Below, one piece after another: positions 1 through 46,375 of a stretch of 46,375 bases of DNA. The stretch lies in IMG/VR virus record IMGVR_UViG_2925891887_000007. The stretch is one strand, 5' to 3'. This stretch comes from a virus. Taxonomy: Duplodnaviria > Heunggongvirae > Uroviricota > Caudoviricetes. Position 1 is the first letter of the stretch; the number at the start of each line of letters is the position of its first letter. The notes below the pieces were generated by a model. It did no database searches, was not told the origin of the DNA, and worked only from the letters and a program-made list of their open reading frames with translations. The translations under genes and the position numbers were made by a program.

Positions 1-1
1 A

Positions 2-1297
2 TTAATTTTTCATTGCTTCGTTATGGGGCATGGTTGGGGCAAACTCGCTTAACTGTGTATTTAACAAAGCTACCTGTGCATTATTGTTTTCAGACATCCA
101 TTTTCCGTATACCTGAAATACCATTTGCGCATCTGCATGGCCCATCTGGTTTGCTATAAATGCCGGGTTAGCACCAGCTGTCAGCGACCAGCAGGCATAA
201 GTATGTCTCGACTGATATGATTTTCGATGGCGGAGTCCGGCACGTTTTATCGCTGCGTCCCACATCTGCCTTATTGAGTCAACGGTAAAATGGTCACCAT
301 AATTTTTTACTCTCGCTGACACTTCAGGTTGAAAAACAAAGGTGCATTTTTGTTTTTCTGTTCTGCCATACTCTCTGAGGTGAACATCAATGATATGCTC
401 TTTGCTCAGTCTCGTTAATGTCATCTGACTCCGGAGAGCGTCGATTGCTGGCTTAATAAGATGAATGACCCGATTGGTTCCTGCCTGTGTTTTTGGTACC
501 GTGAAACGGTCTTTTGCTAAATTTCTCCTGATCATCATTGTTCCATTTTTCAGATCTATGTCCTCCCATCCAAGTGCACACAGCTCACCAGGGCGAACGC
601 CAGTATAAACAGAAACACACCATAAATTTTTTGCTTGCTGATTTCTGCACGCATCGATAAGACGGATAAATTCCTCCCGCGAAAGAGGATCCGGAATGCT
701 TCTTGATTCCTTTAATGGCGAGATCCCCTTAAACGGATTATCTGCCAGGTAACCGTTATCAACACCAAACTGGAACACGGCGTTAAGATTTGTCATGTAA
801 TTATTTACAGTTACAGCCGATCTCCCTGGTTGTGTAACAATATAGTTACTTTTGGGGATCTGGTATCCAGTCAGTAGCTCTTTACGAACCTCCAGTAATT
901 TTTCTTTATTAATCGATGAGGCAAGATTTTTTTCACCGATTATGCTCAGGATATTTTTGATGACGGCACGGTATGTGTTGAGTGATGTTTTGGCGACTTC
1001 AGTTTCTTTCAGTGCCAGAAATTTTTCAGCCAGTTCTTTTATGGTTAAATCTTGTCGGGCCTCACCAAATTTTTCCAGATTGCGTGAGGAGGGAAACTGT
1101 TTTGCATAGTCGAAAACACCAGTTTTTATTGCGTAACAAACAGAGGCGCGTAGTTCACCTGCAACGCGCCTGTTTTTTGCTGTGTCAGGAACCCCCAGAT
1201 TTTCCCTGACTCTTACGCCTTTATAAACAAACCAGATACGTAATTTCCCTCCATGGTTTTCCACGCCTGTCGGATATTTCATTTCAACTTCTCTCAT
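2..1297 (-). CDS. int: Phage integrase, tyrosine recombinase family (alternative start at 1282)
   Basis: 431-aa ORF with recombinase-like C-terminal region (HxxR, terminal Tyr region); located at the prophage edge next to an excisionase-like gene. Confidence 0.88.
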   Translation of the reverse strand: MREVEMKYPTGVENHGGKLRIWFVYKGVRVRENLGVPDTAKNRRVAGELRASVCYAIKTGVFDYAKQFPSSRNLEKFGEARQDLTIKELAEKFLALKETEVAKTSLNTYRAVIKNILSIIGEKNLASSINKEKLLEVRKELLTGYQIPKSNYIVTQPGRSAVTVNNYMTNLNAVFQFGVDNGYLADNPFKGISPLKESRSIPDPLSREEFIRLIDACRNQQAKNLWCVSVYTGVRPGELCALGWEDIDLKNGTMMIRRNLAKDRFTVPKTQAGTNRVIHLIKPAIDALRSQMTLTRLSKEHIIDVHLREYGRTEKQKCTFVFQPEVSARVKNYGDHFTVDSIRQMWDAAIKRAGLRHRKSYQSRHTYACWSLTAGANPAFIANQMGHADAQMVFQVYGKWMSENNNAQVALLNTQLSEFAPTMPHNEAMKN

Positions 1298-1316
1298 TAG
1301 TTAGTGTGGCTTTTAG

Positions 1317-1568
1317 TCAAGTAAGATGACGTCTTGGTCTCGCTGATGCCTGGCGCTCAATCCAGCGATCAATTTCTTCTAGGTTGTAAAAGCATGGACT
1401 GTTATCCCATGGCATACCGTCATGAGCGACATGCTTATATTCCCTTCCTTCCATAAACGATTTTTCCCGGGCCTTTTTTAACGTACCTTTTTTTATTCCT
1501 TTCAGCGCAATTAACTGCTCTTCGGATACCCATTTGCCGGGAGAGACAATCATGATTACTTCGCTCAT
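1317..1568 (-). CDS. xis: Excisionase-like small DNA-binding protein
   Basis: 83-aa basic protein immediately upstream of int on the same strand; typical int-xis pairing. Confidence 0.65.
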   Translation of the reverse strand: MSEVIMIVSPGKWVSEEQLIALKGIKKGTLKKAREKSFMEGREYKHVAHDGMPWDNSPCFYNLEEIDRWIERQASARPRRHLT

Positions 1569-1640
1569 CGATTTCTTTATCTCTTACATCAGACGAGCGC
1601 CGGTTGCAGAATACCAGTCACAACCGGCGACAGTTGAACA

Positions 1641-4112
1641 TTAAGAATCAGCCTGACTCGGGATCAGTTTTTGCCAGATAACTGAAACGTATTTTGCCTG
1701 GTAACGGGCGTCATCAAGTGCATTATGGCGCTCACCTTCGAATGGAATAGCCGTTCTGGCATCGAAGTCTATGGCTTTCCCCAGCTCAACGATTGTGCGT
1801 ACATCGCGATCGTTGTAGTAACGCCACGGGCAGGGGATCCCCTGCCGTTCGTATGAACGGCGCAAAATCGTGTTGTCGAAGTTGGCTCCATTTCCCCAAA
1901 CCTGAACAAAAAATTCACCGGAGTTTTCGTCGATAAATTCTCGCAATTGTAACAGTGCATCATCTAACGGGATTTCATCGGTCATAATGGCAGATTGCGC
2001 TTCGCGTGATTGCTTAAGCCACCATTTAATGGTGTCCCGATCAATGACTCCGCCAGCAGTTTCCAGATCGATAGTCTTACTAAATTCCGGTCCCATATCT
2101 CCGGTTTGCGGATCGAAAAATATTGCACCTATTGAGATGATCGGGGCATCAGGATTTTTTCCCATGGTTTCAAGGTCGATCATTAGATGGTCACACGTCC
2201 TGCTGGTGGATGTGATTCCGTGATGACCGTTCACCTTAATTGGGTGATCTGCCGTCTCGCCAGTTTCATTATCGCTATTGTGATGCTGATTGCCGCCAGT
2301 GTTCTCCTTGTGTGGATGTTCAGCGCCTTCCATTTCCTCCGGATCATCTTCCTGAACTTCAACCTGATACTCTTCATCGAATGTTTCTTGGTATGTTGCG
2401 TCGCCCATCACCGCGCCACAATCAGGGCAGTTGCCGCCGCCGGTCTGACCGCAGGCGGTGCAGACTTTTTCCACTTCCTGTTGCGCTACTGGTTCAGGCT
2501 GTTTCGTTTCTGGCTCGTTTTGTAACGCATTTGGACTGTTTTGTTCCGCTTTTTGGTAGTTCCGTTCCGATTCATGCTGGTTCTGGTTCACAGAATCGCG
2601 GGTCTGGAGCCCCTTAACCCATTTCGGATCATTCGGGTCACTAATCCCTTCAACAAATTCACCACGTGATGCAGCAAGCAACTTATCGGCGTCAGGCTGG
2701 CTGATATTGGCTGCCTGCATAATTTTGTTTACTTCGTCAGCGGTAACTTTTATCGGCTCTGGTTGTTCTGAATCTTCAGCGGTATCTACATTTTGCGGTA
2801 AGCCCGTGTATGTGCCATTTTTTCGGGCAAAATATTCTTCTTTTGTGATTTCAGTGGCGCCAGCAGCCAGTGCCTTATCCAGACCAGAGAGTTTGTTTGC
2901 GCGACCGTATTTTTCTCCGTCCTTATCTGCGAAGAGGAAATAGAACGGCCCCTCACGCTCTACAGATGGTTCAGCTTCCGGCGCGGTTTCATTTTTTGGG
3001 ATATCAGATACCTCAGTTTCCACTGCATCAGTTTGTGTTTCTGATGACTGGAGAACATCAACAGTGCCCAGGTCTGTTTCTTCATTCTCAAACACGCCCT
3101 TTGTCGTCAGGTATTCGCAGATATATTTGTTCAGTGCTACGGGATCTTTGTGAATGTCGATCGGACGCTCACGGACAAGGCCAAAAATAGTTTGGCGGTC
3201 GTAGCGAAGGGCATCAGGCTGTTTGCGCATTGATGCCGAGATACGCTTCCAGTCTTCGCGGTCGTTGTCGATAACTTCTTTTTTTGCCCAGCGATGGATG
3301 CTGCCGTCAATGTTTCCGGCATCCACATCACCAGGCCAGAGAGCGTAGGCCAGTTCGTCATCCAGTGTTTTCCATGTCTGCTTGTATTCGCGATGAATGG
3401 CAGCAATGACCGGGCTGATTTTTCCTGTTGAATTTTCAGTGTACTGTTGATTGGCTCTGGCGCGGGCGAGATCAACAACAGACGTGTATTTTCCGGTTTC
3501 CTTGCGTTCACCTTCGCGACGTTTTTTCCAGATGCGCATCTCTGCCTGAATTTCGGGCCATTTAGCACCAGGAATACATTTATGCTTAACCCACCCAATG
3601 GCGTGCAACTTAAGCTCCGGATACATGGCGTTAACTTCTGGCATTTTCATCAACGCTTCAACGATATGTCCGTCGAATGTTGCCATGTCTTCCTGCAACA
3701 ATTCCTGTGCGCTAATAACCATATCAACGGTGATGTTTTCACATGTGTCGAACTTAACCATGACAGCGTTCTGTACTTCAGGGGCCAGCTTGTCAAAAGT
3801 GACGTTCATCGGATCGGATTCAGTCTCAACCGGGACAAAAGAAGCAGACTCCTCATCCCAGCGGTTTTCCTGCATATATTCAGCATCCCATGAATCGAGG
3901 GCAGGGCGGGGTATGCCAGGTTTATCCTCGCAGACAATAAATTTATAAGCGCAGTCCTGAGCAGCCGGATAATGTTCCAGGAATTGCCAGTGAAATTTTG
4001 CTCGAGCACGGCGTTCGTCGCCAGCTTCAATGGCTGTGGCTACAGCCACAGCGCCTTCTTCCCTTGTTGCCAGTTCGTCAGGAATAGCGGCGCAAATAAA
4101 GACTTTACTCAT
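1641..4112 (-). CDS. Large early protein with C-terminal DEDDh (DnaQ-like) 3'-5' exonuclease domain and a central CxxC-x-CxxC zinc ribbon
   Basis: C-terminus has DLETMG...WGNGANFD...HNALDDA exonuclease motifs; start chosen at MSKVF (GAGGT RBS), since the table start at 4148 is a TTG. Confidence 0.75.
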   Translation of the reverse strand: MSKVFICAAIPDELATREEGAVAVATAIEAGDERRARAKFHWQFLEHYPAAQDCAYKFIVCEDKPGIPRPALDSWDAEYMQENRWDEESASFVPVETESDPMNVTFDKLAPEVQNAVMVKFDTCENITVDMVISAQELLQEDMATFDGHIVEALMKMPEVNAMYPELKLHAIGWVKHKCIPGAKWPEIQAEMRIWKKRREGERKETGKYTSVVDLARARANQQYTENSTGKISPVIAAIHREYKQTWKTLDDELAYALWPGDVDAGNIDGSIHRWAKKEVIDNDREDWKRISASMRKQPDALRYDRQTIFGLVRERPIDIHKDPVALNKYICEYLTTKGVFENEETDLGTVDVLQSSETQTDAVETEVSDIPKNETAPEAEPSVEREGPFYFLFADKDGEKYGRANKLSGLDKALAAGATEITKEEYFARKNGTYTGLPQNVDTAEDSEQPEPIKVTADEVNKIMQAANISQPDADKLLAASRGEFVEGISDPNDPKWVKGLQTRDSVNQNQHESERNYQKAEQNSPNALQNEPETKQPEPVAQQEVEKVCTACGQTGGGNCPDCGAVMGDATYQETFDEEYQVEVQEDDPEEMEGAEHPHKENTGGNQHHNSDNETGETADHPIKVNGHHGITSTSRTCDHLMIDLETMGKNPDAPIISIGAIFFDPQTGDMGPEFSKTIDLETAGGVIDRDTIKWWLKQSREAQSAIMTDEIPLDDALLQLREFIDENSGEFFVQVWGNGANFDNTILRRSYERQGIPCPWRYYNDRDVRTIVELGKAIDFDARTAIPFEGERHNALDDARYQAKYVSVIWQKLIPSQADS

Positions 4113-4204
4113 TTGTTTTAACCTCATGACAGATTTAAGGATGAACAAATCCCTGCCATTGCTGGCATATAAGAATGAAACCGGATATTTATTACGGAAC
4201 TGTT

Positions 4205-4396
4205 TTAAAGACCTGCCGGGATTTCGATATTATCCTGGTGAATAACTTTATCGACCGGGTAACAGTTACCGGGAATTTTCTGTTCGGTTGCTGCAGTCAT
4301 ACACTCCTGCATTGTCCTGTGAACACTGACTGCAATATCAACTGGCTCTCCGGAAACAAGAAAAACTGTCAGAACAAGCACAAATGCTGAATTCAT
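4205..4396 (-). CDS. ydfD: YdfD-like small protein with N-terminal hydrophobic segment
   Basis: 63 aa; ATGA start/stop overlap with upstream dicB-like ORF; position and size match the Qin dicB operon. Confidence 0.6.
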   Translation of the reverse strand: MNSAFVLVLTVFLVSGEPVDIAVSVHRTMQECMTAATEQKIPGNCYPVDKVIHQDNIEIPAGL

Positions 4397-4581
4397 TGTG
4401 CACATCCTTTTGGCATCAGACGTAAACGAGCCAGCATTGAAACAATGCATATTTTATTTAATAGCTCCCGTTCTTGTTTTCTCTTGTTAATGGCATCTTC
4501 AGTAAATACTGGGTTACTGATAGTGACACCAATTTCAAAACAACCTTCAGACGTATTAACGTTTGGTAATAACGTTTTCAT
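4393..4581 (-). CDS. dicB: DicB-like cell division inhibitor
   Basis: 62-aa ORF MKTLLPNVNTSEGCFEIGVTISNPVF... matching remembered DicB; GAGGA RBS. Confidence 0.75.
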   Translation of the reverse strand: MKTLLPNVNTSEGCFEIGVTISNPVFTEDAINKRKQERELLNKICIVSMLARLRLMPKGCAQ

Positions 4582-4755
4582 TATCGCGTCCTCAACAATG
4601 AATTTTGTGATGCAGTGCCTGGTGCCTCCAGGTGACGTTAACCAGTTAACAATTAACGCCGGATACAGAGAATCCACCCATAACACTGTTTTTGGTTTTA
4701 ACTGTTCCGCGTGCGCTCAGCCGCATTCACCACATCACAAAATTCACTTTAAAAA

Positions 4756-4808
4756 GGGCGGCAGAGCAGTCACGGAGTAAAACTGATACCGCCAAACGTC
4801 ACCAGAAA
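4756..4808 (-). ncRNA. dicF: DicF small RNA
   Basis: Minus-strand sequence TTTCTGGTGACGTTTGGCGGTATCAGTTTTACTCCGTGACTGCTCTGCCGCCC followed by a T-run; lies between ydfC-like and dicB-like genes as in Qin. Confidence 0.7.
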
Positions 4809-5148
4809 ATTGATAACAGAGGGCGTTGCAGCGGGGTTGTCACTTAAGCGTATGGTCAACCTGACAACCCGGTGTCCTCAACGGGGAAGGAATAACCCCG
4901 CCATACTTACCGCCGCGCCATTTCGCGGGTTGCCACAACCGGAAGCGCACGGTCGACGAAAATTTAACGACAGGCTATCTATGAACCAGCTACCTCGCCG
5001 TGCGCTTTCGCGTTATGGTCTGACTTTTCAGGGAAATATCCTTTCAGTAAACTGTCAGTTCCGGATGCGCACCCGTGTCCGGCGCACGCACTCCACCTCA
5101 CCCGTGGAGAACTCCTTAATTACTAACCTTAGCTTTGTTGATTAGCTA

Positions 5149-5367
5149 CTAACGCGGGTATGTAATCATTCTGGCAATGCTTAATGCCGCTGCTTTTTCC
5201 AGATTGGTGATATCCTGCTCCAGAGCGGACAGATTTTCAGCCTGCTTAGCCCTGGCTTCATTAGCCCATTTCAGATCCTGCGCTGCATTAATTTTCTGGC
5301 GCATCCACTCATAAAGTTCATCATCGGTATAGTCTGGCGCGATGATGACGGGTTCTCGTTTCTGCAT
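5149..5367 (-). CDS. ydfC: YdfC-like small protein
   Basis: 72-aa ORF with GAGGA RBS; size and order match the dicB operon. Confidence 0.65.
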   Translation of the reverse strand: MQKREPVIIAPDYTDDELYEWMRQKINAAQDLKWANEARAKQAENLSALEQDITNLEKAAALSIARMITYPR

Positions 5368-5397
5368 ACTGATTCCTCGCGGTGCTGTTTCGCTTAT

Positions 5398-5525
5398 CAG
5401 CCGTTAGATTTTGCCGAACTGGAAAGCGCCTGTTTAAACTCACTGAAGCTGAGAGCTTCTTCGCCTTCGGCAAGGCCTTCGAAGTATTCTTCGTAAGCCT
5501 TTTCCATGATTGTGTCGAAATCCAT
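5398..5525 (-). CDS. ydfB: YdfB-like small protein (42 aa, not in ORF track)
   Basis: ATG at 5523-5525 preceded by AGGTGA; translates MDFDTIMEKAYEEYFEGLAEGEEALSFSEFKQALSSSAKSNG; tightly packed between the ydfA- and ydfC-like genes. Confidence 0.55.
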
Positions 5526-5526
5526 A

Positions 5527-5682
5527 TCACTCACCTGAGTTTCTTTCCAGCCAGCGACGGGCACCATTTTCGGTTTTAAACGTTTTGCTTTTGGTATACG
5601 TCATTGCGGTGAACGTGCCGTCCTGGTTTGGAAACACGCCGTACACCAGAGATTCGTTGTTGCCAAGATCGATAGTATCCAT
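5527..5682 (-). CDS. ydfA: YdfA-like small protein (51 aa)
   Basis: Internal ATG at 5680-5682 with GAGGT RBS; first gene of the leftward operon downstream of a putative operator. Confidence 0.6.
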   Translation of the reverse strand: MDTIDLGNNESLVYGVFPNQDGTFTAMTYTKSKTFKTENGARRWLERNSGE

Positions 5683-5795
5683 GCTGACCTCATTTCCCCT
5701 TAACGCTGGGGTAGCGGAACTGTTTGCGGAGAACACCGTGCGGTGTGTTGATGGAGGTAATTTAGTTTTCTCATTATTTTTCGTCAAGGTTTTTT

Positions 5796-5813
5796 GATGA
5801 GAAAACTCAAGTG
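5796..5813. promoter_or_regulatory. Putative left operator (TGAGAAAACTCA inverted repeat)
   Basis: Same 12-mer also found in the repressor/cro intergenic region. Confidence 0.4.
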
Positions 5814-5874
5814 TTGGCGCAAGATAAAGCCAATACATTGAAATGTAAGGCTTTAAAATTTTGTGAAGGGATGA

Positions 5875-6282
5875 TTATTGATGCTTGTTGCGTTTGCGAG
5901 CCTCTAATAGCTCGGTGAACAGGCGATTAAAATTCTCAACGCGGGCGCGGAGTTCGCTGAGTTGTGCTTGTTGCTCTGATTTAGGAAGTGCGCGATACAA
6001 ACGCAGCATCTCTAACTCATCTTCCGATAAGTCTAGGGTACTATCGAGTGAAACAGGGGGAGCTGGTGTTTTGTCCTCGTCGCCAAACAGTATCCAGGTT
6101 GGTGAACATTGCAATACCTCGGCGAGGCGATGCAAATTTTGCCCGCGCGGGGCTGTATGGTCACTTTCCCATAATGAAATTGATGAGCCAGATACGCCAG
6201 CAGCTTTGCTTAAACCGTTTTGACTTAAGCCTACCTGCTTACGTCTTTCTCTAATGCGTTGACCTAAAGTTTTCTCGTTCAT
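5875..6282 (-). CDS. dicA: Phage repressor, HTH XRE family, DicA-like
   Basis: 135 aa from MNEKTLGQRIRERRK; HTH motif; VLQCSPTWILFGDEDK segment matches remembered DicA; divergent from a cro-like gene. Confidence 0.85.
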   Translation of the reverse strand: MNEKTLGQRIRERRKQVGLSQNGLSKAAGVSGSSISLWESDHTAPRGQNLHRLAEVLQCSPTWILFGDEDKTPAPPVSLDSTLDLSEDELEMLRLYRALPKSEQQAQLSELRARVENFNRLFTELLEARKRNKHQ

Positions 6283-6359
6283 ATTTAGATATCTTAATAA
6301 TCCTTGACTTGAGATTCCTTGAGTGATTAGCATTGAGAAAACTCAATATTGGAGGTGCG
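6283..6359. promoter_or_regulatory. Divergent promoter/operator region of the immunity switch
   Basis: 77-bp intergenic between divergent repressor and cro-like genes with repeated TTGAG half-sites and TTGAGAAAACTCAA. Confidence 0.5.
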
Positions 6360-6587
6360 ATGTTTAAATCAGACGTAATTAATTTTTACGGTACGAAAGC
6401 CAAAGTAGCGAAAGCTGCTGGCGTTGACCCATCTGCTGTTTCTCAATGGCAAGAGCTAGTTCCTGAAGGTCGCGCGATGCGTCTACAGGAGGCATCTGGC
6501 GGCGAGCTTCTGTATGATCCCAAGGTTTATGACGAATATCGTAAGACGAAGCGGGCGGGGCGGTTGAACAATGAAAATCACTCCTGA
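6360..6587 (+). CDS. dicC: Cro-like DNA-binding protein (DicC/YdaS family)
   Basis: 75 aa from ATG at 6360 preceded by GGAGGT; divergent from repressor. Confidence 0.75.
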   Translation: MFKSDVINFYGTKAKVAKAAGVDPSAVSQWQELVPEGRAMRLQEASGGELLYDPKVYDEYRKTKRAGRLNNENHS

Positions 6588-7092
6588 ACAGGCTCGTGAG
6601 GCTCTGGATGCCTGGATATGTCGACCAGGAATGACACAGGAGCAGGCGACGATATTAATCACTGAAGCATTCTGGGCTTTGAAAGAGCGCCCGAACATCG
6701 ATGTTCAGCGTGTCACAGATGAAGGTGGCGCGGTTGATCAGCGAGCGCTTGGCGTTAATCGAGTGAAGATATTCGAACGCTGGAAGGCTATCGACACCAG
6801 GGATAAGCGTGAAAAGTTCACGGCGCTAGTGCCTGCAATTATGGAGGCTATCCGGATTAATGATTTCAGGTTGTATCGTGAAATTAGTGACGGAAAAAGC
6901 ATCACGTACATGATCGCCGGGTTAAACAAAGAATATGGCGATGTGGTGGAGTCCGGACTGCTTTTTGCTGATCCTGCCGTAGTGGATCGTGAAACTGACG
7001 AACTTATAGAAAAAGCAATTGCTTTCAAACTTGCGTATCGACAGCAATACCAACAAAAAGCTGGATGGAATTATGAGCCTTCTTTTTGCTGA
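6571..7092 (+). CDS. Hypothetical early protein in the cII position (possibly YdaT-like)
   Basis: 173-aa ORF overlapping cro-like stop; position only, family not confidently recognised. Confidence 0.55.
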   Translation: MKITPEQAREALDAWICRPGMTQEQATILITEAFWALKERPNIDVQRVTDEGGAVDQRALGVNRVKIFERWKAIDTRDKREKFTALVPAIMEAIRINDFRLYREISDGKSITYMIAGLNKEYGDVVESGLLFADPAVVDRETDELIEKAIAFKLAYRQQYQQKAGWNYEPSFC

Positions 7093-8038
7093 ACGCCCAC
7101 TGGTTATAAACACACAGCTTGCGATGAAGATTGGCTTAAATGAAGCCATTGTGTTGCAGCAGTTGCATTACTGGTTGAGAGATACCAATTCCGGCATGGA
7201 ATGTGATGGTGTTCGCTGGATTTACAACACAACGGAACAATGGCTGGAACAGTTCCCATTCTGGTCAGAGTCAACGTTAAAGCGCGCGTTTGCAAGTCTG
7301 AAAACGCTGGGGCTCTTGCGTTGTGAAAAGCTCAATAAATCAAAGCGCGATATGACCAATTTCTACACGATTAACTATGGGAGCGAGCTTTTAGATGATG
7401 GCAAATTGAGCGAATCCATCGGTTCAAAATGCGCCGCTCCATCAGGTCAAAATGACACGATGGAAGAGGTCAAAATGAAACGCTCCATTGGTTCAAAACG
7501 ACCCAATGTCATCGGGTCAAAATGGCCCGATGATCCTACAGAGAATACAACAGAGATTACTACAGAGAATAAAAACACTTTTCGTCCGGAAGCTTCGCAA
7601 CCGGACCCGCAGACGGCTGAACAGGATTTTTTAATCTGGCACCCTGGCGCAGTTGTGTTTAGTGCGAAAAAACGCCAGTGGGGTAGCCAGGAGGATCTGG
7701 CGTGTGCGCAGTGGATATGGGGGCGGATCGTGGGTCTCTACGAACAGGCCGCCAGTGATGATGGCGAGATCATGCGACCAAAAGAGCCTAACTGGACTGT
7801 CTGGGCCAATGATGTGCGCACAATGCGGATGCTGGATGGCAGAAGCCACAGACAAATTTGTGAAATGTTTGGTCGGGTACAGCGGGATCCGTTCTGGGTA
7901 AAAAACATCATGAGCCCGTCAAAGCTCCGCGAAAAATGGGACGAACTGGTCATCCGCCTGGGGCGTTCACCTGTACAGCGTTGTGTTAATCATATTTCTG
8001 AACCGGATACAGAAATTCCGCCTGGTTTCAGAGGATAA
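7073..8038 (+). CDS. Phage replication protein (replisome-organiser-like N-terminus, possible DnaT-like C-terminus)
   Basis: 322 aa from MSLLFAERPLVINTQLAMKIGLNEAIVLQQLHYW; position after the immunity region. Confidence 0.65.
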   Translation: MSLLFAERPLVINTQLAMKIGLNEAIVLQQLHYWLRDTNSGMECDGVRWIYNTTEQWLEQFPFWSESTLKRAFASLKTLGLLRCEKLNKSKRDMTNFYTINYGSELLDDGKLSESIGSKCAAPSGQNDTMEEVKMKRSIGSKRPNVIGSKWPDDPTENTTEITTENKNTFRPEASQPDPQTAEQDFLIWHPGAVVFSAKKRQWGSQEDLACAQWIWGRIVGLYEQAASDDGEIMRPKEPNWTVWANDVRTMRMLDGRSHRQICEMFGRVQRDPFWVKNIMSPSKLREKWDELVIRLGRSPVQRCVNHISEPDTEIPPGFRG

Positions 8039-8078
8039 GTTTTGATTTCAGGTCATGAGGTAATTTTAAGGGGGACTT

Positions 8079-8501
8079 GTGGCAAAAGTTTTTACACAAG
8101 AAGAGCGGGAAAAAATTAAAGGGCAGGTGGTGGAACTCGTGCGCCAGAGCGGTCGTGAGACGTTACGGCAACTGGAAGTCAAGACAGGTGCGACAAGATA
8201 TCTGATGAGCGTTCTCGCAAGAGAGCTGGTTGCCAGCGGCGATGTATACAACTCTGGTTACGGGTTATTCCCGTCTGAACAGGCGCGTAAGGACTGGCAA
8301 AATGCCCGTAAAAAGCTCTCAAGGGCAAAGCTGAAGGAACCATCTGCGGTTGATCCGGACCTTATCTGGTCATTACCTGACGGAGAAATACGTCGCTACG
8401 ACAGGCGTCAGAACATAATCTGTCGCGAGTGCCGGAAGAGTGAAGTTATGCAGCGCATACTAGCATTCTATCAGGGAAATGCTCGATATTTATTGAAGTG
8501 A
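8079..8501 (+). CDS. Hypothetical protein with possible HTH
   Basis: 140-aa ORF, GTG start with AAGGGGG RBS. Confidence 0.5.
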   Translation: MAKVFTQEEREKIKGQVVELVRQSGRETLRQLEVKTGATRYLMSVLARELVASGDVYNSGYGLFPSEQARKDWQNARKKLSRAKLKEPSAVDPDLIWSLPDGEIRRYDRRQNIICRECRKSEVMQRILAFYQGNARYLLK

Positions 8502-8753
8502 TGAGATTAAAGTTTATTAGTTCAGATATTGATTGGCTCTTTTGTGGAGTAGGGTAGAGTTAGTGTGTTTGTCTGCTTGGTGCCAGCAGCGGATATGTTT
8601 AACAACAGAAAGCATTCAGCATGGTTAGTGGATTTGCAAAGTGGATTAGGATTTGAGAAACTTTGATGAAGTTGTAAAGCTTGTTTCTATAAAAATAGAA
8701 ATTTAACTAATAGTTAAACACACCTCCAGCTTCATTGAAAAGGATTATTAGCT

Positions 8754-9653
8754 ATGATTGATCCACTTATTAGAAACTTACAGAGTGATATTGCACTACT
8801 CCAGCTTTATATCGCGCAACGCAAACAGGCAGGCTTTCATGACATGGAAAGAATAATTGAGTCATTGACCATCTTTATGTTTCGCGCGCTGAAAATGGGT
8901 GAACTGGTAAACATGAATCAGATTAAAGTTAATTTTCCCGCCATTGATTTAGCTGATAATAAAAACATGATAGCAGTTCAAGTTACTACGAATGCAAGTC
9001 CAGCAAAAATTAAAAAAACTATCGAATCTTTTGAGGAAGCAAATGAAATAGGAGAGAGTCTGAAAGATAAATACTCTACTTTATATATTTTTGGTTTTTG
9101 TAAAGCCTCAAGATACCTAACTCCAAGTTATTGTAAAATAATCGACCCCAGCTATTTCGTGAATGAACTTTGCGATAAAGCAGATGAAGATATGGTCCAG
9201 GATATGATTGACGCCATTCGACGCCATCATGATTATACATCATTACATCCATGGAGTGATAAAGATTCACTCGAAATTATACTCAATATTATTAATCGCA
9301 ATGCAATAAAACATCGGATGAGTTGCGAAGGCAGTCTGTCTGATATGCTCACTGGTTTAAAAGAAATTAATGAAGTAATTACAAAAGGAACAATTCAACG
9401 TAAGCAACGTTCAAAATCGATATCTGACTTCAAAGATCAAAGCATGGTGAAATTTATGAGAGGTGTAATGGATGATTTGTCTGTTATTCAAGCCATAGTG
9501 AACAAATCTAAAGTTAACCAAGGTGATATGGTTTATATAAGCCATGAAGATATGATTAATATTGATAAATTAAAAGCTAAAATAGCAAGTGATTCATCAG
9601 AGATTGCAAGGCTAAATAATATTGATATAACACTAAATGTTGTTGATTTATAA
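8754..9653 (+). CDS. Hypothetical 299-aa protein in low-GC cargo island
   Basis: Long ORF in markedly AT-rich DNA; no catalytic motif recognised by eye. Confidence 0.7.
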   Translation: MIDPLIRNLQSDIALLQLYIAQRKQAGFHDMERIIESLTIFMFRALKMGELVNMNQIKVNFPAIDLADNKNMIAVQVTTNASPAKIKKTIESFEEANEIGESLKDKYSTLYIFGFCKASRYLTPSYCKIIDPSYFVNELCDKADEDMVQDMIDAIRRHHDYTSLHPWSDKDSLEIILNIINRNAIKHRMSCEGSLSDMLTGLKEINEVITKGTIQRKQRSKSISDFKDQSMVKFMRGVMDDLSVIQAIVNKSKVNQGDMVYISHEDMINIDKLKAKIASDSSEIARLNNIDITLNVVDL

Positions 9654-9967
9654 TTGTCGATTTAGCAAAACAGAGAATGCTTTGAAAGTTTCACCGAGAA
9701 ATATTTATTGTGAACCTCCTTATTGTTTATCGACTTTTACTCTCCGCTCATTGCAGTACTGTCGGAGAAGGCTACTATGTACAAGAAGCAGCTAACATAA
9801 GCGAGCATCACTATTGATATTAGGAAGAGTATATAAAAACTTCATGCTGAACCTTACAAAAGTAGGTAAACCGGCAATGGCCTAAGTGGCAGGGTCATGT
9901 TGATCCGGCACTGCCGAGCTAATAATTAACAAGCAAATCACTCTTTCTAATAATTTGTTGAAATAAA

Positions 9968-10627
9968 CTAAATATGTATATGTTTACCAACAACCACATA
10001 TGAACTACCTGCTTTGCTCCATGATTTTATTATTTCTAAATTATTATCTGAGCATATTTTACTTACAGTATCCACATCTAATAAACCATAGTAGAAAGCA
10101 TTACGAGAGTTTTGGTATATATACCCATGCAAATGTTTAATACCGCTCTCGTACCTCTTGAAATAAGAACTTTTGTATTGATTGACAATCAGTGCTTCAC
10201 CATCACTCTTTAATAATTCTCTAATCGCACTGAGGACTTTGTGAATTGTGGATTCACATGGAATTGCGGAAAGCACGTTTGCGCAAAGTATGAAATCATA
10301 ATGATTTGTTATTTTATCTATATTTTCATAAGAAACAATATTAGCATTCTTATAGTTATTTATCACGTAATCTGGAATCGTGGTTTGTACACCTCTGATA
10401 ATTTGCACTCTTTCTAGTTGTCTTCTGGAATCTAAAAATGTCACAGTTTCAAATTTATTTACTAATTGTTCTGAATATCTAAGTTTTCCACATCCAAAAT
10501 CAAGGGCATTGTCATTTTTATTAGTGCTTTCAATCTGTTTACAGAGATAGTTAGATGGCATAGTGTGCGGTTTCGCTGCATTTTCTGAACGTATGTTTAT
10601 TCCATTTATTTTGTAATTCAAAATCAA
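9968..10627 (-). CDS. Small class I SAM-dependent methyltransferase-like protein
   Basis: LDFGCGKL (motif I), acidic residue after beta2 (VTFLDS), DFILCANVL, LLKSDGEALIV; very AT-rich; 7 nt downstream of the membrane protein gene. Confidence 0.65.
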   Translation of the reverse strand: MILNYKINGINIRSENAAKPHTMPSNYLCKQIESTNKNDNALDFGCGKLRYSEQLVNKFETVTFLDSRRQLERVQIIRGVQTTIPDYVINNYKNANIVSYENIDKITNHYDFILCANVLSAIPCESTIHKVLSAIRELLKSDGEALIVNQYKSSYFKRYESGIKHLHGYIYQNSRNAFYYGLLDVDTVSKICSDNNLEIIKSWSKAGSSYVVVGKHIHI

Positions 10628-10633
10628 CCTCGT

Positions 10634-11341
10634 TTAAAAAATATTGTTATTGTTAAAGAATTCTTTTATTTTGCTATCAGGTATTTGTCTTACTTGGCTT
10701 TCTGTTCTTGGTTTAACTGATGCTATGAAAATAAGGAAGTCAAATGCGACAAGAGAAATAATCCACAACCAAAGATTAATTAAAGAGCCAGTAACAGAGA
10801 ATATATTTGTTAATTTGGCGATACTTATTATTAAAATAGTAACAAATGCGATTACTGTATGTTCAAAGAAAACCCAAAAGTAATAAACTTTGTTCCAGAA
10901 AAGTTCAACGTAATGTTTGTCTTTTAACTCTTTAACTTCTGGGTAATACAGTTTACTCATTACCTTGTGAGATTCATCAGTAGTTAATTTTCTCGTAACG
11001 CCTGCAATTTTTGCTAATGGTTTAATAATTAAATGACTATCCCACATCTTCCTTATTCCAATAATTTTTGCTACATTATTATGTAGATCTAAAGCTCCAC
11101 TAATTACTGACCAAAAAACTGAAGATGCAATTGGTAATATGCCAAAGGTTAATATCCATTTAATAAATTCCTCGTAGTCTTTAACGGGGGGGATATACTT
11201 GGCATTAATGCCAACCAATGGCATGTAGCCATAAATGACTAATGATAGGTAAAATATAAATGTAGTAATAAAAGTCGCCTTATGGAGCATAGGCAACATT
11301 TCATTATAACTCTTTGGTGGTTCTAACATTTTACTCTCCAA
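10634..11341 (-). CDS. Integral membrane protein (about 4 TM helices)
   Basis: 235 aa with four long hydrophobic segments; first gene of a two-gene minus-strand operon in the low-GC island. Confidence 0.65.
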   Translation of the reverse strand: MESKMLEPPKSYNEMLPMLHKATFITTFIFYLSLVIYGYMPLVGINAKYIPPVKDYEEFIKWILTFGILPIASSVFWSVISGALDLHNNVAKIIGIRKMWDSHLIIKPLAKIAGVTRKLTTDESHKVMSKLYYPEVKELKDKHYVELFWNKVYYFWVFFEHTVIAFVTILIISIAKLTNIFSVTGSLINLWLWIISLVAFDFLIFIASVKPRTESQVRQIPDSKIKEFFNNNNIF

Positions 11342-12071
11342 ACATTCAAAAAAAAGCTAATCTTCTATAATAACGAAATTCAGCTGGCACAATTAAAGAT
11401 TAATTGCCACCAATTTCTTGATTTTATAATTTTATCTAAATGTTTTTGATTAATCTAGTCCTAAAAGAAACCTACTGCATAAATATTTATGCTGATGACC
11501 CACTCCCTGTTCGTTAACACATAGCAACGTTAGTAATGCATCCTAAGTGATCAATATTTTTGCTAGCTTCATCTGCTCGCTCAAAGGGAACTATAATGTT
11601 GGCTTGCGTGTGACTTGGCATGTTTAAAGAAGTGCTGGTGGTGACTGGTTGCTGTTTTCCATTTCCACAGAACAAAATCATAGAAACTATACCCAGTAGT
11701 TGTATTGAATCACTGACGAGACAGCCTCATATTTATCAGGACTGGTGTACGTCCAATACAGGAGGTTGTGGTGCTGGTTCTCAAATGTGCGCTGGCTATT
11801 GCTGCTGTAATGGCAATTTATTGTCTTGCTGTTGTTCTTATGGATCACCTTTCTGATTGATTTCATATTGGCGAGGTAACGGTAGTTAAGTAGAATTGCT
11901 GCGGGTGCTTGAGGCTATCTGCCTCGGGCATCAACACCAAAGGCAGATAGAGAAAAGCCCCAGTTAACATTACGCGTCCGGCAAGACGCTTAACATTAAT
12001 CTGAGGCCATATCTATGCTCTACACACGTAGGTTAGCCTCTTACGTGCCGAAAGGCAAGGAGAAGCAGGCT

Positions 12072-12227
12072 ATGAAGCAGCAAAAGGCGATGCTAATCGC
12101 CCTGATCGTCATCTGTTTAACCGTCATAGTGACGGCACTGGTAACGAGGAAAGACCTCTGCGAGGTACGAATCCGAACCGGTCAGACGGAGGTCGCTGTC
12201 TTCACAGCTTACGAACCTGAGGAGTAA
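12072..12227 (+). CDS. hokD: Hok family type I toxin
   Basis: MKQQKAMLIALIVICLTVIVTALVTRKDLCEVRIRTGQTEVAVFTAYEPEE; AAGGAGAAG RBS; in-frame upstream extension resembles a mok-like leader. Confidence 0.9.
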   Translation: MKQQKAMLIALIVICLTVIVTALVTRKDLCEVRIRTGQTEVAVFTAYEPEE

Positions 12228-12295
12228 GAGACCCGGCGAGGGAGAAATCCCTCGCCACCTCTGATGTGGCAGGCATCCTCAACGCACCCGCACTT

Positions 12296-12322
12296 AACCC
12301 GCTTCGGCGGGTTTTTGTTTTT
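12296..12322 (+). terminator. Rho-independent terminator after hok
   Basis: AACCCGCTTCGGCGGGTTTTTGTTTTT hairpin plus T-run. Confidence 0.6.
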
Positions 12323-12443
12323 ATTTTCAACGCGTTTGAAGTTCTGGACGGTGCCGGAATAGAATCAAAAATACTTAAGTAGCGCGCAGGGATAAGAGGG
12401 ATGGTCCCTTAAAGGGGAGAGCTAATTATCCGGAAGGATTCTG

Positions 12444-12695
12444 ATGATGAACATCGAAGAACTGCGTAAAATTTTTTGTGAAGATGGCCTCTATGCTGTG
12501 TGCGTTGAAAATGGAAATATTGTTAGTCATTACCGCATTGTGTGTTTGCAAAAAAATGGGGCTGCGTTAATTAATTTTGTGGATGCCCGAGTGACGGACG
12601 GATTTATCTTGCGCGACGGTGAGTTTGTCACTTCATTACAGGCATTGAAAGAGATCGGAATAAAAGCTGGCTTTTCTGCTTTTTCAGAAGAATAA
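12444..12695 (+). CDS. Hypothetical small protein (83 aa)
   Basis: ORF with plausible start in the hok-DUF968 region. Confidence 0.55.
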   Translation: MMNIEELRKIFCEDGLYAVCVENGNIVSHYRIVCLQKNGAALINFVDARVTDGFILRDGEFVTSLQALKEIGIKAGFSAFSEE

Positions 12696-12761
12696 ACTCA
12701 TCTACAATCTTGCGCGGGGCTGAACTCCCGCTGAGTAACACCGTGCCACCGGAGAAAACCG

Positions 12762-13040
12762 ATGGCACGCAACGCAAAATATTACAATCATGATAATTCG
12801 ACCGTTCTTGCCCACACGCACGAGCGGTATTCTCATGCATTTAAGTCAGACTGGTACCAGCATCCCCCATGCACTGAAGAACAGGCCGAATGGCTCATTC
12901 AGTGTTACCGCAGGCGCGGATGCGAGGTTAAAAAAGCCCTTAGCCTCGACTACCGTCACTGGATAATCTCCGTCAGGCTCCCTTACTCCGAACGGCCACC
13001 GCGTCCGTCCCGCACATTCCAGCAACGTATCTGGAGGTAA
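12762..13040 (+). CDS. Hypothetical small protein (92 aa)
   Basis: ORF ending 2 nt before the DUF968 gene. Confidence 0.45.
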   Translation: MARNAKYYNHDNSTVLAHTHERYSHAFKSDWYQHPPCTEEQAEWLIQCYRRRGCEVKKALSLDYRHWIISVRLPYSERPPRPSRTFQQRIWR

Positions 13041-13041
13041 C

Positions 13042-14091
13042 GTGCGGGTATTACTTCGACCTGTTCTGGTACCGGAACTCGGGCTGGTGATCGTTAAGCC
13101 GGGCCGTGAATCCATGCCGGTATTCCACAATACCCGGGTACTGGTGGAGCCGGAACCGAAAAGCATGCGTAATCTGTCGTCCGGGGTCGTTCCTGCCGTT
13201 CGCCAGCCGCTGGCGGAGGATAAATCATTACTGCCATTTTTCAGCGACGAACGAGTGATTCGTGCTGCTGGTGGCGCTGGCGCATTGTCTGACTGGTTAC
13301 TGCGCCATGTTAAATCCTGCCAGTGGCCACACGGCGATTATCACCACAGTGAAACCGTCATTCACCGTTATGGTACCGGCGCAATGGTGTTGTGCTGGCA
13401 CTGCGACAACCAGCTGCGCGACCAGACCTCCGAATCACTCGGGCAACTTGCTCACCAAAACCTGTCTGCATGGATGATTGACGTCATACTCCATGCAATG
13501 AATGGCTCGCAGGAACGGGAATTATCGCTGGCTGAATTATCCTGGTGGGCGGTCCGCAATCAGGTGGCGGACGCGCTACCGGAAGCGGTATTACGTCGTT
13601 CGCTGGGGTTGCGTGCGGAAAAAATCCGCTCAATGTACCGTGAAAGCGACATCGTACCGGGAGAGCAGACCGCCACCAGCATACTGAAGCAGCGCACAAA
13701 AAATCTTGCACTGTTGCCTCACGCCCACCAGGAACAACACCCACTACAGGAAAAGACGGTGGTAAGCATTGCCGTTGATCCTGAGTCTCCGGAATCTTTC
13801 ATGAAACGACCTAAACGTCGCCGCTGGGTTAACGAGAAATACACACGCTGGGTGAAGACACAGCCGTGTGCGTGTTGTGGTAAGCCAGCCGACGATCCCC
13901 ATCACCTGATTGGTCATGGTCAGGGCGGAATGGGGACAAAATCTCACGATATTTTCACGCTACCGCTGTGTCGGGAGCATCACAACGAGCTTCATGCGGA
14001 TCCGCTGGCGTTCGAAGAAAAGCATGGTTCTCAGGTTGATTTAATTTTTCGTTTTCTTGATCACGCCTTTGCAACTGGCGTGCTTGGGTAA
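13042..14091 (+). CDS. DUF968 (YdfU-like) protein with C-terminal HNH-like Cys/His motif
   Basis: 349 aa; CACCGK...HHLIGHGQGG...CREHHNELH. Confidence 0.8.
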   Translation: MRVLLRPVLVPELGLVIVKPGRESMPVFHNTRVLVEPEPKSMRNLSSGVVPAVRQPLAEDKSLLPFFSDERVIRAAGGAGALSDWLLRHVKSCQWPHGDYHHSETVIHRYGTGAMVLCWHCDNQLRDQTSESLGQLAHQNLSAWMIDVILHAMNGSQERELSLAELSWWAVRNQVADALPEAVLRRSLGLRAEKIRSMYRESDIVPGEQTATSILKQRTKNLALLPHAHQEQHPLQEKTVVSIAVDPESPESFMKRPKRRRWVNEKYTRWVKTQPCACCGKPADDPHHLIGHGQGGMGTKSHDIFTLPLCREHHNELHADPLAFEEKHGSQVDLIFRFLDHAFATGVLG

Positions 14092-14103
14092 AAGAGGTGA
14101 CTG

Positions 14104-14478
14104 ATGCTCATAGATTTGGTTTTACCTTACCCGCCGACGGTGAACACTTACTGGCGACGCCGTGGCAGCACATATTTTATCTCGGAGGAGGGAAAGCGTT
14201 ATCGCCGGGCTGTGGCGCTTATTGTTCGCCAGCAGCGGCTGAAATTAAGCCTGTCCGGAAGGCTAGCGATAAAGGTGATTGCAGAGCCACCGGATAAGCG
14301 TCGTCGCGACCTGGACAATATCCTGAAAGCACCGCTGGATGCGCTGACGCATGCGGGAGTGTTAATGGACGATGAGCAGTTTGATGAAATCAATATCGTT
14401 CGTGGTCAGCCAGTATCTGGTGGACGTATGGGGGTGAAGATTTACCCCATAATGCATGAAGAGCAGGTCAAAAAATGA
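14104..14478 (+). CDS. rusA: Holliday junction resolvase RusA
   Basis: MLIDLVLPYPPTVNTYWRRRG...RRDLDNILKAPLDAL; GAGGTG RBS. Confidence 0.9.
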   Translation: MLIDLVLPYPPTVNTYWRRRGSTYFISEEGKRYRRAVALIVRQQRLKLSLSGRLAIKVIAEPPDKRRRDLDNILKAPLDALTHAGVLMDDEQFDEINIVRGQPVSGGRMGVKIYPIMHEEQVKK

Positions 14479-15296
14479 AACTGGAAGATTTACCGAAATA
14501 CTACTCCCCAAAATCCCCTTGCCTGACCGATGCATCGGCCTCAACGTCAAAAGATGCGCTGAGTATCACTGATGTGATGGCCGCGCAGGGCATGACACAG
14601 AATCGGGCTGAGATGGGGTTTTCTGCGTTCCTGGGGAAAATGGGCATCAGTATGAATGACAGGGCGCGGGCAACAGAATTACTGGCAGATTATGCACTCA
14701 GTCGGTGCGATCGTGTGGCGGCGTTGAGAAAACTTCCGGCAGAAATAAAACCGTTAGTGATGCGCATTATGGCTTCGTACGCTTTTGAGGATTATGCCCG
14801 CAGCGCAGCGAGTAAAAAGCAGTGCCCTTGTTGCTATGGGGAAAAATTTATTGAAAGCGTAGTTTTTACAAACAAGGTCCAGTATCCGGATGGTAAGCCG
14901 CCGGTATGGGCAAAGTGTACGAAAGGTGTGTATCCGTCTTACTGGGAAGAATGGAAAAAAGTCAGGGAGGTGGTAAAAGTTGCCTGTCCGGAGTGTGGCG
15001 GAAAGGGTGAGGTTTCCACCGTCTGTAAGGATTGCCGTGGGCGTGGTGTCGCCATTCACCGTGAAGAGTCGGTAAAACGTGGTATGCCTGTTATCAGAGA
15101 CTGCCAGCGTTGTGGTGGTCGTGGCTATGAAAGACTACCATCAACGGAGGCATTTAATGCTATATGCGAGGTGACAAACCAGATAACACGCGCGTCATGG
15201 GAAAAAACAGTTAAGAAATTCTATGATGCGCTGGTGACCCGGTTTGATATTGAAGAAGCATGGGCTGAGCGGCAGTTAAAAAAGGTAACTAGGTAA
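14475..15296 (+). CDS. Q: Late gene antiterminator Q
   Basis: 273 aa with multiple CxxC zinc-binding pairs; sits immediately upstream of a putative late promoter and terminator. Confidence 0.8.
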   Translation: MKLEDLPKYYSPKSPCLTDASASTSKDALSITDVMAAQGMTQNRAEMGFSAFLGKMGISMNDRARATELLADYALSRCDRVAALRKLPAEIKPLVMRIMASYAFEDYARSAASKKQCPCCYGEKFIESVVFTNKVQYPDGKPPVWAKCTKGVYPSYWEEWKKVREVVKVACPECGGKGEVSTVCKDCRGRGVAIHREESVKRGMPVIRDCQRCGGRGYERLPSTEAFNAICEVTNQITRASWEKTVKKFYDALVTRFDIEEAWAERQLKKVTR

Positions 15297-15299
15297 CAA

Positions 15300-15380
15300 G
15301 GTTGATTTTTCCGGAATCTGTGGTAAATTCGTCATAACGATGGGCTTTTTATACCTGACGTTAGAAGAGTTTCTACAACC
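15300..15380 (+). promoter_or_regulatory. Candidate late promoter (pR-prime) and qut region
   Basis: TTGATT, about 16 nt spacer, TAAATT just downstream of Q. Confidence 0.35.
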
Positions 15381-15406
15381 CGCCACCGAGCGGGTTTTTT
15401 ATTGCG
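15381..15406 (+). terminator. Candidate tR-prime terminator
   Basis: CCCGCCACCGAGCGGG hairpin followed by TTTTTT. Confidence 0.5.
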
Positions 15407-15439
15407 GAATTAATTACGGACCGTTATTATTCTGCTCCC

Positions 15440-15515
15440 GGTCCTTTAGCTCAGTGGTGAGAGCGAGCGACTCATAATCGCCAGGTCGCTGGTTCAAATC
15501 CAGCAAGGGCCACCA
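15440..15515 (+). tRNA. tRNA with CAT anticodon (Ile2/Met type)
   Basis: Cloverleaf with acceptor GGTCCTT/AAGGGCC, D-arm TAGCTCAGTGG, anticodon loop CTCATAA, T-arm GGTTCAAATCC, 3' ACCA. Confidence 0.85.
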
Positions 15516-15620
15516 TCACAAACCGCCATGAGCTTATCAGGAAGAGCAGACGACACGATAACAGGGTTGTTGGTGCGGGGGGGGGGCGGGTCCCCGATGG
15601 CGGTCCATTATCGGTATTCA

Positions 15621-15697
15621 GCGTTGTTAGCTCAGCCGGACAGAGCAATTGCCTTCTAAGCAATCGGTCACTGGTTCGAATCCAGTACAGCGCGCCA
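15621..15697 (+). tRNA. tRNA-Arg (TCT anticodon)
   Basis: Acceptor GCGTTGT/ACAGCGC, D-arm TAGCTCAGCCGG, anticodon loop CTTCTAA, T-arm GGTTCGAATCC, GCCA end. Confidence 0.85.
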
Positions 15698-15807
15698 TAT
15701 TCATTCTTCCAGATTCCTTCCGGCAGAGCCTTATACTGGAATATACCTGGCTCAGGATATTGTTGAAAATATTATATGTTTGTCAAAAATAAAAGTTCTG
15801 TTAAGTA

Positions 15808-16161
15808 TTGATTGAGTGTTTGTTATACGGTCTAATGGTTTTTTCAGCATTAAATATTTATCATTCATATGGTGTGGGTAGAGTGAATATTGATGAGGCG
15901 TCGGGGTGTTTCATCCTTAGGCAGCGTATTGATATAGTCAATGCAGCACGAGCAAAGGCCTTCAGCCGTTTGACAGTTTTGTTCTGTGCTCCTGATCGTC
16001 TTTCGGGAAGAGACGTTATTATTCTGAATAGTGATGCTATACAGAGGGTTTGCGATGAGTTCATGGTTGCTAATTCAGAATTATTTGCTCTTGTTCAGGA
16101 GTACAACAGAATAGCCAGGACCTGTGGTATGGATGAACTTCGGATTACTCATCTGGGGTAG
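15808..16161 (+). CDS. Hypothetical protein in post-Q cargo slot (start uncertain)
   Basis: 117-aa ORF downstream of the tRNAs; no recognisable motif. Confidence 0.4.
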   Translation: MIECLLYGLMVFSALNIYHSYGVGRVNIDEASGCFILRQRIDIVNAARAKAFSRLTVLFCAPDRLSGRDVIILNSDAIQRVCDEFMVANSELFALVQEYNRIARTCGMDELRITHLG

Positions 16162-16635
16162 ATACATATCTGGATTATCACCTGTTACGGTAAAAAGTGA
16201 TTGCTTACTGTTTTTGTGAATGGCATTGCAGCAGCCGGATAATGTCAGTGCTGGCTGACGGTGTGCTGGTGGCGGGTGTGGTGGTTGTTGCTTTCCCGTT
16301 GCTGAAAAAGAAAACGCCAGACTGTTAGCCGGGTATCAGTTAGCGGGAGAAATTTTTAAATACTTCACAATTCAGGCGGTTGACTGTTCTCTGGTTTGCG
16401 GGGAGTTTGTTAAAAGAAACTGGCATGGTGAATCCCCCTGTGCGGAGGGGCAATCAGCGAGTAGGTATATGGGATAATCGCGGATTCAGGTGCTGGTACT
16501 GAATTCACCGGGAGGCACCCGGCACCATGCACTTCAATAGATTCTCTCCACATTATGGATATTCTTTCAGAATATCCCACGCAGACTTTGTGTAAATGTT
16601 AACAAATGTGCGTTTTATTTGATCTGATTCGCTGT

Positions 16636-16665
16636 TTGAGCGTCCAAAACAACGGTATATATAAT
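16636..16665 (+). promoter_or_regulatory. Sigma70-like promoter upstream of first lipoprotein gene
   Basis: TTGAGC, 18 nt, TATAAT (within TATATATAAT), about 30 nt upstream of the ATG. Confidence 0.4.
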
Positions 16666-16694
16666 CCTTTACTATATGACATATGTGAGGAAAA

Positions 16695-17123
16695 ATGGGT
16701 TTTCGTAGCGCATCAATTCTTACGTTGATTATTAGTGGGATTATTATCGGGTGCACTGATGCTGTATCGACAAATTATCATGACCGTACATCATATTACT
16801 CCGATAAAGCAATAGAGACACAGTATGTGAGTTCATCTGAACGTACTTCTGATGTTAGTGAGGATATCCGTCTGTATGCCCATCAAATCAAGAGCGCCAT
16901 CGAAAAACAGTTCGGGGATGCGAGTAAGTATTCAGGAAAAGAGTGTACACTGAGAATGCATATGGCCCCGAATGGCCTTCTACTGGAGGTTAAAAGAGAA
17001 AGTGGAGACCTCGATTTATGTCGTGAAGCGATGAATGCGATAAAGAATGCTGATATACCTGCCCCCCCTTCGCCGGAAGTATATAAAGTATTTCAAAATG
17101 GGGTGCTGGATTTTAAACCCTGA
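16695..17123 (+). CDS. Lipoprotein with TolA C-terminal (domain III)-like domain
   Basis: Signal peptide plus lipobox (IIGC); C-terminal YAHQIKSAIEKQF...YSGKECTLRMHMAPNGLLLEVKRESGDLDLC...IPAPPSPEVYKVFQNGVLDFKP closely resembles remembered E. coli TolA C-terminus. Confidence 0.8.
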   Translation: MGFRSASILTLIISGIIIGCTDAVSTNYHDRTSYYSDKAIETQYVSSSERTSDVSEDIRLYAHQIKSAIEKQFGDASKYSGKECTLRMHMAPNGLLLEVKRESGDLDLCREAMNAIKNADIPAPPSPEVYKVFQNGVLDFKP

Positions 17124-17273
17124 TATTTATTGTTTTGTAATAAACGGTTTCGGCTTAGGTTTGTTCTGACACAACTACGGCACTGAGCTAAATTTAGCGG
17201 ATAGTCAGCTCTGAGCCAGTGGCGGACGTAACAACTACTATTGCTGAGATTTTAATGGATTGAGGAGCAAGAA

Positions 17274-17669
17274 GTGGGATTAAAGAAAATCGTTATGTTG
17301 ACTTTTTGGGTCGGTTTTGTTGCGGGATGCACACCTTTACACCCTTCAGATTGCCACAAAACTACTGCTACAGGTAGTTGCAGTTCAGGACGCTGGGATG
17401 ATCAGGATGAATGGGGGGCGCAAGCGCGGGGAATCAGAGCTGCAATTAATGCCAAACTTGATGAGCCGCATAACTGGAAAGGGAAAATATGCAGGTTGCA
17501 TATGGAATTCTCTCAGGATGGCACGGCGTTAAAAATATCTACCAGTAACGGTGATAAAGCCTATTGCGAAGCGATAAAGTCCGCAGCTCATAAAGCCAAA
17601 TTTCCGGCCTTCAACAATCCGAAAGTCTACAGAGATTTTCAGAAATCTGGCTTTGACATGCGAGGTTAG
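17274..17669 (+). CDS. Paralogous lipoprotein with divergent TolA-C-like domain
   Basis: GTG start with GAGGAG RBS; lipobox VAGC; WKGKICRLHMEFSQDGTALKISTSNGDKAYCEAIKSAAHKAKFPAFNNPKVYRDF. Confidence 0.75.
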   Translation: MGLKKIVMLTFWVGFVAGCTPLHPSDCHKTTATGSCSSGRWDDQDEWGAQARGIRAAINAKLDEPHNWKGKICRLHMEFSQDGTALKISTSNGDKAYCEAIKSAAHKAKFPAFNNPKVYRDFQKSGFDMRG

Positions 17670-17920
17670 CTCTTCAATTACTATATCTCATTCATAGCAA
17701 ACTGACAGATTTGATGATGTTCTATATACGAAACCTGTGATGTCAAGTCTGAGCTAATACAAATAAACATAATATCAGAGAAATACATTTTATTAGCTCG
17801 CTACGGCGAGCTTTTTATATTGCATCGTCTCCAGCATATATATCAATTAAGGCTCTGATTGATGTGTCTGGAAGCCTACACATAATAACTATGCCATCCG
17901 TTCCGTGCGGAGGTGAGGCT

Positions 17921-18136
17921 ATGAAATCCATGGACAAAATTTCAACAGGCATTGCCTACGGCACCTCCGCAGGCAGTGCTGGCTACTGGTTTTTACAGCT
18001 GCTCGATAAAGTCACGCCCTCACAGTGGGCAGCAATAGGTGTGCTGGGTAGCCTGGTATTTGGCCTGCTGACGTACCTGACAAACCTTTATTTCAAGATT
18101 AAAGAAGACAAGCGTAAGGCTGCACGGGGAGAGTAA
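17921..18136 (+). CDS. S: Class II holin (phage 21 S-type pinholin, dual start)
   Basis: [31 protein letters not shown]...[15 protein letters not shown]; GGAGGTGAGG RBS; second Met at codon 4. Confidence 0.88.
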
Positions 18137-18140
18137 TTCA

Positions 18141-18485
18141 ATGACTCAAAAATATGAACTGATTGTGAAAGGGATCCGCAATTTTGAGAATAAAGTTACG
18201 GTAACTTTAGCGTTACGGGACAAAGAACGCTTTGACGGTGAAATTTTTGACCTGGACATCTCGCTGGACCGTGTTGAAGGTGCCGCGCTGGAGTTTTATG
18301 AGGCAGCAGCCAGAAGGAGCATCAGACAGGTCTTCCTGGATGTTGCTGCCGGGTTATGTGAAGGGGATGAGCTGTCGCCGGAAAAGCGCCCCATAATTTT
18401 AGAGGCGCAGAATGTGTGGATAACCTACAAAGGAAAGCTACCGGGAAGAATTACTGGTTCTCTGAAGACTCCGCCGAAATGGTAA
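18141..18485 (+). CDS. Hypothetical protein inserted between holin and endolysin
   Basis: 114-aa ORF 4 nt after holin stop with GGGGAGAG RBS. Confidence 0.5.
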   Translation: MTQKYELIVKGIRNFENKVTVTLALRDKERFDGEIFDLDISLDRVEGAALEFYEAAARRSIRQVFLDVAAGLCEGDELSPEKRPIILEAQNVWITYKGKLPGRITGSLKTPPKW

Positions 18486-18723
18486 TTTCACCAGCATATT
18501 TTTCTTCCAGTAATACCGCCAGCCACTTGAAAGAATTTTGTTGTTGCTGGGACCATTTGGGGTTGAGTGATTCAAGCTGGAGCGATGCCAGTGTTGGTTG
18601 CATTTGTTCCTTGGGAATTGAGAATGCCAGATATGAAAATGCGACAGTAAGGGCATTTACATCATCCCGAAGCTTGGAAATGCAGTCGAGCAACTCCTGT
18701 AGAGAAATGGTGCTATTGTCCAT
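18451..18723 (-). CDS. Hypothetical antisense-oriented protein within lysis cassette
   Basis: 90-aa minus-strand ORF, ATG preceded by GAGAGGA; 3' end overlaps the plus-strand ORF by 35 nt. Confidence 0.4.
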   Translation of the reverse strand: MDNSTISLQELLDCISKLRDDVNALTVAFSYLAFSIPKEQMQPTLASLQLESLNPKWSQQQQNSFKWLAVLLEEKYAGEITISAESSENQ

Positions 18724-18828
18724 AAACAATCCTCTCTATTGTATTTAACTATTCCTTGCCTGATTCAACAGGCCGGGACAGATAAACATATCCAGGGTTC
18801 AGAAACCGATAAATCCTGATAAATATCC

Positions 18829-19371
18829 ATGAACGTAAAAATCAGATACGGCCTGTCGGCTGCCGTTCTGGCACTGATTGCCGTCCGTGCGCCTGCGCCT
18901 GATATTCTCGACCAGTTTCTGAATGAAAAAGAAGGTAACCACACAACGGCATACCGCGATGGTTCCGGCATCTGGACCATCTGTCGGGGTGCCACGGTGG
19001 TGGATGGAAAACCCGTTTTTCCCGGTATGAAACTGTCGAAGGAAAAATGCGACCAGGTTAACGCCATTGAACGGGATAAGGCGCTGGCATGGGTGGAGCG
19101 CAATATTAAAGTGCCACTGACCGAACCACAGAAAGCGGGTATAGCGTCATTTTGTCCCTATAACATTGGCCCCGGTAAGTGTTTCCCGTCGACGTTTTAT
19201 AAGCGGCTGAATGCCGATGATCGTAAGGGGGCATGCGAGGCGATTCGCTGGTGGATAAAAGATGGTGGGCGTGATTGCCGCCTGACAAAAGGGCAGAAGA
19301 ATGGCTGTTATGGGCAGGTCGAGCGGCGCGATCAGGAAAGCGCACTGGCGTGCTGGGGGCTGGAGCAATGA
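18829..19371 (+). CDS. R: SAR endolysin (T4-type lysozyme fold)
   Basis: N-terminal hydrophobic SAR segment, then lysozyme-like region (EGNHTTAYRDGSGIWTICRG). Confidence 0.9.
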   Translation: MNVKIRYGLSAAVLALIAVRAPAPDILDQFLNEKEGNHTTAYRDGSGIWTICRGATVVDGKPVFPGMKLSKEKCDQVNAIERDKALAWVERNIKVPLTEPQKAGIASFCPYNIGPGKCFPSTFYKRLNADDRKGACEAIRWWIKDGGRDCRLTKGQKNGCYGQVERRDQESALACWGLEQ

Positions 19372-19904
19372 AAATTAATCCGGATCTTATAGGCGTTGTC
19401 GTTATTGCTGGCCTTTCGGTCGCTCTCGTCAAGAGTTGCTCTCACGCCAGTAATCTTCAGAGCGATAACGACGTTCTGCGAAGTGACAACTCTATGCTGG
19501 GGCAGGTAATCGCCACCCAGGCATTCAACTTCAATCGATTCAATCAGGTTGCAGAACATGCCAACAGTCTTAACTCCCTGATCGACACCAGCACCGAAAA
19601 AACCGTAATCGAATACCGGGAGATTCTCCGCCGTGAAAAAACCTGTGATCTGCCTGTTCCTGCTGATATCGCTGGTGGGTTGCTCGAATACACGTACCGT
19701 TTACGTGCCAGCGCCATGCACACCGATACCGGCAGACCTAATGAAGCCTATGATCGTACCGCTACCACCAGCTCAATGACCTACTGCCAAGCTGTCTTGT
19801 GGATTAAGCCGCTACTGGCGTTGATAGAAAAAGGAAATAATAATTTTTCGAGTATTCGTGAAATTGATGAGTTGCGTTACAGACCATCTGAGCATGGCCA
19901 GTAA
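19368..19904 (+). CDS. Rz: i-spanin Rz
   Basis: ATGA overlap with endolysin stop; N-terminal TM segment; contains embedded Rz1 frame. Confidence 0.75.
   Translation: MKINPDLIGVVVIAGLSVALVKSCSHASNLQSDNDVLRSDNSMLGQVIATQAFNFNRFNQVAEHANSLNSLIDTSTEKTVIEYREILRREKTCDLPVPADIAGGLLEYTYRLRASAMHTDTGRPNEAYDRTATTSSMTYCQAVLWIKPLLALIEKGNNNFSSIREIDELRYRPSEHGQ
19633..19779 (+). CDS. Rz1: o-spanin Rz1 (embedded in Rz, +1 frame)
   Basis: 48 codons: VKKPVICLFLLISLVGCSNT... lipobox LVGC, proline-rich C-terminus; GTG start. Confidence 0.7.
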   Translation: MKKPVICLFLLISLVGCSNTRTVYVPAPCTPIPADLMKPMIVPLPPAQ

Positions 19905-20072
19905 GGTTGCAGGAAATTTAAAATCTGGCGATGAAATTTAATATTAGAAATTCATTGCCTAGTGAGATTAATAATGGGCATCCCTTTGTGACGATAAGCT
20001 TTAACACATTCACAAAGGGATATTTAATATAGGGTGGTTAATTCCCACTTGCTGTGGTGTTTAGGGGGTAAT

Positions 20073-20765
20073 TCAAATCTTATCTAACTCATTATAGGCT
20101 TCGATAATAAAAATTCTGATTTTAATAAGGCATGATTCAATGAAAGGAATTACTTCATGGTCATTCCCATGGAATCTTATTTTTTTCTCTTCGGTAATGA
20201 CTATGTTTAAAGGTACACCATTACCACTTCTTTGTAATTTCCCATTTTCGAAAGTAAAGTCTTCTAATTTTTTGCCATTGATGTGGTTGTTTTTAAAGAG
20301 AATTTTTGCTGAGCTTCCTGCTGTGATTAAACCAAAACCATCTACGCTCACACTTAGGTCTTTAACAGAACTCTCTTCTCTTAAGGGGATTGGTTGTCTG
20401 TGCTTTACTTCATTAGTGAGATTACACATCATTTCCAACCAAGATTCGCCAGTGTGATAATCCTGTATAGAAGTAAAAATTTTATATAATGGAGAAGATG
20501 ATGGTGGGTTTATTTTTAGCGTCTTTGAGAAAAATTTATCAATAAACTCTTTTTTTCCGTAAGGGAAATATATTTTGGGGCGCTCATCATTACTGCGTGG
20601 AGAAATATATTTATCATAGGTATCATTAGCGAGATACTCTAAGGAACTTCGTAAGTTTTCCAAAATAGCTTTGACTTTTACAGGCTTGATATGCTGTGTC
20701 TGTCTCATTATGCCAAGACTTTCTTCAACTTCTTGCAATAAGTCCAACGAGCCTTCTCTAGACAT
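20073..20765 (-). CDS. Hypothetical 230-aa protein, low-GC cargo between lysis genes and cos
   Basis: Minus-strand ORF in AT-rich DNA flanked by long AT-rich intergenic regions. Confidence 0.65.
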   Translation of the reverse strand: MSREGSLDLLQEVEESLGIMRQTQHIKPVKVKAILENLRSSLEYLANDTYDKYISPRSNDERPKIYFPYGKKEFIDKFFSKTLKINPPSSSPLYKIFTSIQDYHTGESWLEMMCNLTNEVKHRQPIPLREESSVKDLSVSVDGFGLITAGSSAKILFKNNHINGKKLEDFTFENGKLQRSGNGVPLNIVITEEKKIRFHGNDHEVIPFIESCLIKIRIFIIEAYNELDKI

Positions 20766-21150
20766 ACAGGTAATTCTCCTTTATGAATTTTCAACATGTT
20801 ATAACTAATAATATATTTATCATATAACTGTATGAATAAATTGTGAGATTAGTAATGCAAGTTTCTATCCATAGTGTTCTCTAAGTACCCGCTTCCATCA
20901 TGTTGTTACGGACGGTATGGCTAAAACAAAGCACCTGAAGTTAAACGTTCTGAACTTTATGCTCGTTGAGCATATGAATTATCTGTAACCCGATGCGCTG
21001 GTTGTGGTTCACATTGATGGTCGTAATCAGCAGCGGTGGTGCCTGATGGCATGCAACTTCTTACTTATAAAACTTCGTATGGAATTGTTGCCATAACGAG
21101 CCCAGCTTAGCAGTTTTTAATGGGTCCTCCCGGCAGTGTGTCCTGCCACG

Positions 21151-21167
21151 GGGCGGGAGCGTCGCGG
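21151..21167. other. Candidate cos site (cosN-like)
   Basis: GGGCGGGAGCGTCGCGG resembles lambda GGGCGGCGACCTCGCGG; about 170 bp upstream of small terminase gene. Confidence 0.35.
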
Positions 21168-21336
21168 AAAAAGGCTAGTTTTTGAAATTTCATTCGTCAT
21201 CACCACTACTTTAATATATTGATATTACAGTGGTTTTATTTTTATGGTGTCGATTTTGATTGTTTTTTGTTCATCACTAACACCGTTTGCCTAAAGTTGT
21301 TCGCAAGATGCATGTTTAAAACATTCTGGAGCGGGT

Positions 21337-21831
21337 ATGGATCGAGAGTTGAAAAATCTGACGCTGAATATCAGTCAACTGGCGGCACTGTCAGGTGTAC
21401 ATCGCCAGACTGCTGCGGCAAGGCTGCAAAATCTACCCGTTGCAGGGGGGCATGAAAGCAACCTCAAGCTTTATCGGGTGGTTGATATTGTGTCGGCATT
21501 TCTGGCATTGCCACCGCCGGTTGCAGAAGGCGAAATGGACGCGCATGAGCGCAAAGCCTGGTATCAGTCTGAACGTGAGCGTCTTAAGTTCGAACAGGAA
21601 ACGGCACAACTCATTCCGGCCAGTGATGTCAGACGGGAGTTTGCCATCTGGGCAAAAGCGGTCGTGCAGGTGCTGGAGACATTACCGGATATTCTGGAAC
21701 GTGACTGCGGTCTGCAGCCTGCCGCTGTGAGCCGTGTTCAGTCCATTATTGATGATCTGCGCGATCAGATAGCCCTGCGGGTGACTGAAGCAGGTGCGGA
21801 TGATGAGGAGGAATTACAGCAGGAGGAGTAA
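21337..21831 (+). CDS. nu1: Terminase small subunit (Nu1-like)
   Basis: 164 aa with N-terminal HTH-like region and acidic C-terminus; immediately upstream of large terminase. Confidence 0.8.
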   Translation: MDRELKNLTLNISQLAALSGVHRQTAAARLQNLPVAGGHESNLKLYRVVDIVSAFLALPPPVAEGEMDAHERKAWYQSERERLKFEQETAQLIPASDVRREFAIWAKAVVQVLETLPDILERDCGLQPAAVSRVQSIIDDLRDQIALRVTEAGADDEEELQQEE

Positions 21832-23933
21832 TGCTGAATCAGGAAACCGCAAAGGCAGCACGAACCGATTCAGGTTATATCCTTCGCGCACCGAGACGAA
21901 TGCGGGTTGCTGATGCCGTTGCTCAGTATATGCGGGTGCCCATGGGGGCAGGGAACTCAGTCCCGTGGGATCCGCTGGTGGCACCGTATGTTATTGAGCC
22001 GATGAACTGCCTGGCCTCGCGTGAATACGACGCAGTGATATTTGTTGGTCCGGCACGAACCGGCAAGACTATCGGCCTGATTGACGGCTGGGTGATTTAC
22101 AACGTGATTTGCGATCCTGCGGATATGCTGATCATTCAGATGACGGAGGAAAAAGCCCGCGAACACTCCAAAAAACGACTTGCCAGAACGTTTCGCGTCA
22201 GCCCGGAAGTGGTCAGTCGCCTGAGTCCGAACAAAAATGACAACAACGTTTATGACAGAACATTCCTTGCTGGCAACTACCTGAAAATCGGCTGGCCGTC
22301 AGTCAATATCATGTCCTCATCAGATTATAAATGCGTGGCGCTGACGGATTATGACCGTTTTCCGGAAGATATTGATGGCGAGGGGGATGCCTTCTCTCTT
22401 GCCTCAAAACGTACCACCACATTTATGTCCAGTGGTATGACGCTGGTGGAGAGTTCCCCCGGTAGGGATGTGAAGGATGTGAAATGGCGAAGGACTTCAC
22501 CGCATGAGGCTCCACCAACCACGGGGATACTGTCGCTCTATAACCGTGGCGATCGCCGTCGCTGGTACTGGCCCTGTCCACACTGTGGTGAGTATTTTCA
22601 GCCCTGCGGCGATGTGGTTGCTGGTTTCCGTGATATTGCCGATCCCGTGCTGGCAAGTGAGGCGGCTTATATTCAGTGTCCTTCCTGTTCAGGACGGATT
22701 ATGCCTGAACAAAAACGTGAGCTGAACGGACGTGGGGTCTGGTTGCGGGATGGTGAATCCATCAATGCGGATGGCAGTCGTTATGGTGATCCCCGACGCT
22801 CACGTATTGCGTCATTCTGGATGGAGGGTCCGGCAGCTGCTTACCAGACACTCTCGCAACTCGTTTACAAACTGCTTACTGCAGAACAGGAATACGAGAC
22901 AACCGGAAGTGAAGAAACACTCAAGACGGTTATCAATACCGACTGGGGATTACCTTATCTTCCCCGCGCCAGCATGGAGCAACGAAAAAGTGAACTGCTT
23001 GAGCAGCGGGCAGAGCCAGTTCCTTCCCGCAGTGTGCCGGATGGCGTTAATTTCCTTGTGGCGACAGTGGATGTGCAGGCGGGACGTCATCGCCGTTTTG
23101 TGGTTCAGGTAACGGGCTATGGCAGCCGTGGCGAACGCTGGATTATTGATCGTTACAACATCACGCAGTCATTGCGCGGTGACAGCGACGGGGAGAGCCA
23201 GCGAATTGATCCGGCCAGCTATCCGGAAGACTGGGATGTCCTGCTGACGGATGTTTTTCATAAAAGCTGGCCGCTGGCCTCCGATCCTTCTCAACAAATG
23301 CGACTGATGGCAATGGCGGTGGACTCCGGCGGTGAAGACGGGGTCACTGATAATGCCTATAAATTCTGGCGTCGTTGCCGTCGTGATGGCCTTGGTAAAC
23401 GTATTTACCTGTTTAAGGGCGACAGCATCCGGCGCGCAAAACTGATCACCCGTACATTCCCTGATAACACCGGACGAACGGGCCGACGGGCGCAGGCCGC
23501 AGGTGATGTGCCGCTCTGGCTTCTTCAGACGGATGCACTGAAAGACCGGGTGAATAACGCGTTATGGCGTGACTCGCCAGGTCCCGGCTATGTGCATTTC
23601 CCTGACTGGCTGGGGAGCTGGTTTTACGACGAACTGACGTATGAAGAGCGGAGCAGTGACGGGAAATGGAGTAAGCCGGGTCGCGGTGCCAACGAAGCTT
23701 TTGACCTGATGGTGTATGCCGAGGCTCTGGTCATTCTGCATGGATACGAAAAGATCCGCTGGCCGGATGCACCGGAGTGGGCGAGCCGGGAAACCTGGCT
23801 GGAGTGTGTCCCGGACAGTATCGAACCGTCACCCTCACCGGAACCGGTATCCACGCCTGTTAAAAAACAAAAACGGAAGAAAACAGTAACTGACGATGTT
23901 AACCCCTGGCTGACTTCCGGAGGATGGTTATGA
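21831..23933 (+). CDS. A: Terminase large subunit (lambda A-like)
   Basis: 700 aa; Walker A-like VGPARTGKT; CPHCGEYFQ zinc motif as in lambda gpA. Confidence 0.9.
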   Translation: MLNQETAKAARTDSGYILRAPRRMRVADAVAQYMRVPMGAGNSVPWDPLVAPYVIEPMNCLASREYDAVIFVGPARTGKTIGLIDGWVIYNVICDPADMLIIQMTEEKAREHSKKRLARTFRVSPEVVSRLSPNKNDNNVYDRTFLAGNYLKIGWPSVNIMSSSDYKCVALTDYDRFPEDIDGEGDAFSLASKRTTTFMSSGMTLVESSPGRDVKDVKWRRTSPHEAPPTTGILSLYNRGDRRRWYWPCPHCGEYFQPCGDVVAGFRDIADPVLASEAAYIQCPSCSGRIMPEQKRELNGRGVWLRDGESINADGSRYGDPRRSRIASFWMEGPAAAYQTLSQLVYKLLTAEQEYETTGSEETLKTVINTDWGLPYLPRASMEQRKSELLEQRAEPVPSRSVPDGVNFLVATVDVQAGRHRRFVVQVTGYGSRGERWIIDRYNITQSLRGDSDGESQRIDPASYPEDWDVLLTDVFHKSWPLASDPSQQMRLMAMAVDSGGEDGVTDNAYKFWRRCRRDGLGKRIYLFKGDSIRRAKLITRTFPDNTGRTGRRAQAAGDVPLWLLQTDALKDRVNNALWRDSPGPGYVHFPDWLGSWFYDELTYEERSSDGKWSKPGRGANEAFDLMVYAEALVILHGYEKIRWPDAPEWASRETWLECVPDSIEPSPSPEPVSTPVKKQKRKKTVTDDVNPWLTSGGWL

Positions 23934-24142
23934 ACCAGAATGATATCGAAGCCATGATTCAGCGTTATACGGAAGCTGAAATGGCGGTGCTGGACGGAAA
24001 ATCCGTCACCTTTAATGGTCAGCAGATGACCATGGAAAACTTATCTGAGATCCGGCAGGGACGGCAGGAGTGGGAGCGCCGCCTTGCGGCTCTGATTACA
24101 CGACGACGGGGGCATCCCGGGTACCGGCTGGCGAGGTTCTGA
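23930..24142 (+). CDS. W: Head-tail joining protein W-like
   Basis: About 70 aa, GGAGG RBS, similar to lambda gpW in size and position. Confidence 0.75.
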   Translation: MNQNDIEAMIQRYTEAEMAVLDGKSVTFNGQQMTMENLSEIRQGRQEWERRLAALITRRRGHPGYRLARF

Positions 24143-25650
24143 TGGCAATTCTTGATGATGTGATTGGCGTTTTTTCACCAGGATGGAAAGCGGCAAGGCT
24201 GCGTTCCCGTGTGGTGATCCAGGCTTATGAGGCCGTAAAAACGACGCGGACACACAAAGCCCGGCGGGAAAACCGAACTGCCGACCAGTTAAGCCAGTAC
24301 GGGGCCGTGTCGTTACGTGAGCAGGCCCGTTACCTTGATAACAACCACGATCTGGTTATTGGTGTATTTGACAAGCTGGAAGAACGGGTGGTGGGGAAAA
24401 ACGGGATTATTGTCGAGCCACATCCGGTATTACGCAATGGGGCCATTGCCCGTGACCTGGCTGCGGAGATTCGCACCCGATGGAGTGAATGGTCTGTCAG
24501 CCCGGAAGTCACCGGGCAGTTTACCCGTCCGATGCTGGAACGTCTGATGCTGCGTACCTGGCTGCGCGATGGTGAGGTGTTTGCCCAGATGGTTTCCGGG
24601 CGCATAAACAGCCTGACGCCTTCTGCCGGTGTTCATTTCTGGCTGGAGGCGCTCGAGCCGGACTTTATTCCCATGACCAGTGATGAGAGCAACAGGCTGA
24701 ATCAGGGCGTGTTTGTTGATGACTGGGGGCGTCCCGAAAAATATCTGGTGTATAAAAGCCGTCCCGTATCCGGACGGCAGATGGAAACCAAAGAAGTGGA
24801 TGCAGAGCGAATGCTGCATCTTAAATTTGTTCGCCGTCTGCACCAGATGCGCGGGACGTCTTTGTTGTCCGGTGTGTTGATCCGCCTCAGTGCCCTGAAA
24901 GAGTATGAAGATTCTGAGCTGACTGCAGCAAGGATCGCCGCTGCTCTGGGGATGTACATCCGCAAAGGCGACGGGCAGAGCTATGAACCGGATGGTAATG
25001 GCAGCAAGGATAAGGAACGCGAGCTTACCATTCAGCCAGGCATTATTTACGACGATCTGAAACCCGGCGAAGAAATCGGAATGGTGAAGTCGGATCGCCC
25101 CAATCCTAATCTTGAAACTTTTCGTAATGGTCAGTTGCGTGCAGTGGCGGCTGGCAGTCGTCTGAGTTTTTCCAGTACTGCGCGCAACTATAACGGCACT
25201 TACAGCGCCCAGCGTCAGGAGCTGGTTGAATCCACTGATGGCTACCTGATCCTGCAGGACTGGTTTATTGGTGCCGTCACCCGCCCGATGTATCGTGCCT
25301 GGCTGAAACAGGCTGTGGCATCCGGTGTTATCAGGCTACCCCGCGATCTTGACCGTTCTTCACTGTATACCGCGGTGTATTCCGGACCGGTGATGCCGTG
25401 GATTGACCCTGTTAAGGAGGCTGAGGCCTGGAAAATCCAGATTCGTGGTGGAGCGGCGACAGAATCAGACTGGGTACGTGCTGGTGGTCGTAATCCGGAT
25501 GATGTCAAACGTCGGCGCAAGGCCGAAATTGATGAAAACCGCAAGCTGGATCTGGTATTTGATACCGATCCGGCCAGTGATAAAGGAGGCAGCAGTGCCG
25601 CAACGAAACGACAGGAGCCGCAGCACACCGACGACCAGTCCGAAGAATAA
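24142..25650 (+). CDS. B: Portal protein (lambda B family)
   Basis: ATG overlapping W stop (TGATG); 502 aa after terminase/W. Confidence 0.88.
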   Translation: MAILDDVIGVFSPGWKAARLRSRVVIQAYEAVKTTRTHKARRENRTADQLSQYGAVSLREQARYLDNNHDLVIGVFDKLEERVVGKNGIIVEPHPVLRNGAIARDLAAEIRTRWSEWSVSPEVTGQFTRPMLERLMLRTWLRDGEVFAQMVSGRINSLTPSAGVHFWLEALEPDFIPMTSDESNRLNQGVFVDDWGRPEKYLVYKSRPVSGRQMETKEVDAERMLHLKFVRRLHQMRGTSLLSGVLIRLSALKEYEDSELTAARIAAALGMYIRKGDGQSYEPDGNGSKDKERELTIQPGIIYDDLKPGEEIGMVKSDRPNPNLETFRNGQLRAVAAGSRLSFSSTARNYNGTYSAQRQELVESTDGYLILQDWFIGAVTRPMYRAWLKQAVASGVIRLPRDLDRSSLYTAVYSGPVMPWIDPVKEAEAWKIQIRGGAATESDWVRAGGRNPDDVKRRRKAEIDENRKLDLVFDTDPASDKGGSSAATKRQEPQHTDDQSEE

Positions 25651-25663
25651 TTCCTGGTTCAGG

Positions 25664-27622
25664 ATGCAGGCTGGTCACCAGAGTGACGCGGATATTTATA
25701 TTTATGACGAGATTGGTTTCTGGGGTGTTACAGCGAAGCAGTTTATCAGTGATCTGAATACACTGGGCGATATCACCCACATTAATCTCCATATTAATTC
25801 ACCGGGTGGCGATGTCTTTGAAGGCATCGCCATTTTTAATGCGCTGAAAACACATGGTGCGTCCATTACCGTTTATGTCGACGGTGTGGCGGCGTCAATG
25901 GCGTCGGTCATTGCGATGGTGGGAAACCCGGTCATTATGCCGGAAAACACCTTCATGATGATTCATAAACCATTTGGCTTTACGGGCGGTGATGCGGAGG
26001 ACATGCGCACCTATGCCGACCTGCTCGATAAGGTTGAGGCGGTTCTGTTACCCGCTTATGCACAGAAAACCGGGAAAACCACCGATGAAATTGCTGCCAT
26101 GCTGGCGGATGAGACCTGGATGTCCGGTGCCGAATGTCTGGCACAGGGATTTGCTGATCAGGTGACGCCAGCCGTTAAGGCAATGGCATGTATTCAGTCA
26201 AAACGTACAGAGGAATTTAAAAAGATGCCGGAATCCATTCGAAACATGATTACTCCGCCACGCAACAGTGCTCCACGCGTACAGGATGATGAACCTGCAG
26301 CCTCCCGGACGCCAGTGCAGGCAGCAGCACCCGTGGTGGATGAAAACAGTATCCGTGCGCAGGTACTGGCAGAGCAAAAAGCGCGTGTAAACGGTATTAA
26401 TGATCTGTTTGCCATGTTTGGCGGGCGTTATCAGACGCTGCAGGCTCAGTGTCTTGCCGATCCTGAATGTTCGCTGGATCAGGCCCGCGAAAAGCTGTTG
26501 AACGAGATGGGGCGCGAGTCCACGCCATCCAATAAAAATACCCCGGCTCATATTTATGCCGGAAACGGTAATTTTGTGGGGGACGGGATCCGCCAGGCGC
26601 TGATGGCGCGTGCCGGATTTGAAAAAACCGAACGTGATAATGTCTACAACGGGATGACCCTGCGTGAATATGCCCGTATGTCACTGACTGAACGGGGTAT
26701 TGGGGTTTCCGGTTATAACCCGATGCAGATGGTCGGTGCGGCGTTCACACACAGTACGTCTGACTTCGGTAATATTCTGCTGGATGTTGCGAACAAAGCC
26801 ATTCTGCAGGGCTGGGAAGATGCCCCTGAAACCTATGAACAGTGGACGCGGAAAGGTCAGTTGTCTGATTTTAAAATTGCCCATCGTGTGGGTATGGGGG
26901 GCTTCAGTGCTCTGCGTCAGGTGCGTGAAGGGGCGGAATATAAATACGTCACCACCGGAGATAAACAGGCCACTATTGCACTGGCGACCTATGGCGAGCT
27001 GTTCAGTATCACCCGTCAGGCCATTATCAATGATGATCTGAATATGCTGACCGATGTCCCGATGAAACTGGGCCGTGCGGCGAAATCCACTATTGCCGAT
27101 CTGGTTTATGCCATTCTGACGTCTAACCCGAAAATCTCCACAGATAATGTAAGTCTGTTCGATAAAGCGAAACATGCAAACGTACTGGAGAGCGCGGCAA
27201 TGGACGTGGCATCGCTGGATAAAGCCCGCCAGTTGATGCGCGTTCAGAAAGAGGGGGAGCGTCATCTGAATATTCGTCCTGCGTTCGTACTGGTACCGAC
27301 GGCGATGGAGTCTGTTGCTAACCAGGTCATTCGCTCCTCAAGTGTCAAGGGGGCTGACATTAACGCCGGTATTATTAACCCGGTGAAAGATTTTGCGACC
27401 GTTATTGCAGAGCCTCGTCTTGATGATAACAGCCAGACCACCTTCTACCTGGCTGCGTCAAAAGGCTCCGATACGATTGAAGTGGCTTATCTCAACGGTG
27501 TGGATACGCCATATATTGATCAGATGGAGGGCTTCAGTGTGGATGGCGTGACAACGAAAGTGCGTATTGACGCCGGTGTCGCGCCAGTTGATCACCGCGG
27601 TCTGGTGAAATGTACGGCGTAA
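25664..27622 (+). CDS. Prohead protease (ClpP/S49-like) fused to major capsid protein
   Basis: N-terminus IYIYDEIGFWGV...INSPGGDV protease motifs; long C-terminal capsid-like region; start placed after portal stop. Confidence 0.8.
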   Translation: MQAGHQSDADIYIYDEIGFWGVTAKQFISDLNTLGDITHINLHINSPGGDVFEGIAIFNALKTHGASITVYVDGVAASMASVIAMVGNPVIMPENTFMMIHKPFGFTGGDAEDMRTYADLLDKVEAVLLPAYAQKTGKTTDEIAAMLADETWMSGAECLAQGFADQVTPAVKAMACIQSKRTEEFKKMPESIRNMITPPRNSAPRVQDDEPAASRTPVQAAAPVVDENSIRAQVLAEQKARVNGINDLFAMFGGRYQTLQAQCLADPECSLDQAREKLLNEMGRESTPSNKNTPAHIYAGNGNFVGDGIRQALMARAGFEKTERDNVYNGMTLREYARMSLTERGIGVSGYNPMQMVGAAFTHSTSDFGNILLDVANKAILQGWEDAPETYEQWTRKGQLSDFKIAHRVGMGGFSALRQVREGAEYKYVTTGDKQATIALATYGELFSITRQAIINDDLNMLTDVPMKLGRAAKSTIADLVYAILTSNPKISTDNVSLFDKAKHANVLESAAMDVASLDKARQLMRVQKEGERHLNIRPAFVLVPTAMESVANQVIRSSSVKGADINAGIINPVKDFATVIAEPRLDDNSQTTFYLAASKGSDTIEVAYLNGVDTPYIDQMEGFSVDGVTTKVRIDAGVAPVDHRGLVKCTA

Positions 27623-27642
27623 ACGTCGCAGACAACAACTCT

Positions 27643-27662
27643 GATGGCCCGTAAGGGCTTTT
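27643..27662 (+). terminator. Hairpin plus T-run after capsid gene
   Basis: GGCCCGTAAGGGCTTTTTTT; second hairpin CAGCCCCTGAACGGGGCTG follows. Confidence 0.45.
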
Positions 27663-27708
27663 TTTGTACCTGAAATCAGCCCCTGAACGGGGCTGTGCGG
27701 AGACAGTT

Positions 27709-28032
27709 ATGGCAAAGAATTTTGTAGAAGAAGGAAAAACGGTGGCGATTGTTGCCAGTGCAGCCATCAGCAGCGGAGATCTGGTGCAGGTGGGTGATGT
27801 TTTTGCGGTGGCGCTGACCGATATTCCACAGGGTGAAACAGGCGACGGCATGACCGAAGGTGTGTTTATCCTGCCTAAACTGAAAACGGATGACATGAAA
27901 ACGGGTAAGAAGGTTTATCTGAAGTCCGGAAAAGTTCAGCTGACTAACAGCGGCTCTGATCCGCTGGTCGGGGTTGTCTGGGCAGATGCCGGAACCAGTG
28001 CAGAAGAAGTGCCGGTAAAACTCAATGTCTGA
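27709..28032 (+). CDS. Small head-associated protein
   Basis: 107 aa from MAKNFVEEGK with GGAG RBS; position after capsid gene. Confidence 0.6.
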   Translation: MAKNFVEEGKTVAIVASAAISSGDLVQVGDVFAVALTDIPQGETGDGMTEGVFILPKLKTDDMKTGKKVYLKSGKVQLTNSGSDPLVGVVWADAGTSAEEVPVKLNV

Positions 28033-28300
28033 TCCCTTTTCCCGGCTGGCAGCGCGTATGGATGCGATCACGGTCAGAAAGATGGGAAAGACAGCCTCGA
28101 TTAATGATGCCGATATGACTGTGATCCCGGGAGAAACACTGGCAGAGCTGAATGCTCTGTCCGGACCTGCGGTCTCTCTGGTGGTGTTTTCTTCGGGATA
28201 CCGCCCACGGCGCGGGGATCGCGTTGTTTATGACGGACAACAATGGACGGTCACACGGCATGAACGTTTTAACGGTAAGCCAATGATCTTTATTGAGTAA
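28025..28300 (+). CDS. Head-tail connector/adaptor-like protein
   Basis: 91-aa ORF overlapping previous stop; position. Confidence 0.6.
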   Translation: MSDPFSRLAARMDAITVRKMGKTASINDADMTVIPGETLAELNALSGPAVSLVVFSSGYRPRRGDRVVYDGQQWTVTRHERFNGKPMIFIE

Positions 28301-28311
28301 AGAGGTGTGGG

Positions 28312-28890
28312 ATGAAGGGGCTTGAGAATGCCATCCGTAATCTGAACAGCCTTGATACCCGTATGGTGCCACAGGCCAGCGCATGGGCGATAAACCGTGT
28401 GGCACAGAAAGCGGTCTCGGTCGCCACCCGGCAGGTTGCCGGGAATACCGTTGCGGGAGATAACCAGGTGAAAGGGATCCCCCTGAAACTGGTACGTCAG
28501 CGTGTCCGGGTGTTTAAAGCCAGTCCGTCAGGAAAAATGACGGCCAGGATCCGCGTTAACCGGGGCAATCTGCCCGCTATTAAGCTGGGGACAGCCCGGG
28601 TCAGACTGGCCCGGCGTGGTGGAAAACTGCAGTACCGTGGCAGTGTGCTGAAGGTGGGTAAATATCTTTTCCGGGATGCGTTTATTCAGCAACTGGCGAA
28701 TGGTCGCTGGCATGTGATGCGGCGTATTGATGGCAAAAATCGTTACCCCATTGATGTGGTGAAAGTCCCGCTGTCCGGACCGCTGACACAGGCATTTGAA
28801 GATGCCCGCGACCGCATTATTGCTGCGGAAATGCCGAAACAGCTGGGGTATGCACTGAAACAACAACTGAGGTTATGGCTGACCCGATGA
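28312..28890 (+). CDS. Z: Tail completion protein (Z-like)
   Basis: 192 aa, AGAGGTG RBS; position upstream of U. Confidence 0.6.
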   Translation: MKGLENAIRNLNSLDTRMVPQASAWAINRVAQKAVSVATRQVAGNTVAGDNQVKGIPLKLVRQRVRVFKASPSGKMTARIRVNRGNLPAIKLGTARVRLARRGGKLQYRGSVLKVGKYLFRDAFIQQLANGRWHVMRRIDGKNRYPIDVVKVPLSGPLTQAFEDARDRIIAAEMPKQLGYALKQQLRLWLTR

Positions 28891-29288
28891 ACCGACATAC
28901 ACAAATCCGCCAGGCCGTACTGGCACGCCTTCGGGAACAGTGTGGAGACAGCGCCACGTTTTTTGACGGGCTTCCGGCATTTATTGATGCGCAGGAACTG
29001 CCTGCCGTGGCGGTGTGGCTGAGTGATGCTCAGTACACCGGAAAAATGACGGATGAAGATGACTGGCAGGCTGTTCTGCATATTGCTGTCTTCATCCGGG
29101 CACAGGCACCGGATTCAGAGCTGGATATGTGGATGGAGAGCACCATTTTCCCGGCTCTGAATGATATACCGGCACTTTCCGGACTCATCGACACCCTGAT
29201 CCCTCTCGGTTTTAACTATCAACGTGATAATGAGATGGCCACCTGGGCGATGGCGGAAATCACGTACCAGATCACGTACACGAATTAA
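28875..29288 (+). CDS. U: Tail terminator protein U
   Basis: ATFFDGLPAFIDAQELPAVAVWLSDAQYTGK...PDSELDMWMES matches lambda gpU. Confidence 0.85.
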   Translation: MADPMNRHTQIRQAVLARLREQCGDSATFFDGLPAFIDAQELPAVAVWLSDAQYTGKMTDEDDWQAVLHIAVFIRAQAPDSELDMWMESTIFPALNDIPALSGLIDTLIPLGFNYQRDNEMATWAMAEITYQITYTN

Positions 29289-29299
29289 AGGAGGTGGCA

Positions 29300-30043
29300 A
29301 TGACCACACCAAATCCACTGGCAAAAACGAAAGGTGCGGGAACGACGTTCTGGATGTACACCGGCAAGGGCGATGCGTTTGCGAACCCTTTATCGGACAC
29401 TGACTGGCTGCGTCTTGCGATGGTGAAGGATCTGCAACCTGGCGAAATGACCGCTGATGCAGAAGATGACACTTATCTCGATGATGAAGATGCAGACTGG
29501 AAAACGACAACCCAGGGGCAGAAATCCGTCGGTGATACTTCGGCGACGCTGGCCTGGCGTCCGGGTGACAGCGGGCAGAAAAAACTGGTTCAGTTGTTCG
29601 ACTCCGGTGAAGTCTGCGCGTTTCGTATCAAATATCCCAACGGCACTGTTGATGTTTTCCGTGGCTGGCTGAGCTCACTGGGTAAAACCATTGCCTCAAA
29701 AGACGTGATGACCCGCACAGTGAAAATCAGCGGTGTGGGGCGTCCGTATCTGGCAGAGGAAGGCACTGAAACAGTGAGCGTTACCGGGCTGACGGTGGCA
29801 CCGGCATCTGCCAGTGTAAAAGTGGGAGCAACCACCACGCTGACCTTTACAGTAAAACCTGACGGAGCCAGTGACAAAGCGATCAGTGTGCATTCGACAG
29901 ATCCACAGACTGCCACGGTGACCCTGAACGGGCTTGTGGCCACGGTGAAAGGCGTGAAGCAGGGCAGTGTCAGCATTGTGGGCATGACTTCTGACGGCGA
30001 TTTTGTGGCAGTGGCTGCGGTGGCTGTCAGCGCCGCAGGTTAA
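29300..30043 (+). CDS. V: Major tail protein V with C-terminal Ig-like domain
   Basis: MTTPNPLAKTKGAGTT...YLDDEDADW...NGTVDVFRGW matches lambda gpV; GGAGG RBS. Confidence 0.9.
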   Translation: MTTPNPLAKTKGAGTTFWMYTGKGDAFANPLSDTDWLRLAMVKDLQPGEMTADAEDDTYLDDEDADWKTTTQGQKSVGDTSATLAWRPGDSGQKKLVQLFDSGEVCAFRIKYPNGTVDVFRGWLSSLGKTIASKDVMTRTVKISGVGRPYLAEEGTETVSVTGLTVAPASASVKVGATTTLTFTVKPDGASDKAISVHSTDPQTATVTLNGLVATVKGVKQGSVSIVGMTSDGDFVAVAAVAVSAAG

Positions 30044-30062
30044 CAGGACGATACTCATCATT

Positions 30063-30087
30063 TGCCCCGGTTATCCGGGGCTTTTTT
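30063..30087 (+). terminator. Hairpin plus T-run after V
   Basis: GCCCCGGTTATCCGGGGCTTTTTTG. Confidence 0.45.
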
Positions 30088-30100
30088 GCAGGTGGAGAAC

Positions 30101-30490
30101 ATGATGTTTCTGAAACAGGGCACGTTTAATTATGAAAAGCAGTCCGTGGTGCTCAGTGAGCTGTCCGGGCTGCAGAGAATTGAATATCTGGCGTTTGTTC
30201 AGCAGCGAACGGCAAAGTTTGATGCCGAAGAGGGAGAACTGCCGGAGGCTGAACGACAGATTGCTTTTCTGCGGATGGGGATGGATATCAATGCCTGGCT
30301 GGTTTCCCGCTCACTGTGGAATGCGGAACAGTCTCAGGATGTTGAGACGCTTTGCGCATCCGTTATTACAACATGGTCGTATGATGCCCTGGGAGCGGGG
30401 GCGGAGATGGTTCTGTCGCTGAGCGGTATGGGAGCCATTGAGAATGCCGGGGATTTGGAGCATGAGGTGCTGACGCCGGAAAAGTCCTGA
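30101..30490 (+). CDS. G: Tail assembly chaperone G
   Basis: VLSELSGLQRIEYLAF...TTW as in lambda gpG. Confidence 0.85.
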   Translation: MMFLKQGTFNYEKQSVVLSELSGLQRIEYLAFVQQRTAKFDAEEGELPEAERQIAFLRMGMDINAWLVSRSLWNAEQSQDVETLCASVITTWSYDALGAGAEMVLSLSGMGAIENAGDLEHEVLTPEKS

Positions 30491-30828
30491 CGCGGGAAAT
30501 GCAGTTTGTCATGCGGCTTGCCCGGGAGTTCCGGCGGGCAGACTGGCGGCGGATGCTGTCGGAAATGTCGGCCACTGAGCTTGGTGAATGGGGCGATTAT
30601 TTCCGGATGCAGAGCTTCAGTGATGTGTGGATGGATGCGCAGTTTGCCTCGCTGAAGGCATTGATCGTGAGAATGGTGTCCGGTAGCAGTGATGCTGCGG
30701 TGGCTGATTTCAGCCTTTTACCGGAAGAGAACGGGATACCGGAGCGAACGGACGAAGAACTGATGCATCTTGGGGAAGGTATTTCCGGAGGTGTGCGTTA
30801 TGGACCAGATAGCCAACCTGGTCATTGA
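30101..30828 (+). CDS. GT: Tail assembly chaperone GT, product of -1 programmed frameshift near 30475-30488
   Basis: -1 frame is open from 30466 through 30828, overlapping the G 3' end; GGAAAAG slip-like site. Confidence 0.55.
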
Positions 30829-33800
30829 TTTGGGGATTGATGCGGCAGAGTTTAAAAATGAAATTCCCCGTATCAAAAACCTTCTGAATGGTGCCGCCAG
30901 CGATGCAGAACGGTCTTCTGCCCGTATGCAGCGTTTTATGGAGCGTCAGACTCAGGCCGCCCGGCAGACAACGCAGGCGGCTTCTTCGGCTGCAACAGCC
31001 GCATCCGTTCATGCGCAGACGGTGGAGAAGAGCGCACAGGCTCATGAACGCATGGCCCGCGAGGTGGAGAAAACCCGCCAGCGCATGGAGGCGCTGAGCC
31101 AGAAAATGCGCGAGGAACAGGCGCAGTCCATGGCTCTGGCGGAGGCTCAGGATAAAGCGGCTACTGCGTTTTATCGTCAGATTGACAGTGTGAAACAGGC
31201 CAGTGCGGGGCTGCAGGAATTACAGCGTATTCAGCAGCAGATCCGACAGGCCAGAAACAGTGGCGGGATTGGTCAGCAGGATTATCTGGCGCTGATTTCT
31301 GAGGTTACGGCGAAAACCCGTGTTCTTACACAGGCTGAGGAAGAGGCTACCCGACAGAAAGTGGCGTTTATTCGTCAGCTTAAAGAGCAGGCAACCCGCC
31401 AGAATCTTTCTTCTTCTGAGTTGCTTCGTGCTAAGGCTGCCCAGCTGGGGGTAAGCAGTGCTGCAGAAGTGTATATCCGCAAAATGGAGCAGGCAGGAAA
31501 AGCCACGCATTCGCTGGGTCTGAAAAGTGCAGCGGCCCGCCAGGAGATAGGCGTTCTGATAGGTGAACTGGCTCGCGGCAATTTAGGTGCGCTGAGGGGA
31601 TCCGGGATAACGCTGGCTAACCGTGCCGGATGGATAGACACACTGATGTCACCGAAAGGCATGATGCTGGGCGGGGTTATTGGCGGTATTGCCGCGGCCG
31701 TCTATGGTCTGGGTAAAGCCTGGTATGACGGTCAGAAGGAGGGGGAAGAATTTAACCGCCAGTTGTCGCTGACGGGGCATTATGCCGGAGTCACTGCCGG
31801 GCAGCTGTGGACGCTCAGTCGTGCTATTTCCGGGAATGGTATCACGCAACATGCTGCAGCCGGTGCGCTGGCTCAGGTGGTGGGGAGTGGTGCATTTCGT
31901 GGAAACGATATCGGTATGGTGGCGAGAGCTGCCGCACAGATGGAGCGATCGGTTGGCCAGTCGGTCAGCGATACCATAAATCAGTTTAAGCGGCTGAAGG
32001 ATGATCCTGTAAATGCCGCGAAGGCTCTGGACAATGAGCTGCATTTTCTTACTGCCACTCAGCTTGAGCAGATACGTGTCCTTGGGGATCAGGGACGGTC
32101 CAGTGATGCTGCACGGATAGCCATGTCTGCACTGGCAGAGGAAACCGGTCGGCGTACTGCGGATATTGATAATAACCTCAATGCGCTGGGCAGTACGCTG
32201 CAAATACTGGCCGACTGGTGGAACCGTTTCTGGGATGCGGCCATGAATATTGGTCGTGAAGACTCGCTGGATGAACAGATTGCCGCTTTACAGGAGAAAG
32301 TGTCGCGGGCGAAAAGACTCCCCTGGACGGCATCATCTTCTCAGGTTGAATACGATCAGCAGCGTCTTAACGATCTTCAGGAGAAAAAACGCCAGAAGGA
32401 TTTGCAGGATGCAAAAGAGCAGGCAGAGCGGAATTATCAGGAGCAACAGAAACGCCGTAATGCTGAAAATGCTGCACTGAACCGGATGAATGAAACGGAA
32501 GCAGCACGACATCAGCGTGAAATTGCGCGTATTAATGCCATGCAGTACGCCGATCAGGCTGTCAGGGATGCGGCGATACAACGTGAAAATGAACGTTACG
32601 AGAAAGCCCTGGCATCCGGTAAGAAAAAAACACGCGAAACCCGTAATGATGAGGCCACCCGGTTATTGCTGCAGTACAGTCAGCAACAGGCACAGGTGGA
32701 AGGACAGATTGCTGCTGCCAGACAGTCAGCAGGCATTGCCACGGAAAGGATGACAGAAGCGCATAAACAGCTTCTGGCTCTGCAGCAGCGCATCAGCGAC
32801 CTGGACGGGAAAAAACTGACGGCAGATGAAAAGAGTGTACTGGCCCGTAAAGATGAACTGATTCAGGCACTGACGCTGCTGGATGTAAAACAGCAGGAGC
32901 TTCAGAAACAGACGGCACTCAACGAGCTGAAGAAAAAAACAATTCAGCTGACCAGTCAACTGGCTGAAGAAGAGCGCGCTCAGCGTCAGCAACATGACCT
33001 GGATATCGCCACGGTGGGTATGGGTGATCAGCAGCAGCAGCGATATCAGGTACAACTGAGTCTTCGCCAGAAATACCAGCAACAGCTGGAGCAGTTGAGG
33101 CGGGATAGTGAGCAGAAAGGGACATATAACACGGATGACTACAGAAAGGCCGAGCAGGCGCTGACGGAGAGCCTGAACCGACAACTGAATGAGAATCGCC
33201 GTTACTGGCAACAGCTTGAAGTTGTGCAGGGTAACTGGAAAAACGGAGTCCTGCGTGCATTTCAGGATTTTACCGTGGATGCAGATAATACGGCAGGAAC
33301 AGCAGAACAGGTGTTCTCGTCAGCCTTCAGCAACATGGGAAATGGCCTGGCAACTTTTGTCACTACCGGCAAACTCAATTTCAAATCCTTCACCTCTTCT
33401 GTGCTGTCAGATATGGCGAAAATCCTGGCGCAGGCAACCATGATGAAATCGATAAAAGGGATTGGCAGTATACTGGGATTTGATCTCAGCAGCCTTTCCC
33501 TGAATGCCAATGGGGGGATTTATCAGTCTGCTGATTTGAGTCGTTACAGTGGCACGGTGGTTAACCGTCCGACGTTTTTTGCTTTTGCAAAAGGCGCGGG
33601 TGTGATGGGGGAAGCTGGACCTGAAGCCATTCTGCCACTGCGTCGTGATGCTGACGGTAAGCTGGGGGTTGTGGCGGATATTGGTGGTTCAGGTATGGCG
33701 ATGTTTGCCCCGCAGTACAACATCGAGATCAATAACGATGGCACGAACGGGCAGATAGGTCCGGCTGCCCTGAAGGTGGTTTATGACCTCGGGAAAAAAG

Positions 33801-33865
33801 CAGCAGCGGACTTTATGCAACAGCAGGCCCGTGATGGTGGTCGGTTAAGTGGAGCATATCGGTAA
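30800..33865 (+). CDS. H: Tail tape measure protein H
   Basis: 1021 aa; N-terminal MDQIANLVIDLGIDAAEF and C-terminal NNDGTNGQIGPAALKVVYD match lambda gpH. Confidence 0.9.
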   Translation: MDQIANLVIDLGIDAAEFKNEIPRIKNLLNGAASDAERSSARMQRFMERQTQAARQTTQAASSAATAASVHAQTVEKSAQAHERMAREVEKTRQRMEALSQKMREEQAQSMALAEAQDKAATAFYRQIDSVKQASAGLQELQRIQQQIRQARNSGGIGQQDYLALISEVTAKTRVLTQAEEEATRQKVAFIRQLKEQATRQNLSSSELLRAKAAQLGVSSAAEVYIRKMEQAGKATHSLGLKSAAARQEIGVLIGELARGNLGALRGSGITLANRAGWIDTLMSPKGMMLGGVIGGIAAAVYGLGKAWYDGQKEGEEFNRQLSLTGHYAGVTAGQLWTLSRAISGNGITQHAAAGALAQVVGSGAFRGNDIGMVARAAAQMERSVGQSVSDTINQFKRLKDDPVNAAKALDNELHFLTATQLEQIRVLGDQGRSSDAARIAMSALAEETGRRTADIDNNLNALGSTLQILADWWNRFWDAAMNIGREDSLDEQIAALQEKVSRAKRLPWTASSSQVEYDQQRLNDLQEKKRQKDLQDAKEQAERNYQEQQKRRNAENAALNRMNETEAARHQREIARINAMQYADQAVRDAAIQRENERYEKALASGKKKTRETRNDEATRLLLQYSQQQAQVEGQIAAARQSAGIATERMTEAHKQLLALQQRISDLDGKKLTADEKSVLARKDELIQALTLLDVKQQELQKQTALNELKKKTIQLTSQLAEEERAQRQQHDLDIATVGMGDQQQQRYQVQLSLRQKYQQQLEQLRRDSEQKGTYNTDDYRKAEQALTESLNRQLNENRRYWQQLEVVQGNWKNGVLRAFQDFTVDADNTAGTAEQVFSSAFSNMGNGLATFVTTGKLNFKSFTSSVLSDMAKILAQATMMKSIKGIGSILGFDLSSLSLNANGGIYQSADLSRYSGTVVNRPTFFAFAKGAGVMGEAGPEAILPLRRDADGKLGVVADIGGSGMAMFAPQYNIEINNDGTNGQIGPAALKVVYDLGKKAAADFMQQQARDGGRLSGAYR

Positions 33866-34194
33866 TGGAGACGTTTCACTGGAAAGTGCGCCCGGATATG
33901 AATGTGGTATCAGAGCCGAAAGTGGTGACAGTGAAGCTGGGCGATGGTTATGAACAGCGTCGTGTGGCGGGACTGAATAACCAGTTGTCGACTTACAGCG
34001 TGACGATACGTGTTCGTAAATGTGAACACCCATCTTTAAAAGCCTTTCTGGAACGGCACGGTGGCGTCCGCGCATTTCAGTGGACGCCACCTTATGACTG
34101 GAAGCCGATCAGGGTGGTTTGTCGTAAATGGTCGGCGAGCGTAGGGGCGCTGTGGGTAACCATAACGGCAGATTTTGAACAGGTCGTGGCATAG
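33865..34194 (+). CDS. M: Minor tail protein M
   Basis: METFHWKVRPDM...TPPYDWKPIRVVC similar to lambda gpM. Confidence 0.9.
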   Translation: METFHWKVRPDMNVVSEPKVVTVKLGDGYEQRRVAGLNNQLSTYSVTIRVRKCEHPSLKAFLERHGGVRAFQWTPPYDWKPIRVVCRKWSASVGALWVTITADFEQVVA

Positions 34195-34203
34195 GAGGCT
34201 CTG

Positions 34204-34902
34204 ATGCAGGATATTCCACAGGAAACACATCATGAGACGACACGCCTCACTCAGTCAGCCCTGGTGGTGCTCTGGGAAATCGATCTGACAGAGGTCGGTG
34301 GAGAACGTTATTTTTTCTGTAATGAGCAGAACGAAAAAGGTGAGCCGGTTACCTGGCAGGGGCGGCAGTATCAGGCATACCCCATTCAGGGGACGGGATT
34401 TGAACTGAACGGCAAGGGCAGTGCTGCCCGTCCGACACTGACGGTTTCTAACCTGCACGGCATGGTCACCGGGATGGCGGAAGACCTGCAGAGTCTGGTC
34501 GGCGGAACGGTGGTCAGGCGTAAGGTTTACGCCCGTTTTCTGGATGCGGTGAACTTCGTCAACGGAAACAGCGACGCCGATCCGGAGCAGGAGGTGATCA
34601 GCCGCTGGCGCATCGAGCAGTGCAGCGAACTGAGTGCGGTCAGTGCCTCCTTTGTGTTGTCCACACCGACGGAAACGGATGGTGCCGTTTTTCCGGGGCG
34701 CATCATGCTGGCTAATACCTGCACCTGGACCTATCGCGGTGATGAGTGCGGTTATCACGGTCCGGCGGTCGCGGATGAATATGATCAGCCGACGTCCGAT
34801 ATCACGAAGGATAAATGCAGCAAATGCCTGAGCGGTTGTAAGTTCCGCAATAACGTCGGCAACTTTGGCGGCTTCCTTTCCATTAACAAACTTTCGCAGT
34901 AA
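34204..34902 (+). CDS. L: Minor tail protein L
   Basis: Near-identical to remembered lambda gpL (VVLWEIDLTEVGGERYFFCNEQNEKGEPVTWQGRQYQ). Confidence 0.95.
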   Translation: MQDIPQETHHETTRLTQSALVVLWEIDLTEVGGERYFFCNEQNEKGEPVTWQGRQYQAYPIQGTGFELNGKGSAARPTLTVSNLHGMVTGMAEDLQSLVGGTVVRRKVYARFLDAVNFVNGNSDADPEQEVISRWRIEQCSELSAVSASFVLSTPTETDGAVFPGRIMLANTCTWTYRGDECGYHGPAVADEYDQPTSDITKDKCSKCLSGCKFRNNVGNFGGFLSINKLSQ

Positions 34903-34907
34903 ATACC

Positions 34908-35651
34908 ATGACACAGACAGAATCAGCGATTCTGGCGCACGCCCGGCGATGTGCGCCAGCGGAGTCGTGCGGCTTCGTGGTGAGAACGCCGGAGGGGGAA
35001 AGATATTTTCCCTGCGTGAATATCTCTGGTGAGCCGGAGGCGTATTTCCGGATGTCGCCGGAGGACTGGCTGAGTGCAGAAATGCAGGGAGAGATTGTGG
35101 CGCTGGTCCACAGCCACCCCGGTGGTCTGCCCTGGCTGAGTGAGGCCGACCGGCGGCTGCAGGTGCAGAGTGATTTGCCGTGGTGGCTGGTCTGCCGGGG
35201 GGCGATTCATAAATTCCGCTGTGTGCCGCATCTCACCGGGCGGCGCTTTGAGCACGGGGTGACGGACTGTTACACGCTGTTCCGGGACGCTTACCATCTG
35301 GCGGGAATTGAGATGCCGGATTTTCATCGCGGGGATGACTGGTGGCGTCACGGCCAGAATCTCTATCTTGACAATATGGAGGCAACGGGTTTTTACCGTG
35401 TCCCACTGACAGAGGCGCAGCCTGGCGACGTGCTGCTGTGCTGTTTTGGTTCATCGGTGCCGAATCATGCCGCCATTTACTGTGGCGACGGCGAGCTGCT
35501 GCACCATATTCCTGAACAACTGAGTAAACGAGAGAGGTACACCGACAAATGGCAGCGACGCACACACTCCCTCTGGCGTCACCGGGCATGGCACGCATCT
35601 GCCTTTACGGGGATTTGCAACGATTTGGTCGCCGTATCGACCTTCGTGTGA
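34908..35651 (+). CDS. K: Tail assembly protein K (JAB/MPN plus NlpC/P60 domains)
   Basis: HSHP motif and Cys/His peptidase motifs as in lambda gpK. Confidence 0.9.
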   Translation: MTQTESAILAHARRCAPAESCGFVVRTPEGERYFPCVNISGEPEAYFRMSPEDWLSAEMQGEIVALVHSHPGGLPWLSEADRRLQVQSDLPWWLVCRGAIHKFRCVPHLTGRRFEHGVTDCYTLFRDAYHLAGIEMPDFHRGDDWWRHGQNLYLDNMEATGFYRVPLTEAQPGDVLLCCFGSSVPNHAAIYCGDGELLHHIPEQLSKRERYTDKWQRRTHSLWRHRAWHASAFTGICNDLVAVSTFV

Positions 35652-36196
35652 AAACGGGGGCTGAAGCCATCCGGGCACTGGCCACACAGCTCCCGGTGTT
35701 TCGTCAGAAACTGAATGAGGGCTGGTATCAGGTGCGCATTGCCGGGCGTGATGCAGGCGAAAATGAATTATCTGCCCGTCTTAATGAGCCGCTGGCAAAT
35801 GGTGCCGTGATCCACATCGTGCCGCGTCTGGCGGGAGCTAAAAGTGGCGGTGTGTTTCAGGTGGTGCTTGGGGCGGCGCTGATTGCGGTGGCATGGTGGA
35901 ACCCTGTGGGCTGGCTGGGGGCCGCGGCTGTATCGGGCATGTATGCGGCAGGGGCCAGTATGATCCTGGGCGGAGTGGCGCAGATGCTGGCACCGAAAGC
36001 CAGGACGCCCACGGCAGCCAGTACAGATAACGGCAAACAGAACACCTATTTCTCCTCACTGGATAACATGGTTGCCCAGGGCAATGTTCTGCCGGTTCTG
36101 TACGGTGAAATGCGCGTGGGGTCACGCGTGGTTTCTCAGGAGATCAGCACGGCAGACGAAGGGGACGGTGGTCAGGTTGTGGTGATTGGTCGCTGA
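35549..36196 (+). CDS. I: Tail assembly protein I
   Basis: MAATHTLPLASPGMARICLYGDLQRFGRRIDLRVKTG matches lambda gpI. Confidence 0.9.
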   Translation: MAATHTLPLASPGMARICLYGDLQRFGRRIDLRVKTGAEAIRALATQLPVFRQKLNEGWYQVRIAGRDAGENELSARLNEPLANGAVIHIVPRLAGAKSGGVFQVVLGAALIAVAWWNPVGWLGAAAVSGMYAAGASMILGGVAQMLAPKARTPTAASTDNGKQNTYFSSLDNMVAQGNVLPVLYGEMRVGSRVVSQEISTADEGDGGQVVVIGR

Positions 36197-36256
36197 TGCA
36201 AAATGTTTTATGTGAAACCGCCTCCGGGCGGTTTTGTCGTTTATGGAGCGTGAGGA

Positions 36257-39200
36257 ATGGGTAAAGGCAGCAGTAAGGGGCATACCCCGCGCGAAGCAAA
36301 GGACAACCTGAAGTCCACGCAGTTGCTGAGTGTGATCGATGCCATCAGCGAAGGGCCGGTTGAAGGTCCGGTGGATGGATTAAAAAGCGTGCTGCTGAAC
36401 AGTACACCGGTGCTGGACAGTGAGGGGAATACTAACATCTCCGGTGTCACGGTGGTGTTCCGGGCAGGTGAGCAGGAACAGACACCGCCGGAGGGATTTG
36501 AATCATCAGGTTCCGAGACGGTACTGGGTACGGAAGTGAAATACGACACGCCGATCACCCGGACCATCACGTCGGCAAACATTGACCGTCTGCGCTTTAC
36601 CTTCGGTGTGCAGGCACTGGTGGAAACCACCTCAAAGGGGGACAGGAATCCGTCGGAAGTTCGCCTGCTGGTTCAGATACAACGTAACGGTGGCTGGGTG
36701 ACGGAAAAAGACATCACCATTAAGGGCAAAACCACCTCGCAGTATCTGGCCTCGGTAGTGGTGGATAATTTGCCGCCGCGCCCGTTCAACATCCGGATGC
36801 GCAGGATGACGCCGGACAGCACCACAGACCAGCTGCAGAACAAAACGCTCTGGTCGTCATACACCGAAATCATCGATGTGAAACAGTGCTACCCGAACAC
36901 GGCACTGGTCGGCGTACAGGTGGATTCGGAGCAGTTCGGCAGCCAGCAGGTGAGCCGTAATTATCATCTGCGCGGGCGCATTCTGCAGGTGCCGTCGAAC
37001 TATAACCCGCAGACGCGGCAATACAGCGGTATCTGGGACGGAACGTTTAAGCCAGCATACAGCAACAACATGGCCTGGTGTCTGTGGGATATGCTGACCC
37101 ATCCGCGCTACGGCATGGGGAAACGTCTTGGTGCGGCGGATGTGGACAAATGGGCGCTGTATGTCATCGGCCAGCATTGCGATCAGTCGGTGCCGGACGG
37201 TTTTGGCGGCACGGAGCCGCGCATCACCTGTAATGCGTACCTGACCACACAGCGTAAGGCGTGGGATGTGCTCAGTGATTTCTGCTCGGCGATGCGCTGT
37301 ATGCCGGTATGGAACGGGCAGACGCTGACGTTCGTGCAGGACCGACCGTCGGATAAGGCGTGGACCTATAACCGCAGTAATGTGGTGATGCCGGATGATG
37401 GCGCGCCGTTCCGCTACAGCTTCAGCGCCCTGAAAGACCGCCATAATGCCGTTGAGGTGAACTGGATTGACCCGAACAACGGCTGGGAGACGGCGACAGA
37501 GCTTGTGGAGGATACGCAGGCCATTGCCCGTTACGGTCGTAACGTCACGAAGATGGATGCCTTTGGCTGTACCAGCCGGGGGCAGGCACACCGCGCCGGG
37601 CTGTGGCTGATTAAAACGGAGCTGCTGGAAACGCAGACCGTGGATTTCAGCGTGGGTGCCGAAGGGCTTCGCCATGTGCCGGGTGATGTTATTGAAATCT
37701 GCGATGATGACTATGCCGGTATCAGCACCGGCGGGCGCGTGCTGGCGGTGAACAGCCAGACCCGGACGCTGACGCTCGACCGTGAAATCACGCTGCCATC
37801 CTCCGGTACCACGCTGATAAGCCTGGTTGACGGAAGTGGCAATCCGGTCAGCGTGGAGGTCCAGTCCGTCACCGACGGCGTGAAGGTAAAAGTGAGCCGT
37901 GTTCCTGACGGCGTTGCCGGATACAGCGTATGGGGGCTGAAGCTGCCGACGCTGCGCCAGCGCCTGTTCCGCTGCGTGAGTATCCGTGAGAACGATGACG
38001 GCACGTATGCCATCACCGCCGTGCAGCATGTACCGGAAAAAGAGGCCATCGTGGATAACGGGGCGCACTTTGACGGCGACCAGAGCGGCACGGTGAATGG
38101 TGTCACGCCGCCAGCAGTGCAGCATCTGACCGCAGAAGTCACCGCAGACAGCGGGGAATACCAGGTGCTGGCCCGCTGGGACACGCCGAAGGTGGTGAAG
38201 GGCGTGAGCTTCCTGCTTCGCCTGACCGTGGCAGCGGATGACGGCAGTGAGCGGCTGGTCAGCACGGCCCGGACGACGGAAACCACATACCGCTTCACGC
38301 AACTGGCGCTGGGGAATTACAGGCTGACAGTCCGGGCGGTAAATGCGTGGGGACAGCAGGGCGATCCGGCATCGGTATCGTTCCGGATTGCCGCACCGGC
38401 AGCGCCGTCTCGGATTGAGCTGACGCCGGGCTATTTTCAGATAACCGCCACGCCGCATCTTGCGGTTTATGATCCGACGGTACAGTTTGAGTTCTGGTTC
38501 TCGGAAAAGCGGATTGCGGATATCAGGCAGGTTGAAACCACAGCACGCTATCTTGGTACGGCGTTGTACTGGATAGCCGCCAGTATCAATATCAGGCCGG
38601 GCCATAATTATTATTTTTACGTTCGCAGTGTGAACACCGTTGGCAAATCGGCATTCGTGGAGGCTGTTGGTCAGCCGAGTGATGACGCATCCGGCTATCT
38701 GGATTTTTTCAAAGGCGAGATAGGGAAAACCCATCTGGCTCAGGAGCTGTGGACGCAGATTGATAACGGTCAGCTTGCGCCTGACCTGGCTGAAATCAGG
38801 ACATCCATTACGGATGTCAGCAATGAAATCACACAGACCGTCAATAAGAAACTGGAAGACCAGAGTGCGGCAATCCAGCAGATACAGAAAGTTCAGGTTG
38901 ATACAAATAATAACCTGAACAGCATGTGGGCTGTGAAGCTGCAGCAGATGCAGGACGGACGCCTTTATATCGCGGGTATCGGTGCCGGTATTGAGAATAC
39001 GCCAGCAGGAATGCAGAGTCAGGTGCTGCTGGCGGCAGACAGGATTGCGATGATTAATCCTGCGAATGGCAACACAAAGCCGATGTTTGTTGGTCAGGGC
39101 GATCAGATATTCATGAACGAAGTGTTCCTGAAATATCTGACGGCTCCCACCATTACCAGCGGCGGTAATCCTCCGGCATTTTCCCTGACACCGGACGGGC

Positions 39201-39736
39201 GGCTGACGGCGAAAAATGCCGATATCAGCGGTAACGTGAATGCGAACTCCGGGACGCTCAACAATGTCACGATAAATGAGAACTGTCAGATTAAAGGGAA
39301 ACTGTCAGCCAACCAGATTGAAGGCGATATTGTCAAAACAGTGGGTAAGGCTTTCCCGCGGGACTCCCGGGCACCGGAGCGGTGGCCATCAGGGACCATT
39401 ACCGTCAGGATTTATGACGATCAGCCGTTTGACCGGCAGATTGTTATTCCCGCGGTGGCGTTTCGTGGCGCTAAACATGAGCGGGAGAATAACGATATTT
39501 ATTCGTCATGCCGCCTGATAGTGAAGAAAAACGGTGCTGAAATTTATAACCGTACCGCGCTGGATAATACGCTGGTTTATACAGGTGTTATTGATATGCC
39601 TGCTGGTCGCGGTCACATGACGCTGGAGTTTTCGGTATCAGCGTGGCTGGTAAATGACTGGTATCCCACAGCCAGTATCAGTGATTTGCTGGTTGTGGTG
39701 ATGAAGAAATCCACAGCAGGTATCACGATTAGCTGA
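36257..39736 (+). CDS. J: Central tail fibre / host specificity protein J
   Basis: 1159 aa; [34 protein letters not shown] matches lambda gpJ through most of its length. Confidence 0.95.
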
Positions 39737-39755
39737 ATTTTCATAACCCATATGC

Positions 39756-39782
39756 GGGCGCCATTTCTGGCGCCTTTTTTAT
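39756..39782 (+). terminator. Rho-independent terminator after J
   Basis: GGGCGCCATTTCTGGCGCC plus TTTTTTA. Confidence 0.6.
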
Positions 39783-39804
39783 TGCAGAAAAGCGAGAGGT
39801 AATT

Positions 39805-40404
39805 ATGCGTAAAGTTTGTGCAGCCATTTTGTCCGCAGCCATCTGTCTGGCCGTATCCGGTGCGCCTGCATGGGCGTCTGAGCAGCAGGCCACGCTGAGC
39901 GCAGGGTATCTTCATGCCCGTACGAACGCTTCCGGCAGCGATAATCTGAACGGGATTAACGTGAAATACCGTTATGAGTTTACGGACACGCTGGGGCTGA
40001 TTACGTCATTCAGTTATGCCAACGCTGAAGATGAGCAAAAAACGCATTACAGCGATACCCGCTGGCATGAGGATTCCGTGCGTAATCGCTGGTTCAGCGT
40101 GATGGCGGGGCCGTCTGTGCGCGTGAATGAATGGTTCAGCGCGTATGCGATGGCGGGTGTGGCTTACAGCCGTGTGTCGACTTTCTCCGGGGATTATCTC
40201 CGCGTAACTGACAACAAGGGGAAAAAGCACGATGTGCTGACCGGAAGTGATGACGGTCGCCACAGCAACACGTCTCTGGCGTGGGGAGCTGGCGTGCAGT
40301 TTAACCCGACCGAATCCGTGGCCATTGATGTCGCTTATGAAGGCTCCGGCAGTGGTGACTGGCGCACTGACGGGTTCATCGTGGCTGTTGGTTATAAATT
40401 CTGA
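39805..40404 (+). CDS. lom: Outer membrane protein Lom (Ail/Lom family)
   Basis: Signal peptide; C-terminal DVAYEGSGSGDWRTDGFIVAVGYKF matches lambda Lom. Confidence 0.9.
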   Translation: MRKVCAAILSAAICLAVSGAPAWASEQQATLSAGYLHARTNASGSDNLNGINVKYRYEFTDTLGLITSFSYANAEDEQKTHYSDTRWHEDSVRNRWFSVMAGPSVRVNEWFSAYAMAGVAYSRVSTFSGDYLRVTDNKGKKHDVLTGSDDGRHSNTSLAWGAGVQFNPTESVAIDVAYEGSGSGDWRTDGFIVAVGYKF

Positions 40405-40430
40405 TTAGCCAGGTAACACAGTGTTATGAC

Positions 40431-40458
40431 AGCCCGCCGGTTCAGGCGGGCTTTTTTG
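40431..40458 (+). terminator. Rho-independent terminator after lom
   Basis: AGCCCGCCGGTTCAGGCGGGCT plus TTTTTT. Confidence 0.6.
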
Positions 40459-40468
40459 TGGGGTGAAT

Positions 40469-43400
40469 ATGGCAGTAAAAATTTCAGGTGTACTGAAAGA
40501 CGGCACAGGAAAACCGGTACAGAACTGCACAATCCAGCTGAAAGCAAAACGTAACAGTACCACGGTGGTGGTGAACACGCTGGCATCTGAAAATCCGGAT
40601 GAAGCCGGGCGTTACAGTATGGACGTTGAGTACGGTCAGTACAGCGTTATTCTGTTGGTGGAAGGATTCCCGCCGTCACATGCCGGGACCATCACAGTGT
40701 ATGAAGATTCCCGACCCGGTACGCTGAATGATTTTCTCGGTGCCATGACGGAGGATGATGCCCGTCCGGAGGCACTGCGCCGTTTTGAGCTGATGGTGGA
40801 AGAGGTGGCGCGTAACGCGTCCGTGGTGGCACAGAACACGGCAGCCGCGAAGAAGTCAGCCAGTGATGCCAGCACATCAGCCCGTGAGGCGGCAACCCAT
40901 GCGACTGATGCTGCAGGCTCAGCACGCGCAGCCAGCACGTCAGCCGGACAGGCCGCGTCGTCGGCTCAGTCAGCGACTTCCAGCGCAGGAACGGCATCAA
41001 CAAAGGCCACTGAAGCATCAAAAAGTGCTGCCGCTGCAGAGTCCTCAAAAAGCGCGGCAGCTACCAGTGCCAGTGCCGCAAAAACGTCAGAAACGAATGC
41101 TGCAGCGTCACAACAATCAGCAGCCACTTCTGCATCCACCGCGACTACGAAAGCGTCAGAAGCTGCCACCTCAGCCCGGGATGCGGCGGCTTCAAAAGAG
41201 GCGGCAAAATCATCAGAAACGAACGCATCCTCGAGCGCCAGTAGCGCAGCTTCCTCGGCAACAGCGGCAGGAAATTCCGCGAAGGCGGCAAAAACGTCAG
41301 AGACGAACGCCAGGTCTTCTGAAACGGCAGCGGGACAGAGCGCCTCGGCTGCGGCAGGCTCAAAAACAGCGGCTGCGTCGTCTGCCAGTGCAGCGTCAAC
41401 AAGTGCCGGGCAGGCCTCAGCCAGTGCTAGCGCCGCCGGAAAATCGGCAGAAAGCGCCGCATCGTCTGCTTCAACAGCCACAACGAAGGCTGGCGAAGCC
41501 ACTGAACAGGCCAGCGCAGCAGCGAGGTCTGCTTCCGCAGCGAAGACATCCGAAACGAACGCGAAAGCGTCGGAAACCAGCGCAGAATCCTCAAAAACGG
41601 CTGCCGCATCGTCAGCCAGTTCGGCGTCGTCATCGGCATCATCTGCGTCTGCTTCAAAAGATGAGGCGACCAGACAGGCGTCAGCAGCGAAGGGTAGCGC
41701 CACGACGGCATCCACGAAGGCGACAGAGGCAGCTGGCAGTGCGACGGCAGCAGCTCAGAGCAAAAGTACGGCGGAATCCGCGGCAACGCGCGCTGAGACA
41801 GCGGCAAAACGGGCAGAGGATATTGCATCCGCCGTGGCGCTTGAGGATGCGAGCACGACGAAAAAGGGGATAGTACAGCTCAGCAGTGCGACCAACAGCA
41901 CTTCCGAGTCACTGGCGGCAACGCCAAAAGCCGTTAAGGCCGCGTATGACCTGGCTAACGGGAAATACACCGCACAGGATGCAACGACAGCACAGAAAGG
42001 GATAATCCAGCTAAGCAGCGCGACCAACAGCACGTCTGAAACGCTGGCGGCAACGCCAAAGGCAGTAAAATCAGCCTATGACAATGCAGAGAAACGTCTG
42101 CAGAAAGACCAGAACGGCGCTGATATACCCGATAAGGGACGCTTCCTGAACAACATTAACGCGGTCAGTAAAACAGACTTTGCTGATAAGCGTGGTATGC
42201 GTTATGTGCGGGTTAACGCTCCTGCAGGTGCAACATCTGGAAAATATTACCCTGTTGTTGTTATGCGTTCTGCTGGCTCAGTAAGCGAACTGGCATCAAG
42301 GGTCATTATCACCACGGCAACGCGAACCGCAGGCGATCCGATGAATAACTGCGAGTTTAACGGATTTGTTATGCCTGGTGGCTGGACTGACAGGGGGCGT
42401 TATGCTTATGGAATGTTCTGGCAATATCAAAACAATGAACGAGCCATCCACTCAATAATGATGAGTAATAAGGGCGATGATTTGCGCTCTGTGTTCTATG
42501 TTGATGGCGCTGCTTTCCCTGTTTTTGCGTTTATCGAAGATGGCCTGTCAATATCCGCACCTGGTGCTGATCTCGTTGTTAATGATACGACCTATAAGTT
42601 TGGGGCAACAAATCCAGCGACTGAATGTATCGCGGCGGACGTTATCCTTGATTTTAAGAGTGGGCGTGGTTTTTATGAGTCTCATTCGTTAATCGTTAAC
42701 GATAACTTGTCGTGCAAAAAACTTTTTGCCACAGACGAAATTGTAGCGCGTGGTGGTAATCAGATTCGAATGATAGGTGGGGAGTATGGGGCATTATGGC
42801 GTAATGATGGCGCTAAAACTTACCTGCTGCTTACCAATCAAGGTGATGTTTATGGTGGATGGAATACATTAAGACCGTTTGCTATTGATAACGCAACCGG
42901 CGAACTGGTTATTGGAACCAAGCTGTCTGCAAGTCTGAACGGTAACGCATTGACAGCAACAAAGCTGCAAACGCCAAGACTGGTTTCTGGGGTTGAGTTT
43001 GATGGTTCAAAAGATATTACTTTAACCGCCGCGCATGTGGCTGCTTTTGCCAGAAGGGCAACGGATACATATGCCGATGCGGATGGTGGCGTTCCCTGGA
43101 ATGCCGAATCAGGCGCTTACAATGTCACCCGCTCTGGCGACAGCTATATTCTGGTTAACTTCTATACCGGAGTCGGAAGTTGCCGGACCCTGCAGATGAA
43201 GGCGCATTACAGAAATGGTGGTCTGTTCTACCGTTCTTCAAGAGACGGTTATGGTTTTGAGGAAGACTGGGCAGAAGTTTATACCTCGAAAAATCTTCCA
43301 CCAGAAAGCTACCCAGTCGGCGCACCAATCCCGTGGCCATCAGATACCGTTCCGTCTGGTTATGCCCTGATGCAGGGGCAGACTTTTGACAAATCTGCCT

Positions 43401-43999
43401 ACCCGAAACTTGCAGCCGCTTATCCGTCAGGCGTGATCCCTGATATGCGTGGCTGGACGATTAAGGGCAAGCCCGCCAGTGGTCGTGCCGTATTGTCTCA
43501 GGAACAGGACGGCATAAAATCGCATACCCACAGCGCCAGCGCATCCAGTACTGATTTGGGGACGAAAACCACATCGTCGTTTGATTACGGCACTAAATCC
43601 ACGAATAACACTGGTGCGCATACCCATAGTTTAAGTGGCAGCACGAATGCAGCTGGTAATCACAGCCATAGAGATGGCCGTCGATTTAACCCCAGTGTTT
43701 TTAAAGATACTTATCAATATGGTTATACAAGCTCAGGTCAAAATACCTGGGGTGTACAAGGCTCAGTAGGTATGTCTACGGGGGCGTTAGCTAATACCAG
43801 TACAGATGGTAACCATAGCCACTCACTGTCCGGCACAGCAGCATCTGCAGGTGCACACGCACATACTGTCGGTATTGGTGCACACACGCACTCCGTTGCG
43901 ATTGGTTCACATGGACACACCATCACCGTTAACGCTGCTGGTAACGCGGAAAACACCGTCAAAAACATCGCATTTAACTATATTGTGAGGCTTGCATAA
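40469..43999 (+). CDS. stf: Side tail fibre protein Stf (extended mosaic form)
   Basis: N-terminus [26 protein letters not shown] and C-terminal His-rich HxH region with [11 protein letters not shown] match lambda Stf; long Ala/Ser-rich repeat region. Confidence 0.9.
41865..42082 (+). repeat. Direct duplication (about 86 bp units, 132 bp period) inside stf
   Basis: [29 protein letters not shown] and [29 protein letters not shown] coded by near-identical DNA at 41865-41950 and 41997-42082. Confidence 0.6.
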
Positions 44000-44580
44000 T
44001 GGCATTCAGAATGAGTGAACAACCACGGACCATAAAAATTTATAATCTGCTGGCCGGAACTAATGAATTTATTGGTGAAGGTGACGCATATATTCCGCCT
44101 CATACAGGTCTGCCAGCAAACAGTACCGATATTGCACCGCCAGATATTCCTGCTGGCTTTGTGGCTGTTTTCAACAGTGATGAGGCATCGTGGCATCTCG
44201 TTGAAGATCATCGGGGAAAAACCGTCTATGACGTGGCTTCCGGCGACGCGTTATTTATTTCTGAACTTGGCTCGTTACCGGAAAATGTCACCTGGTTATC
44301 GCCGGAAGGGGAATATCAGAAGTGGAACGGCACAGCCTGGGTGAAGGATACGGAAGCAGAAAAACTGTTCCGGATCCGGGAGGCGGAAGAAACAAAAAAC
44401 AACCTGATGCAGGTAGCCAGTGAGCATATTGCGCCGCTTCAGGATGCTGCAGATCTGGAAATTGCAACGGAGGAAGAAATCTCGTTGCTGGAAGCCTGGA
44501 AGAAGTATCGGGTGTTGCTGAACCGTGTTAATACAACAACTGCACCGGATATTGAATGGCCAGTAGCACCTATAGGGTAA
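43999..44580 (+). CDS. tfa: Tail fibre assembly protein Tfa
   Basis: [58 protein letters not shown] matches lambda Tfa. Confidence 0.92.
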
Positions 44581-44819
44581 ATTCGTAATGATTACCTAAA
44601 TACGTTATTCTTTTGTTCAAAAAGTGATTTTTCTATAGGTAGGGAGTATGTTCTTGGATTAAGAATAAAAAATCGCCATGAAAGAGCTTCATGGCGAGTA
44701 CATAAACGTACAAAATATGATGAAAGTAGAGTGGCGTAAGCCACTATATTAAGATATGACAATAGCGAAGAAAAGTAAATAACATTTTATGGGCGTTTAA
44801 TTGTTAATTATAAAAACTA

Positions 44820-44828
44820 GAGTGCCCG
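44820..44828. repeat. IS1 target site duplication (left copy, GAGTGCCCG)
   Basis: Identical 9-mer directly flanks both IS1 ends. Confidence 0.8.
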
Positions 44829-44843
44829 GGTAATGACTCCAAC

Positions 44844-45347
44844 TTATTGATAGTGTTTTATGTTCAGATAATGCCCGATGACTTTGTCATGCAGCTCCAC
44901 CGATTTTGAGAACGACAGCGACTTCCGTCCCAGCCGTGCCAGGTGCTGCCTCAGATTCAGGTTATGCCGCTCAATTCGCTGCGTATATCGCTTGCTGATT
45001 ACGTGCAGCTTTCCCTTCAGGCGGGATTCATACAGCGGCCAGCCATCCGTCATCCATATCACCACGTCAAAGGGTGACAGCAGGCTCATAAGACGCCCCA
45101 GTGTCGCCATAGTGCGTTCACCGAATACGTGCGCAACAACCGTCTTCCGGAGCCTGTCATACGCGTAAAACAGCCAGCGCTGGCGCGATTTAGCCCCGAC
45201 GTATCCCCACTGTTCGTCCATTTCCGCGCAGACGATGACGTCACTGCCCGGCTGTATGCGCGAGGTTACCGACTGCGGCCTGAGTTTTTTAAATGGCGGA
45301 AAATCGTGTTGAGGCCAACGCCCATAATGCGGGCGGTTGCCCGGCAT
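44844..45347 (-). CDS. insB: IS1 transposase InsB frame
   Basis: 167-aa [30 protein letters not shown] matching IS1 InsB. Confidence 0.9.
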
Positions 45348-45541
45348 CCAACGCCATTCATGGCCATATCAATGATTTTCTGGTGCGTACCGGGTTGAGA
45401 AGCGGTGTAAGTGAACTGCAGTTGCCATGTTTTACGGCAGTGAGAGCAGAGATAGCGCTGATGTCCGGCGGTGCTTTTGCCGTTACGCACCACCCCGTCA
45501 GTAGCTGAACAGGAGGGACAGCTGATAGAAACAGAAGCCAC
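45266..45541 (-). CDS. insA: IS1 InsA
   Basis: 91-aa [45 protein letters not shown]. Confidence 0.9.
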
Positions 45542-45596
45542 TGGAGCACCTCAAAAACACCATCATACACTAAATCAGTAAGTTGGCAGCATCACC

Positions 45597-45605
45597 GAGT
45601 GCCCG
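45597..45605. repeat. IS1 target site duplication (right copy, GAGTGCCCG)
   Basis: Identical to 44820-44828. Confidence 0.8.
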
Positions 45606-45949
45606 ATATTGTTTATCTTGCTTTAAAATAATGTACTCAAACCAAATTTTTGAGCTAAAAGCTCAAATAATATAAATGCAATGATAATGTTTAATAAGAC
45701 AATTAGCTTGCTTTGTATTTTCATTTCGGAATACTGTTAAGTAACTTTGATGACACTAACAATAGATCGGAATTTTCTTAGAGTCAATGGTCACTGTTTT
45801 TGCTTGCAAAGCAAATCTTTTTGGTGGTTATAAGTTTTCTTAATATAGTCACCTATGCAACTTGTTCCGTGTGGAGATTAAAGGTTAAAATTTAATGCGA
45901 AGATGGAATTATAATATATTTTTTTATAATTAATTTAACCTTAACATCG

Positions 45950-46048
45950 TTGCTGGCGGCATGGAAGAAATATCGGGTCTTGCTGATGTCGTGTTGGCAC
46001 TTCCTTAGTGCGGTTATCGAATGGCCAGCTGTACCTGTGGGGTAAAAA
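45950..46048 (+). pseudogene. Degenerate remnant of a tfa 3' end
   Basis: TTGCTGGCGGCATGGAAGAAATATCGGGTCTTGCTG...ATCGAATGGCCAGCTGTACCTGTGGGGTAA parallels tfa 44497-44580. Confidence 0.5.
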
Positions 46049-46177
46049 CTTTATATGGGTGCTATTTTTATAATAGCTGGTAAAAACTGGCCGAACTGAA
46101 ATTCACTGTTGATAAAAAAGATGTGTTTGAGTGTATGTCATTGTTTTCTTAATGGAATCCACTAGAATGCAGCGAAT

Positions 46178-46375
46178 TTAAGAAGGTGGGTTTTTATTGG
46201 AATATAAACTACAATAATGCTCAACTCGTTCGTAGAATTGTTTTTTCTTATTTTTTGGAATGCTAACCATTATATGCATTATGGGGGCGATACTTCCTGA
46301 TAATTTACATGATGCATACATTGAAGCAATAAATTCAATATCATTGTCATCAAAGTTAAAGCTTTCTCCGTCCAT
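46178..46375 (-). CDS. Hypothetical small protein at window edge (start codon at last 3 bases of window)
   Basis: 65-aa ORF in AT-rich DNA; upstream region not visible. Confidence 0.3.
   Translation of the reverse strand: MDGESFNFDDNDIEFIASMYASCKLSGSIAPIMHIMVSIPKNKKKQFYERVEHYCSLYSNKNPPS

Follow-up and report, generated by a model that had tools for sequence, protein, structure and literature searches.

The leftward early arm of this prophage is, as judged by nucleotide identity to the E. coli K-12 sequence, a complete Qin-type dicBF operon that includes the small RNA DicF, and it constitutes the PL-type early-left operon of a lambdoid prophage. We consider it probable that dicBF serves here as an early-left operon with a Kil-like role, in a full-length lambdoid prophage that belongs with Qin, mEp460_ev081 and Tritos. 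Publications or annotated public records already cover the operon together with its RNA, proteins and regulators, as well as its spread among E. coli prophages, and the finding is therefore real but ordinary. Throughout, the window refers to the whole stretch of DNA that was analysed (46,375 nucleotides), and the coordinates of its features are collected in Table 1.

Table 1. Features of the operon, its control region and the neighbouring prophage genes, with positions in the window.
Feature	Position	Strand	Sequence or evidence
Tyrosine integrase (426 aa), full length	2-1282	minus	K-12 intQ is a remnant
Excisionase (83 aa)	1317-1568	minus	absent from K-12 Qin
Exonuclease (823 aa), full length	1641-4112	minus	open frame identical to WP_000048328.1
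ydfD (63 aa, DUF1482)	4205-4396	minus	192/192 nt identical to K-12 b1576; PF07358, 91.1 bits
dicB (62 aa), cell-division inhibitor	4393-4581	minus	189/189 nt identical to K-12 b1575; PF05358, 136.8 bits
DicF sRNA (53 nt)	4756-4808	minus	53/53 nt identical to K-12 b1574; Rfam RF00039, 76.7 bits
ydfC (72 aa)	5149-5367	minus	219/219 nt identical to K-12 b1573
ydfB (42 aa)	5397-5525	minus	129/129 nt identical to K-12 b1572
ydfA (51 aa, DUF1391)	5527-5682	minus	156/156 nt identical to K-12 b1571; PF07151, 98.5 bits
dicBp-equivalent (PL-type) candidate promoter	5759-5787	minus	-35 TTGACG, 17-nt spacer, -10 TAAATT; consensus scan
Operator candidate, OL-proximal	5761-5773		TGAGAAAACTAAA, 1 mismatch; overlaps spacer and -10
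Operator candidate, OL-distal	5797-5810		TTGAGTTTTCTCAT / TGAGAAAACTCAA; just upstream of -35; inverted pair with 5761-5774
DicA-family repressor (135 aa)	5875-6282	minus	HTH_3, 56.7 bits; no peptidase domain
Rightward (PR-type) candidate promoter	6304-6333		TTGACT-18-TAGCAT; consensus scan
Operator candidate at the rightward (PR-type) promoter	6334-6346		exact TGAGAAAACTCAA; directly after -10
DicC-like Cro (75 aa)	6360-6587	plus	P22_Cro PF14549, 59.3 bits
rem (83 aa), homologue of the Qin antirepressor	12444-12695	plus	78/83 residues (94%) identical to K-12 Rem
IS1	44829-45596		downstream of tail-fibre assembly gene

The original prediction had matched open reading frames of 51, 42, 72, 62 and 63 amino acids, together with a DicF-like sequence of 53 nucleotides, to ydfA-ydfB-ydfC-dicF-dicB-ydfD. 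All five frames appear in the list of open reading frames at the predicted places on the minus strand, and alignment of these small frames and of the 53-nucleotide segment to K-12 MG1655 gave no mismatch in any of them (0 in each of the coding sequences of ydfA, ydfB, ydfC, dicB and ydfD). The match is thus borne out at 100% nucleotide identity for all five coding sequences and for DicF, and substantial divergence from K-12 was not seen. The six features follow one another in this order on one strand with the spacing of K-12 dicBF, and a candidate repressor-controlled promoter lies upstream of them. The ydfD and dicB genes overlap by 4 nucleotides. The encoded DicB protein is identical to K-12 DicB at 62 of 62 residues, and its match to the Pfam family spans positions 1-62 of 62 (gathering score 27, E 1.9e-40). 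YdfD, the product of the last gene, is a reported lysis protein. Over the 2408 nucleotides from 3346 to 5753 the window differs from K-12 at two positions only. One of these substitutions, at 5728, falls within the 5' UTR, which is otherwise conserved with K-12 from about +1, and the other, at 5000, lies about 55 nucleotides upstream of the expected 5' end of the 190-nucleotide RNase III product.

On the strand shared by ydfC and dicB, DicF occupies the gap between these two genes. Its covariance-model match extends over model positions 1-52 of 52 (E 2.6e-15), with a score that compares with a gathering score of 48, and the predicted 53-nucleotide sequence is thereby confirmed as DicF. The 3' stem-loop, which is followed by CUUUUU, was predicted both as the MFE and as the centroid structure and agrees with the consensus structure of the family. 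The fold-energy z-score of -0.93 is not significant by itself, so the DicF call rests on the covariance model and on identity to K-12. In a terminator scan the DicF hairpin went uncalled; the scan returned only a weak 5-bp hairpin at 4154-4167 on the minus strand, in the gap between ydfD and the exonuclease gene, and the number of sites did not exceed that found in shuffled sequences.

Beyond ydfD, the arm continues through the exonuclease, excisionase and integrase genes. The exonuclease carries a C-terminal Rv2179c-like 3'-5' exonuclease domain (226.5 bits in Pfam), and K-12 ydfE is an IS2-truncated N-terminal remnant of this protein, the homology ending at position 3346 of the window, where K-12 has IS2E. 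Several phage records label the 823-residue protein as RecE or exonuclease VIII, a label that we rejected because Pfam found only a DnaQ-like domain of the Rv2179c type. The segment from 1 to 1161 is 99.4% identical to the intQ pseudogene remnant. Read-through from the operon into exo-xis-int is uncertain, and transcripts reaching ydfE have gone undetected in K-12 studies.

The 46-kb window represents a full-length lambdoid prophage that shares 99.78% identity across 44.8 kb with a prophage in NZ_AP022107.1 (strain WP5-S17-ESBL-11), which sits between rspB and a truncated ydfJ, that is, at the Qin locus. The window runs from one base before the int stop codon to approximately 700 bp short of ydfJ and holds no flanking host DNA. 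Integrase, excisionase, exonuclease, immunity, replication, Q, lysis, terminase, portal, capsid, tail and tail-fibre genes are all open, as are all 52 of the coding sequences annotated in the NZ_AP022107.1 prophage, each with at most 9 amino acid differences. The integrase, excisionase, lysis, packaging and tail genes that had been predicted are thus present as open reading frames, and the claim of apparent intactness holds in that no gene is visibly broken. Phages mEp460 and Ayreon match the structural half at 97-98% identity. The prediction had also contrasted this element with the defective Qin of K-12. That contrast stands as far as the open gene set is concerned, but the situation is not unusual, since the full int-xis-exo-dicBF arm (at least 80% covered) occurs in 2192 of 5426 complete E. 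coli genomes, or about 40%, and phages carry it as well.

Alignment to K-12 Qin is patchy, with matches at 1-1161, 3346-5753, 6457-6850 and 12058-14091 (90%) and further matches in parts of the lysis region (86-91%) and in the tail fibre region (95%). We therefore ruled out that the element is simply an undeleted Qin, as homology outside the left arm is patchy and amounts to 86-95%; from these alignments the element is best described as a mosaic relative of Qin.

The same early-left arrangement of int-xis-exonuclease-ydfD-dicB-DicF is found in the lambdoid phages Tritos (prophage 3 of AIEC LF82), PhiR42_1, mEp460_ev081 and HannyBb, in which the operon is 95-99.9% identical to that of the window. 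Tritos, PhiR42_1 and mEp460_ev081 carry DicF and dicB at the same position, with DicF scores of 72.5-76.7 bits in these three phages, which were the ones scanned. In mEp460_ev081 the ydfA-C part is partly replaced (69% coverage). Any single phage record covers 39-84% of each half of the window, which is typical lambdoid mosaicism. Tritos has been reported to form plaques, and its virions have been imaged (PMC9928086). A statement from 2016 that no sequenced phage genome has DicB or DicF (PMC5069750) is outdated by Tritos, PhiR42_1 and mEp460_ev081. Phage genomes carry dicBF, and at least one of these phages is plaque-forming, which corrects that statement and weakens the argument that the operon survives only through domestication of defective prophages.

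These observations bear on an alternative that we regard as improbable, namely that the prophage is non-inducible or non-productive despite its open frames and that dicBF is kept as a domesticated module of benefit to the host. As argued for K-12, cells that survive would gain from such a module an occasional arrest of division, a rewired metabolism and resistance to phages. The operon is matched in 4756 of the 5426 complete genomes, often in several copies, and its retention in defective prophages has been argued for previously (PMC5069750). The operon and its flanks are also far closer to K-12 (2 differences in 2408 nucleotides) than the other shared parts are (86-95%), but recent recombination at a shared chromosomal locus would explain this local identity equally well. 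The att sites lie outside the window and an IS1 is inserted near its right end, although this IS1 is intergenic by the annotated record. All 52 coding sequences are open, and near-identical early and late modules are present in isolated phages, including the plaque-forming Tritos, which speaks against this alternative.

Homology to K-12 starts at 5753, and the operator region upstream of about +1 cannot be aligned to K-12. Adding the 190-nucleotide product to the published RNase III site (position 813) puts the DicF 3' end approximately 1003 nucleotides from +1, so that +1 would fall near 5752-5758; the transcript lengths of 1,146 and 1,608 nucleotides given in PMC10448788 are irreconcilable with the coordinates and were excluded from this estimate. 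The hexamers of the dicBp-equivalent candidate promoter stand in the same register as TTGACC/TAATCT of K-12, upstream of the conserved transcribed region. This promoter is a consensus match only (9/12), and the 2.5-kb region that was scanned held 4 promoter-like sites against a shuffle expectation of 3.7, so there was no excess. The exact 13-mer TGAGAAAACTCAA occurs twice in 46 kb, at 5798-5810 and at 6334-6346, and when up to one mismatch is allowed there are three matches in the window, all of them in the immunity region. Clear operator copies thus number two or three in all; K-12 has been described with three per side.

A search of the window for the LexA box CTGT-N8-ACAG returned no good site, and when all sites of the looser form CTG-N10-CAG were listed, none fell between 8172 and 13848, the stretch holding rem. 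LexA (SOS) control of rem or of the operon is consequently unsupported, in agreement with K-12, where dicBp does not respond to mitomycin C (PMC10448788).

The gene for a short HTH repressor lies divergent from a P22_Cro-family gene, an arrangement shared with the K-12 DicA/DicC (P22 immC-like) module. The repressor is identical to K-12 DicA at 75 of 135 residues (56%), with 26 of 59 identical in the N-terminal HTH part and 49 of 78 in the C-terminal part, and the repressors of the phages HannyBb and mEp460_ev081 match it at 99.3% identity. The predicted DicA-like repressor is thus a member of the DicA family, but with this identity and its different operators it is not DicA itself. The Cro protein is identical to K-12 DicC at 53 of 75 residues (71%); its C-terminal half is identical and its N-terminal half differs. 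Both the operators and the HTH part of the repressor differ from those of K-12, which speaks against the same immunity specificity as K-12 DicA. Given its different operators and a repressor that shares only 56% of its residues with DicA, the element probably combines heteroimmunity to K-12 Qin with an identical transcript. Relative to K-12, the immunity functions (operators, HTH part of the repressor and that of Cro) have been exchanged up to no more than a few bases from the transcription start.

In K-12, Rem relieves DicA repression of dicBp (PMC10448788). We found Rem in 15 E. coli phage records, exactly those with a DicA-family repressor of full length; they include HannyBb and mEp460_ev081, whose Rem is 92.8% identical to that of the window. 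It is absent from Tritos, which has dicBF and, unlike this element, CI plus ImmA/IrrE-type immunity. We tentatively suggest, as a possibility that we hold to be somewhat doubtful, that Rem is a family-wide antirepressor binding the conserved C-terminal half of short repressors and that dicBF is a working lytic module of viable phages. The support for this suggestion is purely correlative, Rem being 93-94% conserved where the repressors are 56-57% identical. If it is true, heteroimmune Qin-like prophages may cross-induce each other's dicBF operons and lytic programmes, and dicBF would be a Kil-like block with ManYZ-based exclusion in viable phages, not the relic confined to defective prophages that was proposed in 2016. 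The prophages covered by such cross-induction are this type, the K-12/PhiR42_1 type, PPompW and a Rac-labelled record. The immunity swap near the transcription start, together with the conserved Rem, makes this element a natural partner for testing heteroimmune cross-talk within the DicA family.

All functional steps proposed for the operon are carried over from studies of identical sequences in K-12 (PMC10448788, PMC5069750, PMC6832061). Repressor bound to the operators would keep the operon off in the lysogen. Once the antirepressor Rem, or a DicC-dependent spontaneous flip of the bistable switch, had inactivated the repressor, a polycistronic transcript would start at approximately 5752-5758. 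Part of this transcript would end at the DicF hairpin and be trimmed by RNases III and E to the 53-nucleotide DicF, which with Hfq would repress translation of ftsZ and manX. Read-through would yield DicB and YdfD. DicB would take MinC to the septum, such that FtsZ rings are blocked, and would also inhibit ManYZ, the inner-membrane channel for DNA injection by lambda-like phages. With the same operators on both arms, we infer that derepression coincides with lytic induction. The primary role of dicBF would then be that of a counterpart of lambda Kil, blocking division and excluding competing phages during lytic growth, and not that of a stand-alone defence of a surviving lysogen. Because the operator 13-mer is present at both promoters, so that derepression would also be lytic, a Kil-like block with exclusion is the more natural reading.

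The original prediction had suggested that the operon may act as an exclusion module, and by analogy with K-12 this idea is plausible, as the identical K-12 DicB brings about a MinC- and ZipA-dependent division block and inhibits ManYZ (PMC6832061). It is unlikely, in our estimate, that selection has acted mainly on superinfection exclusion in the lysogen through DicB (ManYZ) and DicF (manX mRNA), with low-level, stationary-phase or subpopulation expression guarding lysogens from lambda-like phages without killing them. Following transient induction in K-12, the identical DicB cuts plating of lambda-vir to 0.016-0.04 through ManYZ; however, among nine phages in K-12, protection was seen against lambda and in part against T3 (EOP 0.14), and the other seven were not affected (PMC6832061). 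DicF accumulates in stationary phase and approximately 1% of K-12 cells switch dicBp on spontaneously, but K-12 cells that do so with dicBF intact form no colonies (PMC10448788). In the present element, the same operator sequence stands at both promoters, so switching would also start the lytic genes. A PADLOC search was uninformative on exclusion, since it had no model matching DicB or YdfD and matched the exonuclease only to a generic DEDDh model. A third alternative would put the likeness to dicBF down to chance, to low complexity or to a misreading of small open reading frames, which are common (94 of at least 30 amino acids in the first 9 kb). It has no point counted in its favour and is refuted by six K-12 features that recur here in unchanged order and spacing at 100% nucleotide identity, and by the Rfam (E 2.6e-15) and Pfam (E 1.9e-40 for DicB) matches.

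The reading that we favour, a PL-type early-left operon with a Kil-like role, can be set beside several known systems. K-12 Qin shares with this element the same six features, order and spacing, with 100% nucleotide identity in the coding sequences and DicF, and the same integrase type, and the near-identical record of this element lies in the same rspB/ydfJ neighbourhood. In K-12 Qin, however, the exonuclease gene is cut by IS2, xis is absent along with the N-terminal part of int, and the replication-to-tail region is deleted or patchily related (86-95%), whereas all of these are present and open here. The two also differ in the promoter-operator segment, in the repressor and in the N-terminal half of Cro. 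The comparison provides a clean example of how K-12 Qin, deleted, IS2-scarred and mosaic, is related to full-length prophages that occupy this locus.

Lambda Kil and the product of Rac kilR are small inhibitors of FtsZ-dependent division that are expressed on induction. The lambda PL operon with kil, and likewise Rac kilR, have the same position and logic as dicBF, being early-left, repressor-controlled and running towards xis and int. Relative to lambda kil, dicBF relies on a pair of inhibitors, one an sRNA that acts on ftsZ mRNA and the other a peptide that targets MinC, and the dicBF arm has no N antiterminator gene, unlike the lambda PL operon. The DicA-type repressor is short and, unlike in the lambda system, is not RecA-cleavable (PMC10448788). 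Gifsy antirepressors are LexA-controlled, whereas no LexA box lies near rem here, but Gifsy-type control likewise combines a short repressor without an autocleavage domain with a small antirepressor whose gene lies at another place in the prophage (PMC10448788).

We compared the operon feature by feature with the Qin region of Escherichia coli K-12 MG1655. The five open reading frames lie on the minus strand exactly at the coordinates and with the sizes of the original prediction, and each aligns to its K-12 counterpart (ydfA, ydfB, ydfC, dicB or ydfD) without a nucleotide mismatch; Pfam independently picks out three of them, DicB, YdfA and YdfD. The segment predicted to be DicF-like, which sits between ydfC and dicB, matches the DicF family over the whole Rfam model (76.7 bits, gathering score 48; E 2.6e-15), and neither it nor dicB departs from the K-12 sequence. 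Throughout the 2.4 kb that surround these genes there are two differences from K-12, one at position 5728 in the ydfA 5' UTR and the other at position 5000, in the spacer separating ydfC from dicF, some 55 nt upstream of the point where the 190-nt DicF precursor made by RNase III is expected to start. On these alignments the match to dicBF is no chance resemblance and the identification is confirmed; the operon itself was already known.

Features of the window and their likeness to known sequences
Feature	Position	Strand	Likeness or content
intQ remnant	1-1161		99.4% to K-12
823-aa protein	1641-4112	-	DnaQ-like exonuclease domain
ydfE remnant to ydfA	3346-5753		99.9% to K-12
ydfD, 63 aa	4205-4396	-	0 nt mismatches to K-12; Pfam DUF1482
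dicB, 62 aa	4393-4581	-	0 nt mismatches to K-12; Pfam DicB, 136.8 bits
DicF, 53 nt	4756-4808	-	53/53 identical to K-12; Rfam RF00039
ydfC, 72 aa	5149-5367	-	0 nt mismatches to K-12
ydfB, 42 aa	5397-5525	-	0 nt mismatches to K-12
ydfA, 51 aa	5527-5682	-	0 nt mismatches to K-12; Pfam DUF1391
Leftward promoter-like site	5787-5759	-	TTGACG, 17 nt, TAAATT
Operator candidate, 1 mismatch to TGAGAAAACTCAA	5761-5773		overlaps leftward spacer and -10
Operator candidate TGAGAAAACTCAA, exact	5798-5810		just upstream of leftward -35
DicA-family repressor, 135 aa	5875-6282	-	75/135 identical to DicA; HTH domains only
Rightward promoter-like site	6304-6333	+	TTGACT, 18 nt, TAGCAT; before Cro-type gene
Operator candidate TGAGAAAACTCAA, exact	6334-6346		directly after rightward -10
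Cro-type protein	6360-6587	+	53/75 identical to DicC
dicC C-terminal part and ydfX	6457-6850		98% to K-12
YdaT_toxin-family protein, 173 aa	6571-7092	+	26.1 bits
Moron-like island	8754-11329		SMEK-domain protein, methyltransferase
hok/sok	11903-12227		Rfam sok, 114 bits
hokD-rem-ydfU	12058-14091		90% to K-12
Rem	12444-12695	+	78/83 identical to K-12 Rem
Two tRNA genes	15440-15515, 15621-15697		
STnc100 match	16394-16584		114 bits
TolA C-terminal-domain protein	16695-17123	+	82.6 bits
TolA C-terminal-domain protein	17295-17669	+	53.1 bits
Lysis genes	parts of lysis region		86-91% to K-12
stfQ/tfaQ	parts of 43313-44563		95% to K-12
Tail-fibre assembly gene	43999-44580		
Rfam IS009 match	44342-44540	+	225 bits
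IS1, 768 bp	44829-45596	-	Pfam IS1 transposase, 261 bits

Of 5426 complete E. coli genomes, 4756 contain matches to the 1.7-kb operon region, at a median of two and up to ten places per genome; coverage of the region reaches 80% or more in 2056. For the full 5.76-kb arm (int, xis, exonuclease and dicBF), 2192 complete E. coli genomes show coverage of at least 80%, which makes the "intact" left arm a common arrangement more than it makes the truncated K-12 form a special one. Sixty records of the phage collection match the operon region. The operon of PhiR42_1 is 99.9% identical to that of the window, and mEp460_ev081 and HannyBb carry dicB together with a repressor of the window type (99.3%) and Rem; the presence of both dicB and DicF was verified directly for mEp460_ev081, an infant-gut phage by its description. 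The annotation of Tritos (prophage 3 of AIEC LF82) names both DicF and DicB, with exonuclease, xis and int next in line. The DicF scores of Tritos, PhiR42_1 and mEp460_ev081 lie at 72.5-76.7 bits. Tritos is induced spontaneously, forms plaques on MG1655 and has had its virions imaged (PMC9928086). A 2016 study found no DicB or DicF in ~2,000 phage genomes and suggested that the operon is retained in defective prophages (PMC5069750). That study, and reportedly the 1994 work that it cites, had already demonstrated dicF in many prophages, large CP-933 elements among them. The 2016 statement on phages is overturned by current records, and the evidence that overturns it was already public.

Over 44.8 kb the window shares 99.78% identity with a prophage of E. 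coli WP5-S17-ESBL-11 (NZ_AP022107.1) located between rspB and a truncated ydfJ, the same neighbourhood as K-12 Qin. All 52 PGAP-annotated coding sequences of that prophage are open in the window, most of them identical, which bears out at the reading-frame level that the prophage is apparently intact; because its ends fall a single base ahead of the stop codon of int and some 700 bp short of ydfJ, the window shows no att site. The left arm encodes integrase, excisionase, the 823-aa exonuclease and the dicBF genes. Next come the repressor, the Cro-type regulator and, in the cII position, a YdaT-family protein, then a replication protein and DUF977, then the SMEK-domain and methyltransferase island, and then hokD/sok, rem, DUF968, RusA, a Q-type antiterminator and two tRNAs. 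Two TolA-C-domain proteins precede the lysis genes for holin, lysozyme and Rz. Terminase, portal, protease-capsid fusion, lambda-like tail, J, Lom, tail fibre and Tfa complete the set. The late genes of the window are 97-98% identical to those of phages mEp460 and Ayreon. Downstream of the tail-fibre assembly gene is a complete intergenic IS1 with InsA and InsB reading frames, bounded by the 9-bp target duplication GAGTGCCCG and absent from the otherwise 99.8%-identical NZ_AP022107.1 prophage.

Several further genes were observed outside the operon. The moron-like island, between the replication genes and hok/sok, encodes a 299-aa SMEK-domain protein with a PADLOC match to the N-terminal part of the Aga_REase-PNTD model (E 1e-20), a converging 217-aa SAM-dependent methyltransferase and a 231-aa protein that gave no family match; it may be defence or modification cargo. 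HokD of the type I toxin-antitoxin pair is 51/51 identical to that of K-12, where relBE adjoins hokD; the window lacks relBE there because K-12 homology begins only at 12058. Following Q are a tRNA with anticodon CAT (Met according to ARAGORN, Ile according to PGAP in the near-identical record) and tRNA-Arg(TCT), then the STnc100 sRNA-family match. The two separate small TolA-domain proteins are encoded downstream of Q and the tRNAs, in the position that toxin genes occupy in Stx phages; they could hamper the entry of colicins or phages that depend on Tol. The IS009 "RNA family" match lies wholly within the tail-fibre assembly gene and is probably merely conserved tfa coding sequence.

K-12 Qin aligns to the window in patches only, which rules out that it is a mere cut-down copy of this prophage. 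Positions 1162-3345, comprising the N-terminal part of int, xis and the C-terminal two-thirds of the exonuclease, are missing in K-12, where IS2E sits. By these alignments, K-12 Qin is a deleted, mosaic relative of a window-type prophage. K-12 ydfE is the N-terminal remnant of the 823-aa protein, whose sole detected domain is a C-terminal DnaQ-like Rv2179c-type 3'-5' exonuclease (226.5 bits), the first ~640 residues giving no other domain. Related records annotate this protein as "exonuclease" or "exodeoxyribonuclease VIII"; with the DnaQ-like domain alone found, the RecE-type label looks wrong.

A consensus scan identified a leftward promoter-like site upstream of ydfA, and the K-12 promoter (TTGACC, 17 nt, TAATCT) aligns with it in exactly the same register. 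Upstream the two sequences are unalignable, whereas from position 5753 onwards they are identical, the two differences aside. RNase III cuts the K-12 transcript between positions 813 and 814, and the 190-nt product ends at the DicF 3' end (PMC10448788). Counting about 1003 nt upstream from 4756 would put the +1 at ~5752-5758, so that the homology boundary would lie only a few bases from where transcription begins. This comparison indicates that the dicBF transcript is conserved and the promoter-operator segment exchanged between the window and K-12. The 13-mer TGAGAAAACTCAA, a near-palindrome (TTGAG-N4-CTCAA), has exactly two copies in the 46 kb, and all matches with at most one mismatch are confined to one 600-bp region, the chance expectation by our own calculation being ~0.06. 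These copies probably serve as operators; at the corresponding positions the K-12 sequence is different.

The likeness of the repressor, Cro-type protein and Rem to DicA, DicC and the antirepressor Rem places this switch in the DicA/DicC family. The predicted DicA-like repressor is indeed a member of that family, but only 26 of 59 residues are identical to DicA in its N-terminal DNA-binding part, against 49 of 78 in its C-terminal part; together with the differing operators, this suggests that the window element is very probably heteroimmune to K-12 Qin. The Cro-type protein likewise differs from DicC in its N-terminal half. The YdaT_toxin-family gene overlaps the end of the Cro-type gene, as in racR-ydaS-ydaT of Rac.

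The E. coli phage records that hold Rem are precisely those that hold the full-length 135-aa DicA-family repressor; they number 15 and are not independent of one another: PhiR42_1, HannyBb, mEp460_ev081, eleven PPompW-containing records and one Rac-labelled fragment. Their repressors, which include several HTH variants, are 53-57% or 99% identical to that of the window. Tritos, in contrast, has dicBF with CI/ImmA-type immunity and without Rem. Conservation of Rem is 93-94% across elements in which the repressors share 56-57% identity, most of it in the C-terminal halves. This correlation fits a tie between Rem and the DicA-type repressor family, possibly via the conserved C-terminal half; if Rem does act in this way, cross-induction between heteroimmune elements could occur.

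Every functional step for the window operon is transferred from work on the identical K-12 sequences. There, DicA represses the operon promoter dicBp, expression rises 22-fold upon dicA deletion, and Rem overproduction derepresses dicBp 165-fold; dicBp is also spontaneously on in ~1% of cells, dependent on DicC and independent of RecA and Rem, and is induced by urea and heat, not by mitomycin C (PMC10448788). DicF represses translation of ftsZ, xylR and pykA (PMC5069750) and likewise of manXYZ (PMC10448788). DicB with MinC blocks division, and DicB inhibits ManYZ, reducing lambda-vir plating to 0.016-0.04 (PMC6832061). One alternative is that leaky or stationary-phase dicBF expression protects lysogens. 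We favor a lytic role: because the same candidate operator lies on the leftward and rightward promoters, loss of the repressor would switch on the dicBF arm jointly with the replication and late arm. The exclusion module originally proposed to act upon derepression is compatible with this role, although the cell that it protects would be one already infected and committed, not a lysogen that survives. The window dicBF operon would be best viewed as the counterpart of the lambda PL operon with kil, stopping host division during lytic development, with DicB perhaps also shutting the ManYZ door against competing phages.

What the first reader, a model, noticed from the sequence alone, without database searches (positions are those of the whole stretch)
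5796..6348. Identical TGAGAAAACTCA elements flank the repressor gene
The 12-mer occurs at 5797-5808 (downstream of the repressor gene, upstream of the leftward ydfA-like operon) and at 6334-6345 (within the 77-bp divergent repressor/cro intergenic region, which also has repeated TTGAG half-sites). This arrangement resembles OL and OR flanking cI and identifies probable repressor-binding sites.
Basis: seen in the sequence. Interest (0 to 1): 0.4.

Follow-up and report, generated by a model that had tools for sequence, protein, structure and literature searches.

The report
Operator sites of a DicA-type prophage repressor
The repeated 12-mer is the core of the DNA sites where a prophage's small DicA-like repressor (and probably its Cro-like partner) binds on both sides of the repressor gene; this is an ordinary lambdoid/Qin-type genetic switch with a binding-site sequence not yet described.

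Summary

The window is an E. coli mEp460_ev081-like lambdoid prophage. Its layout is that of K-12 Qin: cro/dicC-like gene, divergent dicA-like repressor, then ydfA-ydfB-ydfC-DicF-dicB.

- The right-hand site covers the -10/+1 of the predicted cro promoter. That is the position of K-12 operator Oc, the experimentally defined DicA site.
- The two left-hand sites bracket the -35 and overlap the -10 of the predicted dicB-operon promoter.
- Across 10 distinct E. coli variants and two Buttiauxella species, the three cores are invariant while flanking DNA diverges.
- Heteroimmune DicA relatives carry different, type-specific palindromes at the same three positions, and these track repressor helix 3.

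The OL/OR interpretation is therefore supported. I add a tripartite right operator (sites 24-25 bp apart) and a bipartite left one (36 bp). The repressor lacks a cleavage domain, and a Rem antirepressor homolog is present. No binding was measured.

Verdict: a new member of a known kind, of modest interest.

The parts
6331..6348 (.). O_R1, the Oc-equivalent and strongest operator. In an 18-bp P22-type frame it reads CATTGAG-AAAA-CTCAATA. It overlaps the -10 and the predicted +1 of the cro-like promoter.
   Evidence: Invariant in 10 E. coli variants and 2 Buttiauxella species. Positional homolog of K-12 Oc (PMC3441716).
6307..6324 (.). O_R2, the Om-like candidate weak operator (ACTTGAG-ATTC-CTTGAGT; 8/10 arm matches). 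It lies in the spacer of the cro promoter, abutting the -35, 24 bp centre-to-centre from O_R1.
   Evidence: The half-site abutting the -35 changes with immunity type: TTGAG here, CTGAG in Buttiauxella, TTAGG in the L010/L019 types. Weak evidence; K-12 Om was not bound by DicA in vivo.
6282..6299 (.). O_R3, an Oa-like dyad (TATTTAG-ATAT-CTTAATA; 8/10). It overlaps the repressor start codon and a candidate -10 (TAAGAT, minus strand) that ends 8 nt before the repressor ATG. It is either a third operator or simply the repressor's near-leaderless promoter.
   Evidence: Invariant in E. coli, Buttiauxella and C. braakii even where the repressor helix and Oc differ. The promoter reading is inference.
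6304..6333 (+). Predicted sigma-70 promoter of the cro/dicC-like gene (TTGACT-18-TAGCAT).
   Evidence: Same layout as the K-12 dicC promoter, whose +1 was mapped by 5'RACE (PMC3441716).
5795..5812 (.). Its core starts 10 bp upstream of the -35 of the leftward promoter and is centred near -51.
   Evidence: Invariant across variants and in Buttiauxella while both flanks vary.
5759..5776 (.). O_L2: on the minus strand TAATGAG-AAAA-CTAAATT (core 5762-5773, 11/12). It overlaps the spacer and -10 of the leftward promoter and lies 36 bp centre-to-centre from O_L1.
   Evidence: Invariant across variants and in Buttiauxella.
5759..5787 (-). Predicted sigma-70 promoter of the ydfA-ydfB-ydfC-DicF-dicB operon, the dicBp / P_L equivalent (TTGACG-17-TAAATT).
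   Evidence: Homologous to K-12 dicBp (TTGACC-17-TAATCT).
5875..6282 (-). Repressor gene, DicA-like, 135 aa. The N-terminal HTH_3 domain is homologous to the P22 C2 N-terminal domain. There is no S24 peptidase domain.
6360..6587 (+). Cro/DicC-like gene, 75 aa, P22_Cro family.
4498..5682 (-). Leftward operon under the left operators: ydfA (5527-5682), ydfB (5397-5525), ydfC (5149-5367), DicF sRNA (4756-4807) and dicB (4498-4686).
5825..5855 (-). Conserved hairpin between the repressor stop codon and O_L1. It is a candidate weak terminator for the repressor transcript; the following U-tract is poor.
   Evidence: Fold. Conserved block. Not called a terminator by the scan.
12444..12692 (+). rem homolog, 94% identical to K-12 Rem, the antirepressor of DicA. 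It is the probable induction route for this non-cleavable repressor.
   Evidence: PMC10448788

Best explanation
The 12-mers are the cores of operators of a Qin/DicA-type lambdoid immunity region with its own specificity, the mEp460_ev081 immunity type.

Binding (inferred). A dimer of the 135-aa repressor binds each dyad, consensus (A)TTGAG-AAAA-CTCAA(T), through its P22-C2-like helix-turn-helix. By analogy with P22 C2, the arms are read directly and the invariant A-tract centre indirectly.

Right side (inferred from position). The strong site O_R1 covers the -10/+1 of the cro-like promoter, so bound repressor shuts off cro and the rightward early genes. By analogy with K-12 DicA at Oc, it probably also stimulates the repressor's own weak, near-leaderless promoter. 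Two weaker dyads, O_R2 and O_R3, sit 24 and 25 bp further on and give a lambda-like tripartite O_R. O_R3 overlaps the repressor promoter and start codon, where the Cro-like protein, or excess repressor, would shut off repressor synthesis.

Left side (inferred from position). O_L2 overlaps the spacer and -10 of the promoter of the ydfABC-DicF-dicB operon and occludes RNA polymerase. O_L1, 36 bp upstream on the other side of the -35, probably helps by cooperative binding.

Induction (inferred). The repressor has no RecA-cleavable domain, so induction is most likely through the Rem-like antirepressor encoded at 12444-12692.

Shown here: the sequences, their positions relative to predicted promoters, homology to the K-12 system, conservation and covariation. 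Not shown: binding, cooperativity, activation and the Cro targets.
For: 1. Gene context matches K-12 Qin: HTH_3 repressor, P22_Cro-family cro, YdaT-like gene, ydfA (DUF1391), DicF (Rfam 76.7 bits) and dicB. The immunity region is 99% identical to functional phage mEp460_ev081. That phage is cited as carrying dicAC, dicBF and rem in PMC10448788.

2. Positions relative to predicted promoters:
- O_R1 begins immediately after the cro -10.
- O_L2 overlaps the spacer and -10 of the leftward promoter.
- O_L1 starts 10 bp upstream of its -35.

3. K-12 has its own palindrome, Oc = TTGTTAGTCATAACTAACAA, at the same three places. DicA binding to Oc, its loss through point mutations, repression of dicC and activation of dicA are experimental results (PMC3441716). 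DicA represses dicBp (PMC10448788). DicC ChIP-seq infers sites on either side of dicA, with a TTnG...CnAA palindromic motif (PMC11430063).

4. Phylogenetic footprint in 10 distinct E. coli sequences of this immunity type:
- 0 of 39 operator columns vary, against 43 of 232 other noncoding columns (Fisher p = 7e-4).
- Around the left promoter, 0 of 25 against 22 of 53 (p = 3e-5).

5. Buttiauxella ferragutiae and B. gaviniae have repressor N-terminal domains 86% and 84% identical to the window's. They keep all three 12-mer cores exactly, with the same spacing, in otherwise diverged intergenic DNA. In B. ferragutiae the downstream gene is also different.

6. Covariation. Relatives with a different helix 3 carry different palindromes at all three positions. 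Examples are the K-12 type, the L019 type (TGTTAGA-CTTT-TCTAACA), the L010 type (CTTAGA-TTTT-CCTAAG) and C. braakii (TGTTGAG-type).

7. Enrichment: 5 of the 14 window matches at >=8/10 arm positions fall in 269 bp of regulatory DNA (p ~1e-8).

8. The N-terminal domain aligns without gaps to P22 C2 (PDB 1adr and 2r1j; E = 8e-16). P22 repressor binds 18-bp dyads, contacts positions 2-7 and 12-17, and does not contact the central 4 bp. An A-tract centre gives its tightest binding (PMC4267663). The sites here share that geometry and have an invariant AAAA centre.
Against: - No binding or expression data exist for this repressor or these sites. All functional steps rest on homology and comparative sequence.
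- Promoters and transcription starts are consensus predictions only.
- The right intergenic region is conserved almost throughout, so the footprint there is not significant on its own (0/14 against 9/63 variable columns, p = 0.15).
- In K-12, DicA bound only Oc in the in vivo assay, not Om or Oa. O_R2 and O_R3 may therefore not be repressor sites.
- O_R3 stays the same in C. braakii although that repressor's helix and Oc differ. This fits a promoter or leaderless-start element better than an operator.
- O_L1, centred near -51, cannot occlude polymerase by itself. Its role and the meaning of the 36-bp spacing are conjecture.
- DicA binding at the K-12 dicBp operators is itself inferred from repression, not footprinted in the papers read.
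Confidence: 0.9

Rival explanations
1. The dyads are targets of the Cro/DicC-like protein only, or of a host factor, and the repressor recognises something else.
For: The direct genome-wide binding data available for the K-12 system are for DicC, which binds on both sides of dicA (PMC11430063). The Cro HTH also differs between immunity types. A host TF, YjdC, is reported to regulate DicA targets when DicA is absent.
Against: In K-12 the homologous site Oc was shown genetically to need DicA. C. braakii has a Cro HTH like the window's but a different repressor helix 3, and its Oc and O_L sites differ from the window's. The strong sites therefore track the repressor rather than Cro. In lambdoid phages the repressor and Cro share operators (established knowledge), so the two readings are not exclusive.
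Confidence: 0.05
2. The inverted pair 5762-5773 / 5798-5809 acts as an RNA hairpin, a terminator or attenuator in read-through transcripts from the repressor gene, rather than as protein-binding DNA.
For: The RNA of 5750-5875 (minus strand) folds with the two left sites paired: -22.5 kcal/mol for the whole segment, z = -4.5.
Against: - Pairing follows automatically from two copies of one palindrome.
- No U-run follows, and the scan found no terminator.
- The promoter's -35 sits in the loop, and the operon transcript would start downstream of the hairpin.
- The right-hand copy has no partner.
- The homologous K-12 region folds no better than shuffles (z = -0.22), yet it keeps operator-like dyads.
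- The sites covary with the repressor helix.
Confidence: 0.03
3. The repeat is a chance or hitch-hiking repeat with no function.
For: Repeated 12/13-mers within 600 bp occur elsewhere in the window, and shuffles give about 0.65 13-mer pairs per window.
Against: Each copy has dyad symmetry and lies exactly on a promoter element. The motif is enriched in the regulatory DNA (p ~1e-8). The cores are invariant in E. coli variants and in Buttiauxella while their flanks diverge.
Confidence: 0.01

Closest known systems
E. coli K-12 Qin prophage dicA-dicC immunity locus: operators Oc/Om/Oa at the dicA-dicC promoter and the operators at dicBp (Béjar et al. 1988 as cited; Yun et al. 2012, PMC3441716; Ragunathan & Vanderpool 2023, PMC10448788)
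   Same: - Same gene order and orientation: dicC-like gene, divergent dicA-like gene, then ydfABC-DicF-dicB.
- A 135-aa repressor without a cleavage domain.
- A strong dyad at the -10/+1 of the cro/dicC promoter.
- Two dyads 35-36 bp apart, bracketing the -35 and overlapping the -10 of the dicB-operon promoter.
- A Rem antirepressor homolog is present.
   Different: - The repressor is only 57% identical overall, and the recognition helix differs (VSGSSISLWE against ISHVSVSQWE).
- The operator half-site is ATTGAG with an AAAA centre, against TGTTAGT with a CATA centre.
- This is therefore a distinct immunity specificity.
- The element here resembles a complete, functional phage (mEp460_ev081-like), not a cryptic remnant.
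Phage P22 immC: C2 repressor and Cro with OL/OR operators
   Same: - The repressor N-terminal domain is homologous and aligns without gaps (E = 8e-16).
- Cro belongs to the P22_Cro family.
- The sites are dyads with a 4-bp central segment that fit an 18-bp frame.
- The centre is an A-tract, which gives P22 repressor its tightest binding.
- Operators flank the repressor gene.
   Different: - There is no C-terminal S24/LexA-like domain. A short helical C-terminal domain takes its place.
- Window residues differ from P22 at positions 32, 33, 34, 37, 44 and 46 (G, S, S, L, A, R against N, V, A, Q, E, N; read from the alignment).
- From memory of the P22 C2-operator structure, residues 32, 33 and 37 contact bases. 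This was not checked here.
- The half-site is ATTGAG, against P22's ATTTAAG (the P22 consensus is from memory).
Phage lambda OL/OR with CI and Cro
   Same: - Operators lie on both sides of the repressor gene.
- The right operator appears tripartite with about 24-bp spacing.
- The repressor and cro promoters are divergent.
- The repressor mRNA is probably leaderless and its promoter probably autoactivated.
   Different: - The repressor family, site length and site sequence all differ.
- Only two left-hand sites were found, 36 bp apart and straddling the -35.
- OL and OR are 0.54 kb apart, against 2.3-2.4 kb in lambda (the lambda figure is from memory).
- Induction is by an antirepressor rather than RecA-stimulated self-cleavage (inferred).
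Salmonella Gifsy/Fels prophage repressors (GfoR, GfhR) with LexA-controlled antirepressors
   Same: Short, non-cleavable repressors inactivated by small antirepressors (as summarised in PMC10448788).
   Different: No perfect LexA box (CTGT-N8-ACAG) was found anywhere in the window. The signal that induces Rem is unknown even in K-12.

Membership tests
DicA/DicC-type (Qin-like) lambdoid immunity region operators | Short (~135 aa) HTH_3 repressor homologous to DicA, transcribed divergently from a P22_Cro-family cro/dicC gene | tested here: met
   57% identity, E = 3e-52; 70% identity
DicA/DicC-type (Qin-like) lambdoid immunity region operators | Dyad-symmetric site overlapping the -10/+1 of the cro/dicC promoter, at the position of K-12 Oc | tested here: met
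   The K-12 Oc position relative to the -10/+1 comes from PMC3441716.
DicA/DicC-type (Qin-like) lambdoid immunity region operators | Related dyads at the promoter of the leftward (dicB) operon, downstream of the repressor gene | tested here: met
   two sites 36 bp apart, bracketing the -35 and overlapping the -10, as in K-12 (35 bp)
DicA/DicC-type (Qin-like) lambdoid immunity region operators | Operator sequence conserved within an immunity type and covarying with the repressor recognition helix between types | tested here: met
DicA/DicC-type (Qin-like) lambdoid immunity region operators | Specific binding of the repressor (and Cro) to the sites, with repression of both promoters | not testable with these tools
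   Needs EMSA or footprinting, reporter fusions, or ChIP.
Same immunity specificity as K-12 Qin DicA | Same operator sequence (TTGTTAGT-N4-ACTAACAA) and same recognition helix | tested here: not met
   the half-site is ATTGAG and helix 3 is VSGSSISLWE. The element is therefore predicted to be heteroimmune.
Lambda CI / P22 C2 / LexA-type self-cleaving repressors | C-terminal Peptidase_S24 domain with an Ala-Gly cleavage site | tested here: not met
   (HTH families only; the protein is 135 aa). (PDB matches cover residues 1-72 only).
P22 C2-type operator geometry | 18-bp dyad with contacted outer arms and a non-contacted, A/T-rich central 4 bp | tested here: met
   (frames). The centre is AAAA in all three strong sites and invariant. 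The geometry comes from PMC4267663. That this protein leaves the centre uncontacted is inferred.
Intrinsic terminator (rival reading for the left inverted pair) | GC-rich stem followed by a U-run | tested here: not met
   (no terminator-like sites in 5600-6450). (an AU-rich stem with no U-run after it).

The most novel reading that the evidence does not exclude
The site layout may be a DicA-family switch design of its own, distinct from the lambda and P22 designs.
- At the left promoter, two dimers sit a conserved 35-36 bp apart, about 3.4 helical turns, on either side of the -35. They would cooperate through the non-S24 C-terminal domain.
- They might also pair with the tripartite right operator only 0.54 kb away to form a small repression loop.

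In addition, the natural allelic series could give a readable recognition code for P22-C2-like HTH domains. That series runs: helix-3 residues 32/33/37 = N-V-Q (P22), H-V-Q (K-12), H-A-L (C. braakii), G/D-S-L (this type). The matching half-sites are TTAAG, TTAGT, TT(G/A)AG and TTGAG. Arg46 together with the obligatory A-tract centre would provide indirect readout.
Probability: 0.25. Interest if true: 0.4.

Novelty: new member of a known kind. Interest (0 to 1): 0.25.

Why it matters
This immunity type is present in 796 of 5,426 complete E. coli genomes. It controls DicF and DicB, which inhibit host cell division. Knowing its operator would allow three things:
- prediction of which prophages are homoimmune or heteroimmune;
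- design of reporter and derepression experiments for a functional, inducible relative of the cryptic Qin element;
- site-directed tests of how P22-C2-like HTH domains change specificity.

It does not change the general picture of lambdoid switches.

Tried and rejected
- Literature search for the 12-mer and its reverse complement returned only unrelated primer sequences. I found no prior description of this operator. Papers mentioning mEp460 are prophage-annotation reports.
- A perfect LexA box (CTGT-N8-ACAG) anywhere in the window, as a hint of SOS control of rem: none. Degenerate boxes were not examined.
- Additional strong operator copies elsewhere in the window, for example near rem: the 2-mismatch hits are at chance level (8 observed against 3.9 expected). 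None lies in a promoter-like context that I examined.
- A third left-hand site: nothing at >=7/10 besides O_L1 and O_L2.
- RNA hairpin or terminator reading of the left inverted pair: considered and rejected.
- Oa/O_R3 covarying with the Cro type: C. braakii fits. The Rosenbergiella locus L094 does not, because its Cro HTH differs while its Oa is the same as in the L010/L019 types. I dropped this in favour of the promoter/leaderless-start reading.
- I made no structure prediction or large protein-database search, because the family assignment was already unambiguous.

Full report
**Observation**

The 12-mer TGAGAAAACTCA occurs exactly twice in the 46,375-bp window, at 5798-5809 and 6334-6345, both on the + strand. 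The identity extends to a 13-mer, TGAGAAAACTCAA.

A third copy with one mismatch, TGAGAAAACTAA, lies on the minus strand at 5762-5773 and was not reported.

TGAG-N4-CTCA occurs nowhere else in the window. TTGAG occurs at 6309, 6319 and 6333 in the right intergenic region. That region is 77 bp long, between the repressor ATG at 6282 and the cro ATG at 6360.

A repeated 12/13-mer somewhere in 46 kb is not remarkable alone. The placement is. Of 14 positions matching TTGAG-N4-CTCAA at >=8 of 10 arm positions, five fall in the 269 bp of the two regulatory intergenic regions (p ~1e-8).

**Context**

- 5875-6282 (-) encodes a 135-aa HTH_3 protein, 57% identical to E. coli K-12 DicA.
- 6360-6587 (+) encodes a P22_Cro-family protein, 70% identical to DicC.
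- 6571-7092 (+) is YdaT-like.
- To the left, on the minus strand, lie ydfA (DUF1391), ydfB, ydfC, the DicF sRNA (4756-4807, Rfam 76.7 bits) and dicB.

This is the gene order of the Qin prophage of K-12. The immunity region is 99% identical to the functional temperate phage mEp460_ev081 and to phage HannyBb. The literature already notes mEp460_ev081 as carrying dicAC, dicBF and rem (PMC10448788).

The repressor/cro junction of this type is found in 796 of 5,426 complete E. coli genomes. A rem homolog, 94% identical to K-12 Rem, the DicA antirepressor, lies at 12444-12692.

**Anatomy**

The consensus scan finds two promoters in the region.
- A rightward promoter, TTGACT-18-TAGCAT (6304-6333), lies upstream of cro.
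- A leftward promoter, TTGACG-17-TAAATT (5787-5759), lies upstream of ydfA.

The right 12-mer starts immediately after the cro -10. With its flanks it forms ATTGAG-AAAA-CTCAAT (6332-6347), centred on the expected +1.

On the left, the near copy (5762-5773) overlaps the spacer and -10. The exact copy (5798-5809) starts 10 bp upstream of the -35. The two are 36 bp apart centre to centre.

Two weaker dyads with 8/10 arm matches lie in the right region. The other is at 6284-6297, overlapping the repressor start codon. The three right-hand sites are spaced 25 and 24 bp apart.

**Comparison with the prototype**

In K-12, read in the same orientation, the palindrome TTGTTAGT-N4-ACTAACAA (Oc) sits in the same place relative to the dicC -10/+1. 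Related sequences bracket the -35 and overlap the -10 of dicBp, 35 bp apart. Homology between the window and K-12 breaks exactly where the operator and promoter segment begins.

Experimental results for the K-12 system, as read in the papers:
- DicA binds Oc in vivo, single-base changes in Oc abolish binding, DicA at Oc represses dicC and activates dicA, and the dicC +1 was mapped (PMC3441716).
- Om and Oa were not bound by DicA in that assay.
- dicBp is repressed by DicA and derepressed by Rem (PMC10448788).
- ChIP-seq of DicC gives its strongest signal at this locus. The authors infer sites on either side of dicA and a palindromic TTnG...CnAA motif (PMC11430063).

**Comparative evidence**

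I fetched 80 IMG/VR loci through ydfA and parsed the immunity regions upstream of it.

Fifteen sequences of the window's immunity type (fourteen fetched loci plus the window itself) give ten distinct sequences. In their alignment none of the 39 operator columns varies, against 43 of 232 other noncoding columns (Fisher p = 7e-4). Around the left promoter the figures are 0 of 25 against 22 of 53 (p = 3e-5). The variable positions abut the sites on both sides. The right region is conserved almost throughout, so the footprint there is not significant alone (p = 0.15).

A scan of one genome per species found Buttiauxella ferragutiae and B. gaviniae. Their repressor N-terminal domains are 86% and 84% identical, with helix 3 reading VSDSSISLWE. 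All three 12-mer cores are retained exactly, at the same distances, in intergenic DNA that is otherwise largely diverged. In B. ferragutiae the downstream gene is not ydfA.

Relatives with other recognition helices carry other palindromes at the same three positions:
- the K-12 type;
- TGTTAGA-CTTT-TCTAACA (L019 type);
- CTTAGA-TTTT-CCTAAG (L010 type);
- TGTTGAG-type in Citrobacter braakii, whose helix 3 is SHATISLWE.

This is the pattern expected of operators that co-evolve with their repressor.

**Mechanism**

The N-terminal domain aligns without gaps to the P22 C2 DNA-binding domain (1adr, 2r1j; E = 8e-16). P22 repressor binds 18-bp dyads as a dimer. It contacts positions 2-7 and 12-17 and leaves the central four base pairs uncontacted. 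It binds A-tract centres most tightly, and an N46A mutant binds only the A-tract site (PMC4267663).

The sites here fit that frame, and their AAAA centre is invariant. The window repressor differs from P22 C2 at residues 32, 33, 34, 37, 44 and 46 (G, S, S, L, A, R against N, V, A, Q, E, N; alignment). That residues 32, 33 and 37 are base-contacting in P22 C2 I state from memory of the co-crystal structure.

From this I infer the following.
- Repressor dimers bind O_R1, O_L2 and O_L1.
- They occlude the cro promoter at +1 and the leftward promoter at its -10.
- O_L1 assists cooperatively.
- O_R1-bound repressor may activate the repressor promoter, as reported for K-12.
- Cro probably uses the same sites, with O_R3 as the place where repressor synthesis is shut off.

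The repressor lacks an S24 domain. Induction should therefore run through the Rem homolog rather than RecA-stimulated cleavage. No perfect LexA box is present in the window.

**Caveats and rivals**

Nothing here measures binding, and the promoters and starts are predictions.

O_R2 and O_R3 are weak candidates. O_R3 is unchanged in C. braakii although the repressor helix and strong sites differ. It also contains a plausible -10 (TAAGAT) ending 8 nt before an ATG that has no Shine-Dalgarno sequence. It may therefore simply be the repressor's near-leaderless promoter (inference).

The left inverted pair can fold as an RNA hairpin. This follows automatically from two copies of a palindrome. No U-run follows it. 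The -35 lies in its loop. The K-12 equivalent folds no better than shuffled sequence.

A Cro-only reading is unlikely, because the strong sites track the repressor helix rather than the Cro HTH in C. braakii.

**Verdict**

The feature is a heteroimmune member of the DicA/DicC (Qin-like) immunity system. I found no earlier description of its operator sequence, (A)TTGAG-AAAA-CTCAA(T). It is a new member of a known kind and of modest interest.

Noticed in passing
window 12444-12692 (+): Homolog of Rem, 94% identical to K-12 Rem, the antirepressor of DicA. Directly upstream is a Hok-like small ORF (about 12073-12228, MKQQKAMLIALIVICLTVIV...), then a GC-rich hairpin with a T-run at about 12285-12325. 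The mEp460_ev081 record annotates a MokW protein at its equivalent position. No perfect LexA box occurs in the window.
   Followed up: partly
window 5825-5855 (-): Conserved hairpin between the repressor stop codon and O_L1 (AAAGCC..ACAU-loop-AUGU..GGCUUU). It may be a weak terminator insulating the dicB-operon promoter from repressor read-through. The consensus scan did not call it a terminator.
   Followed up: partly
window 6282-6299: A dyad immediately upstream of the repressor ATG. It is invariant across E. coli, Buttiauxella and C. braakii even where repressor specificity differs. Other immunity types have TTAG...CTAA dyads at the same place. It holds a candidate -10 (TAAGAT) 8 nt before an ATG with no Shine-Dalgarno sequence, which suggests a leaderless repressor mRNA as for lambda cI.
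   Followed up: partly
window 7444-7478 and 7536-7571 (inside the replication-protein ORF 7019-8038): Two 12-mers, each repeated 23-24 bp apart (AGGTCAAAATGA and CTACAGAGAATA). They resemble the iterons of a lambda-like origin embedded in the O-like replication gene.
   Followed up: no
window 20604-20618 / 20810-20824; 41078-41092 / 41288-41302; 41888-42060: Other exact direct repeats of 14-17 nt within 600 bp: AATATATTTATCATA 206 bp apart, GCAAAAACGTCAGA 210 bp apart, and a 132-bp-period repeat near 41.9-42.0 kb. Not examined.
   Followed up: no
loci L017-L080 (IMG/VR), upstream of ydfA: Many ydfA-linked prophages carry non-DicA immunity modules, either S24-type or other repressors. In these a conserved leader of about 150 bp (CCCACCCCGCCCCACAGAATGCAGGGCAATACTTCGAGTTACC...) lies between the left promoter and ydfA. 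DicA-type loci lack this leader. Its function was not examined; it could be a nut-like or other RNA element.
   Followed up: no
window 1641-4148 (-): Long ORF of 835 aa with a C-terminal DnaQ-like exonuclease motif. In mEp460_ev081 it is annotated as an exodeoxyribonuclease of prophage CP-933P. It lies downstream in the same leftward transcription direction as the dicB operon.
   Followed up: no

Follow-up and report, generated by a model that had tools for sequence, protein, structure and literature searches.

SMEK nuclease domains are known from Argonaute and Lamassu systems, in which they serve as plug-in effectors. Two articles credit a SMEK-APAZ protein together with its pAgo with nuclease activity, a result taken from Kim et al. 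2020 (PMC10810196, PMC12205087), and a third names SMEK among the N-terminal effector domains of LmuA in short Lamassu (PMC12663957). In the present survey, SMEK domains also head large proteins of the NTPase/TPR type. Homologues of ~300 aa are known across Proteobacteria and Bacteroidetes, and the searchable literature yielded no experimental work on the family. One such protein, of 299 aa, is encoded in the window considered here, by which is meant the whole stretch of DNA analysed (46,375 nucleotides). Its coding sequence and the parts of the protein discussed below are as follows.

8754-9653, plus strand: CDS of a SMEK domain-containing protein, 299 aa, stop codon included (from the ORF list; equal to RefSeq CDS WP_000566845.1)
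8766-9143, plus strand: SMEK_N domain, of the Mrr-like PD-(D/E)xK nuclease type, aa 5-130, from profile matches
8859-8861, 8946-8948, 8979-8987 and 9006-9008, plus strand: signature residues E36, D65, Q76-V-T78 and K85, respectively
9144-9650, plus strand: family-specific alpha-helical domain, a predicted four-helix bundle, aa 131-299, with invariant P166, D169, R182, E192, G193 and K221
9297-9314, plus strand: R182-x4-H187 motif within the C-terminal domain

The window, a Qin-like lambdoid prophage that lies beside rspB in E. coli, carries an integrase, dicB, ydfA-D, a Cro/CI pair, replication genes, hokD, rem, rusA and lysis genes. The SMEK gene occupies an accessory hot spot of this prophage, with replication genes on one side and hok/sok on the other, and its neighbours in the window are a DUF977 gene and a methyltransferase. 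The original prediction had placed an ORF of 299 aa at 8754-9653, in AT-rich DNA unlike the flanking genes and convergent with an operon for a methyltransferase and a membrane protein, and in these respects it was accurate. The ORF runs from ATG to stop on the plus strand and is the same CDS as RefSeq WP_000566845.1, GC content is 0.30-0.36 over 8501-11500 as against 0.43-0.52 on the flanks, and the neighbouring genes at 9968-10627 (219 aa) and 10634-11341 (235 aa) both lie on the minus strand. No match to the 3.1-kb island was returned by megablast against the phage collection, and the sole tblastn match in that collection was a partial SMEK_N with which a Klebsiella prophage record ends. The AT-rich island is immediately followed by a hok/sok type I toxin-antitoxin locus (11903-12227), where Rfam matches sok over 11903-12077 (114 bits) and the Hok reading frame is contained in the ORF 12015-12227, named hokD in RefSeq. 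Other low-GC stretches of the prophage (20001-21000 and 45501-46000, 0.34-0.35 GC) are possibly further cargo insertions. RefSeq also annotates tRNA-Ile and tRNA-Arg at 15941-16198 of locus L045 (approximately 15440-15697 of the window), downstream of the prophage antiterminator gene.

The protein had been called an orphan with no recognisable motif, which could not be assigned. This view is overturned by profile searches, which identified SMEK_N with both Pfam (PF21941, residues 10-120, 1.6e-22, 80.3 bits against a cut-off of 27) and NCBIfam (NF033859, residues 5-97, 6.5e-31, 106.1 bits against a cut-off of 30) and no phage structural or replication gene; the RefSeq name is already ‘SMEK domain-containing protein’. 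A search of 5.8 billion proteins yielded 108 homologue clusters at 90% identity, mostly full-length (293-305 aa) and with identities down to 31%, the remainder being shorter, partial or truncated sequences. An exhaustive profile search of a 50%-identity library retrieved 49 full-length representatives (E<=1e-30), together with a wider SMEK_N superfamily of ~2950 representatives. The gene for WP_000566845.1 is present in 151 of 5426 complete E. coli genomes, with 145 copies at least 99% identical, and nearly all of these genomes have it intact, which implies that its activity is tolerated and controlled. The ORF is conserved as a coding sequence, since pairwise dN/dS values of 0.14-0.28 against six homologues, which represent five other contexts (L023 and L032 are near-identical), indicate purifying selection. 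One contig filed as Streptomyces sp. (L001, NZ_JBFBIU010000052.1, 3048 bp) carries an 87%-identical SMEK gene of enterobacterial type, with the same leader and an ORF for a HipA N-terminal region, and is probably a contamination of that assembly. By standard profile searches, then, the gene is readily assignable, and it would represent an already-named domain in a new architecture of a known effector class.

All 96 of 96 family members match SMEK_N. In addition, the PADLOC profile Aga_REase-PNTD1-PNTD2 aligns at its positions 9-143 of 463 with residues 8-146 of the protein (1.1e-20); ‘Aga’ is commonly used as a short form for Argonaute-associated proteins, SiAga1/2 among them. When a profile of the 96 members was compared with solved structures, there was one significant match (E 1e-13, residues 20-139), to 26bh, the Mrr domain of the Mrr-APAZ pAgo protein of Kordia jejudonensis, with the motif nFPaID...vAxQ[IV]T...K...T common to both. 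Within the family, D65, Q76, T78, K85 and T89 are invariant and E36 is near-invariant, so that the signature E...N-[FY]-P-x-[IV]-D...Q-x-T...K...T is present, on a restriction-endonuclease-like alpha/beta core. The signature residues are also kept in SMEK_N domains with quite different C-terminal regions (NB-ARC/STAND-type with TPR; TPR-GreAB-C-PIN). The structure model shows a restriction-endonuclease fold in the N-terminal half, and a Foldseek search of this model against the PDB returned nothing at E<=0.001; Pfam Mrr_cat does not match the 299-aa protein. From predicted secondary structure, E36 would correspond to the helix-1 Glu, D65 to the ‘PD’ Asp and QxT to the ‘(D/E)xK’ strand of PD-(D/E)xK nucleases. 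These comparisons identify the N-terminal half as a SMEK/Mrr-type PD-(D/E)xK nuclease-fold domain. The canonical Lys of (D/E)xK is replaced here by Thr78, with the invariant K85 on the following helix, and for this reason catalytic competence is argued by analogy with the Kordia protein, on which the 299-aa protein would be expected to have nuclease activity.

The remaining ~170 aa form a helical domain which matches generic helical bundles only. SMEK_N is the only Pfam match in the protein, in which known DNA-reader domains, such as winged-helix and SRA, were not found. Invariant residues of the C-terminal domain include F226 as well as the six listed above, and H158, H165 and H187 are near-invariant. 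Used alone, the C-terminal profile retrieves only SMEK_N proteins of ~295 aa and fragments of them, including Bacteroidetes and cyanobacterial members (25-37% identity); the domain is private to the ~300-aa SMEK family. Other SMEK proteins, of 320-335 aa, have C-termini that are unrelated to the domain, as indicated by an hhalign probability of 2%, and no LmuA match was found among them with PADLOC; the contigs that carry them are short. R182-N-A-I-K-H187 fits the HEPN Rx4-6H pattern, and profile or fold support for HEPN was not found. A Fic/Doc assignment is not supported, as LHPWxD resembles the first half of HxFx(D/E)GNGRxxR and the GNGR part is missing; the PDB Fic match to the domain (7cb8_A, E 0.9-1.8) came with no profile or fold support. 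It is tempting to speculate that the domain senses infection in a new way or provides a second catalytic centre, Rx4H recalling the HEPN RNases, in which case the 299 aa would make up a self-contained sense-and-kill immune protein of undescribed type. This must be regarded as an unlikely case.

The explanation preferred here, with moderate confidence, is that the gene encodes a single-gene defence nuclease directed against phages or other mobile elements and controlled by its C-terminal domain. The C-terminal domain would keep the nuclease inactive or confer specificity, as a module for sensing, oligomerisation or ligand binding. Infection would lead the SMEK domain to degrade DNA, the mechanism being either abortive infection or an attack on the invader itself. 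A point against this reading is that the C-terminal domain is highly conserved and not diversifying, which is atypical for a sensor co-evolving with phage proteins. Should the protein prove protective against phages, it would be a compact single-gene system that pipelines currently label by domain name only, and a simple model for the silencing and subsequent release of a SMEK nuclease.

The genomic company of the homologues is consistent with such a role. Members of the family are found in prophages and in integrative and defence islands. The Enterobacter locus contains integrases, resolvases, SymE and TacAT, and the Pseudomonas locus an integrase and SLATT_5. In C. koseri, the gene lies between a Lamassu operon and an AAA_15/21 ATPase, and in Vibrio it accompanies Abi_alpha in a two-gene insertion between core genes; the Cupriavidus locus has a ResIII helicase, a DUF87 ATPase and SymE. 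In a scan with PADLOC and Pfam of 114 ORFs within 4 kb of the SMEK gene at 20 species-level loci, strong PADLOC matches were to GajB (1e-164), a CBASS cyclase (6e-147) with a 4TM effector (4e-164), DpdF and AriA (two ORFs each), defence reverse transcriptases, IetA/IetS, ShosA, PDC-S05 and PDC-S19, to which Pfam added Mrr_cat, AAA_21, a pPIWI-associated nuclease and HipA. This constitutes strong but qualitative guilt by association. In the distant Bacteroidetes branch (L047/L048, 5525-12700; ~34% identity), a small HTH gene precedes the SMEK gene, and a gene of the MtlR family abuts or overlaps its stop and is followed by two GmrSD genes, an arrangement that may be a branch-specific operon.

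A rival reading is a solitary, constitutively active Mrr/type IV restriction endonuclease. Modified or otherwise foreign DNA would be recognised by the helical C-terminal domain and cleaved directly by the SMEK domain, and neither an infection-triggered switch nor cell suicide would be involved. The restriction-endonuclease fold, the annotation of the nearest solved structure as Mrr-type, the absence throughout the family of a cognate methyltransferase for this solo gene and the presence of other type IV enzymes (GmrSD, Mrr_cat) next to it in some loci are all compatible with this. Nevertheless, it is considered unlikely, because known DNA-reader domains, including winged-helix and SRA, were not detected, the C-terminal domain matches only generic helical bundles, and SMEK is a triggered effector module in each characterised context described in the cited papers (PMC10810196, PMC12663957).

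The gene appears to travel with its own regulatory surroundings, of which the following features can be placed on the window.

8570-8753, plus strand: conserved 5' leader (presumed promoter and 5'-UTR), alignable in six other loci from five other contexts
8740-8744, plus strand: Shine-Dalgarno-like AAGGA, conserved, 9 nt before the ATG
9654-9760, plus strand: conserved 3' tail of the SMEK unit, its end approximate, from homology with the SMEK-only loci L023 and L032
8684-8701, no strand assigned: inverted repeat 1, TTTCTAT-AAAA-ATAGAAA, 7-bp arms (script check)
8702-8718, no strand assigned: inverted repeat 2, TTTAACTA-A-TAGTTAAA, 8-bp arms (script check)

Leader homology between contexts begins ~185-195 nt upstream of the ATG, and homology with the SMEK-only loci stops ~100 nt past the stop codon; these bounds indicate that the gene carries its own leader. 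As aligned, the SMEK gene is best seen as a self-contained mobile unit of ~1.2 kb, consisting of a leader of ~185 nt, the CDS and a tail of ~100 nt. A scan for sigma-70-like promoter consensus found no site upstream of the ATG, intrinsic terminator prediction found none in 8400-11700, and Rfam placed no family in the SMEK unit when run over 8300-11860.

The two perfect inverted repeats that had been noted upstream do exist, are slightly longer than was claimed and directly abut each other. They are in excess of a null model of 5000 dinucleotide-preserving shuffles of the 252-nt intergenic region (8502-8753): 0.86% of the shuffles had at least two repeats with arms of 7 bp or more, and 3.3% had a repeat with 8-bp arms. 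The AT-rich island overall has seven repeats with arms of at least 7 bp in its 3 kb, some of them within coding sequence. The function of regulator binding sites suggested for the two upstream repeats is not borne out by the orthologous leaders, from which the palindromes are absent. The site of repeat 1 is non-palindromic in four of five other contexts (L022, L024, L001 and L023/L032) and holds a different A/T palindrome in Pectobacterium (L002), and repeat 2 was created by a 14-nt deletion and substitutions in the window lineage only, relative to all aligned relatives. The palindromes thus arose by indels and substitutions in that lineage; they might have a lineage-specific regulatory role, which nothing supports.

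In the leader, RNAalifold pairs the conserved segment 8620-8631 (CAUAGUUAGUGG) with the start-codon stretch 8745-8756 (UUAUUAGCUAUG), a weak hint of translational control. No covariation was found for this pairing with RNAalifold and RNAfold, and the fold z-score is -1.6. An RNA element in the leader is not supported on these grounds, and a small leader ORF is not conserved in the aligned leaders. A toxin-like addiction or stabilisation gene, serving the mobile element and not host defence, would accord with such a pairing, the nuclease toxin being checked by an unrecognised antitoxin such as the leader RNA or translational control. The conserved 185-nt leader accompanies the gene into prophages, islands and an IncHI2 plasmid, and toxin-antitoxin genes (SymE, TacAT, HipA, hok/sok) are often nearby. 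However, no conserved partner ORF exists, and with the leader structure as poorly supported as described and no Rfam match in 8300-11860, this reading is judged quite improbable. A type II toxin-antitoxin module in particular was rejected, there being no conserved neighbouring ORF in 21 loci and no conservation of the small leader ORF.

Of the two possibilities raised in the original prediction for the relation of the gene to its surroundings, that of an independent accessory gene fits the comparative data. The 21 species-level SMEK loci examined have 30-87% identity and include some short contigs (for example L001 and L005, ~3 kb). When their flanking ORFs were clustered all-against-all, no neighbour was conserved across them, in keeping with a cargo gene in low-GC DNA. 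The other possibility, a third component of the adjacent system, would have the SMEK protein work with the membrane protein and the class I SAM methyltransferase. It is very improbable, and largely refuted by co-occurrence: tblastn detected a homologue of the methyltransferase or the membrane protein at 0 of the 21 loci, with flanks of up to 10 kb on each side, one of these loci being that of Pectobacterium (L002, 83% identity). The E. coli EC05 and Enterobacter copies, which adjoin integrases, are likewise SMEK alone. Conversely, in seven of seven further loci (L025-L031; four look-ups), including P2-like prophages, the methyltransferase gene follows that of the membrane protein and SMEK is absent; in Enterobacter asburiae and Providencia the pair lies just downstream of ogr/delta in such prophages, and in another context it is found near a relaxase gene, again with no SMEK. 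Moreover, the SMEK gene is convergent and not co-transcribed with the pair, and the methyltransferase matches class I families of small-molecule type (Methyltransf_12/23, TehB), with no DNA-methyltransferase motif on reading of its sequence. No family was assigned to the 235-aa membrane protein, whose homologues are narrowly confined to Enterobacterales.

What speaks for a functional connection is the joint occurrence of all three genes in an AT-rich cassette of ~3 kb in three replicon contexts, namely the window prophage (8500-11500), a prophage of E. coli EC28 (L022, 5800-8600; 83% protein identity) and an IncHI2 plasmid of Citrobacter koseri (L024, 5800-8600; 90%), and their presence together in at least 150 of the 151 E. 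coli genomes that have the SMEK gene. Joint travel of the three genes is confined to close relatives. In the unlikely case considered above for the C-terminal domain, this recurrent cassette of the Enterobacteriaceae might also form a functional trio. The membrane and methyltransferase genes are, by their distribution, a separate conserved two-gene mobile module, and it is concluded that the SMEK unit and this pair are two cargo modules that were recently co-mobilised, and not a three-component system. On that conclusion, the structure of the AT-rich island is resolved into two independent cargo modules adjoining hok/sok at 11903-12227. A restriction-modification pair with the adjacent methyltransferase was rejected on the same grounds, since co-occurrence is 0 of 21, the pair is found without SMEK and the enzyme matches families of the Methyltransf_12/23/TehB type.

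The idea of a catalytically dead nuclease-fold protein that serves as a DNA-binding regulator, for which the loss of the (D/E)xK Lys to Thr78 and the name ‘regulator’ given to homologues in some sources (legacy database names) might be cited, is extremely improbable, as QxT is a family-wide SMEK signature in common with the Kordia domain, which has reported nuclease activity (PMC12205087), the invariant K85 stands on the following helix and the ‘regulator’ names have no traceable evidence.

With regard to known systems, no complete defence system was matched, the PADLOC match being confined to the N-terminal REase part of the Argonaute-associated profile. A STAND/Avs-type NTPase with an N-terminal nuclease was rejected, given a length of 299 aa and SMEK_N as the sole Pfam match. 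With the Mrr/restriction-endonuclease-fold proteins AF1548 (1y88), NgoMIV, N.BspD6I and NucS, sequence identity is only 5-11%; the SMEK protein has QxT in place of (D/E/Q)xK and no Mrr-type N-terminal DNA-binding domain. The K. jejudonensis SPARMA Mrr-APAZ protein (PDB 26bh) has a homologous N-terminal nuclease domain with the same nFPaID...QxT...K signature. It differs in possessing APAZ, which the 299-aa protein lacks (the PADLOC match covers positions 9-143 of 463 only), having instead an unrelated four-helix bundle, and a short Argonaute (MID-PIWI) gene is neither adjacent in the window nor conserved across the 21 loci. LmuA of short Lamassu (ABC-3C; PMC12663957) shares the layout of a small protein with an N-terminal SMEK, a helical C-terminal region and residence in defence islands, although its partners LmuB/LmuC are absent from the window and from 20 of the 21 species-level SMEK loci, and none of the Pfam families for ABC-3C effector CTDs matches the 299-aa protein. 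The SMEK copies of L038/L039 do adjoin a Lamassu, which is complete and has its own CTD7 effector. The large SMEK_N-headed proteins (NB-ARC/STAND-type with TPR; TPR-GreAB-C-PIN) have the same SMEK_N domain and signature but are of 900-1500 aa, with NTPase/TPR or PIN sensor/regulatory regions, in contrast to 299 aa and no NTPase here. The C-terminal domain stands where APAZ, the C-terminal region of LmuA or the NTPase/TPR regions stand in other SMEK proteins, and since it takes their place it would control or direct the nuclease. Compared with these systems, the ~300-aa SMEK family would be the minimal form, an effector with one small private domain and no partner genes.

Follow-up and report, generated by a model that had tools for sequence, protein, structure and literature searches.

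Two adjacent minus-strand genes, a ymfE-like gene for a membrane protein and a ymfD-like gene for a putative methyltransferase, lie in an AT-rich block of the window (the whole 46,375-nucleotide stretch of DNA that was analysed). The carrier is a Qin-like prophage, and the block sits between its replication genes and hokD. In a composition scan the GC content was 0.29–0.36 over positions ~8500–11650, compared to 0.45–0.55 in the flanks. Upstream of the block are YdaT, a hypothetical gene and a DUF977 gene; downstream are hokD, rem, DUF968, rusA and the antiterminator. Elsewhere these flanks enclose relBE-ydfV-flxA (K-12 Qin) or a DUF4209 gene (another strain). Because identical flanks enclose different genes, this is a variable cargo slot, in agreement with the first-pass annotation, which had taken the site to be a position for accessory cargo. 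That annotation had also described an AT-rich insert between the replication genes and hok/rusA/Q, containing two minus-strand genes. Both reading frames were confirmed as co-directional and the position was correct, but the block is larger than had been claimed and contains a third gene that was overlooked, a plus-strand SMEK-domain gene (8754–9653; 299 residues) that is convergent with the ymfD-like gene. The prophage also has hok/sok adjoining the pair.

The ymfD-like gene (9968–10621, minus strand) encodes 217 residues from its RefSeq start, and an alternative TTG start at 10627 would give 219 (9968–10627). Its product contains the SAM-binding motifs LDFGCGKLRY, TFLDS and DFILCANVL, and two Pfam models match it above their curated cut-offs (Methyltransf_12, 35 bits against 30; Methyltransf_23, 32.8 bits against 27). 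The fold is the seven-strand Rossmann type, and the protein has the glycine-rich loop of motif I, an acidic residue where beta-2 ends, and motif IV. Judged on its sequence features, the protein is assigned to the class I SAM-dependent methyltransferases, as had been suggested from the motifs. Motif I (LDxGCGKLRY), motif II (DS) and motif IV (CxNVxSAxP) are invariant in the family over at least eight phyla, and an N-terminal SENAAKPH motif is conserved. The methyltransferase had also been said to lack the motifs of DNA methyltransferases, and this too held: the sequence has neither a DPPY-type nor an ENV motif, and the 60 closest structural neighbours comprise enzymes that methylate small molecules, peptides or tRNA and none that methylates DNA. 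The nearest relatives by structure include UbiG, phosphoethanolamine N-methyltransferases and cyclopropane-fatty-acid-synthase-like proteins. Weak sequence matches are to UbiG and TehB, with TehB structures among the few PDB matches (E ~ 4e-3). Small-molecule enzymes as neighbours would suit a metabolic role equally well. The sole PADLOC match, mad2, is weak (4e-5) and extends over the generic SAM core. A DNA methyltransferase of the restriction-modification or MADS type was rejected, as the target-base motifs are missing, the structural neighbours are of other kinds and the partner is a membrane protein.

The ymfE-like gene (10634–11329, minus strand; 231 residues) begins with an ATG, which is the RefSeq start and the point where homology to e14 begins; a TTG start would lengthen it (10634–11341). 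Hydropathy and the AlphaFold model place transmembrane segments at about residues 21–39, 57–79, 151–175 and 185–207. The AlphaFold (AF2) model is all-helical and of high confidence (pLDDT 92.3). The protein is predicted to reside in the inner membrane, with two plus two transmembrane helices flanking a helical cytoplasmic domain of ~70 residues. This agrees with its initial description as a four-helix membrane protein without a recognisable domain, as does the lack of any match in Pfam, NCBIfam or PADLOC; a PHROGs scan gave nothing usable. A structure search found no relative, Foldseek against viral models returned nothing below E = 1, and the family profile run against PDB sequences gave one chance match (E = 0.4). 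The modelled fold of the membrane component is thus without a solved or annotated relative. Within the family H83, R93, Y129 and W152 are invariant, and Y8, D97, M124 and D137 are conserved at 90% or above. The conserved polar residues cluster in the cytoplasmic domain and are kept across at least eight phyla, and the predicted topology locates the His/Arg/Asp/Tyr cluster at the membrane–cytoplasm interface.

The two proteins are homologous over their full length to YmfE and YmfD of e14, a cryptic prophage of E. coli K-12 (b1138/b1137). BLASTP gave 60% identity over 232 residues for YmfE (E = 1e-108) and 68% over 214 residues for YmfD (E = 2e-112). Gene order, strand and the tight junction are alike. 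DNA similarity is limited to exactly the two coding regions, at about 69% identity, and the upstream regions are unrelated, so that the two copies are different alleles. Sequence comparison therefore marks the pair as a diverged copy of ymfE-ymfD, which is annotated but uncharacterised in K-12; the homology provides a name and no mechanism. The earlier claim that the pairing was undescribed has to be withdrawn. The copies differ in position, the one at the att/int end of e14 and the other in the replication–hokD slot of the Qin-like prophage. The e14 pair adjoins lit and the pair here adjoins the SMEK gene, such that a defence gene lies beside both.

Our search of the literature on ymfD and ymfE found no function, and no experiment that ties either gene or any homologue to phage resistance. 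A K-12 ymfD deletion grows normally (PMC12096079), which argues against methylation continuously restraining a toxic partner. The deletion loses mRNA m6A peaks, a loss that we consider non-specific because it is common to knock-outs of three unrelated methyltransferases (PMC12096079). K-12 has ymfED and yet is a standard phage-sensitive host, which counts against defence; any protection would therefore be narrow or silent.

The gap between the two genes, previously given as 7 nt, measured 6 nt, or 12 nt with the RefSeq start (10622–10633, minus strand). A GAGG Shine-Dalgarno sequence lies within this short junction, which implies that the genes are co-transcribed and their translation coupled; at other loci there is no gap between them, or they overlap. 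The AT-rich 5′ region of the ymfE-like gene (11330–11650, minus strand) is, from its composition, the presumed promoter region. A promoter of its own, active in the lysogen, had been proposed for the pair. This was not confirmed for the present allele, as scanning upstream of the ymfE-like gene for the sigma-70 consensus gave no site on the minus strand. The upstream region is not homologous to that of e14 ymfE, DNA homology starting at the ribosome-binding site and ATG. In e14, a sigma-70 site has been mapped in the ymfE–lit spacer (PMC3946193). According to the literature, the K-12 pair stands outside the SOS/lytic programme, with no SOS induction of ymfD or ymfE, which fits the expectation for cargo expressed in the lysogen.

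The first-pass annotation had named a survey of co-occurrence as the test that could refute it. The pair proved to be strictly linked and so withstood this test. The first sample, of 11 independent contexts, had both genes in all 11. A search that started from the methyltransferase found the partner in 27 of 30 species-representative genomes, and in 27 of 27 once the three without it were left out (one at the end of a contig, one with a partial gene and one a marginal non-member); it was likewise found in 27/27 IMG/VR viral contigs. The pattern-based locus search used the methyltransferase alignment, as that of the membrane protein was too divergent. Three loci (L031, L034 and L037) have the gene order inverted with adjacency kept. 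The family comprises about 570 sequence clusters and the pair spans at least eight phyla, including Proteobacteria, Bacillota, Planctomycetota and Chloroflexota. No homologue was found among 50,697 sequenced phage genomes, which counts against a role in defence.

Natural fusions were also observed. One protein (P0302; 4 contigs, from independent samples) joins YmfE and YmfD in a single chain, which suggests direct contact between enzyme and membrane protein rather than a diffusible messenger. Two membrane proteins (P0370 and P0212) have an N-terminal TIR_2 domain (E = 2.2e-26), with the methyltransferase gene still following theirs. For both genes dN/dS was 0.08–0.27, and both are thus under purifying selection. 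We read the two genes as one functional unit, a piece of mobile cargo that occurs in prophages, satellites and integron arrays and in defence islands.

The neighbours of the pair include many known defence systems. Directly beside it we found Hachiman, twice (HamB, E = 0), Gabija (GajA, 5e-226; GajB, 6e-179), Lamassu (LmuB, 2e-131), Olokun (OloA, 1e-88; OloB, 5e-172) and Hhe/PDC-S37 (2.5e-272). At an enterobacterial locus a type I-C retron (1e-219) lies beside the pair together with a PD-Lambda-2-like beta protein, while Lit is the neighbour in e14 and DS-27 in this window. A known system lay within 3 genes in at least 6 of 26 non-enterobacterial loci. The only yardstick for this was a published E. 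coli baseline, in which 2% of genes overall, and 17% of those already known to act in defence, have a known defence gene no more than 10 genes away (PMC13092281). The pair therefore shows guilt by association, often adjoining known defence systems in unrelated genomes. Besides the nin-region slot here, it takes up other positions typical of cargo: at att or integrase ends, after ogr in a P2-like prophage and, in V. cholerae, in an array of ParE/ParD and DUF3709 cassettes. Neither protein specifically matches a system in PADLOC-DB v2.0.0, the membrane protein having no match and the methyltransferase only that to mad2. The annotation of ymfE-ymfD was already known; the strict linkage, phylum range, fusions, selection and defence neighbours are new here.

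The SMEK gene in the same block has a function of its own. Its product matches Pfam SMEK_N (1.6e-22), an NCBIfam model (6.5e-31) and PADLOC Aga_REase (1e-20), and is at least 99% identical (two substitutions) to WP_087896215.1, validated as DS-27, an experimentally established single-gene defence system (PMC13092281). In that study the gene was flagged by DefensePredictor and then validated, and the pair is not among the hits listed for the same contigs in the supplement text, a point against defence (PMC13092281). Our survey found the SMEK gene and the pair linked within a single enterobacterial subclade. A three-gene system was rejected, as DS-27 acts alone and no SMEK gene accompanies the pair in e14, at several enterobacterial loci or at any locus outside the enterobacteria. 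Thus, it is an independent defence system and not an obligate part of the pair.

What might the pair do? The first-pass annotation had suggested a novel module for defence, exclusion or envelope modification. Its context makes defence the best-supported reading, while modification of O-antigen or LPS was set aside as unlikely, given that phyla which are monoderm or have no LPS carry the pair as well (Bacillota, Chloroflexota and Planctomycetota). We regard the pair as a strong candidate for a phage-defence module of a new kind. Our specific proposal, which we hold to be plausible if somewhat short of an even chance, is an anti-phage module anchored in the membrane, with a four-helix effector under the control of the methyltransferase. 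In its favour are the strict adjacency, the natural fusions, the purifying selection, the conserved SAM motifs and cytoplasmic polar residues, and the defence neighbours and cargo positions. The cytoplasmic ymfD-like methyltransferase would be docked on its dedicated ymfE-like inner-membrane protein, and the complex would act in conflict with phages or mobile elements, by abortive infection or exclusion. The methyltransferase may be the enzymatic sensing or activating subunit, and the methyl acceptor may be of two kinds. The enzyme could make a methylated ligand for the cytoplasmic pocket of the ymfE-like protein (H83, R93, D97, Y129 and D137), or it could methylate that pocket directly. The ymfE-like protein would in turn be the effector that compromises the membrane, and in some lineages an additional N-terminal TIR effector domain, of the NADase type, has been added to it.

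A more general proposal, which we make with greater doubt, is that ymfED-like cassettes are an unrecognised and widespread anti-phage class, with a copy beside lit in K-12. In such a class the methyltransferase would sense or activate, through a methylated signal or through methylation of the effector, a four-helix effector of new fold, with TIR added in some lineages. A defence function for the pair would mean a mechanism of methyltransferase-driven immunity that does not act on DNA, and would give a role to two long-standing K-12 y-genes, ymfD and ymfE, beside the classic exclusion gene lit. With the K-12 copy, the Keio deletions and standard phage panels to hand, this can be tested cheaply and directly.

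The proposed module resembles several known systems without matching them. CBASS, Pycsar and Thoeris types combine an enzyme with a transmembrane or TIR effector in small operons, and their effectors are modular. The likeness is one of architecture alone, namely a small operon, a cytoplasmic enzyme with a membrane-spanning protein and a location in defence islands, and the lineage-specific addition of TIR to the membrane component resembles their effector modularity. However, their enzyme is a nucleotidyl cyclase or TIR signal generator rather than a class I SAM methyltransferase, and the pair has no PADLOC or Pfam match to their components. CheR, a class I methyltransferase, modifies the cytoplasmic helical domain of chemoreceptors and so sets their signalling state; we regard it as a conceptual analogue and claim no homology. 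RexAB of lambda and the RexAB-like integron system Sucellos (10.1101/2024.07.02.601686) are likewise two-gene, prophage- or integron-borne systems with a cytoplasmic and a multi-helix membrane partner; the pair here is, in addition, lysogen cargo of a lambdoid prophage. We detected no similarity to them in sequence or fold, and the pair differs in that its cytoplasmic partner is an enzyme whose SAM site is intact. Identity with Sucellos, or with the integron system Toutatis (a methyltransferase with the 64-residue TutA), was rejected by gene size and description.

A different role for the complex would be lipid or quinone modification, which we consider unlikely, though a serious contender. 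The membrane protein would bind or present a small molecule found universally in membranes (quinone, polyprenyl phosphate or the head group of a phospholipid) for methylation by the docked enzyme, and the envelope would be remodelled for stress tolerance, biofilm formation or non-abortive superinfection exclusion. UbiG, the phosphoethanolamine N-methyltransferases and the cyclopropane-fatty-acid-synthase-like proteins among the structural relatives, and the weak UbiG and TehB sequence matches, are consistent with such a role. The polar cluster at the membrane–cytoplasm interface could bind a phosphate-bearing head group, the invariant residues of the catalytic pocket imply a substrate conserved across phyla, and early biofilm is reduced in the K-12 ymfD deletion (PMC3105296). 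However, fusion to TIR is hard to square with a role in metabolism alone. A distribution that is patchy and mobile is typical of conflict genes, and so is having Hachiman, Gabija, Lamassu, Olokun or a retron as neighbour. The membrane protein matches no known lipid-modifying family. Even if the pair does not act in defence, the strict pairing, the natural fusion and the polar pocket that is conserved mark it as a new membrane-anchored methyltransferase complex, and a search for its substrate would be worthwhile.

It is improbable that the pair is a toxin–antitoxin or addiction cassette, in which the membrane protein would be a toxin neutralised by the methyltransferase and the mobile carrier would be stabilised. 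Small membrane toxins are common, and the compactness of the two-gene cassette, its coupled translation and its mobile carriers are in keeping with this idea, as are the toxin–antitoxin cassettes beside the pair in V. cholerae and the neighbouring hok/sok here. Against it, loss of a type II antitoxin with the toxin intact should be harmful, whereas the Keio ymfD deletion, with ymfE intact, grows normally (PMC12096079), an observation from the literature whose weight hinges on ymfE expression in that strain. Moreover, single-chain fusions of both proteins would be unusual for a toxin–antitoxin pair, a full catalytic SAM site kept across phyla exceeds what an antitoxin needs, and neither gene matches a toxin or antitoxin family in Pfam, NCBIfam, PADLOC or PHROGs.

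Quite improbable, finally, is detoxification of the TehAB kind, in which the pair would methylate and export a toxic small molecule or oxyanion. In tehA-tehB a membrane-protein gene is followed by a methyltransferase gene, the same layout as here, and the Pfam TehB match is marginal (22.2 bits against a cut-off of 20.4), with TehB structures among the PDB matches noted above. In contrast, the NCBIfam TehB equivalog models scored 27.1 and 25.9 bits where their cut-offs require 303 and 218, a shortfall of about ten-fold, and generic methyltransferase models outscore TehB. The membrane partner has four transmembrane helices only and is unrelated to TehA/SLAC1, with no Pfam, NCBIfam or structural match. 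TehAB-like detoxification would also leave unexplained the TIR fusions and the defence-island context of what is, unlike tehA-tehB, a mobile cassette.

The window is a lambdoid, Qin-like prophage that has integrated next to rspB/ynfA, and E. coli CFSAN064035 carries a segment identical to it. Both co-directional minus-strand genes proposed in the first-pass annotation were recovered as ORFs. The upstream, ymfE-like membrane-protein gene occupies 10634..11341 when read from a TTG, or starts in RefSeq at the ATG at 11329 (231 aa), where homology to other alleles also begins. The ymfD-like methyltransferase gene occupies 9968..10627 (219 aa) or, from the RefSeq start, 9968..10621 (217 aa). The junction is short, although the 7 nt first given becomes 6–12 nt depending on the start, with a GAGG ribosome-binding site inside. 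The AT-rich block was also real (GC 0.29–0.36 over ~8500–11650, compared to 0.45–0.55 in the flanks), but it extends beyond the pair and includes a third, plus-strand gene that had been missed, which encodes a SMEK-domain protein (8754..9653, 299 aa, Pfam 1.6e-22). The neighbours were as first described, with YdaT, a hypothetical gene and a DUF977 gene at one end, and sok/hokD, rem, DUF968, rusA and the antiterminator at the opposite end. Among Qin-like prophages with the same flanks, the slot between the DUF977 gene and hokD (~8500..11700) is a variable cargo site, filled by relBE-ydfV-flxA in K-12 Qin (locus L078) and by a single minus-strand 595-aa DUF4209 gene in strain HR5-1 (L079).

The pairing, first thought to be undescribed, is already annotated in E. 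coli K-12. One homologue of the window methyltransferase carried the label ymfD, and in the K-12 cryptic prophage e14 the uncharacterised ymfE lies directly upstream of ymfD, a putative SAM methyltransferase, adjoining lit. The window proteins are 60% (YmfE) and 68% (YmfD) identical to those of K-12, which by sequence places the cassette as a diverged member of the known, uncharacterised ymfED family. DNA similarity to e14 runs from the ymfE ribosome-binding site to the ymfD stop codon, with unrelated flanks, so the pair moves as a discrete cassette. It was present in 434 of 5,426 complete E. coli genomes (window allele in 146, e14 allele in 283), the e14-allele carriers being mostly K-12 derivatives. 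The K-12 annotation places the small RNA C0293 immediately beyond the 3′ end of ymfD (e14 locus L002, 2712..2783); the counterpart in the window (9654..9967) had no homology to this region and no Rfam match.

The literature on ymfD and ymfE reported no function. Deletion of ymfD in K-12 allows normal growth and removes mRNA m6A peaks (PMC12096079), a loss that is non-specific, as it is common to three unrelated methyltransferase knock-outs; the deletion also lowers early biofilm (PMC3105296). DNA damage induces the e14 lytic genes and not the ymfE-ymfD pair (PMC11002266). Sigma-70 holoenzyme binds the ymfE-lit spacer in vitro, and the same work gave a ‘ymfED’ operon an assigned promoter (PMC3946193).

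The downstream protein is predicted to be a class I SAM methyltransferase, as first proposed: Pfam Methyltransf_12 and Methyltransf_23 both exceeded their curated cut-offs, and a profile search against PDB sequences gave only weak matches to PKMT2, TehB and UbiG (E~1e-3). The description of the upstream protein as four-TM with no recognisable domain also held. It had no match in Pfam, NCBIfam or PADLOC, and its structural model is all-helical and confident (pLDDT 92.3, pTM 0.85), with four TM segments arranged 2+2 around a helical middle domain of ~70 aa. As this domain holds 13 Lys/Arg residues, it should be cytoplasmic, as should both termini.

What is new here is the breadth of the ymfED family, its strict pairing, its natural fusions and its association with defence islands. 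Initial word-seeded searches returned 39 membrane-protein clusters and 621 methyltransferase matches. Directly upstream of distant methyltransferase homologues in Vibrio cholerae, Neptuniibacter and Microbulbifer lay, in each case, an unannotated gene of ~210–230 aa, and these proved to be YmfE homologues with common motifs (NYNEML, PPxKD, HNK, RYxWD, LYYPE, HYVxLFW and FWVxFEH). A profile search extended the membrane family to 107 clusters, and an exhaustive HMMER search of 1.84 billion representatives to 570, with 331 at E<=1e-30. Family HMMs placed the two genes side by side in every one of the 11 independent contexts sampled at first, among them a Chloroflexota MAG. In a reciprocal test from the methyltransferase side, the partner was adjacent on the same strand in 27/30 loci from species-representative genomes (Gamma-, Alpha- and Deltaproteobacteria, Planctomycetota, Dormibacterota, Bacillota and Verrucomicrobiota) and in 27/27 IMG/VR viral contigs. 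Of the three loci lacking it, one was cut off by the contig end just past the methyltransferase gene, one held a partial gene and one was a marginal non-member. Gene order was inverted in three loci with adjacency retained. Plasmids yielded only three homologues, and the 50,697 deposited phage genomes none.

Purifying selection acts on both genes (dN/dS 0.08–0.27). Across 33–34 sequences from at least 8 phyla, the methyltransferase has invariant motifs I (LDxGCGKLRY), II (DS) and IV (CxNVxSAxP), and its N-terminal SENAAKPH motif is kept. In the membrane protein H83, R93, Y129 and W152 are invariant, and Y8, D97, M124 and D137 reach at least 90% conservation; all of these residues lie within the cytoplasmic domain or next to it. 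Such conservation indicates an active enzyme whose acceptor is conserved, and a partner that bears a ligand-binding or catalytic pocket and is not a passive pore.

Natural fusions were of two kinds. P0302 (459 aa), a membrane-family sequence found on four contigs from independent samples, joins a YmfE-like module through a short linker to a YmfD-like methyltransferase in a single chain, which argues strongly that the two proteins form a physical complex in which the enzyme lies on the cytoplasmic C-terminal side. In the second lineage a TIR_2 domain (E=2.2e-26) precedes the membrane module, and the methyltransferase gene still lies downstream. One such sequence, P0370 (400 aa), is intact on three contigs, and another, P0212 (336 aa), is frameshifted near TM3 on two independent metagenome contigs (L016 2893..4091 and L017 71..1269). 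At locus L020 and on a 200-kb JGI contig, a mur/ftsW cell-division cluster, an unusual home for accessory genes, holds an insertion made up of the single-chain YmfE-YmfD fusion gene together with GIY-YIG, MerR-regulator and DUF1569 genes.

The cassette is cargo in many types of integrated element. Besides the replication–hokD slot of the window, it occupies the att/int end of e14, sites beside integrases elsewhere, the end of a Providencia P2-like prophage right after gpD-ogr, a position between a type I-C retron (1.3e-219) and an M78-peptidase/beta-protein module in an element with P4-cII-like and relaxase genes, and an array of ParE/ParD and DUF3709 cassettes in V. cholerae. Known defence systems lay within three genes in at least 6 of 26 non-enterobacterial loci: Hachiman (twice), Gabija, Lamassu, Olokun and an Hhe/PDC-S37-like gene. 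For scale, and not as a matched control, the DefensePredictor survey of E. coli puts a known defence gene within a reach of ten genes for 2% of genes overall and for 17% of those already known to act in defence (PMC13092281). Aggregated scans gave further LmuB, RmrA, SIR2 and ORC/Cdc6-like matches and many serine recombinases. In Microbulbifer (L014 8819..9418), a DUF6988 gene lies just downstream of the pair and Olokun (OloA/OloB) just upstream, and a SUFU-like gene and one for a Tse2-like ADP-ribosyltransferase are close by; the DefensePredictor study counts DUF6988 among the domains it newly implicated in defence (PMC13092281).

The window SMEK protein differs at two residues from WP_087896215.1, a protein that the DefensePredictor study cloned by itself and validated as defence system DS-27 (PMC13092281); published work describes SMEK as a nuclease domain found in short-Argonaute partners (PMC10810196). 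The low-GC block thus combines one proven defence gene with the ymfED-like pair. The window allele and diverged enterobacterial alleles (83–89% identity) share one layout, in which SMEK is linked to the pair and convergent with it. In one diverged enterobacterial allele, a glycosyltransferase gene matching Pfam GT4-conflict follows the SMEK gene (L068 6947..8089; PF20706, 7e-13). It is missing from e14, other enterobacterial loci and all non-enterobacterial loci surveyed. As DS-27 was also validated alone, SMEK is a frequent neighbour of the pair, not a component.

Taken with the fusions, these data strongly suggest that the pair forms a membrane-anchored two-protein methyltransferase complex. 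It is conserved, mobile and under purifying selection, has an intact SAM site and lies in defence-rich cargo positions. We infer a role in phage or mobile-element conflict. The first-pass proposal of a defence or exclusion module is thus partly supported, though not as a new pairing, and the cassette is a well-founded candidate for a new type of defence module. Against this, we found no experiment in the literature tying the pair to phage resistance, PADLOC has no model for it, the DefensePredictor results available for the same contigs list only the SMEK neighbour (PMC13092281), and K-12 carries ymfED yet is broadly phage-sensitive. Alternatively, the enzyme could methylate a universal membrane lipid or quinone, a reading that its structural neighbours support, or the pair could be a toxin–antitoxin module. 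TehAB-like detoxification has a marginal TehB domain match as its sole support, and TehB equivalog models failed by about ten-fold. If the pair is a defence module, we favour a mechanism in which the methyltransferase would be the sensing or activating enzyme, making a methylated ligand for the cytoplasmic pocket of its partner or modifying that pocket, and the four-TM protein would be the effector, to which one lineage added TIR. Continuous methylation restraining a toxic partner is disfavoured, since the K-12 ymfD deletion grows normally (PMC12096079).

An intact hok/sok type I toxin-antitoxin locus directly adjoins the low-GC block, with sok antisense RNA at 11903..12077 (+; Rfam RF01794, 114 bits compared to a gathering score of 59) and hokD at 12072..12227 (+), followed by a weak, sub-threshold isrK-like match at 12236..12317. 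In E. coli TW14425 (match H14) the three-gene block is broken by IS5, so that it matches in two pieces with an annotated IS5 transposase between them.

Follow-up and report, generated by a model that had tools for sequence, protein, structure and literature searches.

The type I toxins of Escherichia coli include TisB (29 aa), ZorO (29 aa), ShoB (26 aa), DinQ (27 aa), Ldr (35 aa) and Hok (about 50 aa). Small inner-membrane modulators are represented by KdpF (29 aa), PmrR (29 aa), MgtR (30 aa), MgtS (31 aa), CydX (37 aa) and AcrZ (49 aa). Lambdoid prophages also carry morons, i.e. autonomous promoter-gene-terminator units such as bor and lom of lambda or gp15 of HK97. Among the type I systems of such prophages, hokW/sokW and hokD loci have been described, including those of Sp5/933W (PMC8621323).

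The DNA analyzed here, a stretch of 46,375 nt referred to as the window, is a Rac-like lambdoid prophage of E. coli. Like the described hokW/sokW and hokD loci, it contains a full hok/mok/sok locus of that type, but this is preceded by a small open reading frame (ORF) that lies outside the hok mRNA and ends 8 nt ahead of the hok -35 hexamer. Comparison of related loci indicates that positions 11771-11860 are likely to form a genuine 29-codon gene, for the most part unannotated, that belongs to Rac-like lambdoid prophages of Escherichia and Shigella and whose product would be a small accessory membrane protein. The following features were distinguished in this region:

11620-11856, plus strand: cysteine-rich 78-aa frame, open in the window
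11687-11866, minus strand: 59-aa frame, open in the window and called in the annotation of phage HannyBb
11705-11710, plus strand: putative -35 hexamer TTGAAT, in register and ungapped across upstream types A-D
11728-11733, plus strand: putative -10 hexamer CATATT, 17 nt past the -35 hexamer, unchanged in representatives of upstream types A-E
11740-11770, plus strand: predicted leader of about 30 nt, its start near 11740 being deduced from the -10 hexamer
11760-11765, plus strand: Shine-Dalgarno sequence (SD) AGGAGG, 5 nt ahead of the GTG codon
11771-11860, plus strand: candidate 29-codon gene with a GTG start and a TGA stop (11858-11860), product MLVLKCALAIAAVMAIYCLAVVLMDHLSD
11868-11896, plus strand: hok promoter TTGGCG-17 nt-TAGAAT (9/12 in the promoter scan)
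11903-12313, plus strand: hok/mok mRNA, with mok at 12015-12227 and hok at 12072-12227
12296-12313, plus strand: terminator-like hairpin of the hok unit

The 511 bases surrounding the frame are 100% identical to many chromosomes, e.g. that of strain 55989. The gene order annotated by RefSeq in 55989 is as follows: (i) a ydaU-like gene; (ii) a DUF977 (ydaW-like) gene; (iii) a cargo island encoding a SMEK-domain protein and, on the minus strand, a methyltransferase and a membrane protein; (iv) an empty stretch; (v) hokD, at the place equivalent to the hok gene of the window; and (vi) rem, a hypothetical gene, DUF968, rusA and Q. The 29-codon frame sits inside the empty stretch and lies at the right-hand end of a variable cargo slot that separates the DUF977 gene from the hok/sok-rem-DUF968-rusA-Q block. 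Its orientation is the same as that of DUF977 and Q. Downstream, the Rfam sok/hok leader (RF01794) matches positions 11903-12077 with 114 bits, and the sokW annotation of 933W covers the region homologous to 11884-11990; the frame is located upstream of, and outside, the hok transcript. Only 8 nt separate its stop codon from the hok promoter, no terminator-like site was found between the stop (11860) and this promoter (11868), and the sole nearby terminator call is a weak hairpin (11795-11814) placed inside the 29-codon frame.

A preliminary description of the region had reported an AGGAGG motif followed by a GTG codon opening a 29-aa frame upstream of hok, and all of these elements are present in the sequence, with the hok promoter beginning shortly past the stop codon. 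A second in-frame GTG (11768) directly adjoins the GTG at 11771, and the ORF lister starts there, giving a product of 30 aa. Among the related copies the codon at 11768 is variable (GTC, TAT, ATT, ATC, GTT or ATG), whereas GTG 11771 is invariant, being replaced only in the L206 type, by ATG; the original assignment of start (11771) and length (29 aa) is therefore correct. The product has a GRAVY value of 1.86, and its best 19-residue segment (C6-M24, mean 2.70 on the Kyte-Doolittle scale) is predicted to form a single transmembrane helix, with K5 on the N-terminal side and an acidic tail, D-H/R-L-S-D. The reported architecture of one hydrophobic helix with a short acidic tail is thus recovered, and in size (<60 aa), hydrophobicity and its single predicted transmembrane helix the product matches the toxin component of type I systems. 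One face of the helix (A7/A11/A15) is Ala-rich. In the most divergent, L206 type (79.6% identity), which has an ATG start and an in-frame 3-nt deletion, the product is a 28-aa peptide, MLVLKCSLTIAVVRVIYCSVILMDRLSD, with an Arg residue in mid-helix.

Taken as a single sequence, the combination of SD, GTG and frame stays within chance expectation: the window contains 16 AGGAGG motifs vs. 14.8 expected, and AGGAGG-N5-GTG is found twice vs. 0.37 expected, a count that was reached by 6 of 100 shuffles. The case therefore rests on the comparison of related loci. Two scans of IMG/VR were performed with codon-aware patterns, and as these are biased within the pattern region, only positions outside the patterns were used in the tests. 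A third IMG/VR scan was anchored on the hok promoter, so that it was blind to the ORF, and comprised 144 hok loci. One further scan covered the species genomes of GTDB (185,579 species-representative genomes), and 5426 complete E. coli genomes were searched with BLAST; the most divergent copies were retrieved separately. Among them, the L205 type was found by BLAST at 83.8% nucleotide identity (differing at 16% of bases), the reading frame not being used. Divergence among the copies is mostly ≤8%, and the substitution tests rest on a few dozen changes.

The GTG codon and the 29-codon frame are intact in 147 of the 150 related prophage loci. Of the three exceptions, two are anchor hits belonging to a single lineage that has a 2-nt deletion; the third is a copy in which the stop codon is changed to Cys, adding 2 aa. 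All 104 full-length copies of the hok-promoter-anchored sample are intact. Between the window and the L205 type, the peptide frame has 9.5 synonymous and 5.5 non-synonymous changes (pS 0.43, pN 0.089, pN/pS 0.21; Fisher P = 0.001), whereas the pN/pS values of the other two plus-strand frames are 0.76 and 1.07, the latter being that of the 78-aa frame; of the two overlapping frames, only that of the peptide shows a synonymous excess. A site-count ratio resembling dN/dS is 0.35 for the peptide frame (P = 0.002) vs. 1.13 for the 78-aa frame and 0.83 for the 59-aa minus-strand frame, and 27 of the 28 pairwise ratios between lineages are below 0.7. In the unbiased (promoter-anchored) sample the ratio is 0.47 (P = 0.04), with 8, 6 and 14 changes at the first, second and third codon positions, and the variable sites outside the retrieval patterns are also mostly third positions.

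All 16 replacements are conservative (A/T/V, V/I/L, M/V/I/T, D/E/N, R/H, L/F, S/T and C/Y), with a mean BLOSUM62 score of +0.44 vs. -0.36 in a transition/transversion-matched randomization (P = 0.03), and the helix gains no charge through any of them. The antisense frame that shares its third positions with the peptide frame, and is closed by stops, scores 0.40-0.43; such a near-equal value is expected, yet it marks the limited resolution of the test. Nucleotide diversity is 0.057 in the ORF vs. 0.065-0.071 in the hok promoter and leader, and since it is thus not below that of the neighbouring hok regulatory DNA, the level of conservation alone is not evidence and was dropped as an argument. 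Through the pattern of its changes, the comparison nevertheless shows the frame, its start codon and its SD to be maintained by purifying selection, and the 29-codon frame is likely a real, translated gene. The possibility, raised in the preliminary description, that neither overlapping frame is under purifying selection is not borne out.

At least five sequence types, which differ at about half (about 50%) of positions, can be told apart among the loci upstream of the SD. In an ungapped alignment of these types anchored on the GTG codon, the putative -35 hexamer (TTGAAT, TTGAAG or TTGCTG) stays in register, as does the putative -10 hexamer, which shows zero diversity within type A, is TATATT in the L206 type and is TGTATT only in the L076/L113 lineage. 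The 17-nt spacer between them varies in sequence and is constant in length, and the distance from the -10 hexamer to the start codon is constant and indel-free in types A-E. The pair matches the consensus at 8 of 12 positions, which is a weak match, and lies 38-66 nt upstream of the frame. Hexamers kept in register across otherwise unalignable types are the pattern expected of a selected sigma-70 promoter, and on balance we consider the putative promoter to be real, with moderate confidence. It is absent, through replacement or recombination, from some intact copies, namely the L028 subtype, the E. albertii type L156 and BL21; in the last of these a truncated DUF977 gene abuts the SD. The SD is purine-rich in nearly all intact copies (AGGAGG, AGGAGA, GGGAGG or AGGGGG), and it reads AGAAGA in L209, which belongs to the L205 type. 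In the L076/L113 lineage the -35 hexamer is changed, the -10 hexamer is TGTATT, the SD is AGAAAG and the ORF carries the 2-nt deletion, all together; such joint decay is the expectation if these features serve one gene that died.

The boundaries of this unit are visible in loci that have recombined. In 13 of about 150 loci the unit is present and hok is absent; here homology stops about 10 nt past the stop codon, and beyond this point come a DUF1971 gene on the minus strand and a nin region that differs. Of the 144 hok loci sharing this hok promoter, 104 carry the small gene and 40 lack it. In the latter, the upstream module is replaced, the break is inside the ORF and its last 21-45 nt remain, with the hok loci of O157/Stx phages keeping only a 21-nt 3' remnant. 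The distance between the ORF and hok is fixed in most loci, and the two are co-linear in roughly 90% of the ORF-carrying loci. The unit from putative promoter to stop codon behaves as a single block in recombination and is able to occur in the absence of hok. That each element is found without the other argues against an obligatory coupling of the small gene to hok.

In searches against Pfam and NCBIfam (both E ≤ 10) and PADLOC (E ≤ 0.01), the peptide had no match, including to Hok/Gef (PF01848), and its sole PHROG match had an E value of 0.73. An exhaustive phmmer search against 1.84 billion representatives retrieved no relatives below 83% identity, and most of those retrieved had artefactual N-terminal extensions; one further match, a 253-aa protein, was spurious. 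The Rfam search of the region returned the hok/sok leader only, and sub-threshold matches (an isrK-like one at the hok terminator and others) were regarded as chance. The fold of positions 11740-11902 is not beyond that of shuffles (z = -0.46), the SD is at most weakly paired in a 3-5 bp hairpin that is not conserved in other types, so that neither the SD nor the start codon appears sequestered by an mRNA fold, and the conserved block 11573-11770 also folds no better than shuffles. An antisense promoter opposite the peptide had been suggested as something to look for, and none was found: the minus strand of 11740-11960 contains no promoter-like site of at least 8/12 in a consensus scan, a method of low sensitivity. 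We found no direct repeat able to yield a divergent complementary sRNA, no convincing inverted repeat, and no duplex beyond shuffles with minus-strand RNA of either flank in six upstream types (z from -2.4 to +0.4). These searches covered the ORF and its flanks, and a trans-acting RNA encoded at a distance is conceivable. A complementarity of 11 nt between 11719-11729 and the 5' end of hok falls in the promoter spacer and was treated as chance. Identity with the Pas prophage sRNAs of EPEC was also rejected, as these adjoin esterase and holin genes, elsewhere.

Several other readings of the locus were weighed against a translated gene with a product of its own. The preliminary description had noted a cysteine-rich 78-aa frame overlapping that of the peptide, which is indeed present (11620-11856), and had supposed that only one of the two is real. 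It is extremely unlikely that the real gene is this frame or the 59-aa frame of the minus strand. Both are open in the window, and hypothetical proteins have been deposited for both: the 78-aa product, within a 62-member cluster, occurs on 392 contigs, and the minus-strand product is found in phage HannyBb and a few other records. Across the 150 loci, however, the length of the 78-aa frame lies anywhere between 23 and 154 codons and its start codon changes (ATG, GTG or TTG), its ATG is lost in Tritos, its N-terminal two-thirds are missing from upstream types B-E, and its ratios are 1.13, 1.00 and 1.07. The minus-strand frame varies from 1 to 78 codons, with ATA replacing its start in about 50 loci and ratios of 0.73-0.83, and neither frame has a family match in Pfam, NCBIfam or PHROGs. 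These comparisons show that the two longer frames are not maintained by purifying selection, and the supposition of a single real frame is upheld in favour of the 29-aa one, intact in nearly all loci. It is unlikely, although less so, that the 29-codon frame is untranslated and the stretch is upstream regulatory DNA or RNA of hok, such as an UP-like element or a part of a longer, 5'-extended hok transcript. Such a role would agree with an ORF diversity equal to that of the hok promoter and leader, with the retention of at least the last 21-45 nt of the ORF at every hok locus having this promoter, even where all of the DNA further upstream is replaced (which suggests that the 3' end of the ORF matters for hok), with the lack of a terminator between the ORF and the hok promoter, and with the absence of a RefSeq gene call. 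It does not account for a synonymous-biased divergence specific to one frame, the conservative replacements, an in-frame deletion combined with exchange of the GTG start for ATG, the conserved SD, the persistence of the whole unit without hok with a break just past the stop, or the decay of promoter, SD and frame jointly in one lineage. Some of these points also bear on the idea of a leader peptide or upstream ORF, whose translation would only regulate a downstream gene (e.g. by preventing Rho termination or altering read-through into hok) and whose peptide would be functionless. A short ORF placed directly upstream of another gene, with no terminator between and at a fixed distance from hok in most loci, could be of this kind, but the amino-acid sequence is conserved and not merely the open frame, hok has its own promoter 8 nt past the stop, and the hok-less variant has the opposite-strand DUF1971 gene next to it and so nothing downstream to regulate; we regard this idea as very improbable.

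The preliminary description had likened the peptide to type I toxins, and this held for size and the hydrophobic helix; on the RNA side, no antisense promoter, complementary RNA or SD-sequestering fold was found. If it were the toxin of an unrecognized type I pair in tandem with hok/sok, it would depolarize or permeabilize the inner membrane and be repressed by an antisense or trans-acting RNA. With its 29 aa, single hydrophobic helix, short polar end and GRAVY of 1.86 it is of the same size and build as TisB, ZorO, ShoB and DinQ; it is encoded on mobile DNA, with a GTG start in nearly all copies, and it adjoins a bona fide type I toxin locus, hok/sok, at a fixed distance in most loci. The small gene differs from the type I toxin genes in that the searches detected no gene for an antisense or complementary RNA: promoter-like sites of 8/12 or better were absent from the minus strand of 11740-11960, no direct repeat could supply a complementary sRNA, and duplexes with either flank did not surpass shuffles in the six types. 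It also lacks a long structured 5' UTR and a sequestered SD (mRNA z -0.46, the SD being at most weakly paired), and its product has no sequence similarity to Hok/Gef or any toxin family. Nor is a linked antitoxin gene conserved upstream, since the flanks on that side differ wholly among types retaining the ORF. The likeness is one of resemblance only, type I toxin status is not supported, and we judge it to be improbable. A related proposal joins the small gene and hok in one tandem functional module, in which the peptide, or its transcription or translation, would tune killing by Hok. Transcription from the promoter of the small gene would read across the hok promoter and give a bicistronic, 5'-extended hok mRNA and a second membrane peptide; the effect might be exerted through an altered 5'-3' fold-back that keeps the hok mRNA inert, through occlusion of the hok promoter or through pairing with Hok in the membrane. 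The fixed-distance co-linearity in roughly 90% of loci fits this proposal, while the occurrence of either element alone argues against an obligatory coupling. If true, the proposal would add a new regulatory level to a textbook type I system; we consider it quite unlikely.

The SD and ORF, at no less than 80% coverage, are present in 1895 of the 5426 complete E. coli genomes (about 35%). Carriers include BL21 and NEBExpress, both laboratory B strains, the enteroaggregative strains 55989 and 042, APEC O1 and, by GenBank annotation, REL606. Among the 185,579 species-representative genomes, the ORF was found in E. albertii, E. ruysiae and Shigella flexneri, as well as on short contigs of four unrelated gut metagenome-assembled genomes, which are near-identical to the E. 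coli sequence and probably mis-binned; four remaining stretches, from three unrelated genomes, are chance matches without the ORF. The gene is thus essentially confined to Escherichia and Shigella. Of the 84 matching records of deposited phages, only four (Tritos, Evi, mEp460_ev081 and HannyBb) contain the ORF. According to the annotation table of K-12, the Rac prophage of this strain is deleted after ydaW and the hok region is absent, so that ribosome-profiling studies in K-12 probably could not have seen the gene. In the records listed, RefSeq annotates nothing under the ORF, except for a fused DUF977 CDS in B strains. In GenBank, the same peptide sequence or an allele of it is labelled "membrane protein" (APK03751.1), and for E. 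coli B REL606 and BL21(DE3) the label is "conserved hypothetical protein" (ACT39199.1 and ACT43394.1). The 78-aa frame has been deposited far more often than the 29-aa one, at lengths of 47-98 aa, and annotation pipelines that call something here have usually picked the wrong, longer frame. A literature search on the peptide sequence and on hok, small-protein and prophage topics found no mention of the peptide.

For the preferred reading, a translated gene for a small membrane protein, the following course of expression may be proposed. In lysogens, transcription would start from its own weak, probably constitutive sigma-70 promoter; during lytic growth, read-through from the early-right operon would be expected, because the gene is oriented like DUF977 and Q. 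With no terminator ahead of the hok promoter, the transcript probably continues into hok/mok and ends at the hok terminator. Translation would proceed from the exposed, strong SD and the GTG start, and the product would cross the inner membrane once, its helix leaving the N-terminus and K5 in the cytoplasm and the acidic tail (D-H/R-L-S-D) in the periplasm; it may act by helix-helix contact within the membrane through the A7/A11/A15 face. A strong open SD, a probably constitutive promoter and occurrence in a third of E. coli strains make a tolerated small membrane protein more likely than a toxin. We see about an even chance that the product is a benign modulator rather than a toxin, and by analogy it would most likely work like small proteins of the KdpF, PmrR and MgtR kind.

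The product resembles the small modulators in having fewer than 50 aa, a single transmembrane helix and a small-residue (Ala) face suited to helix packing, and the gene resembles theirs in its ordinary, exposed SD and in being of a kind typically overlooked by annotation pipelines. Unlike these modulators, which are chromosomal and encoded next to, or co-regulated with, their partners, it is prophage-borne and its neighbours vary. With morons it shares a promoter-like element of its own, a place in the recombination hotspot between the replication and nin/Q genes, and a patchy distribution (104 of 144 hok loci, 4 of 84 phage records and 13 loci without hok), but it has no terminator of its own, and its G+C content and location resemble the conserved backbone flanking the cargo slot and not the cargo. 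Of the attributes of small membrane proteins (≤50 aa, single-pass), a selected frame and a conserved ribosome binding site and start codon were found. On these sequence grounds we classify the product as a probable new, uncharacterized small single-pass prophage membrane protein, and not as a new kind of system.

Approximately 35% of complete E. coli genomes therefore appear to carry a conserved peptide gene without RefSeq annotation, and as BL21 is already among the carriers, the gene is easy to approach experimentally. Its position, abutting the hok promoter without a terminator, raises the question of whether upstream transcription influences the expression of prophage hok/sok. Small prophage membrane peptides of this kind are a plausible source of lysogenic conversion, phage exclusion and membrane stress phenotypes.

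In the most common sequence type upstream of the Shine-Dalgarno sequence of the small gene (the 29-codon hydrophobic membrane-peptide frame), designated type A, a block of approximately 130 nt located upstream of the promoter (window 11573-11704) co-travels with this gene. The block and the small gene are found together behind differing cargos, e.g., in Tritos and in loci of the L112 type. The block was searched for a stable fold, a conserved ORF and a family match, and none of these was found. Some type A loci from IMG/VR (L028, L027, L031 and L046) have TCTCAT in place of the -35 sequence TTGAAT, in the segment equivalent to window 11703-11720, which generates a near-perfect palindrome (CTCATCAATGATGAG) across the promoter. 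This palindrome could be a protein-binding site or simply a hairpin.

A fusion junction is present in E. coli B strains, here BL21 (L004; 2204-2633) and NEBExpress (H160), where a shortened DUF977 gene is joined directly to the region beginning at approximately window 11748. The annotated CDS of the fused DUF977 gene stops within the small ORF, in a different frame, at the equivalent of position 11810. The small gene has lost its own promoter there, and its Shine-Dalgarno sequence and ORF are intact.

The hok loci of the O157/Stx-phage kind (L163 and 34 similar loci of IMG/VR) carry a different module upstream of the hok promoter. At this junction the final 21 nt of the small ORF are retained (equivalent to window 11840-11860), preceded by a new AAGGAG and ATG (AAGGAGTGATTTTATGGATCACCTTTCTGATTGA), resulting in a mini-ORF of 6 codons (MDHLSD). 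In other types (L181 and L201), 40-45 nt of the small ORF are retained. This 3' remnant may be important for the hok promoter.

The deposited annotation of one related phage contains calls on the opposite strand:

HannyBb (L002) 2454-2743, minus strand: two hypothetical genes, spanning the small gene and the hok promoter and leader

These frames are not conserved across the other loci, and the genes are probably spurious calls. An Rfam match to isrK (window 12236-12317), covering the 3' end of hok and the terminator, scored 25.7 bits, which is below the gathering score of 50, and most likely reflects mere terminator similarity. In the GTDB scan (L152-L157), nearly identical copies of this prophage segment of E. 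coli occur in MAGs assigned to Collinsella, Candidatus Scatousia and Haemophilus; the contigs that carry them are probably mis-binned E. coli or phage contigs.

The slot between DUF977 and the small gene is occupied in the window as follows:

8754-11341: cargo island, between DUF977 (8079-8501) and the small gene

The island encodes (i) a SMEK-domain protein, whose N-terminus matches a PADLOC Argonaute-associated REase model (E = 1e-20), (ii) a class I methyltransferase that weakly matches mad2, and (iii) a membrane protein of 231 aa. In other loci the slot is filled by different genes (1.2-7.4 kb), and it has the appearance of a hotspot for defence genes or morons.

Follow-up and report, generated by a model that had tools for sequence, protein, structure and literature searches.

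The window analysed here is a 46,375-nucleotide stretch of DNA from a virus of the Caudoviricetes (IMG/VR record IMGVR_UViG_2925891887_000007). All features described below lie on the plus strand and are numbered from the first letter of the window. The slot of interest is bounded upstream by the gene of the antiterminator Q (14475..15296, 273 aa; PF03589, E = 8e-55) and downstream by a phage-21-type holin S (17921..18136, 71 aa; PF04971, E = 9e-36), which is found 3' of the tandem described here in every IMG/VR locus long enough to show it. Next to Q lies TTGATT-16-TAAATT (15302..15329), a site picked out by eye that falls under the threshold of the promoter scan; we read it as the candidate late promoter pR' because its position directly 3' of Q and ahead of a terminator is the usual lambdoid order. 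That terminator-like hairpin with its T-run (15377..15396; found by the scan, 7 bp stem with 5 GC pairs) is a candidate tR', the target of Q antitermination. It is followed by two tRNA genes predicted by ARAGORN, a tRNA-Met (CAU; 15440..15515; Rfam tRNA, 69 bits) and a tRNA-Arg (UCU; 15621..15697; Rfam tRNA, 68 bits), by orf117 (15808..16161), a phage protein in the low-GC block that belongs to phrog_2873 (E = 2e-69, annotated "unknown function") and had neither a Pfam nor a PADLOC match, and by an element of the STnc100 sRNA family (16394..16584; Rfam RF02076, 114 bits against a gathering score of 47). The GC content is 0.42 over positions 15700-17820, compared with 0.52 in the DUF968-RusA-Q segment, 0.49 in the lysis genes and 0.54 in the terminase.

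The tandem itself consists of ORF1 ("T1a", 16695-17123) and ORF2 ("T2", 17274-17669), encoding lipoproteins of 142 and 131 aa, each with a TolA domain III (TolA-III). ORF2 starts with a GTG codon 7 nt 3' of a GAGGAG Shine-Dalgarno sequence. The initial annotation had pointed to a sigma70-like site 5' of ORF1, and such a site is indeed predicted: TTGAGC-18-TATAAT (16636..16665) matches the consensus at 10 of 12 positions, lies 29 nt 5' of the start codon and ranks first among the 11 promoter-like sites of the region (shuffled sequences yield 6.7 +/- 2.7), all judged by consensus match alone. We infer from it that ORF1 may be expressed in the lysogen. The site is identical at other loci with the module and is absent upstream of an ORF1 variant discussed below, which has a different upstream region. 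A weaker promoter-like site of doubtful significance, CTGACA-17-TAAATT (17166..17194, 9/12 match), is located in the 150-bp gap between the genes, and a second terminator-like hairpin with a T-run (17795..17812; scan, 7 bp stem, 5 GC pairs) precedes the holin by about 110 bp. A promoter-like site thus precedes the ORF1-ORF2 unit and a terminator-like site follows it, each of them a consensus match only.

The placement of the tandem as cargo in the Q-to-lysis region agrees with the boundaries given above, and the genomic context marks ORF1 and ORF2 as cargo ("moron") genes carried by a lambdoid prophage. As is typical of morons, the GC content of the block departs from that of the flanking phage genes, the tandem occurs together with different Q and endolysin alleles, and the fixed slot elsewhere holds stxAB or the ORF1 variant. 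The slot had also been equated with that of stx in Shiga-toxin phages, which is correct for the variant: in other prophages a gene 65-68% identical to ORF1 sits exactly at the stxAB position, with about 3 kb of other cargo between it and the holin. An STnc100-family element is found 3' of stxB in phage 75/02 Stx and 3' of the ORF1 variant at locus L051. In the window, however, the tandem lies downstream of STnc100, the element that follows stxB in Stx phages, and therefore occupies the position of the segment with AgvB/AsxR and the nanS-p esterase.

Sequence identity and predicted fold

Both proteins had been proposed to carry a TolA-III-like C-terminal domain, and alignment and structure prediction bear this out. 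ORF1 comprises a signal peptide with lipobox (aa 1-20, 16695-16754), a disordered tether (aa 21-53) and the domain (aa 54-142, 16854-17120); in ORF2 the signal peptide with lipobox (aa 1-19, 17274-17330) is followed by a conserved, Cys-containing tether (aa 20-44) and the domain (aa 45-131, 17406-17666). The Pfam family PF06519 ("TolA C-terminal") matches ORF1 with 82.6 bits (E = 2.4e-23) and ORF2 with 52.9 bits (E = 4.4e-14), far above its gathering cut-off of 25 bits, and ORF1 matches the solved E. coli TolA-III chains 1s62, 3qdp, 2x9a and 1tol with E values of ~1e-27 to 1e-28. Compared with residues 334-421 of E. coli TolA, ORF1 is identical at 52/88 positions (59%) and ORF2 at 27/88 (31%), and the two are ~30% identical to each other; ORF2 is indeed the divergent paralogue that it had been taken for. 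AF2 models of both domains have a pLDDT of ~90 and superpose on solved TolA-III with an rmsd of 0.6-0.7 Å for ORF1 and 1.0-1.2 Å for ORF2 (Foldseek, probability 1.00); the best Foldseek matches for both are all TolA-III. The fold predicted by AF2 is the alpha/beta fold of TolA-III, with a three-stranded sheet against helices, and the cysteines of the disulfide pair (C363-C388 in E. coli) form invariant alignment columns in ORF1, ORF2 and all homologues. The tethers, 25-33 residues long, are disordered in the models. Judged by alignment and modelling together, the C-terminal parts of ORF1 and ORF2 are genuine TolA domain III.

The assignment of both proteins as lipoproteins is likewise supported, with a PROSITE-type lipobox match in each (TLIISGIIIGC-T at Cys20 of ORF1 and LTFWVGFVAGC-T at Cys19 of ORF2). 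The lipobox is kept in 26 of 29 ORF1-type and 117 of 119 ORF2-type homologues, and its Cys is invariant in the alignments. The +2 residue that follows this Cys is Thr in both proteins and never Asp in the family. In E. coli, Asp after the Cys leads to retention in the inner membrane, and by this +2 rule ORF1 and ORF2 should not be retained there; the signal sequences suggest that both are probably anchored in the inner face of the outer membrane. The ORF2 tether is strongly conserved and Cys-rich, with a Cys-loop/W-x5-W arrangement. A resemblance to the TolB box of colicins was considered; a phmmer search of the tether against the PDB returned no colicin, the best match being DivIVA with E = 1.8, and a function as a TolB-box mimic has a low probability.

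Neither protein is a full-length TolA. The K-12 protein has 421 aa compared to 142 and 131 aa here, and both ORFs lack the N-terminal transmembrane anchor (domain I) and the long Ala/Lys-rich helical domain II. The equivalog model for full-length TolA, NF007065, gives 107.8 bits for ORF1 and 52.3 bits for ORF2, below its cut-off of 213. With TIGR02794 (cut-off 59.45) ORF1 scores 75.6 bits, but over model positions 265-362 of 362 alone, and ORF2 stays under the cut-off with 45.5 bits. By comparison with the K-12 tolQRA-tolB-pal-cpoB cluster, the two genes are not part of such a cluster and are located between phage Q and holin instead. The RefSeq annotation of ORF1 as "tolA" therefore claims too much, as membrane anchor, domain II and tol-pal operon context are all missing, and it places a misleading gene symbol on a 142-aa prophage lipoprotein in hundreds of RefSeq genomes.

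A recent capture from host tolA was considered and rejected. A blastn search ("distant") with the ORF1 domain was positive in 897 genomes, all of them through prophage copies and never through the host gene, and the nucleotide sequence agrees with K-12 tolA at 58.7% of all positions and at 40% of third codon positions; with DNA similarity to host tolA thus undetectable, ORF1 is not a recent tolA fragment. A scan of 100,044 species representatives found no donor lineage for ORF1. The other matches kept in that scan, presumably the hosts' own tolA, come from enterobacterial genera about equally distant from ORF1, with identities of 44-60% (Escherichia 60%, Franconibacter/Siccibacter 59%). A word-indexed protein search returned close relatives alone and did not reach host TolA.

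The conservation of ligand-binding residues differs between the two proteins. The TolB N-terminus, ColN and g3p-N1 all bind at strand beta3 of TolA-III (PMC4339652), and ORF1 keeps this strand as LDFKP, including D418 and K420. At the colicin A strand ORF1 reads LLEVKR compared to LLDIKP in TolA, and two of the three cation-pi lysines described in PMC3365938 are kept. In ORF2 all three colicin A-contacting lysines are replaced (by E, S and H) and beta3 reads FDMRG, hence its ligands may differ. TolA-III had been described as the contact point for Pal, TolB and CpoB; the Pal part of this statement does not stand as worded, as direct binding between TolA-III and Pal is disputed (PMC7391070).

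Distribution and selection

The tandem is present in 773 of 5,426 complete E. coli genomes (14%) and in only 1 of 50,697 phage records. Relatives of ORF2 are found directly 3' of the relaxase gene nikB on I-type conjugative plasmids (IncK/Z/I-gamma), on pO157-like plasmids, where one copy on an EHEC virulence plasmid adjoins toxB, and as solitary genes on the chromosomes of Enterobacter and Serratia. The Enterobacter genes occupy one chromosomal locus in several assemblies, among ordinary metabolic and regulatory genes, and the Serratia relatives adjoin defence-like genes. ORF2-type proteins from five genera share 77-88% identity, and short lipobox-bearing TolA-III proteins as a whole form at least 50 distinct clusters. 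In the domain, ORF1-type genes have a dN/dS ratio of 0.23-0.36 and ORF2-type genes one of 0.10; both are under purifying selection. The presence of relatives on plasmids and as lone chromosomal genes indicates that the ORF2-type function is independent of phage lysis, and judging by these locations it appears to travel on elements that gain from host protection.

The PHROG family of the pair, phrog_5772, is annotated "unknown function", neither protein matched a catalogued defence family in PADLOC at E <= 0.1, and a literature search for prophage- or plasmid-encoded TolA-like lipoproteins returned no relevant publication. Two sets of candidate relatives were discarded. Giant proteins with 10-12 "TolA-like" stretches in HMMER searches (P0197, P0207, P0256) are false positives consisting of SEA-domain or other repeats. 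EDL933_2012, a "TolA"-type prophage protein induced 32-fold by ciprofloxacin (PMC11125564), could not be linked to the ORF1 family, with O157:H7 strains accounting for 0 of 40 sampled matches from the ORF1-positive genomes.

Possible functions of the tandem

The reading we favour, to which we assign a probability of roughly 45%, is that ORF1 and ORF2 act as decoys: copies of TolA-III tethered to the outer membrane that would intercept group A colicins and the g3p of filamentous phages, titrate TolB, or do both. Both group A colicins and filamentous phages rely, without exception, on the tip of TolA or on TolB. A free copy of TolA-III hanging on a tether of 25-33 residues would be positioned between the outer membrane and the cell wall, the space where colicin translocation domains and g3p N1 first emerge and where TolB-Pal complexes sit. 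There the decoys could bind g3p-N1, colicin N and colicin A, which normally attach to the tip of TolA itself through beta-strand addition. A further possible target is the N-terminal strand of TolB, for which they could be rivals of TolA and on which the TolB-dependent colicins (E2-E9, A, K) rely. The lysogen would become tolerant to Tol-dependent bacteriocins and filamentous phages, probably at the cost of some outer-membrane leakiness at high expression. The affinities of TolA-III, ~1 uM for ColN and g3p and ~40 uM for TolB, favour a decoy, and the idea is plausible in view of the precedents discussed in the last section. Also in its favour are the genuine TolA-III domains with the cysteines of the disulfide pair, the beta3 strand and most of the colicin A site kept in ORF1, the conserved lipobox and disordered tether, the cargo setting in a slot that elsewhere holds stx or the ORF1 variant, the plasmid and chromosomal relatives of ORF2, the purifying selection and the presence of the tandem in 14% of complete E. 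coli genomes.

Several points speak against this proposal. A single colicin molecule can kill a cell, so that a decoy would have to be present in large numbers or in just the right place, and titration of TolB should be costly to the cell. The predicted promoter is a consensus match with an 18-nt spacer that is not common to the gene of the ORF1 variant, and a simple decoy would not account for the strongly conserved, Cys-rich tether found in ORF2.

It is also conceivable, if unlikely, that the proteins are modulators of Tol-Pal and not shields. The tethered TolA-III would bind the TolB N-terminus and damp Pal mobilisation, and the looser outer membrane would lead to more vesicles or to easier outer-membrane rupture on late-promoter read-through. 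The location of the pair between the late promoter region and the holin, which means that Q-antiterminated transcripts must cross it, is consistent with such a role, as is the TolB-binding strand kept in ORF1. Export of TolA-III to the periplasm makes E. coli leaky, according to a passage in PMC6195910 that cites Levengood-Freyermuth 1993 and Wan & Baneyx 1998, and a review proposed that modulating TolB interactions could regulate vesicle production (PMC7391070). However, the ORF2 relatives on plasmids and as lone chromosomal genes have no lysis genes nearby, ~3 kb of other cargo lie between the ORF1 variant and the holin, the unit's own terminator-like site precedes the holin, and the phage already has a holin, an endolysin and an Rz-like spanin. 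The location of ORF2 relatives far from lysis genes likewise weakens the suggestion of the initial annotation that the pair perturbs the outer membrane at lysis.

A further reading, which we also regard as improbable, is that these are host-adaptive outer-membrane lipoproteins with another ligand, such as a cell-wall or outer-membrane component, another bacteriocin class or a host factor. The TolA/TonB-like fold would then have been reused, and the proteins would be comparable to lysogenic-conversion lipoproteins of the Bor or TraT kind. This notion is consistent with the divergence of ORF2 at the colicin A contacts and its extra conserved Cys-loop tether, with the ordinary metabolic and regulatory surroundings of the Enterobacter locus, with the copy next to toxB, with the use of the slot for virulence cargo such as stx and with the number of distinct clusters (at least 50). 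On the other hand, ORF1 closely reproduces the enterobacterial TolA tip, down to an identical ligand-binding strand, and this would be difficult to account for if its targets were not the partners of TolA itself; nothing points to an alternative ligand. That the ORFs are decaying fragments of a captured tolA without present function, as the plain RefSeq name "tolA" for ORF1 and the many truncated copies in databases might suggest, is effectively refuted by the conservation data: both frames are intact, nearly all homologues have retained the lipobox, the dN/dS ratios lie well under 1, ORF2-type proteins remain similar across five genera and no DNA similarity to host tolA is detectable.

The decoy proposal can be extended in two directions. 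It is possible, and we offer this tentatively, that short outer-membrane lipoproteins with a stolen TolA tip represent a widespread, unrecognised class of mobile immunity to Tol-dependent bacteriocins and pilus-specific filamentous phages, in which a tethered mimic stands in for the import hub of the periplasm. Its carriers would be lambdoid prophages (with the genes in the stx slot), I-complex conjugative plasmids and pO157, and further members are located at the Enterobacter chromosomal locus and beside defence-like genes in Serratia. In the boldest version ORF2 would be bivalent, with the Cys-loop/W-x5-W tether on a second site (for example the TolB propeller) and the domain on the TolB N-terminus, and would serve as a high-avidity TolB trap.

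If the decoy proposal is correct, a mobile copy of the TolA tip would be a new host-protection route for prophages and plasmids, would go some way towards accounting for the insensitivity to colicins that is common, and so far unexplained, among wild E. coli and would bear on the planned use of colicins as narrow-spectrum antibacterials. Any phenotype would be epidemiologically relevant, given that about one in seven complete E. coli genomes contains the tandem and that relatives occur on EHEC virulence and I-complex resistance plasmids. ORF1 and ORF2 would also be natural probes of the TolA-TolB interaction.

Comparison with known systems

The closest known relative is domain III of E. coli TolA (residues ~334-421; structures 1S62, 3QDP, 1TOL, 2X9A and 3QDR), with which ORF1 and ORF2 have the Pfam family, the fold and the disulfide pair in common; in ORF1 the C-terminal strand LDFKP is identical and overall identity is 59%. 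Host TolA is anchored to TolQR and encoded in the tol-pal operon, whereas neither applies to ORF1 and ORF2, which cannot transduce the proton-motive force. As their domain is carried by a lipoprotein signal peptide, they are probably located on the opposite membrane from TolA.

With stxAB and other Q-to-S cargo of lambdoid prophages the tandem has in common the slot, as a low-GC insert 3' of Q, pR' and the tRNAs, and the logic of cargo that is read through at induction and has candidate signals of its own. The product is entirely different from that of stxAB, and the tandem lies after and not before STnc100.

Small phage outer-membrane lipoproteins that shield the lysogen or the infected cell by disabling an import route common to phages and colicins are represented by Cor (phi80/N15/mEp167) and Llp (T5), which block the outer-membrane receptor FhuA. 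Unlike the domains of ORF1 and ORF2, Cor and Llp do not reproduce a host domain, nor are they related to ORF1 and ORF2 in sequence (no such PHROG or Pfam match).

The recombinant periplasmic TolA-III constructs of 1993 and 1998 place free TolA-III in the periplasm, as would ORF1 and ORF2 under the decoy proposal. In the 1993 work of Levengood-Freyermuth, Click and Webster, periplasmic TolA-III reportedly led to tolerance to group A colicins. Those proteins were soluble, artificial and over-expressed, whereas ORF1 and ORF2 are natural, predicted to be lipid-anchored, diverged from the host sequence and located on mobile elements.

Exclusion by Ff pIII (g3p) involves the same interaction between TolA-III and its ligand: periplasmic pIII-N1 sequesters TolA, which results in resistance to colicin A and a 4-log drop in phage uptake, blocking the entry of both colicin A and filamentous phages (PMC10424213). 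There is no sequence relationship between pIII and ORF1 or ORF2. While pIII sequesters host TolA, ORF1 and ORF2 would mimic TolA and sequester the invader or TolB, a mirror-image strategy.

Two tandem genes encode predicted lipoproteins with a TolA domain III fold

The initial annotation described two tandem reading frames with lipoprotein signals, and both were found on the + strand of the window: ORF1 (16695–17123) opens with ATG and encodes 142 aa, while ORF2 (17274–17669) opens with GTG behind a GAGGAG ribosome-binding site and encodes 131 aa. The likeness of their C-termini to domain III of host TolA (TolA-III), also proposed there, is far beyond chance. Both match the Pfam family PF06519 (TolA C-terminal; cut-off 25 bits), ORF1 with 82.6 bits (E = 2.4e-23) and ORF2 with 52.9 bits (E = 4.4e-14), and ORF1 matches all solved E. 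coli TolA-III chains with E values of about 1e-27 to 1e-28. Aligned to TolA residues 334–421, ORF1 is identical at 52 of 88 positions and ORF2 at 27 of 88; ORF1 and ORF2 share about 30% identity, and both retain the disulfide cysteine pair of TolA. AlphaFold2 models the C-terminal domain confidently in both proteins (pLDDT about 90) and leaves the N-terminal 45–50 residues disordered. By Foldseek, the ORF1 domain superposes on 2x9a_B and 1tol with an rmsd of 0.6–0.7 Å and the ORF2 domain on 3qdp, 3qdr, 2x9a and 1tol with 1.0–1.2 Å, TonB-type domains ranking far below TolA-III in both cases.

The lipoprotein patterns read …IIGC followed by T in ORF1 and …VAGC followed by T in ORF2, and a lipobox is present in 26 of 29 ORF1-type and 117 of 119 ORF2-type homologues. 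Under the E. coli +2 rule, a residue other than Asp after the lipobox Cys leads to outer-membrane sorting. Because Asp occupies this position in none of the ORF1- or ORF2-type homologues examined, both proteins are predicted to be sorted to the outer membrane.

Neither protein is TolA. Host TolA has a transmembrane anchor and a roughly 250-residue helical domain II, both absent from ORF1 and ORF2, and its gene lies in the tol-pal cluster, whereas ORF1 and ORF2 lie outside any such cluster. Scores against the NF007065 equivalog (107.8 bits for ORF1, 52.3 for ORF2) are below its cut-off of 213; ORF1 passes TIGR02794, yet the match spans only the last 98 model positions. In hundreds of RefSeq genomes ORF1 carries the PGAP label “tolA: cell envelope integrity protein TolA”, an over-annotation, since ORF1 lacks TolA domains I and II, that could mislead pangenome or essentiality analyses. 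One E. coli example of this label on a 142-aa prophage lipoprotein is NZ_CP031134.1 4120202–4121502. PHROGs places both proteins in phrog_5772 (“unknown function”), and PADLOC has no model for either.

Genomic setting and the stx slot

A lambdoid prophage makes up the window; in this region it shares 99.8% identity with phage mEp460_ev081. DUF968, RusA and the antiterminator Q (PF03589) are followed by a weak candidate late promoter, read by eye, a terminator-like hairpin (15377–15396), tRNA-Met and tRNA-Arg(UCU). Next come orf117 (15808–16161, +; TTG start; phrog_2873, unknown function) and an STnc100-family sRNA element (16394–16584, +; Rfam RF02076, 114 bits), which lies just upstream of a promoter-like site. 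The near-consensus promoter TTGAGC-18-TATAAT claimed for ORF1 is indeed there (16636–16665), as a consensus match only. ORF1, a 150-bp gap and ORF2 follow, then a second terminator-like hairpin (17795–17812), likewise a consensus match only, and downstream of it a phage-21-type holin, DUF1327, lysozyme and an Rz-like spanin. The GC content of the 15700–17820 block is 42%, compared to 49–54% in its neighbours, and the block has the anatomy of a moron with a putative promoter and terminator.

Within the same low-GC block as ORF1 and ORF2, orf117 appears to be a genuine and mobile gene, since a 58% identical copy occurs about 1.9 kb downstream of an ORF1 variant in other prophages. A Trp operon leader match at 15297–15403 (+; 27 bits, below the Rfam gathering score of 41) spans the candidate pR'-tR' segment after Q; it most probably arises from the generic shape of a short leader plus terminator and not from a real Trp leader. 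Within 18141–18828, the DUF1327 gene lies between holin and lysozyme, and no gene is obvious in the roughly 340 bp behind it; its counterpart in mEp460_ev081 is shorter and directly borders the lysozyme gene. A 230-aa ORF (20073–20765, −) on the opposite strand, flanked by the spanin genes and terS, matches phrog_13652 (E = 1e-158; unknown function) and nothing in Pfam or PADLOC. Its location is classic for a moron, which makes it another candidate for cargo.

The pair had been assigned to the slot occupied by stx, which holds in a broad sense and is exact only for T1b, a variant in other prophages 65–68% identical to ORF1. The order in Stx1 phage 75/02 is Q, stxA, stxB, STnc100, AgvB, the nanS-p esterase and holin. 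T1b directly follows two tRNAs (e.g. in prophage locus L051) and precedes STnc100, AsxR, nanS-p and holin; its location is the exact stxAB position. In the window, the ORF1/ORF2 pair stands behind STnc100 and replaces the anti-sRNA and esterase segment. STnc100-family elements elsewhere include L094 3395–3593, after stxB in an Stx1 phage, and L051 6599–6807, after the ORF1 variant. The anti-sRNAs AgvB and AsxR follow STnc100 on the opposite strand in the Stx1 phage and the variant locus, respectively, and neither is found in the window.

Distribution and selection

At a coverage of 80% or more, the tandem occurs in 773 of 5,426 complete E. coli genomes (14%); any ORF1-type gene occurs in 897, with up to three copies. 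Among 50,697 phage records only mEp460_ev081 (LR597641.1) contains the tandem, and no other record, including any other of mEp460, matches it. The difference between 14% of genomes and a single phage record suggests that the module is found mainly in resident prophages. About 35 IMG/VR loci carry ORF1 and ORF2 with the same holin directly behind, joined to different Q and endolysin alleles, while T1b stands alone in 23 loci and an ORF2-type gene in 16.

ORF1-type proteins were found by protein search only in Escherichia and Shigella, and ORF2-type proteins form 348 clusters (77–88% identity) in Citrobacter, Enterobacter, Serratia, Klebsiella and Raoultella. An exhaustive HMMER search yielded 122 representative clusters; 50 of the 64 short, full-length-looking ones have a lipobox, and short TolA-III lipoproteins therefore form a broad, apparently unstudied class. 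ORF2-type genes are present on 595 PLSDB plasmids. On conjugative IncK2/Z and IncI-gamma/K1 plasmids (MPF_I; L003 4995–5426, L092 and L093 3495–3926) the gene directly follows the relaxase gene nikB, at a gap of about 67 bp on I-complex plasmids, where it is a backbone gene with different resistance or integrase cargo just beyond. On a pO157-like IncF plasmid (L002 4995–5426) it is flanked by the psiB/hok leading region and toxB. In the plasmid gene, the start codon has probably been annotated 12 codons too early. In Enterobacter the gene stands alone on the chromosome amid ordinary metabolic genes, and in Serratia it adjoins a GmrSD_N and HEPN pair that in Serratia marcescens (L009/L010 6001–8736) looks like a defence island. 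At one prophage end its neighbours, judged by eye from translations, are umuDC-like and YedK-like genes.

Host tolA is not detected by blastn with the ORF1 domain, which is 58.7% identical to K-12 tolA DNA and 40% identical at third positions. Among species representatives, ORF1 is about equally distant (44–60%) from every other enterobacterial match (these are presumably tolA of the hosts themselves), so that the capture of TolA-III by the ORF1 lineage is old or fast-evolving and no donor lineage is identifiable among these representatives. The dN/dS ratio in the domain is 0.23–0.36 for T1a, the ORF1 type of the window, against T1b and T1c, and 0.10 for ORF2 against a plasmid copy, values which indicate that these genes are maintained by selection.

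Possible decoys of the Tol import hub

TolA-III serves as a hub: g3p-N1, colicin N and the N-terminus of TolB each dock by strand addition to its C-terminal strand beta3, and proline substitutions at beta3 residues D418 and K420 leave none of the three able to bind (PMC4339652). Colicin A binds the opposite edge, L375–P380, with three cation-pi lysines (PMC3365938). In the alignment, beta3 is exact in ORF1 (GVLDFKP compared to APLDFKP in TolA), the colicin A strand is conservative (LLEVKR compared to LLDIKP), and two of the three lysines are retained.

These results lead us to propose that ORF1 and ORF2 could act as outer-membrane-tethered TolA-III decoys, placed where invaders would first emerge and where TolB-Pal sits. 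Colicin tolerance with periplasmic TolA-III was reportedly found by Levengood-Freyermuth in 1993. A passage in PMC6195910, citing Levengood-Freyermuth 1993 and Wan & Baneyx 1998, describes free periplasmic TolA-III as a means to make E. coli leaky, and in the converse arrangement periplasmic pIII-N1 made cells resistant to colicin A and lowered phage uptake by 4 logs (PMC10424213). The affinity of TolA-III is about 1 µM for invaders and about 40 µM for TolB, so that decoys in modest quantity could catch invaders while doing little harm to Tol-Pal. The plasmid setting may fit as well: filamentous phage If1, for which the g3p–TolA complex has been solved (2x9a), uses pili made by I-type plasmids, and these plasmids would gain from shielding their host. 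The tethered decoy is the best-supported model, with a probability of roughly 45%; we infer its location, expression, binding and phenotype alike.

ORF2 fits the invader contacts less closely, its beta3 being the beta-former strand SGFDMRG and the three colicin A lysine positions holding E, S and H. These diverged contacts, mainly for ORF2, favour a different ligand or a host-adaptive role, which we consider unlikely overall. The ORF2 tether (TPLHPSDCHKTTATGSCSSGRWDDQDEWG; residues 20–48, 17331–17417) points the same way: it carries two additional conserved cysteines together with a GRWDDQDEWG motif, is absent from ORF1 and modelled at low confidence by AlphaFold2, and equals the folded domain in its conservation across genera, even in 42–58% identical relatives. 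A resemblance of the tether to a TolB-box found no support in a sequence search. Equally improbable is a helper of lysis or vesicle formation acting by TolB titration, which would be consistent with late read-through, but plasmid and chromosomal relatives lack lysis genes and a terminator-like site precedes the holin. A non-functional remnant is essentially excluded by the dN/dS values and lipobox conservation.

Among the full texts searched, a set with few subscription journals, no work on TolA-like lipoproteins encoded by prophages or plasmids turned up, and this absence is not proof. The TolA-III domain is already known and the genes are auto-annotated; new, if true, would be their role as a natural, mobile mimic of the Tol import hub. 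The decoy idea lends itself to simple tests, matters ecologically and concerns common genes. It implies no new class of system; ORF1 and ORF2 would belong with the known exclusion or lysogenic-conversion lipoproteins.
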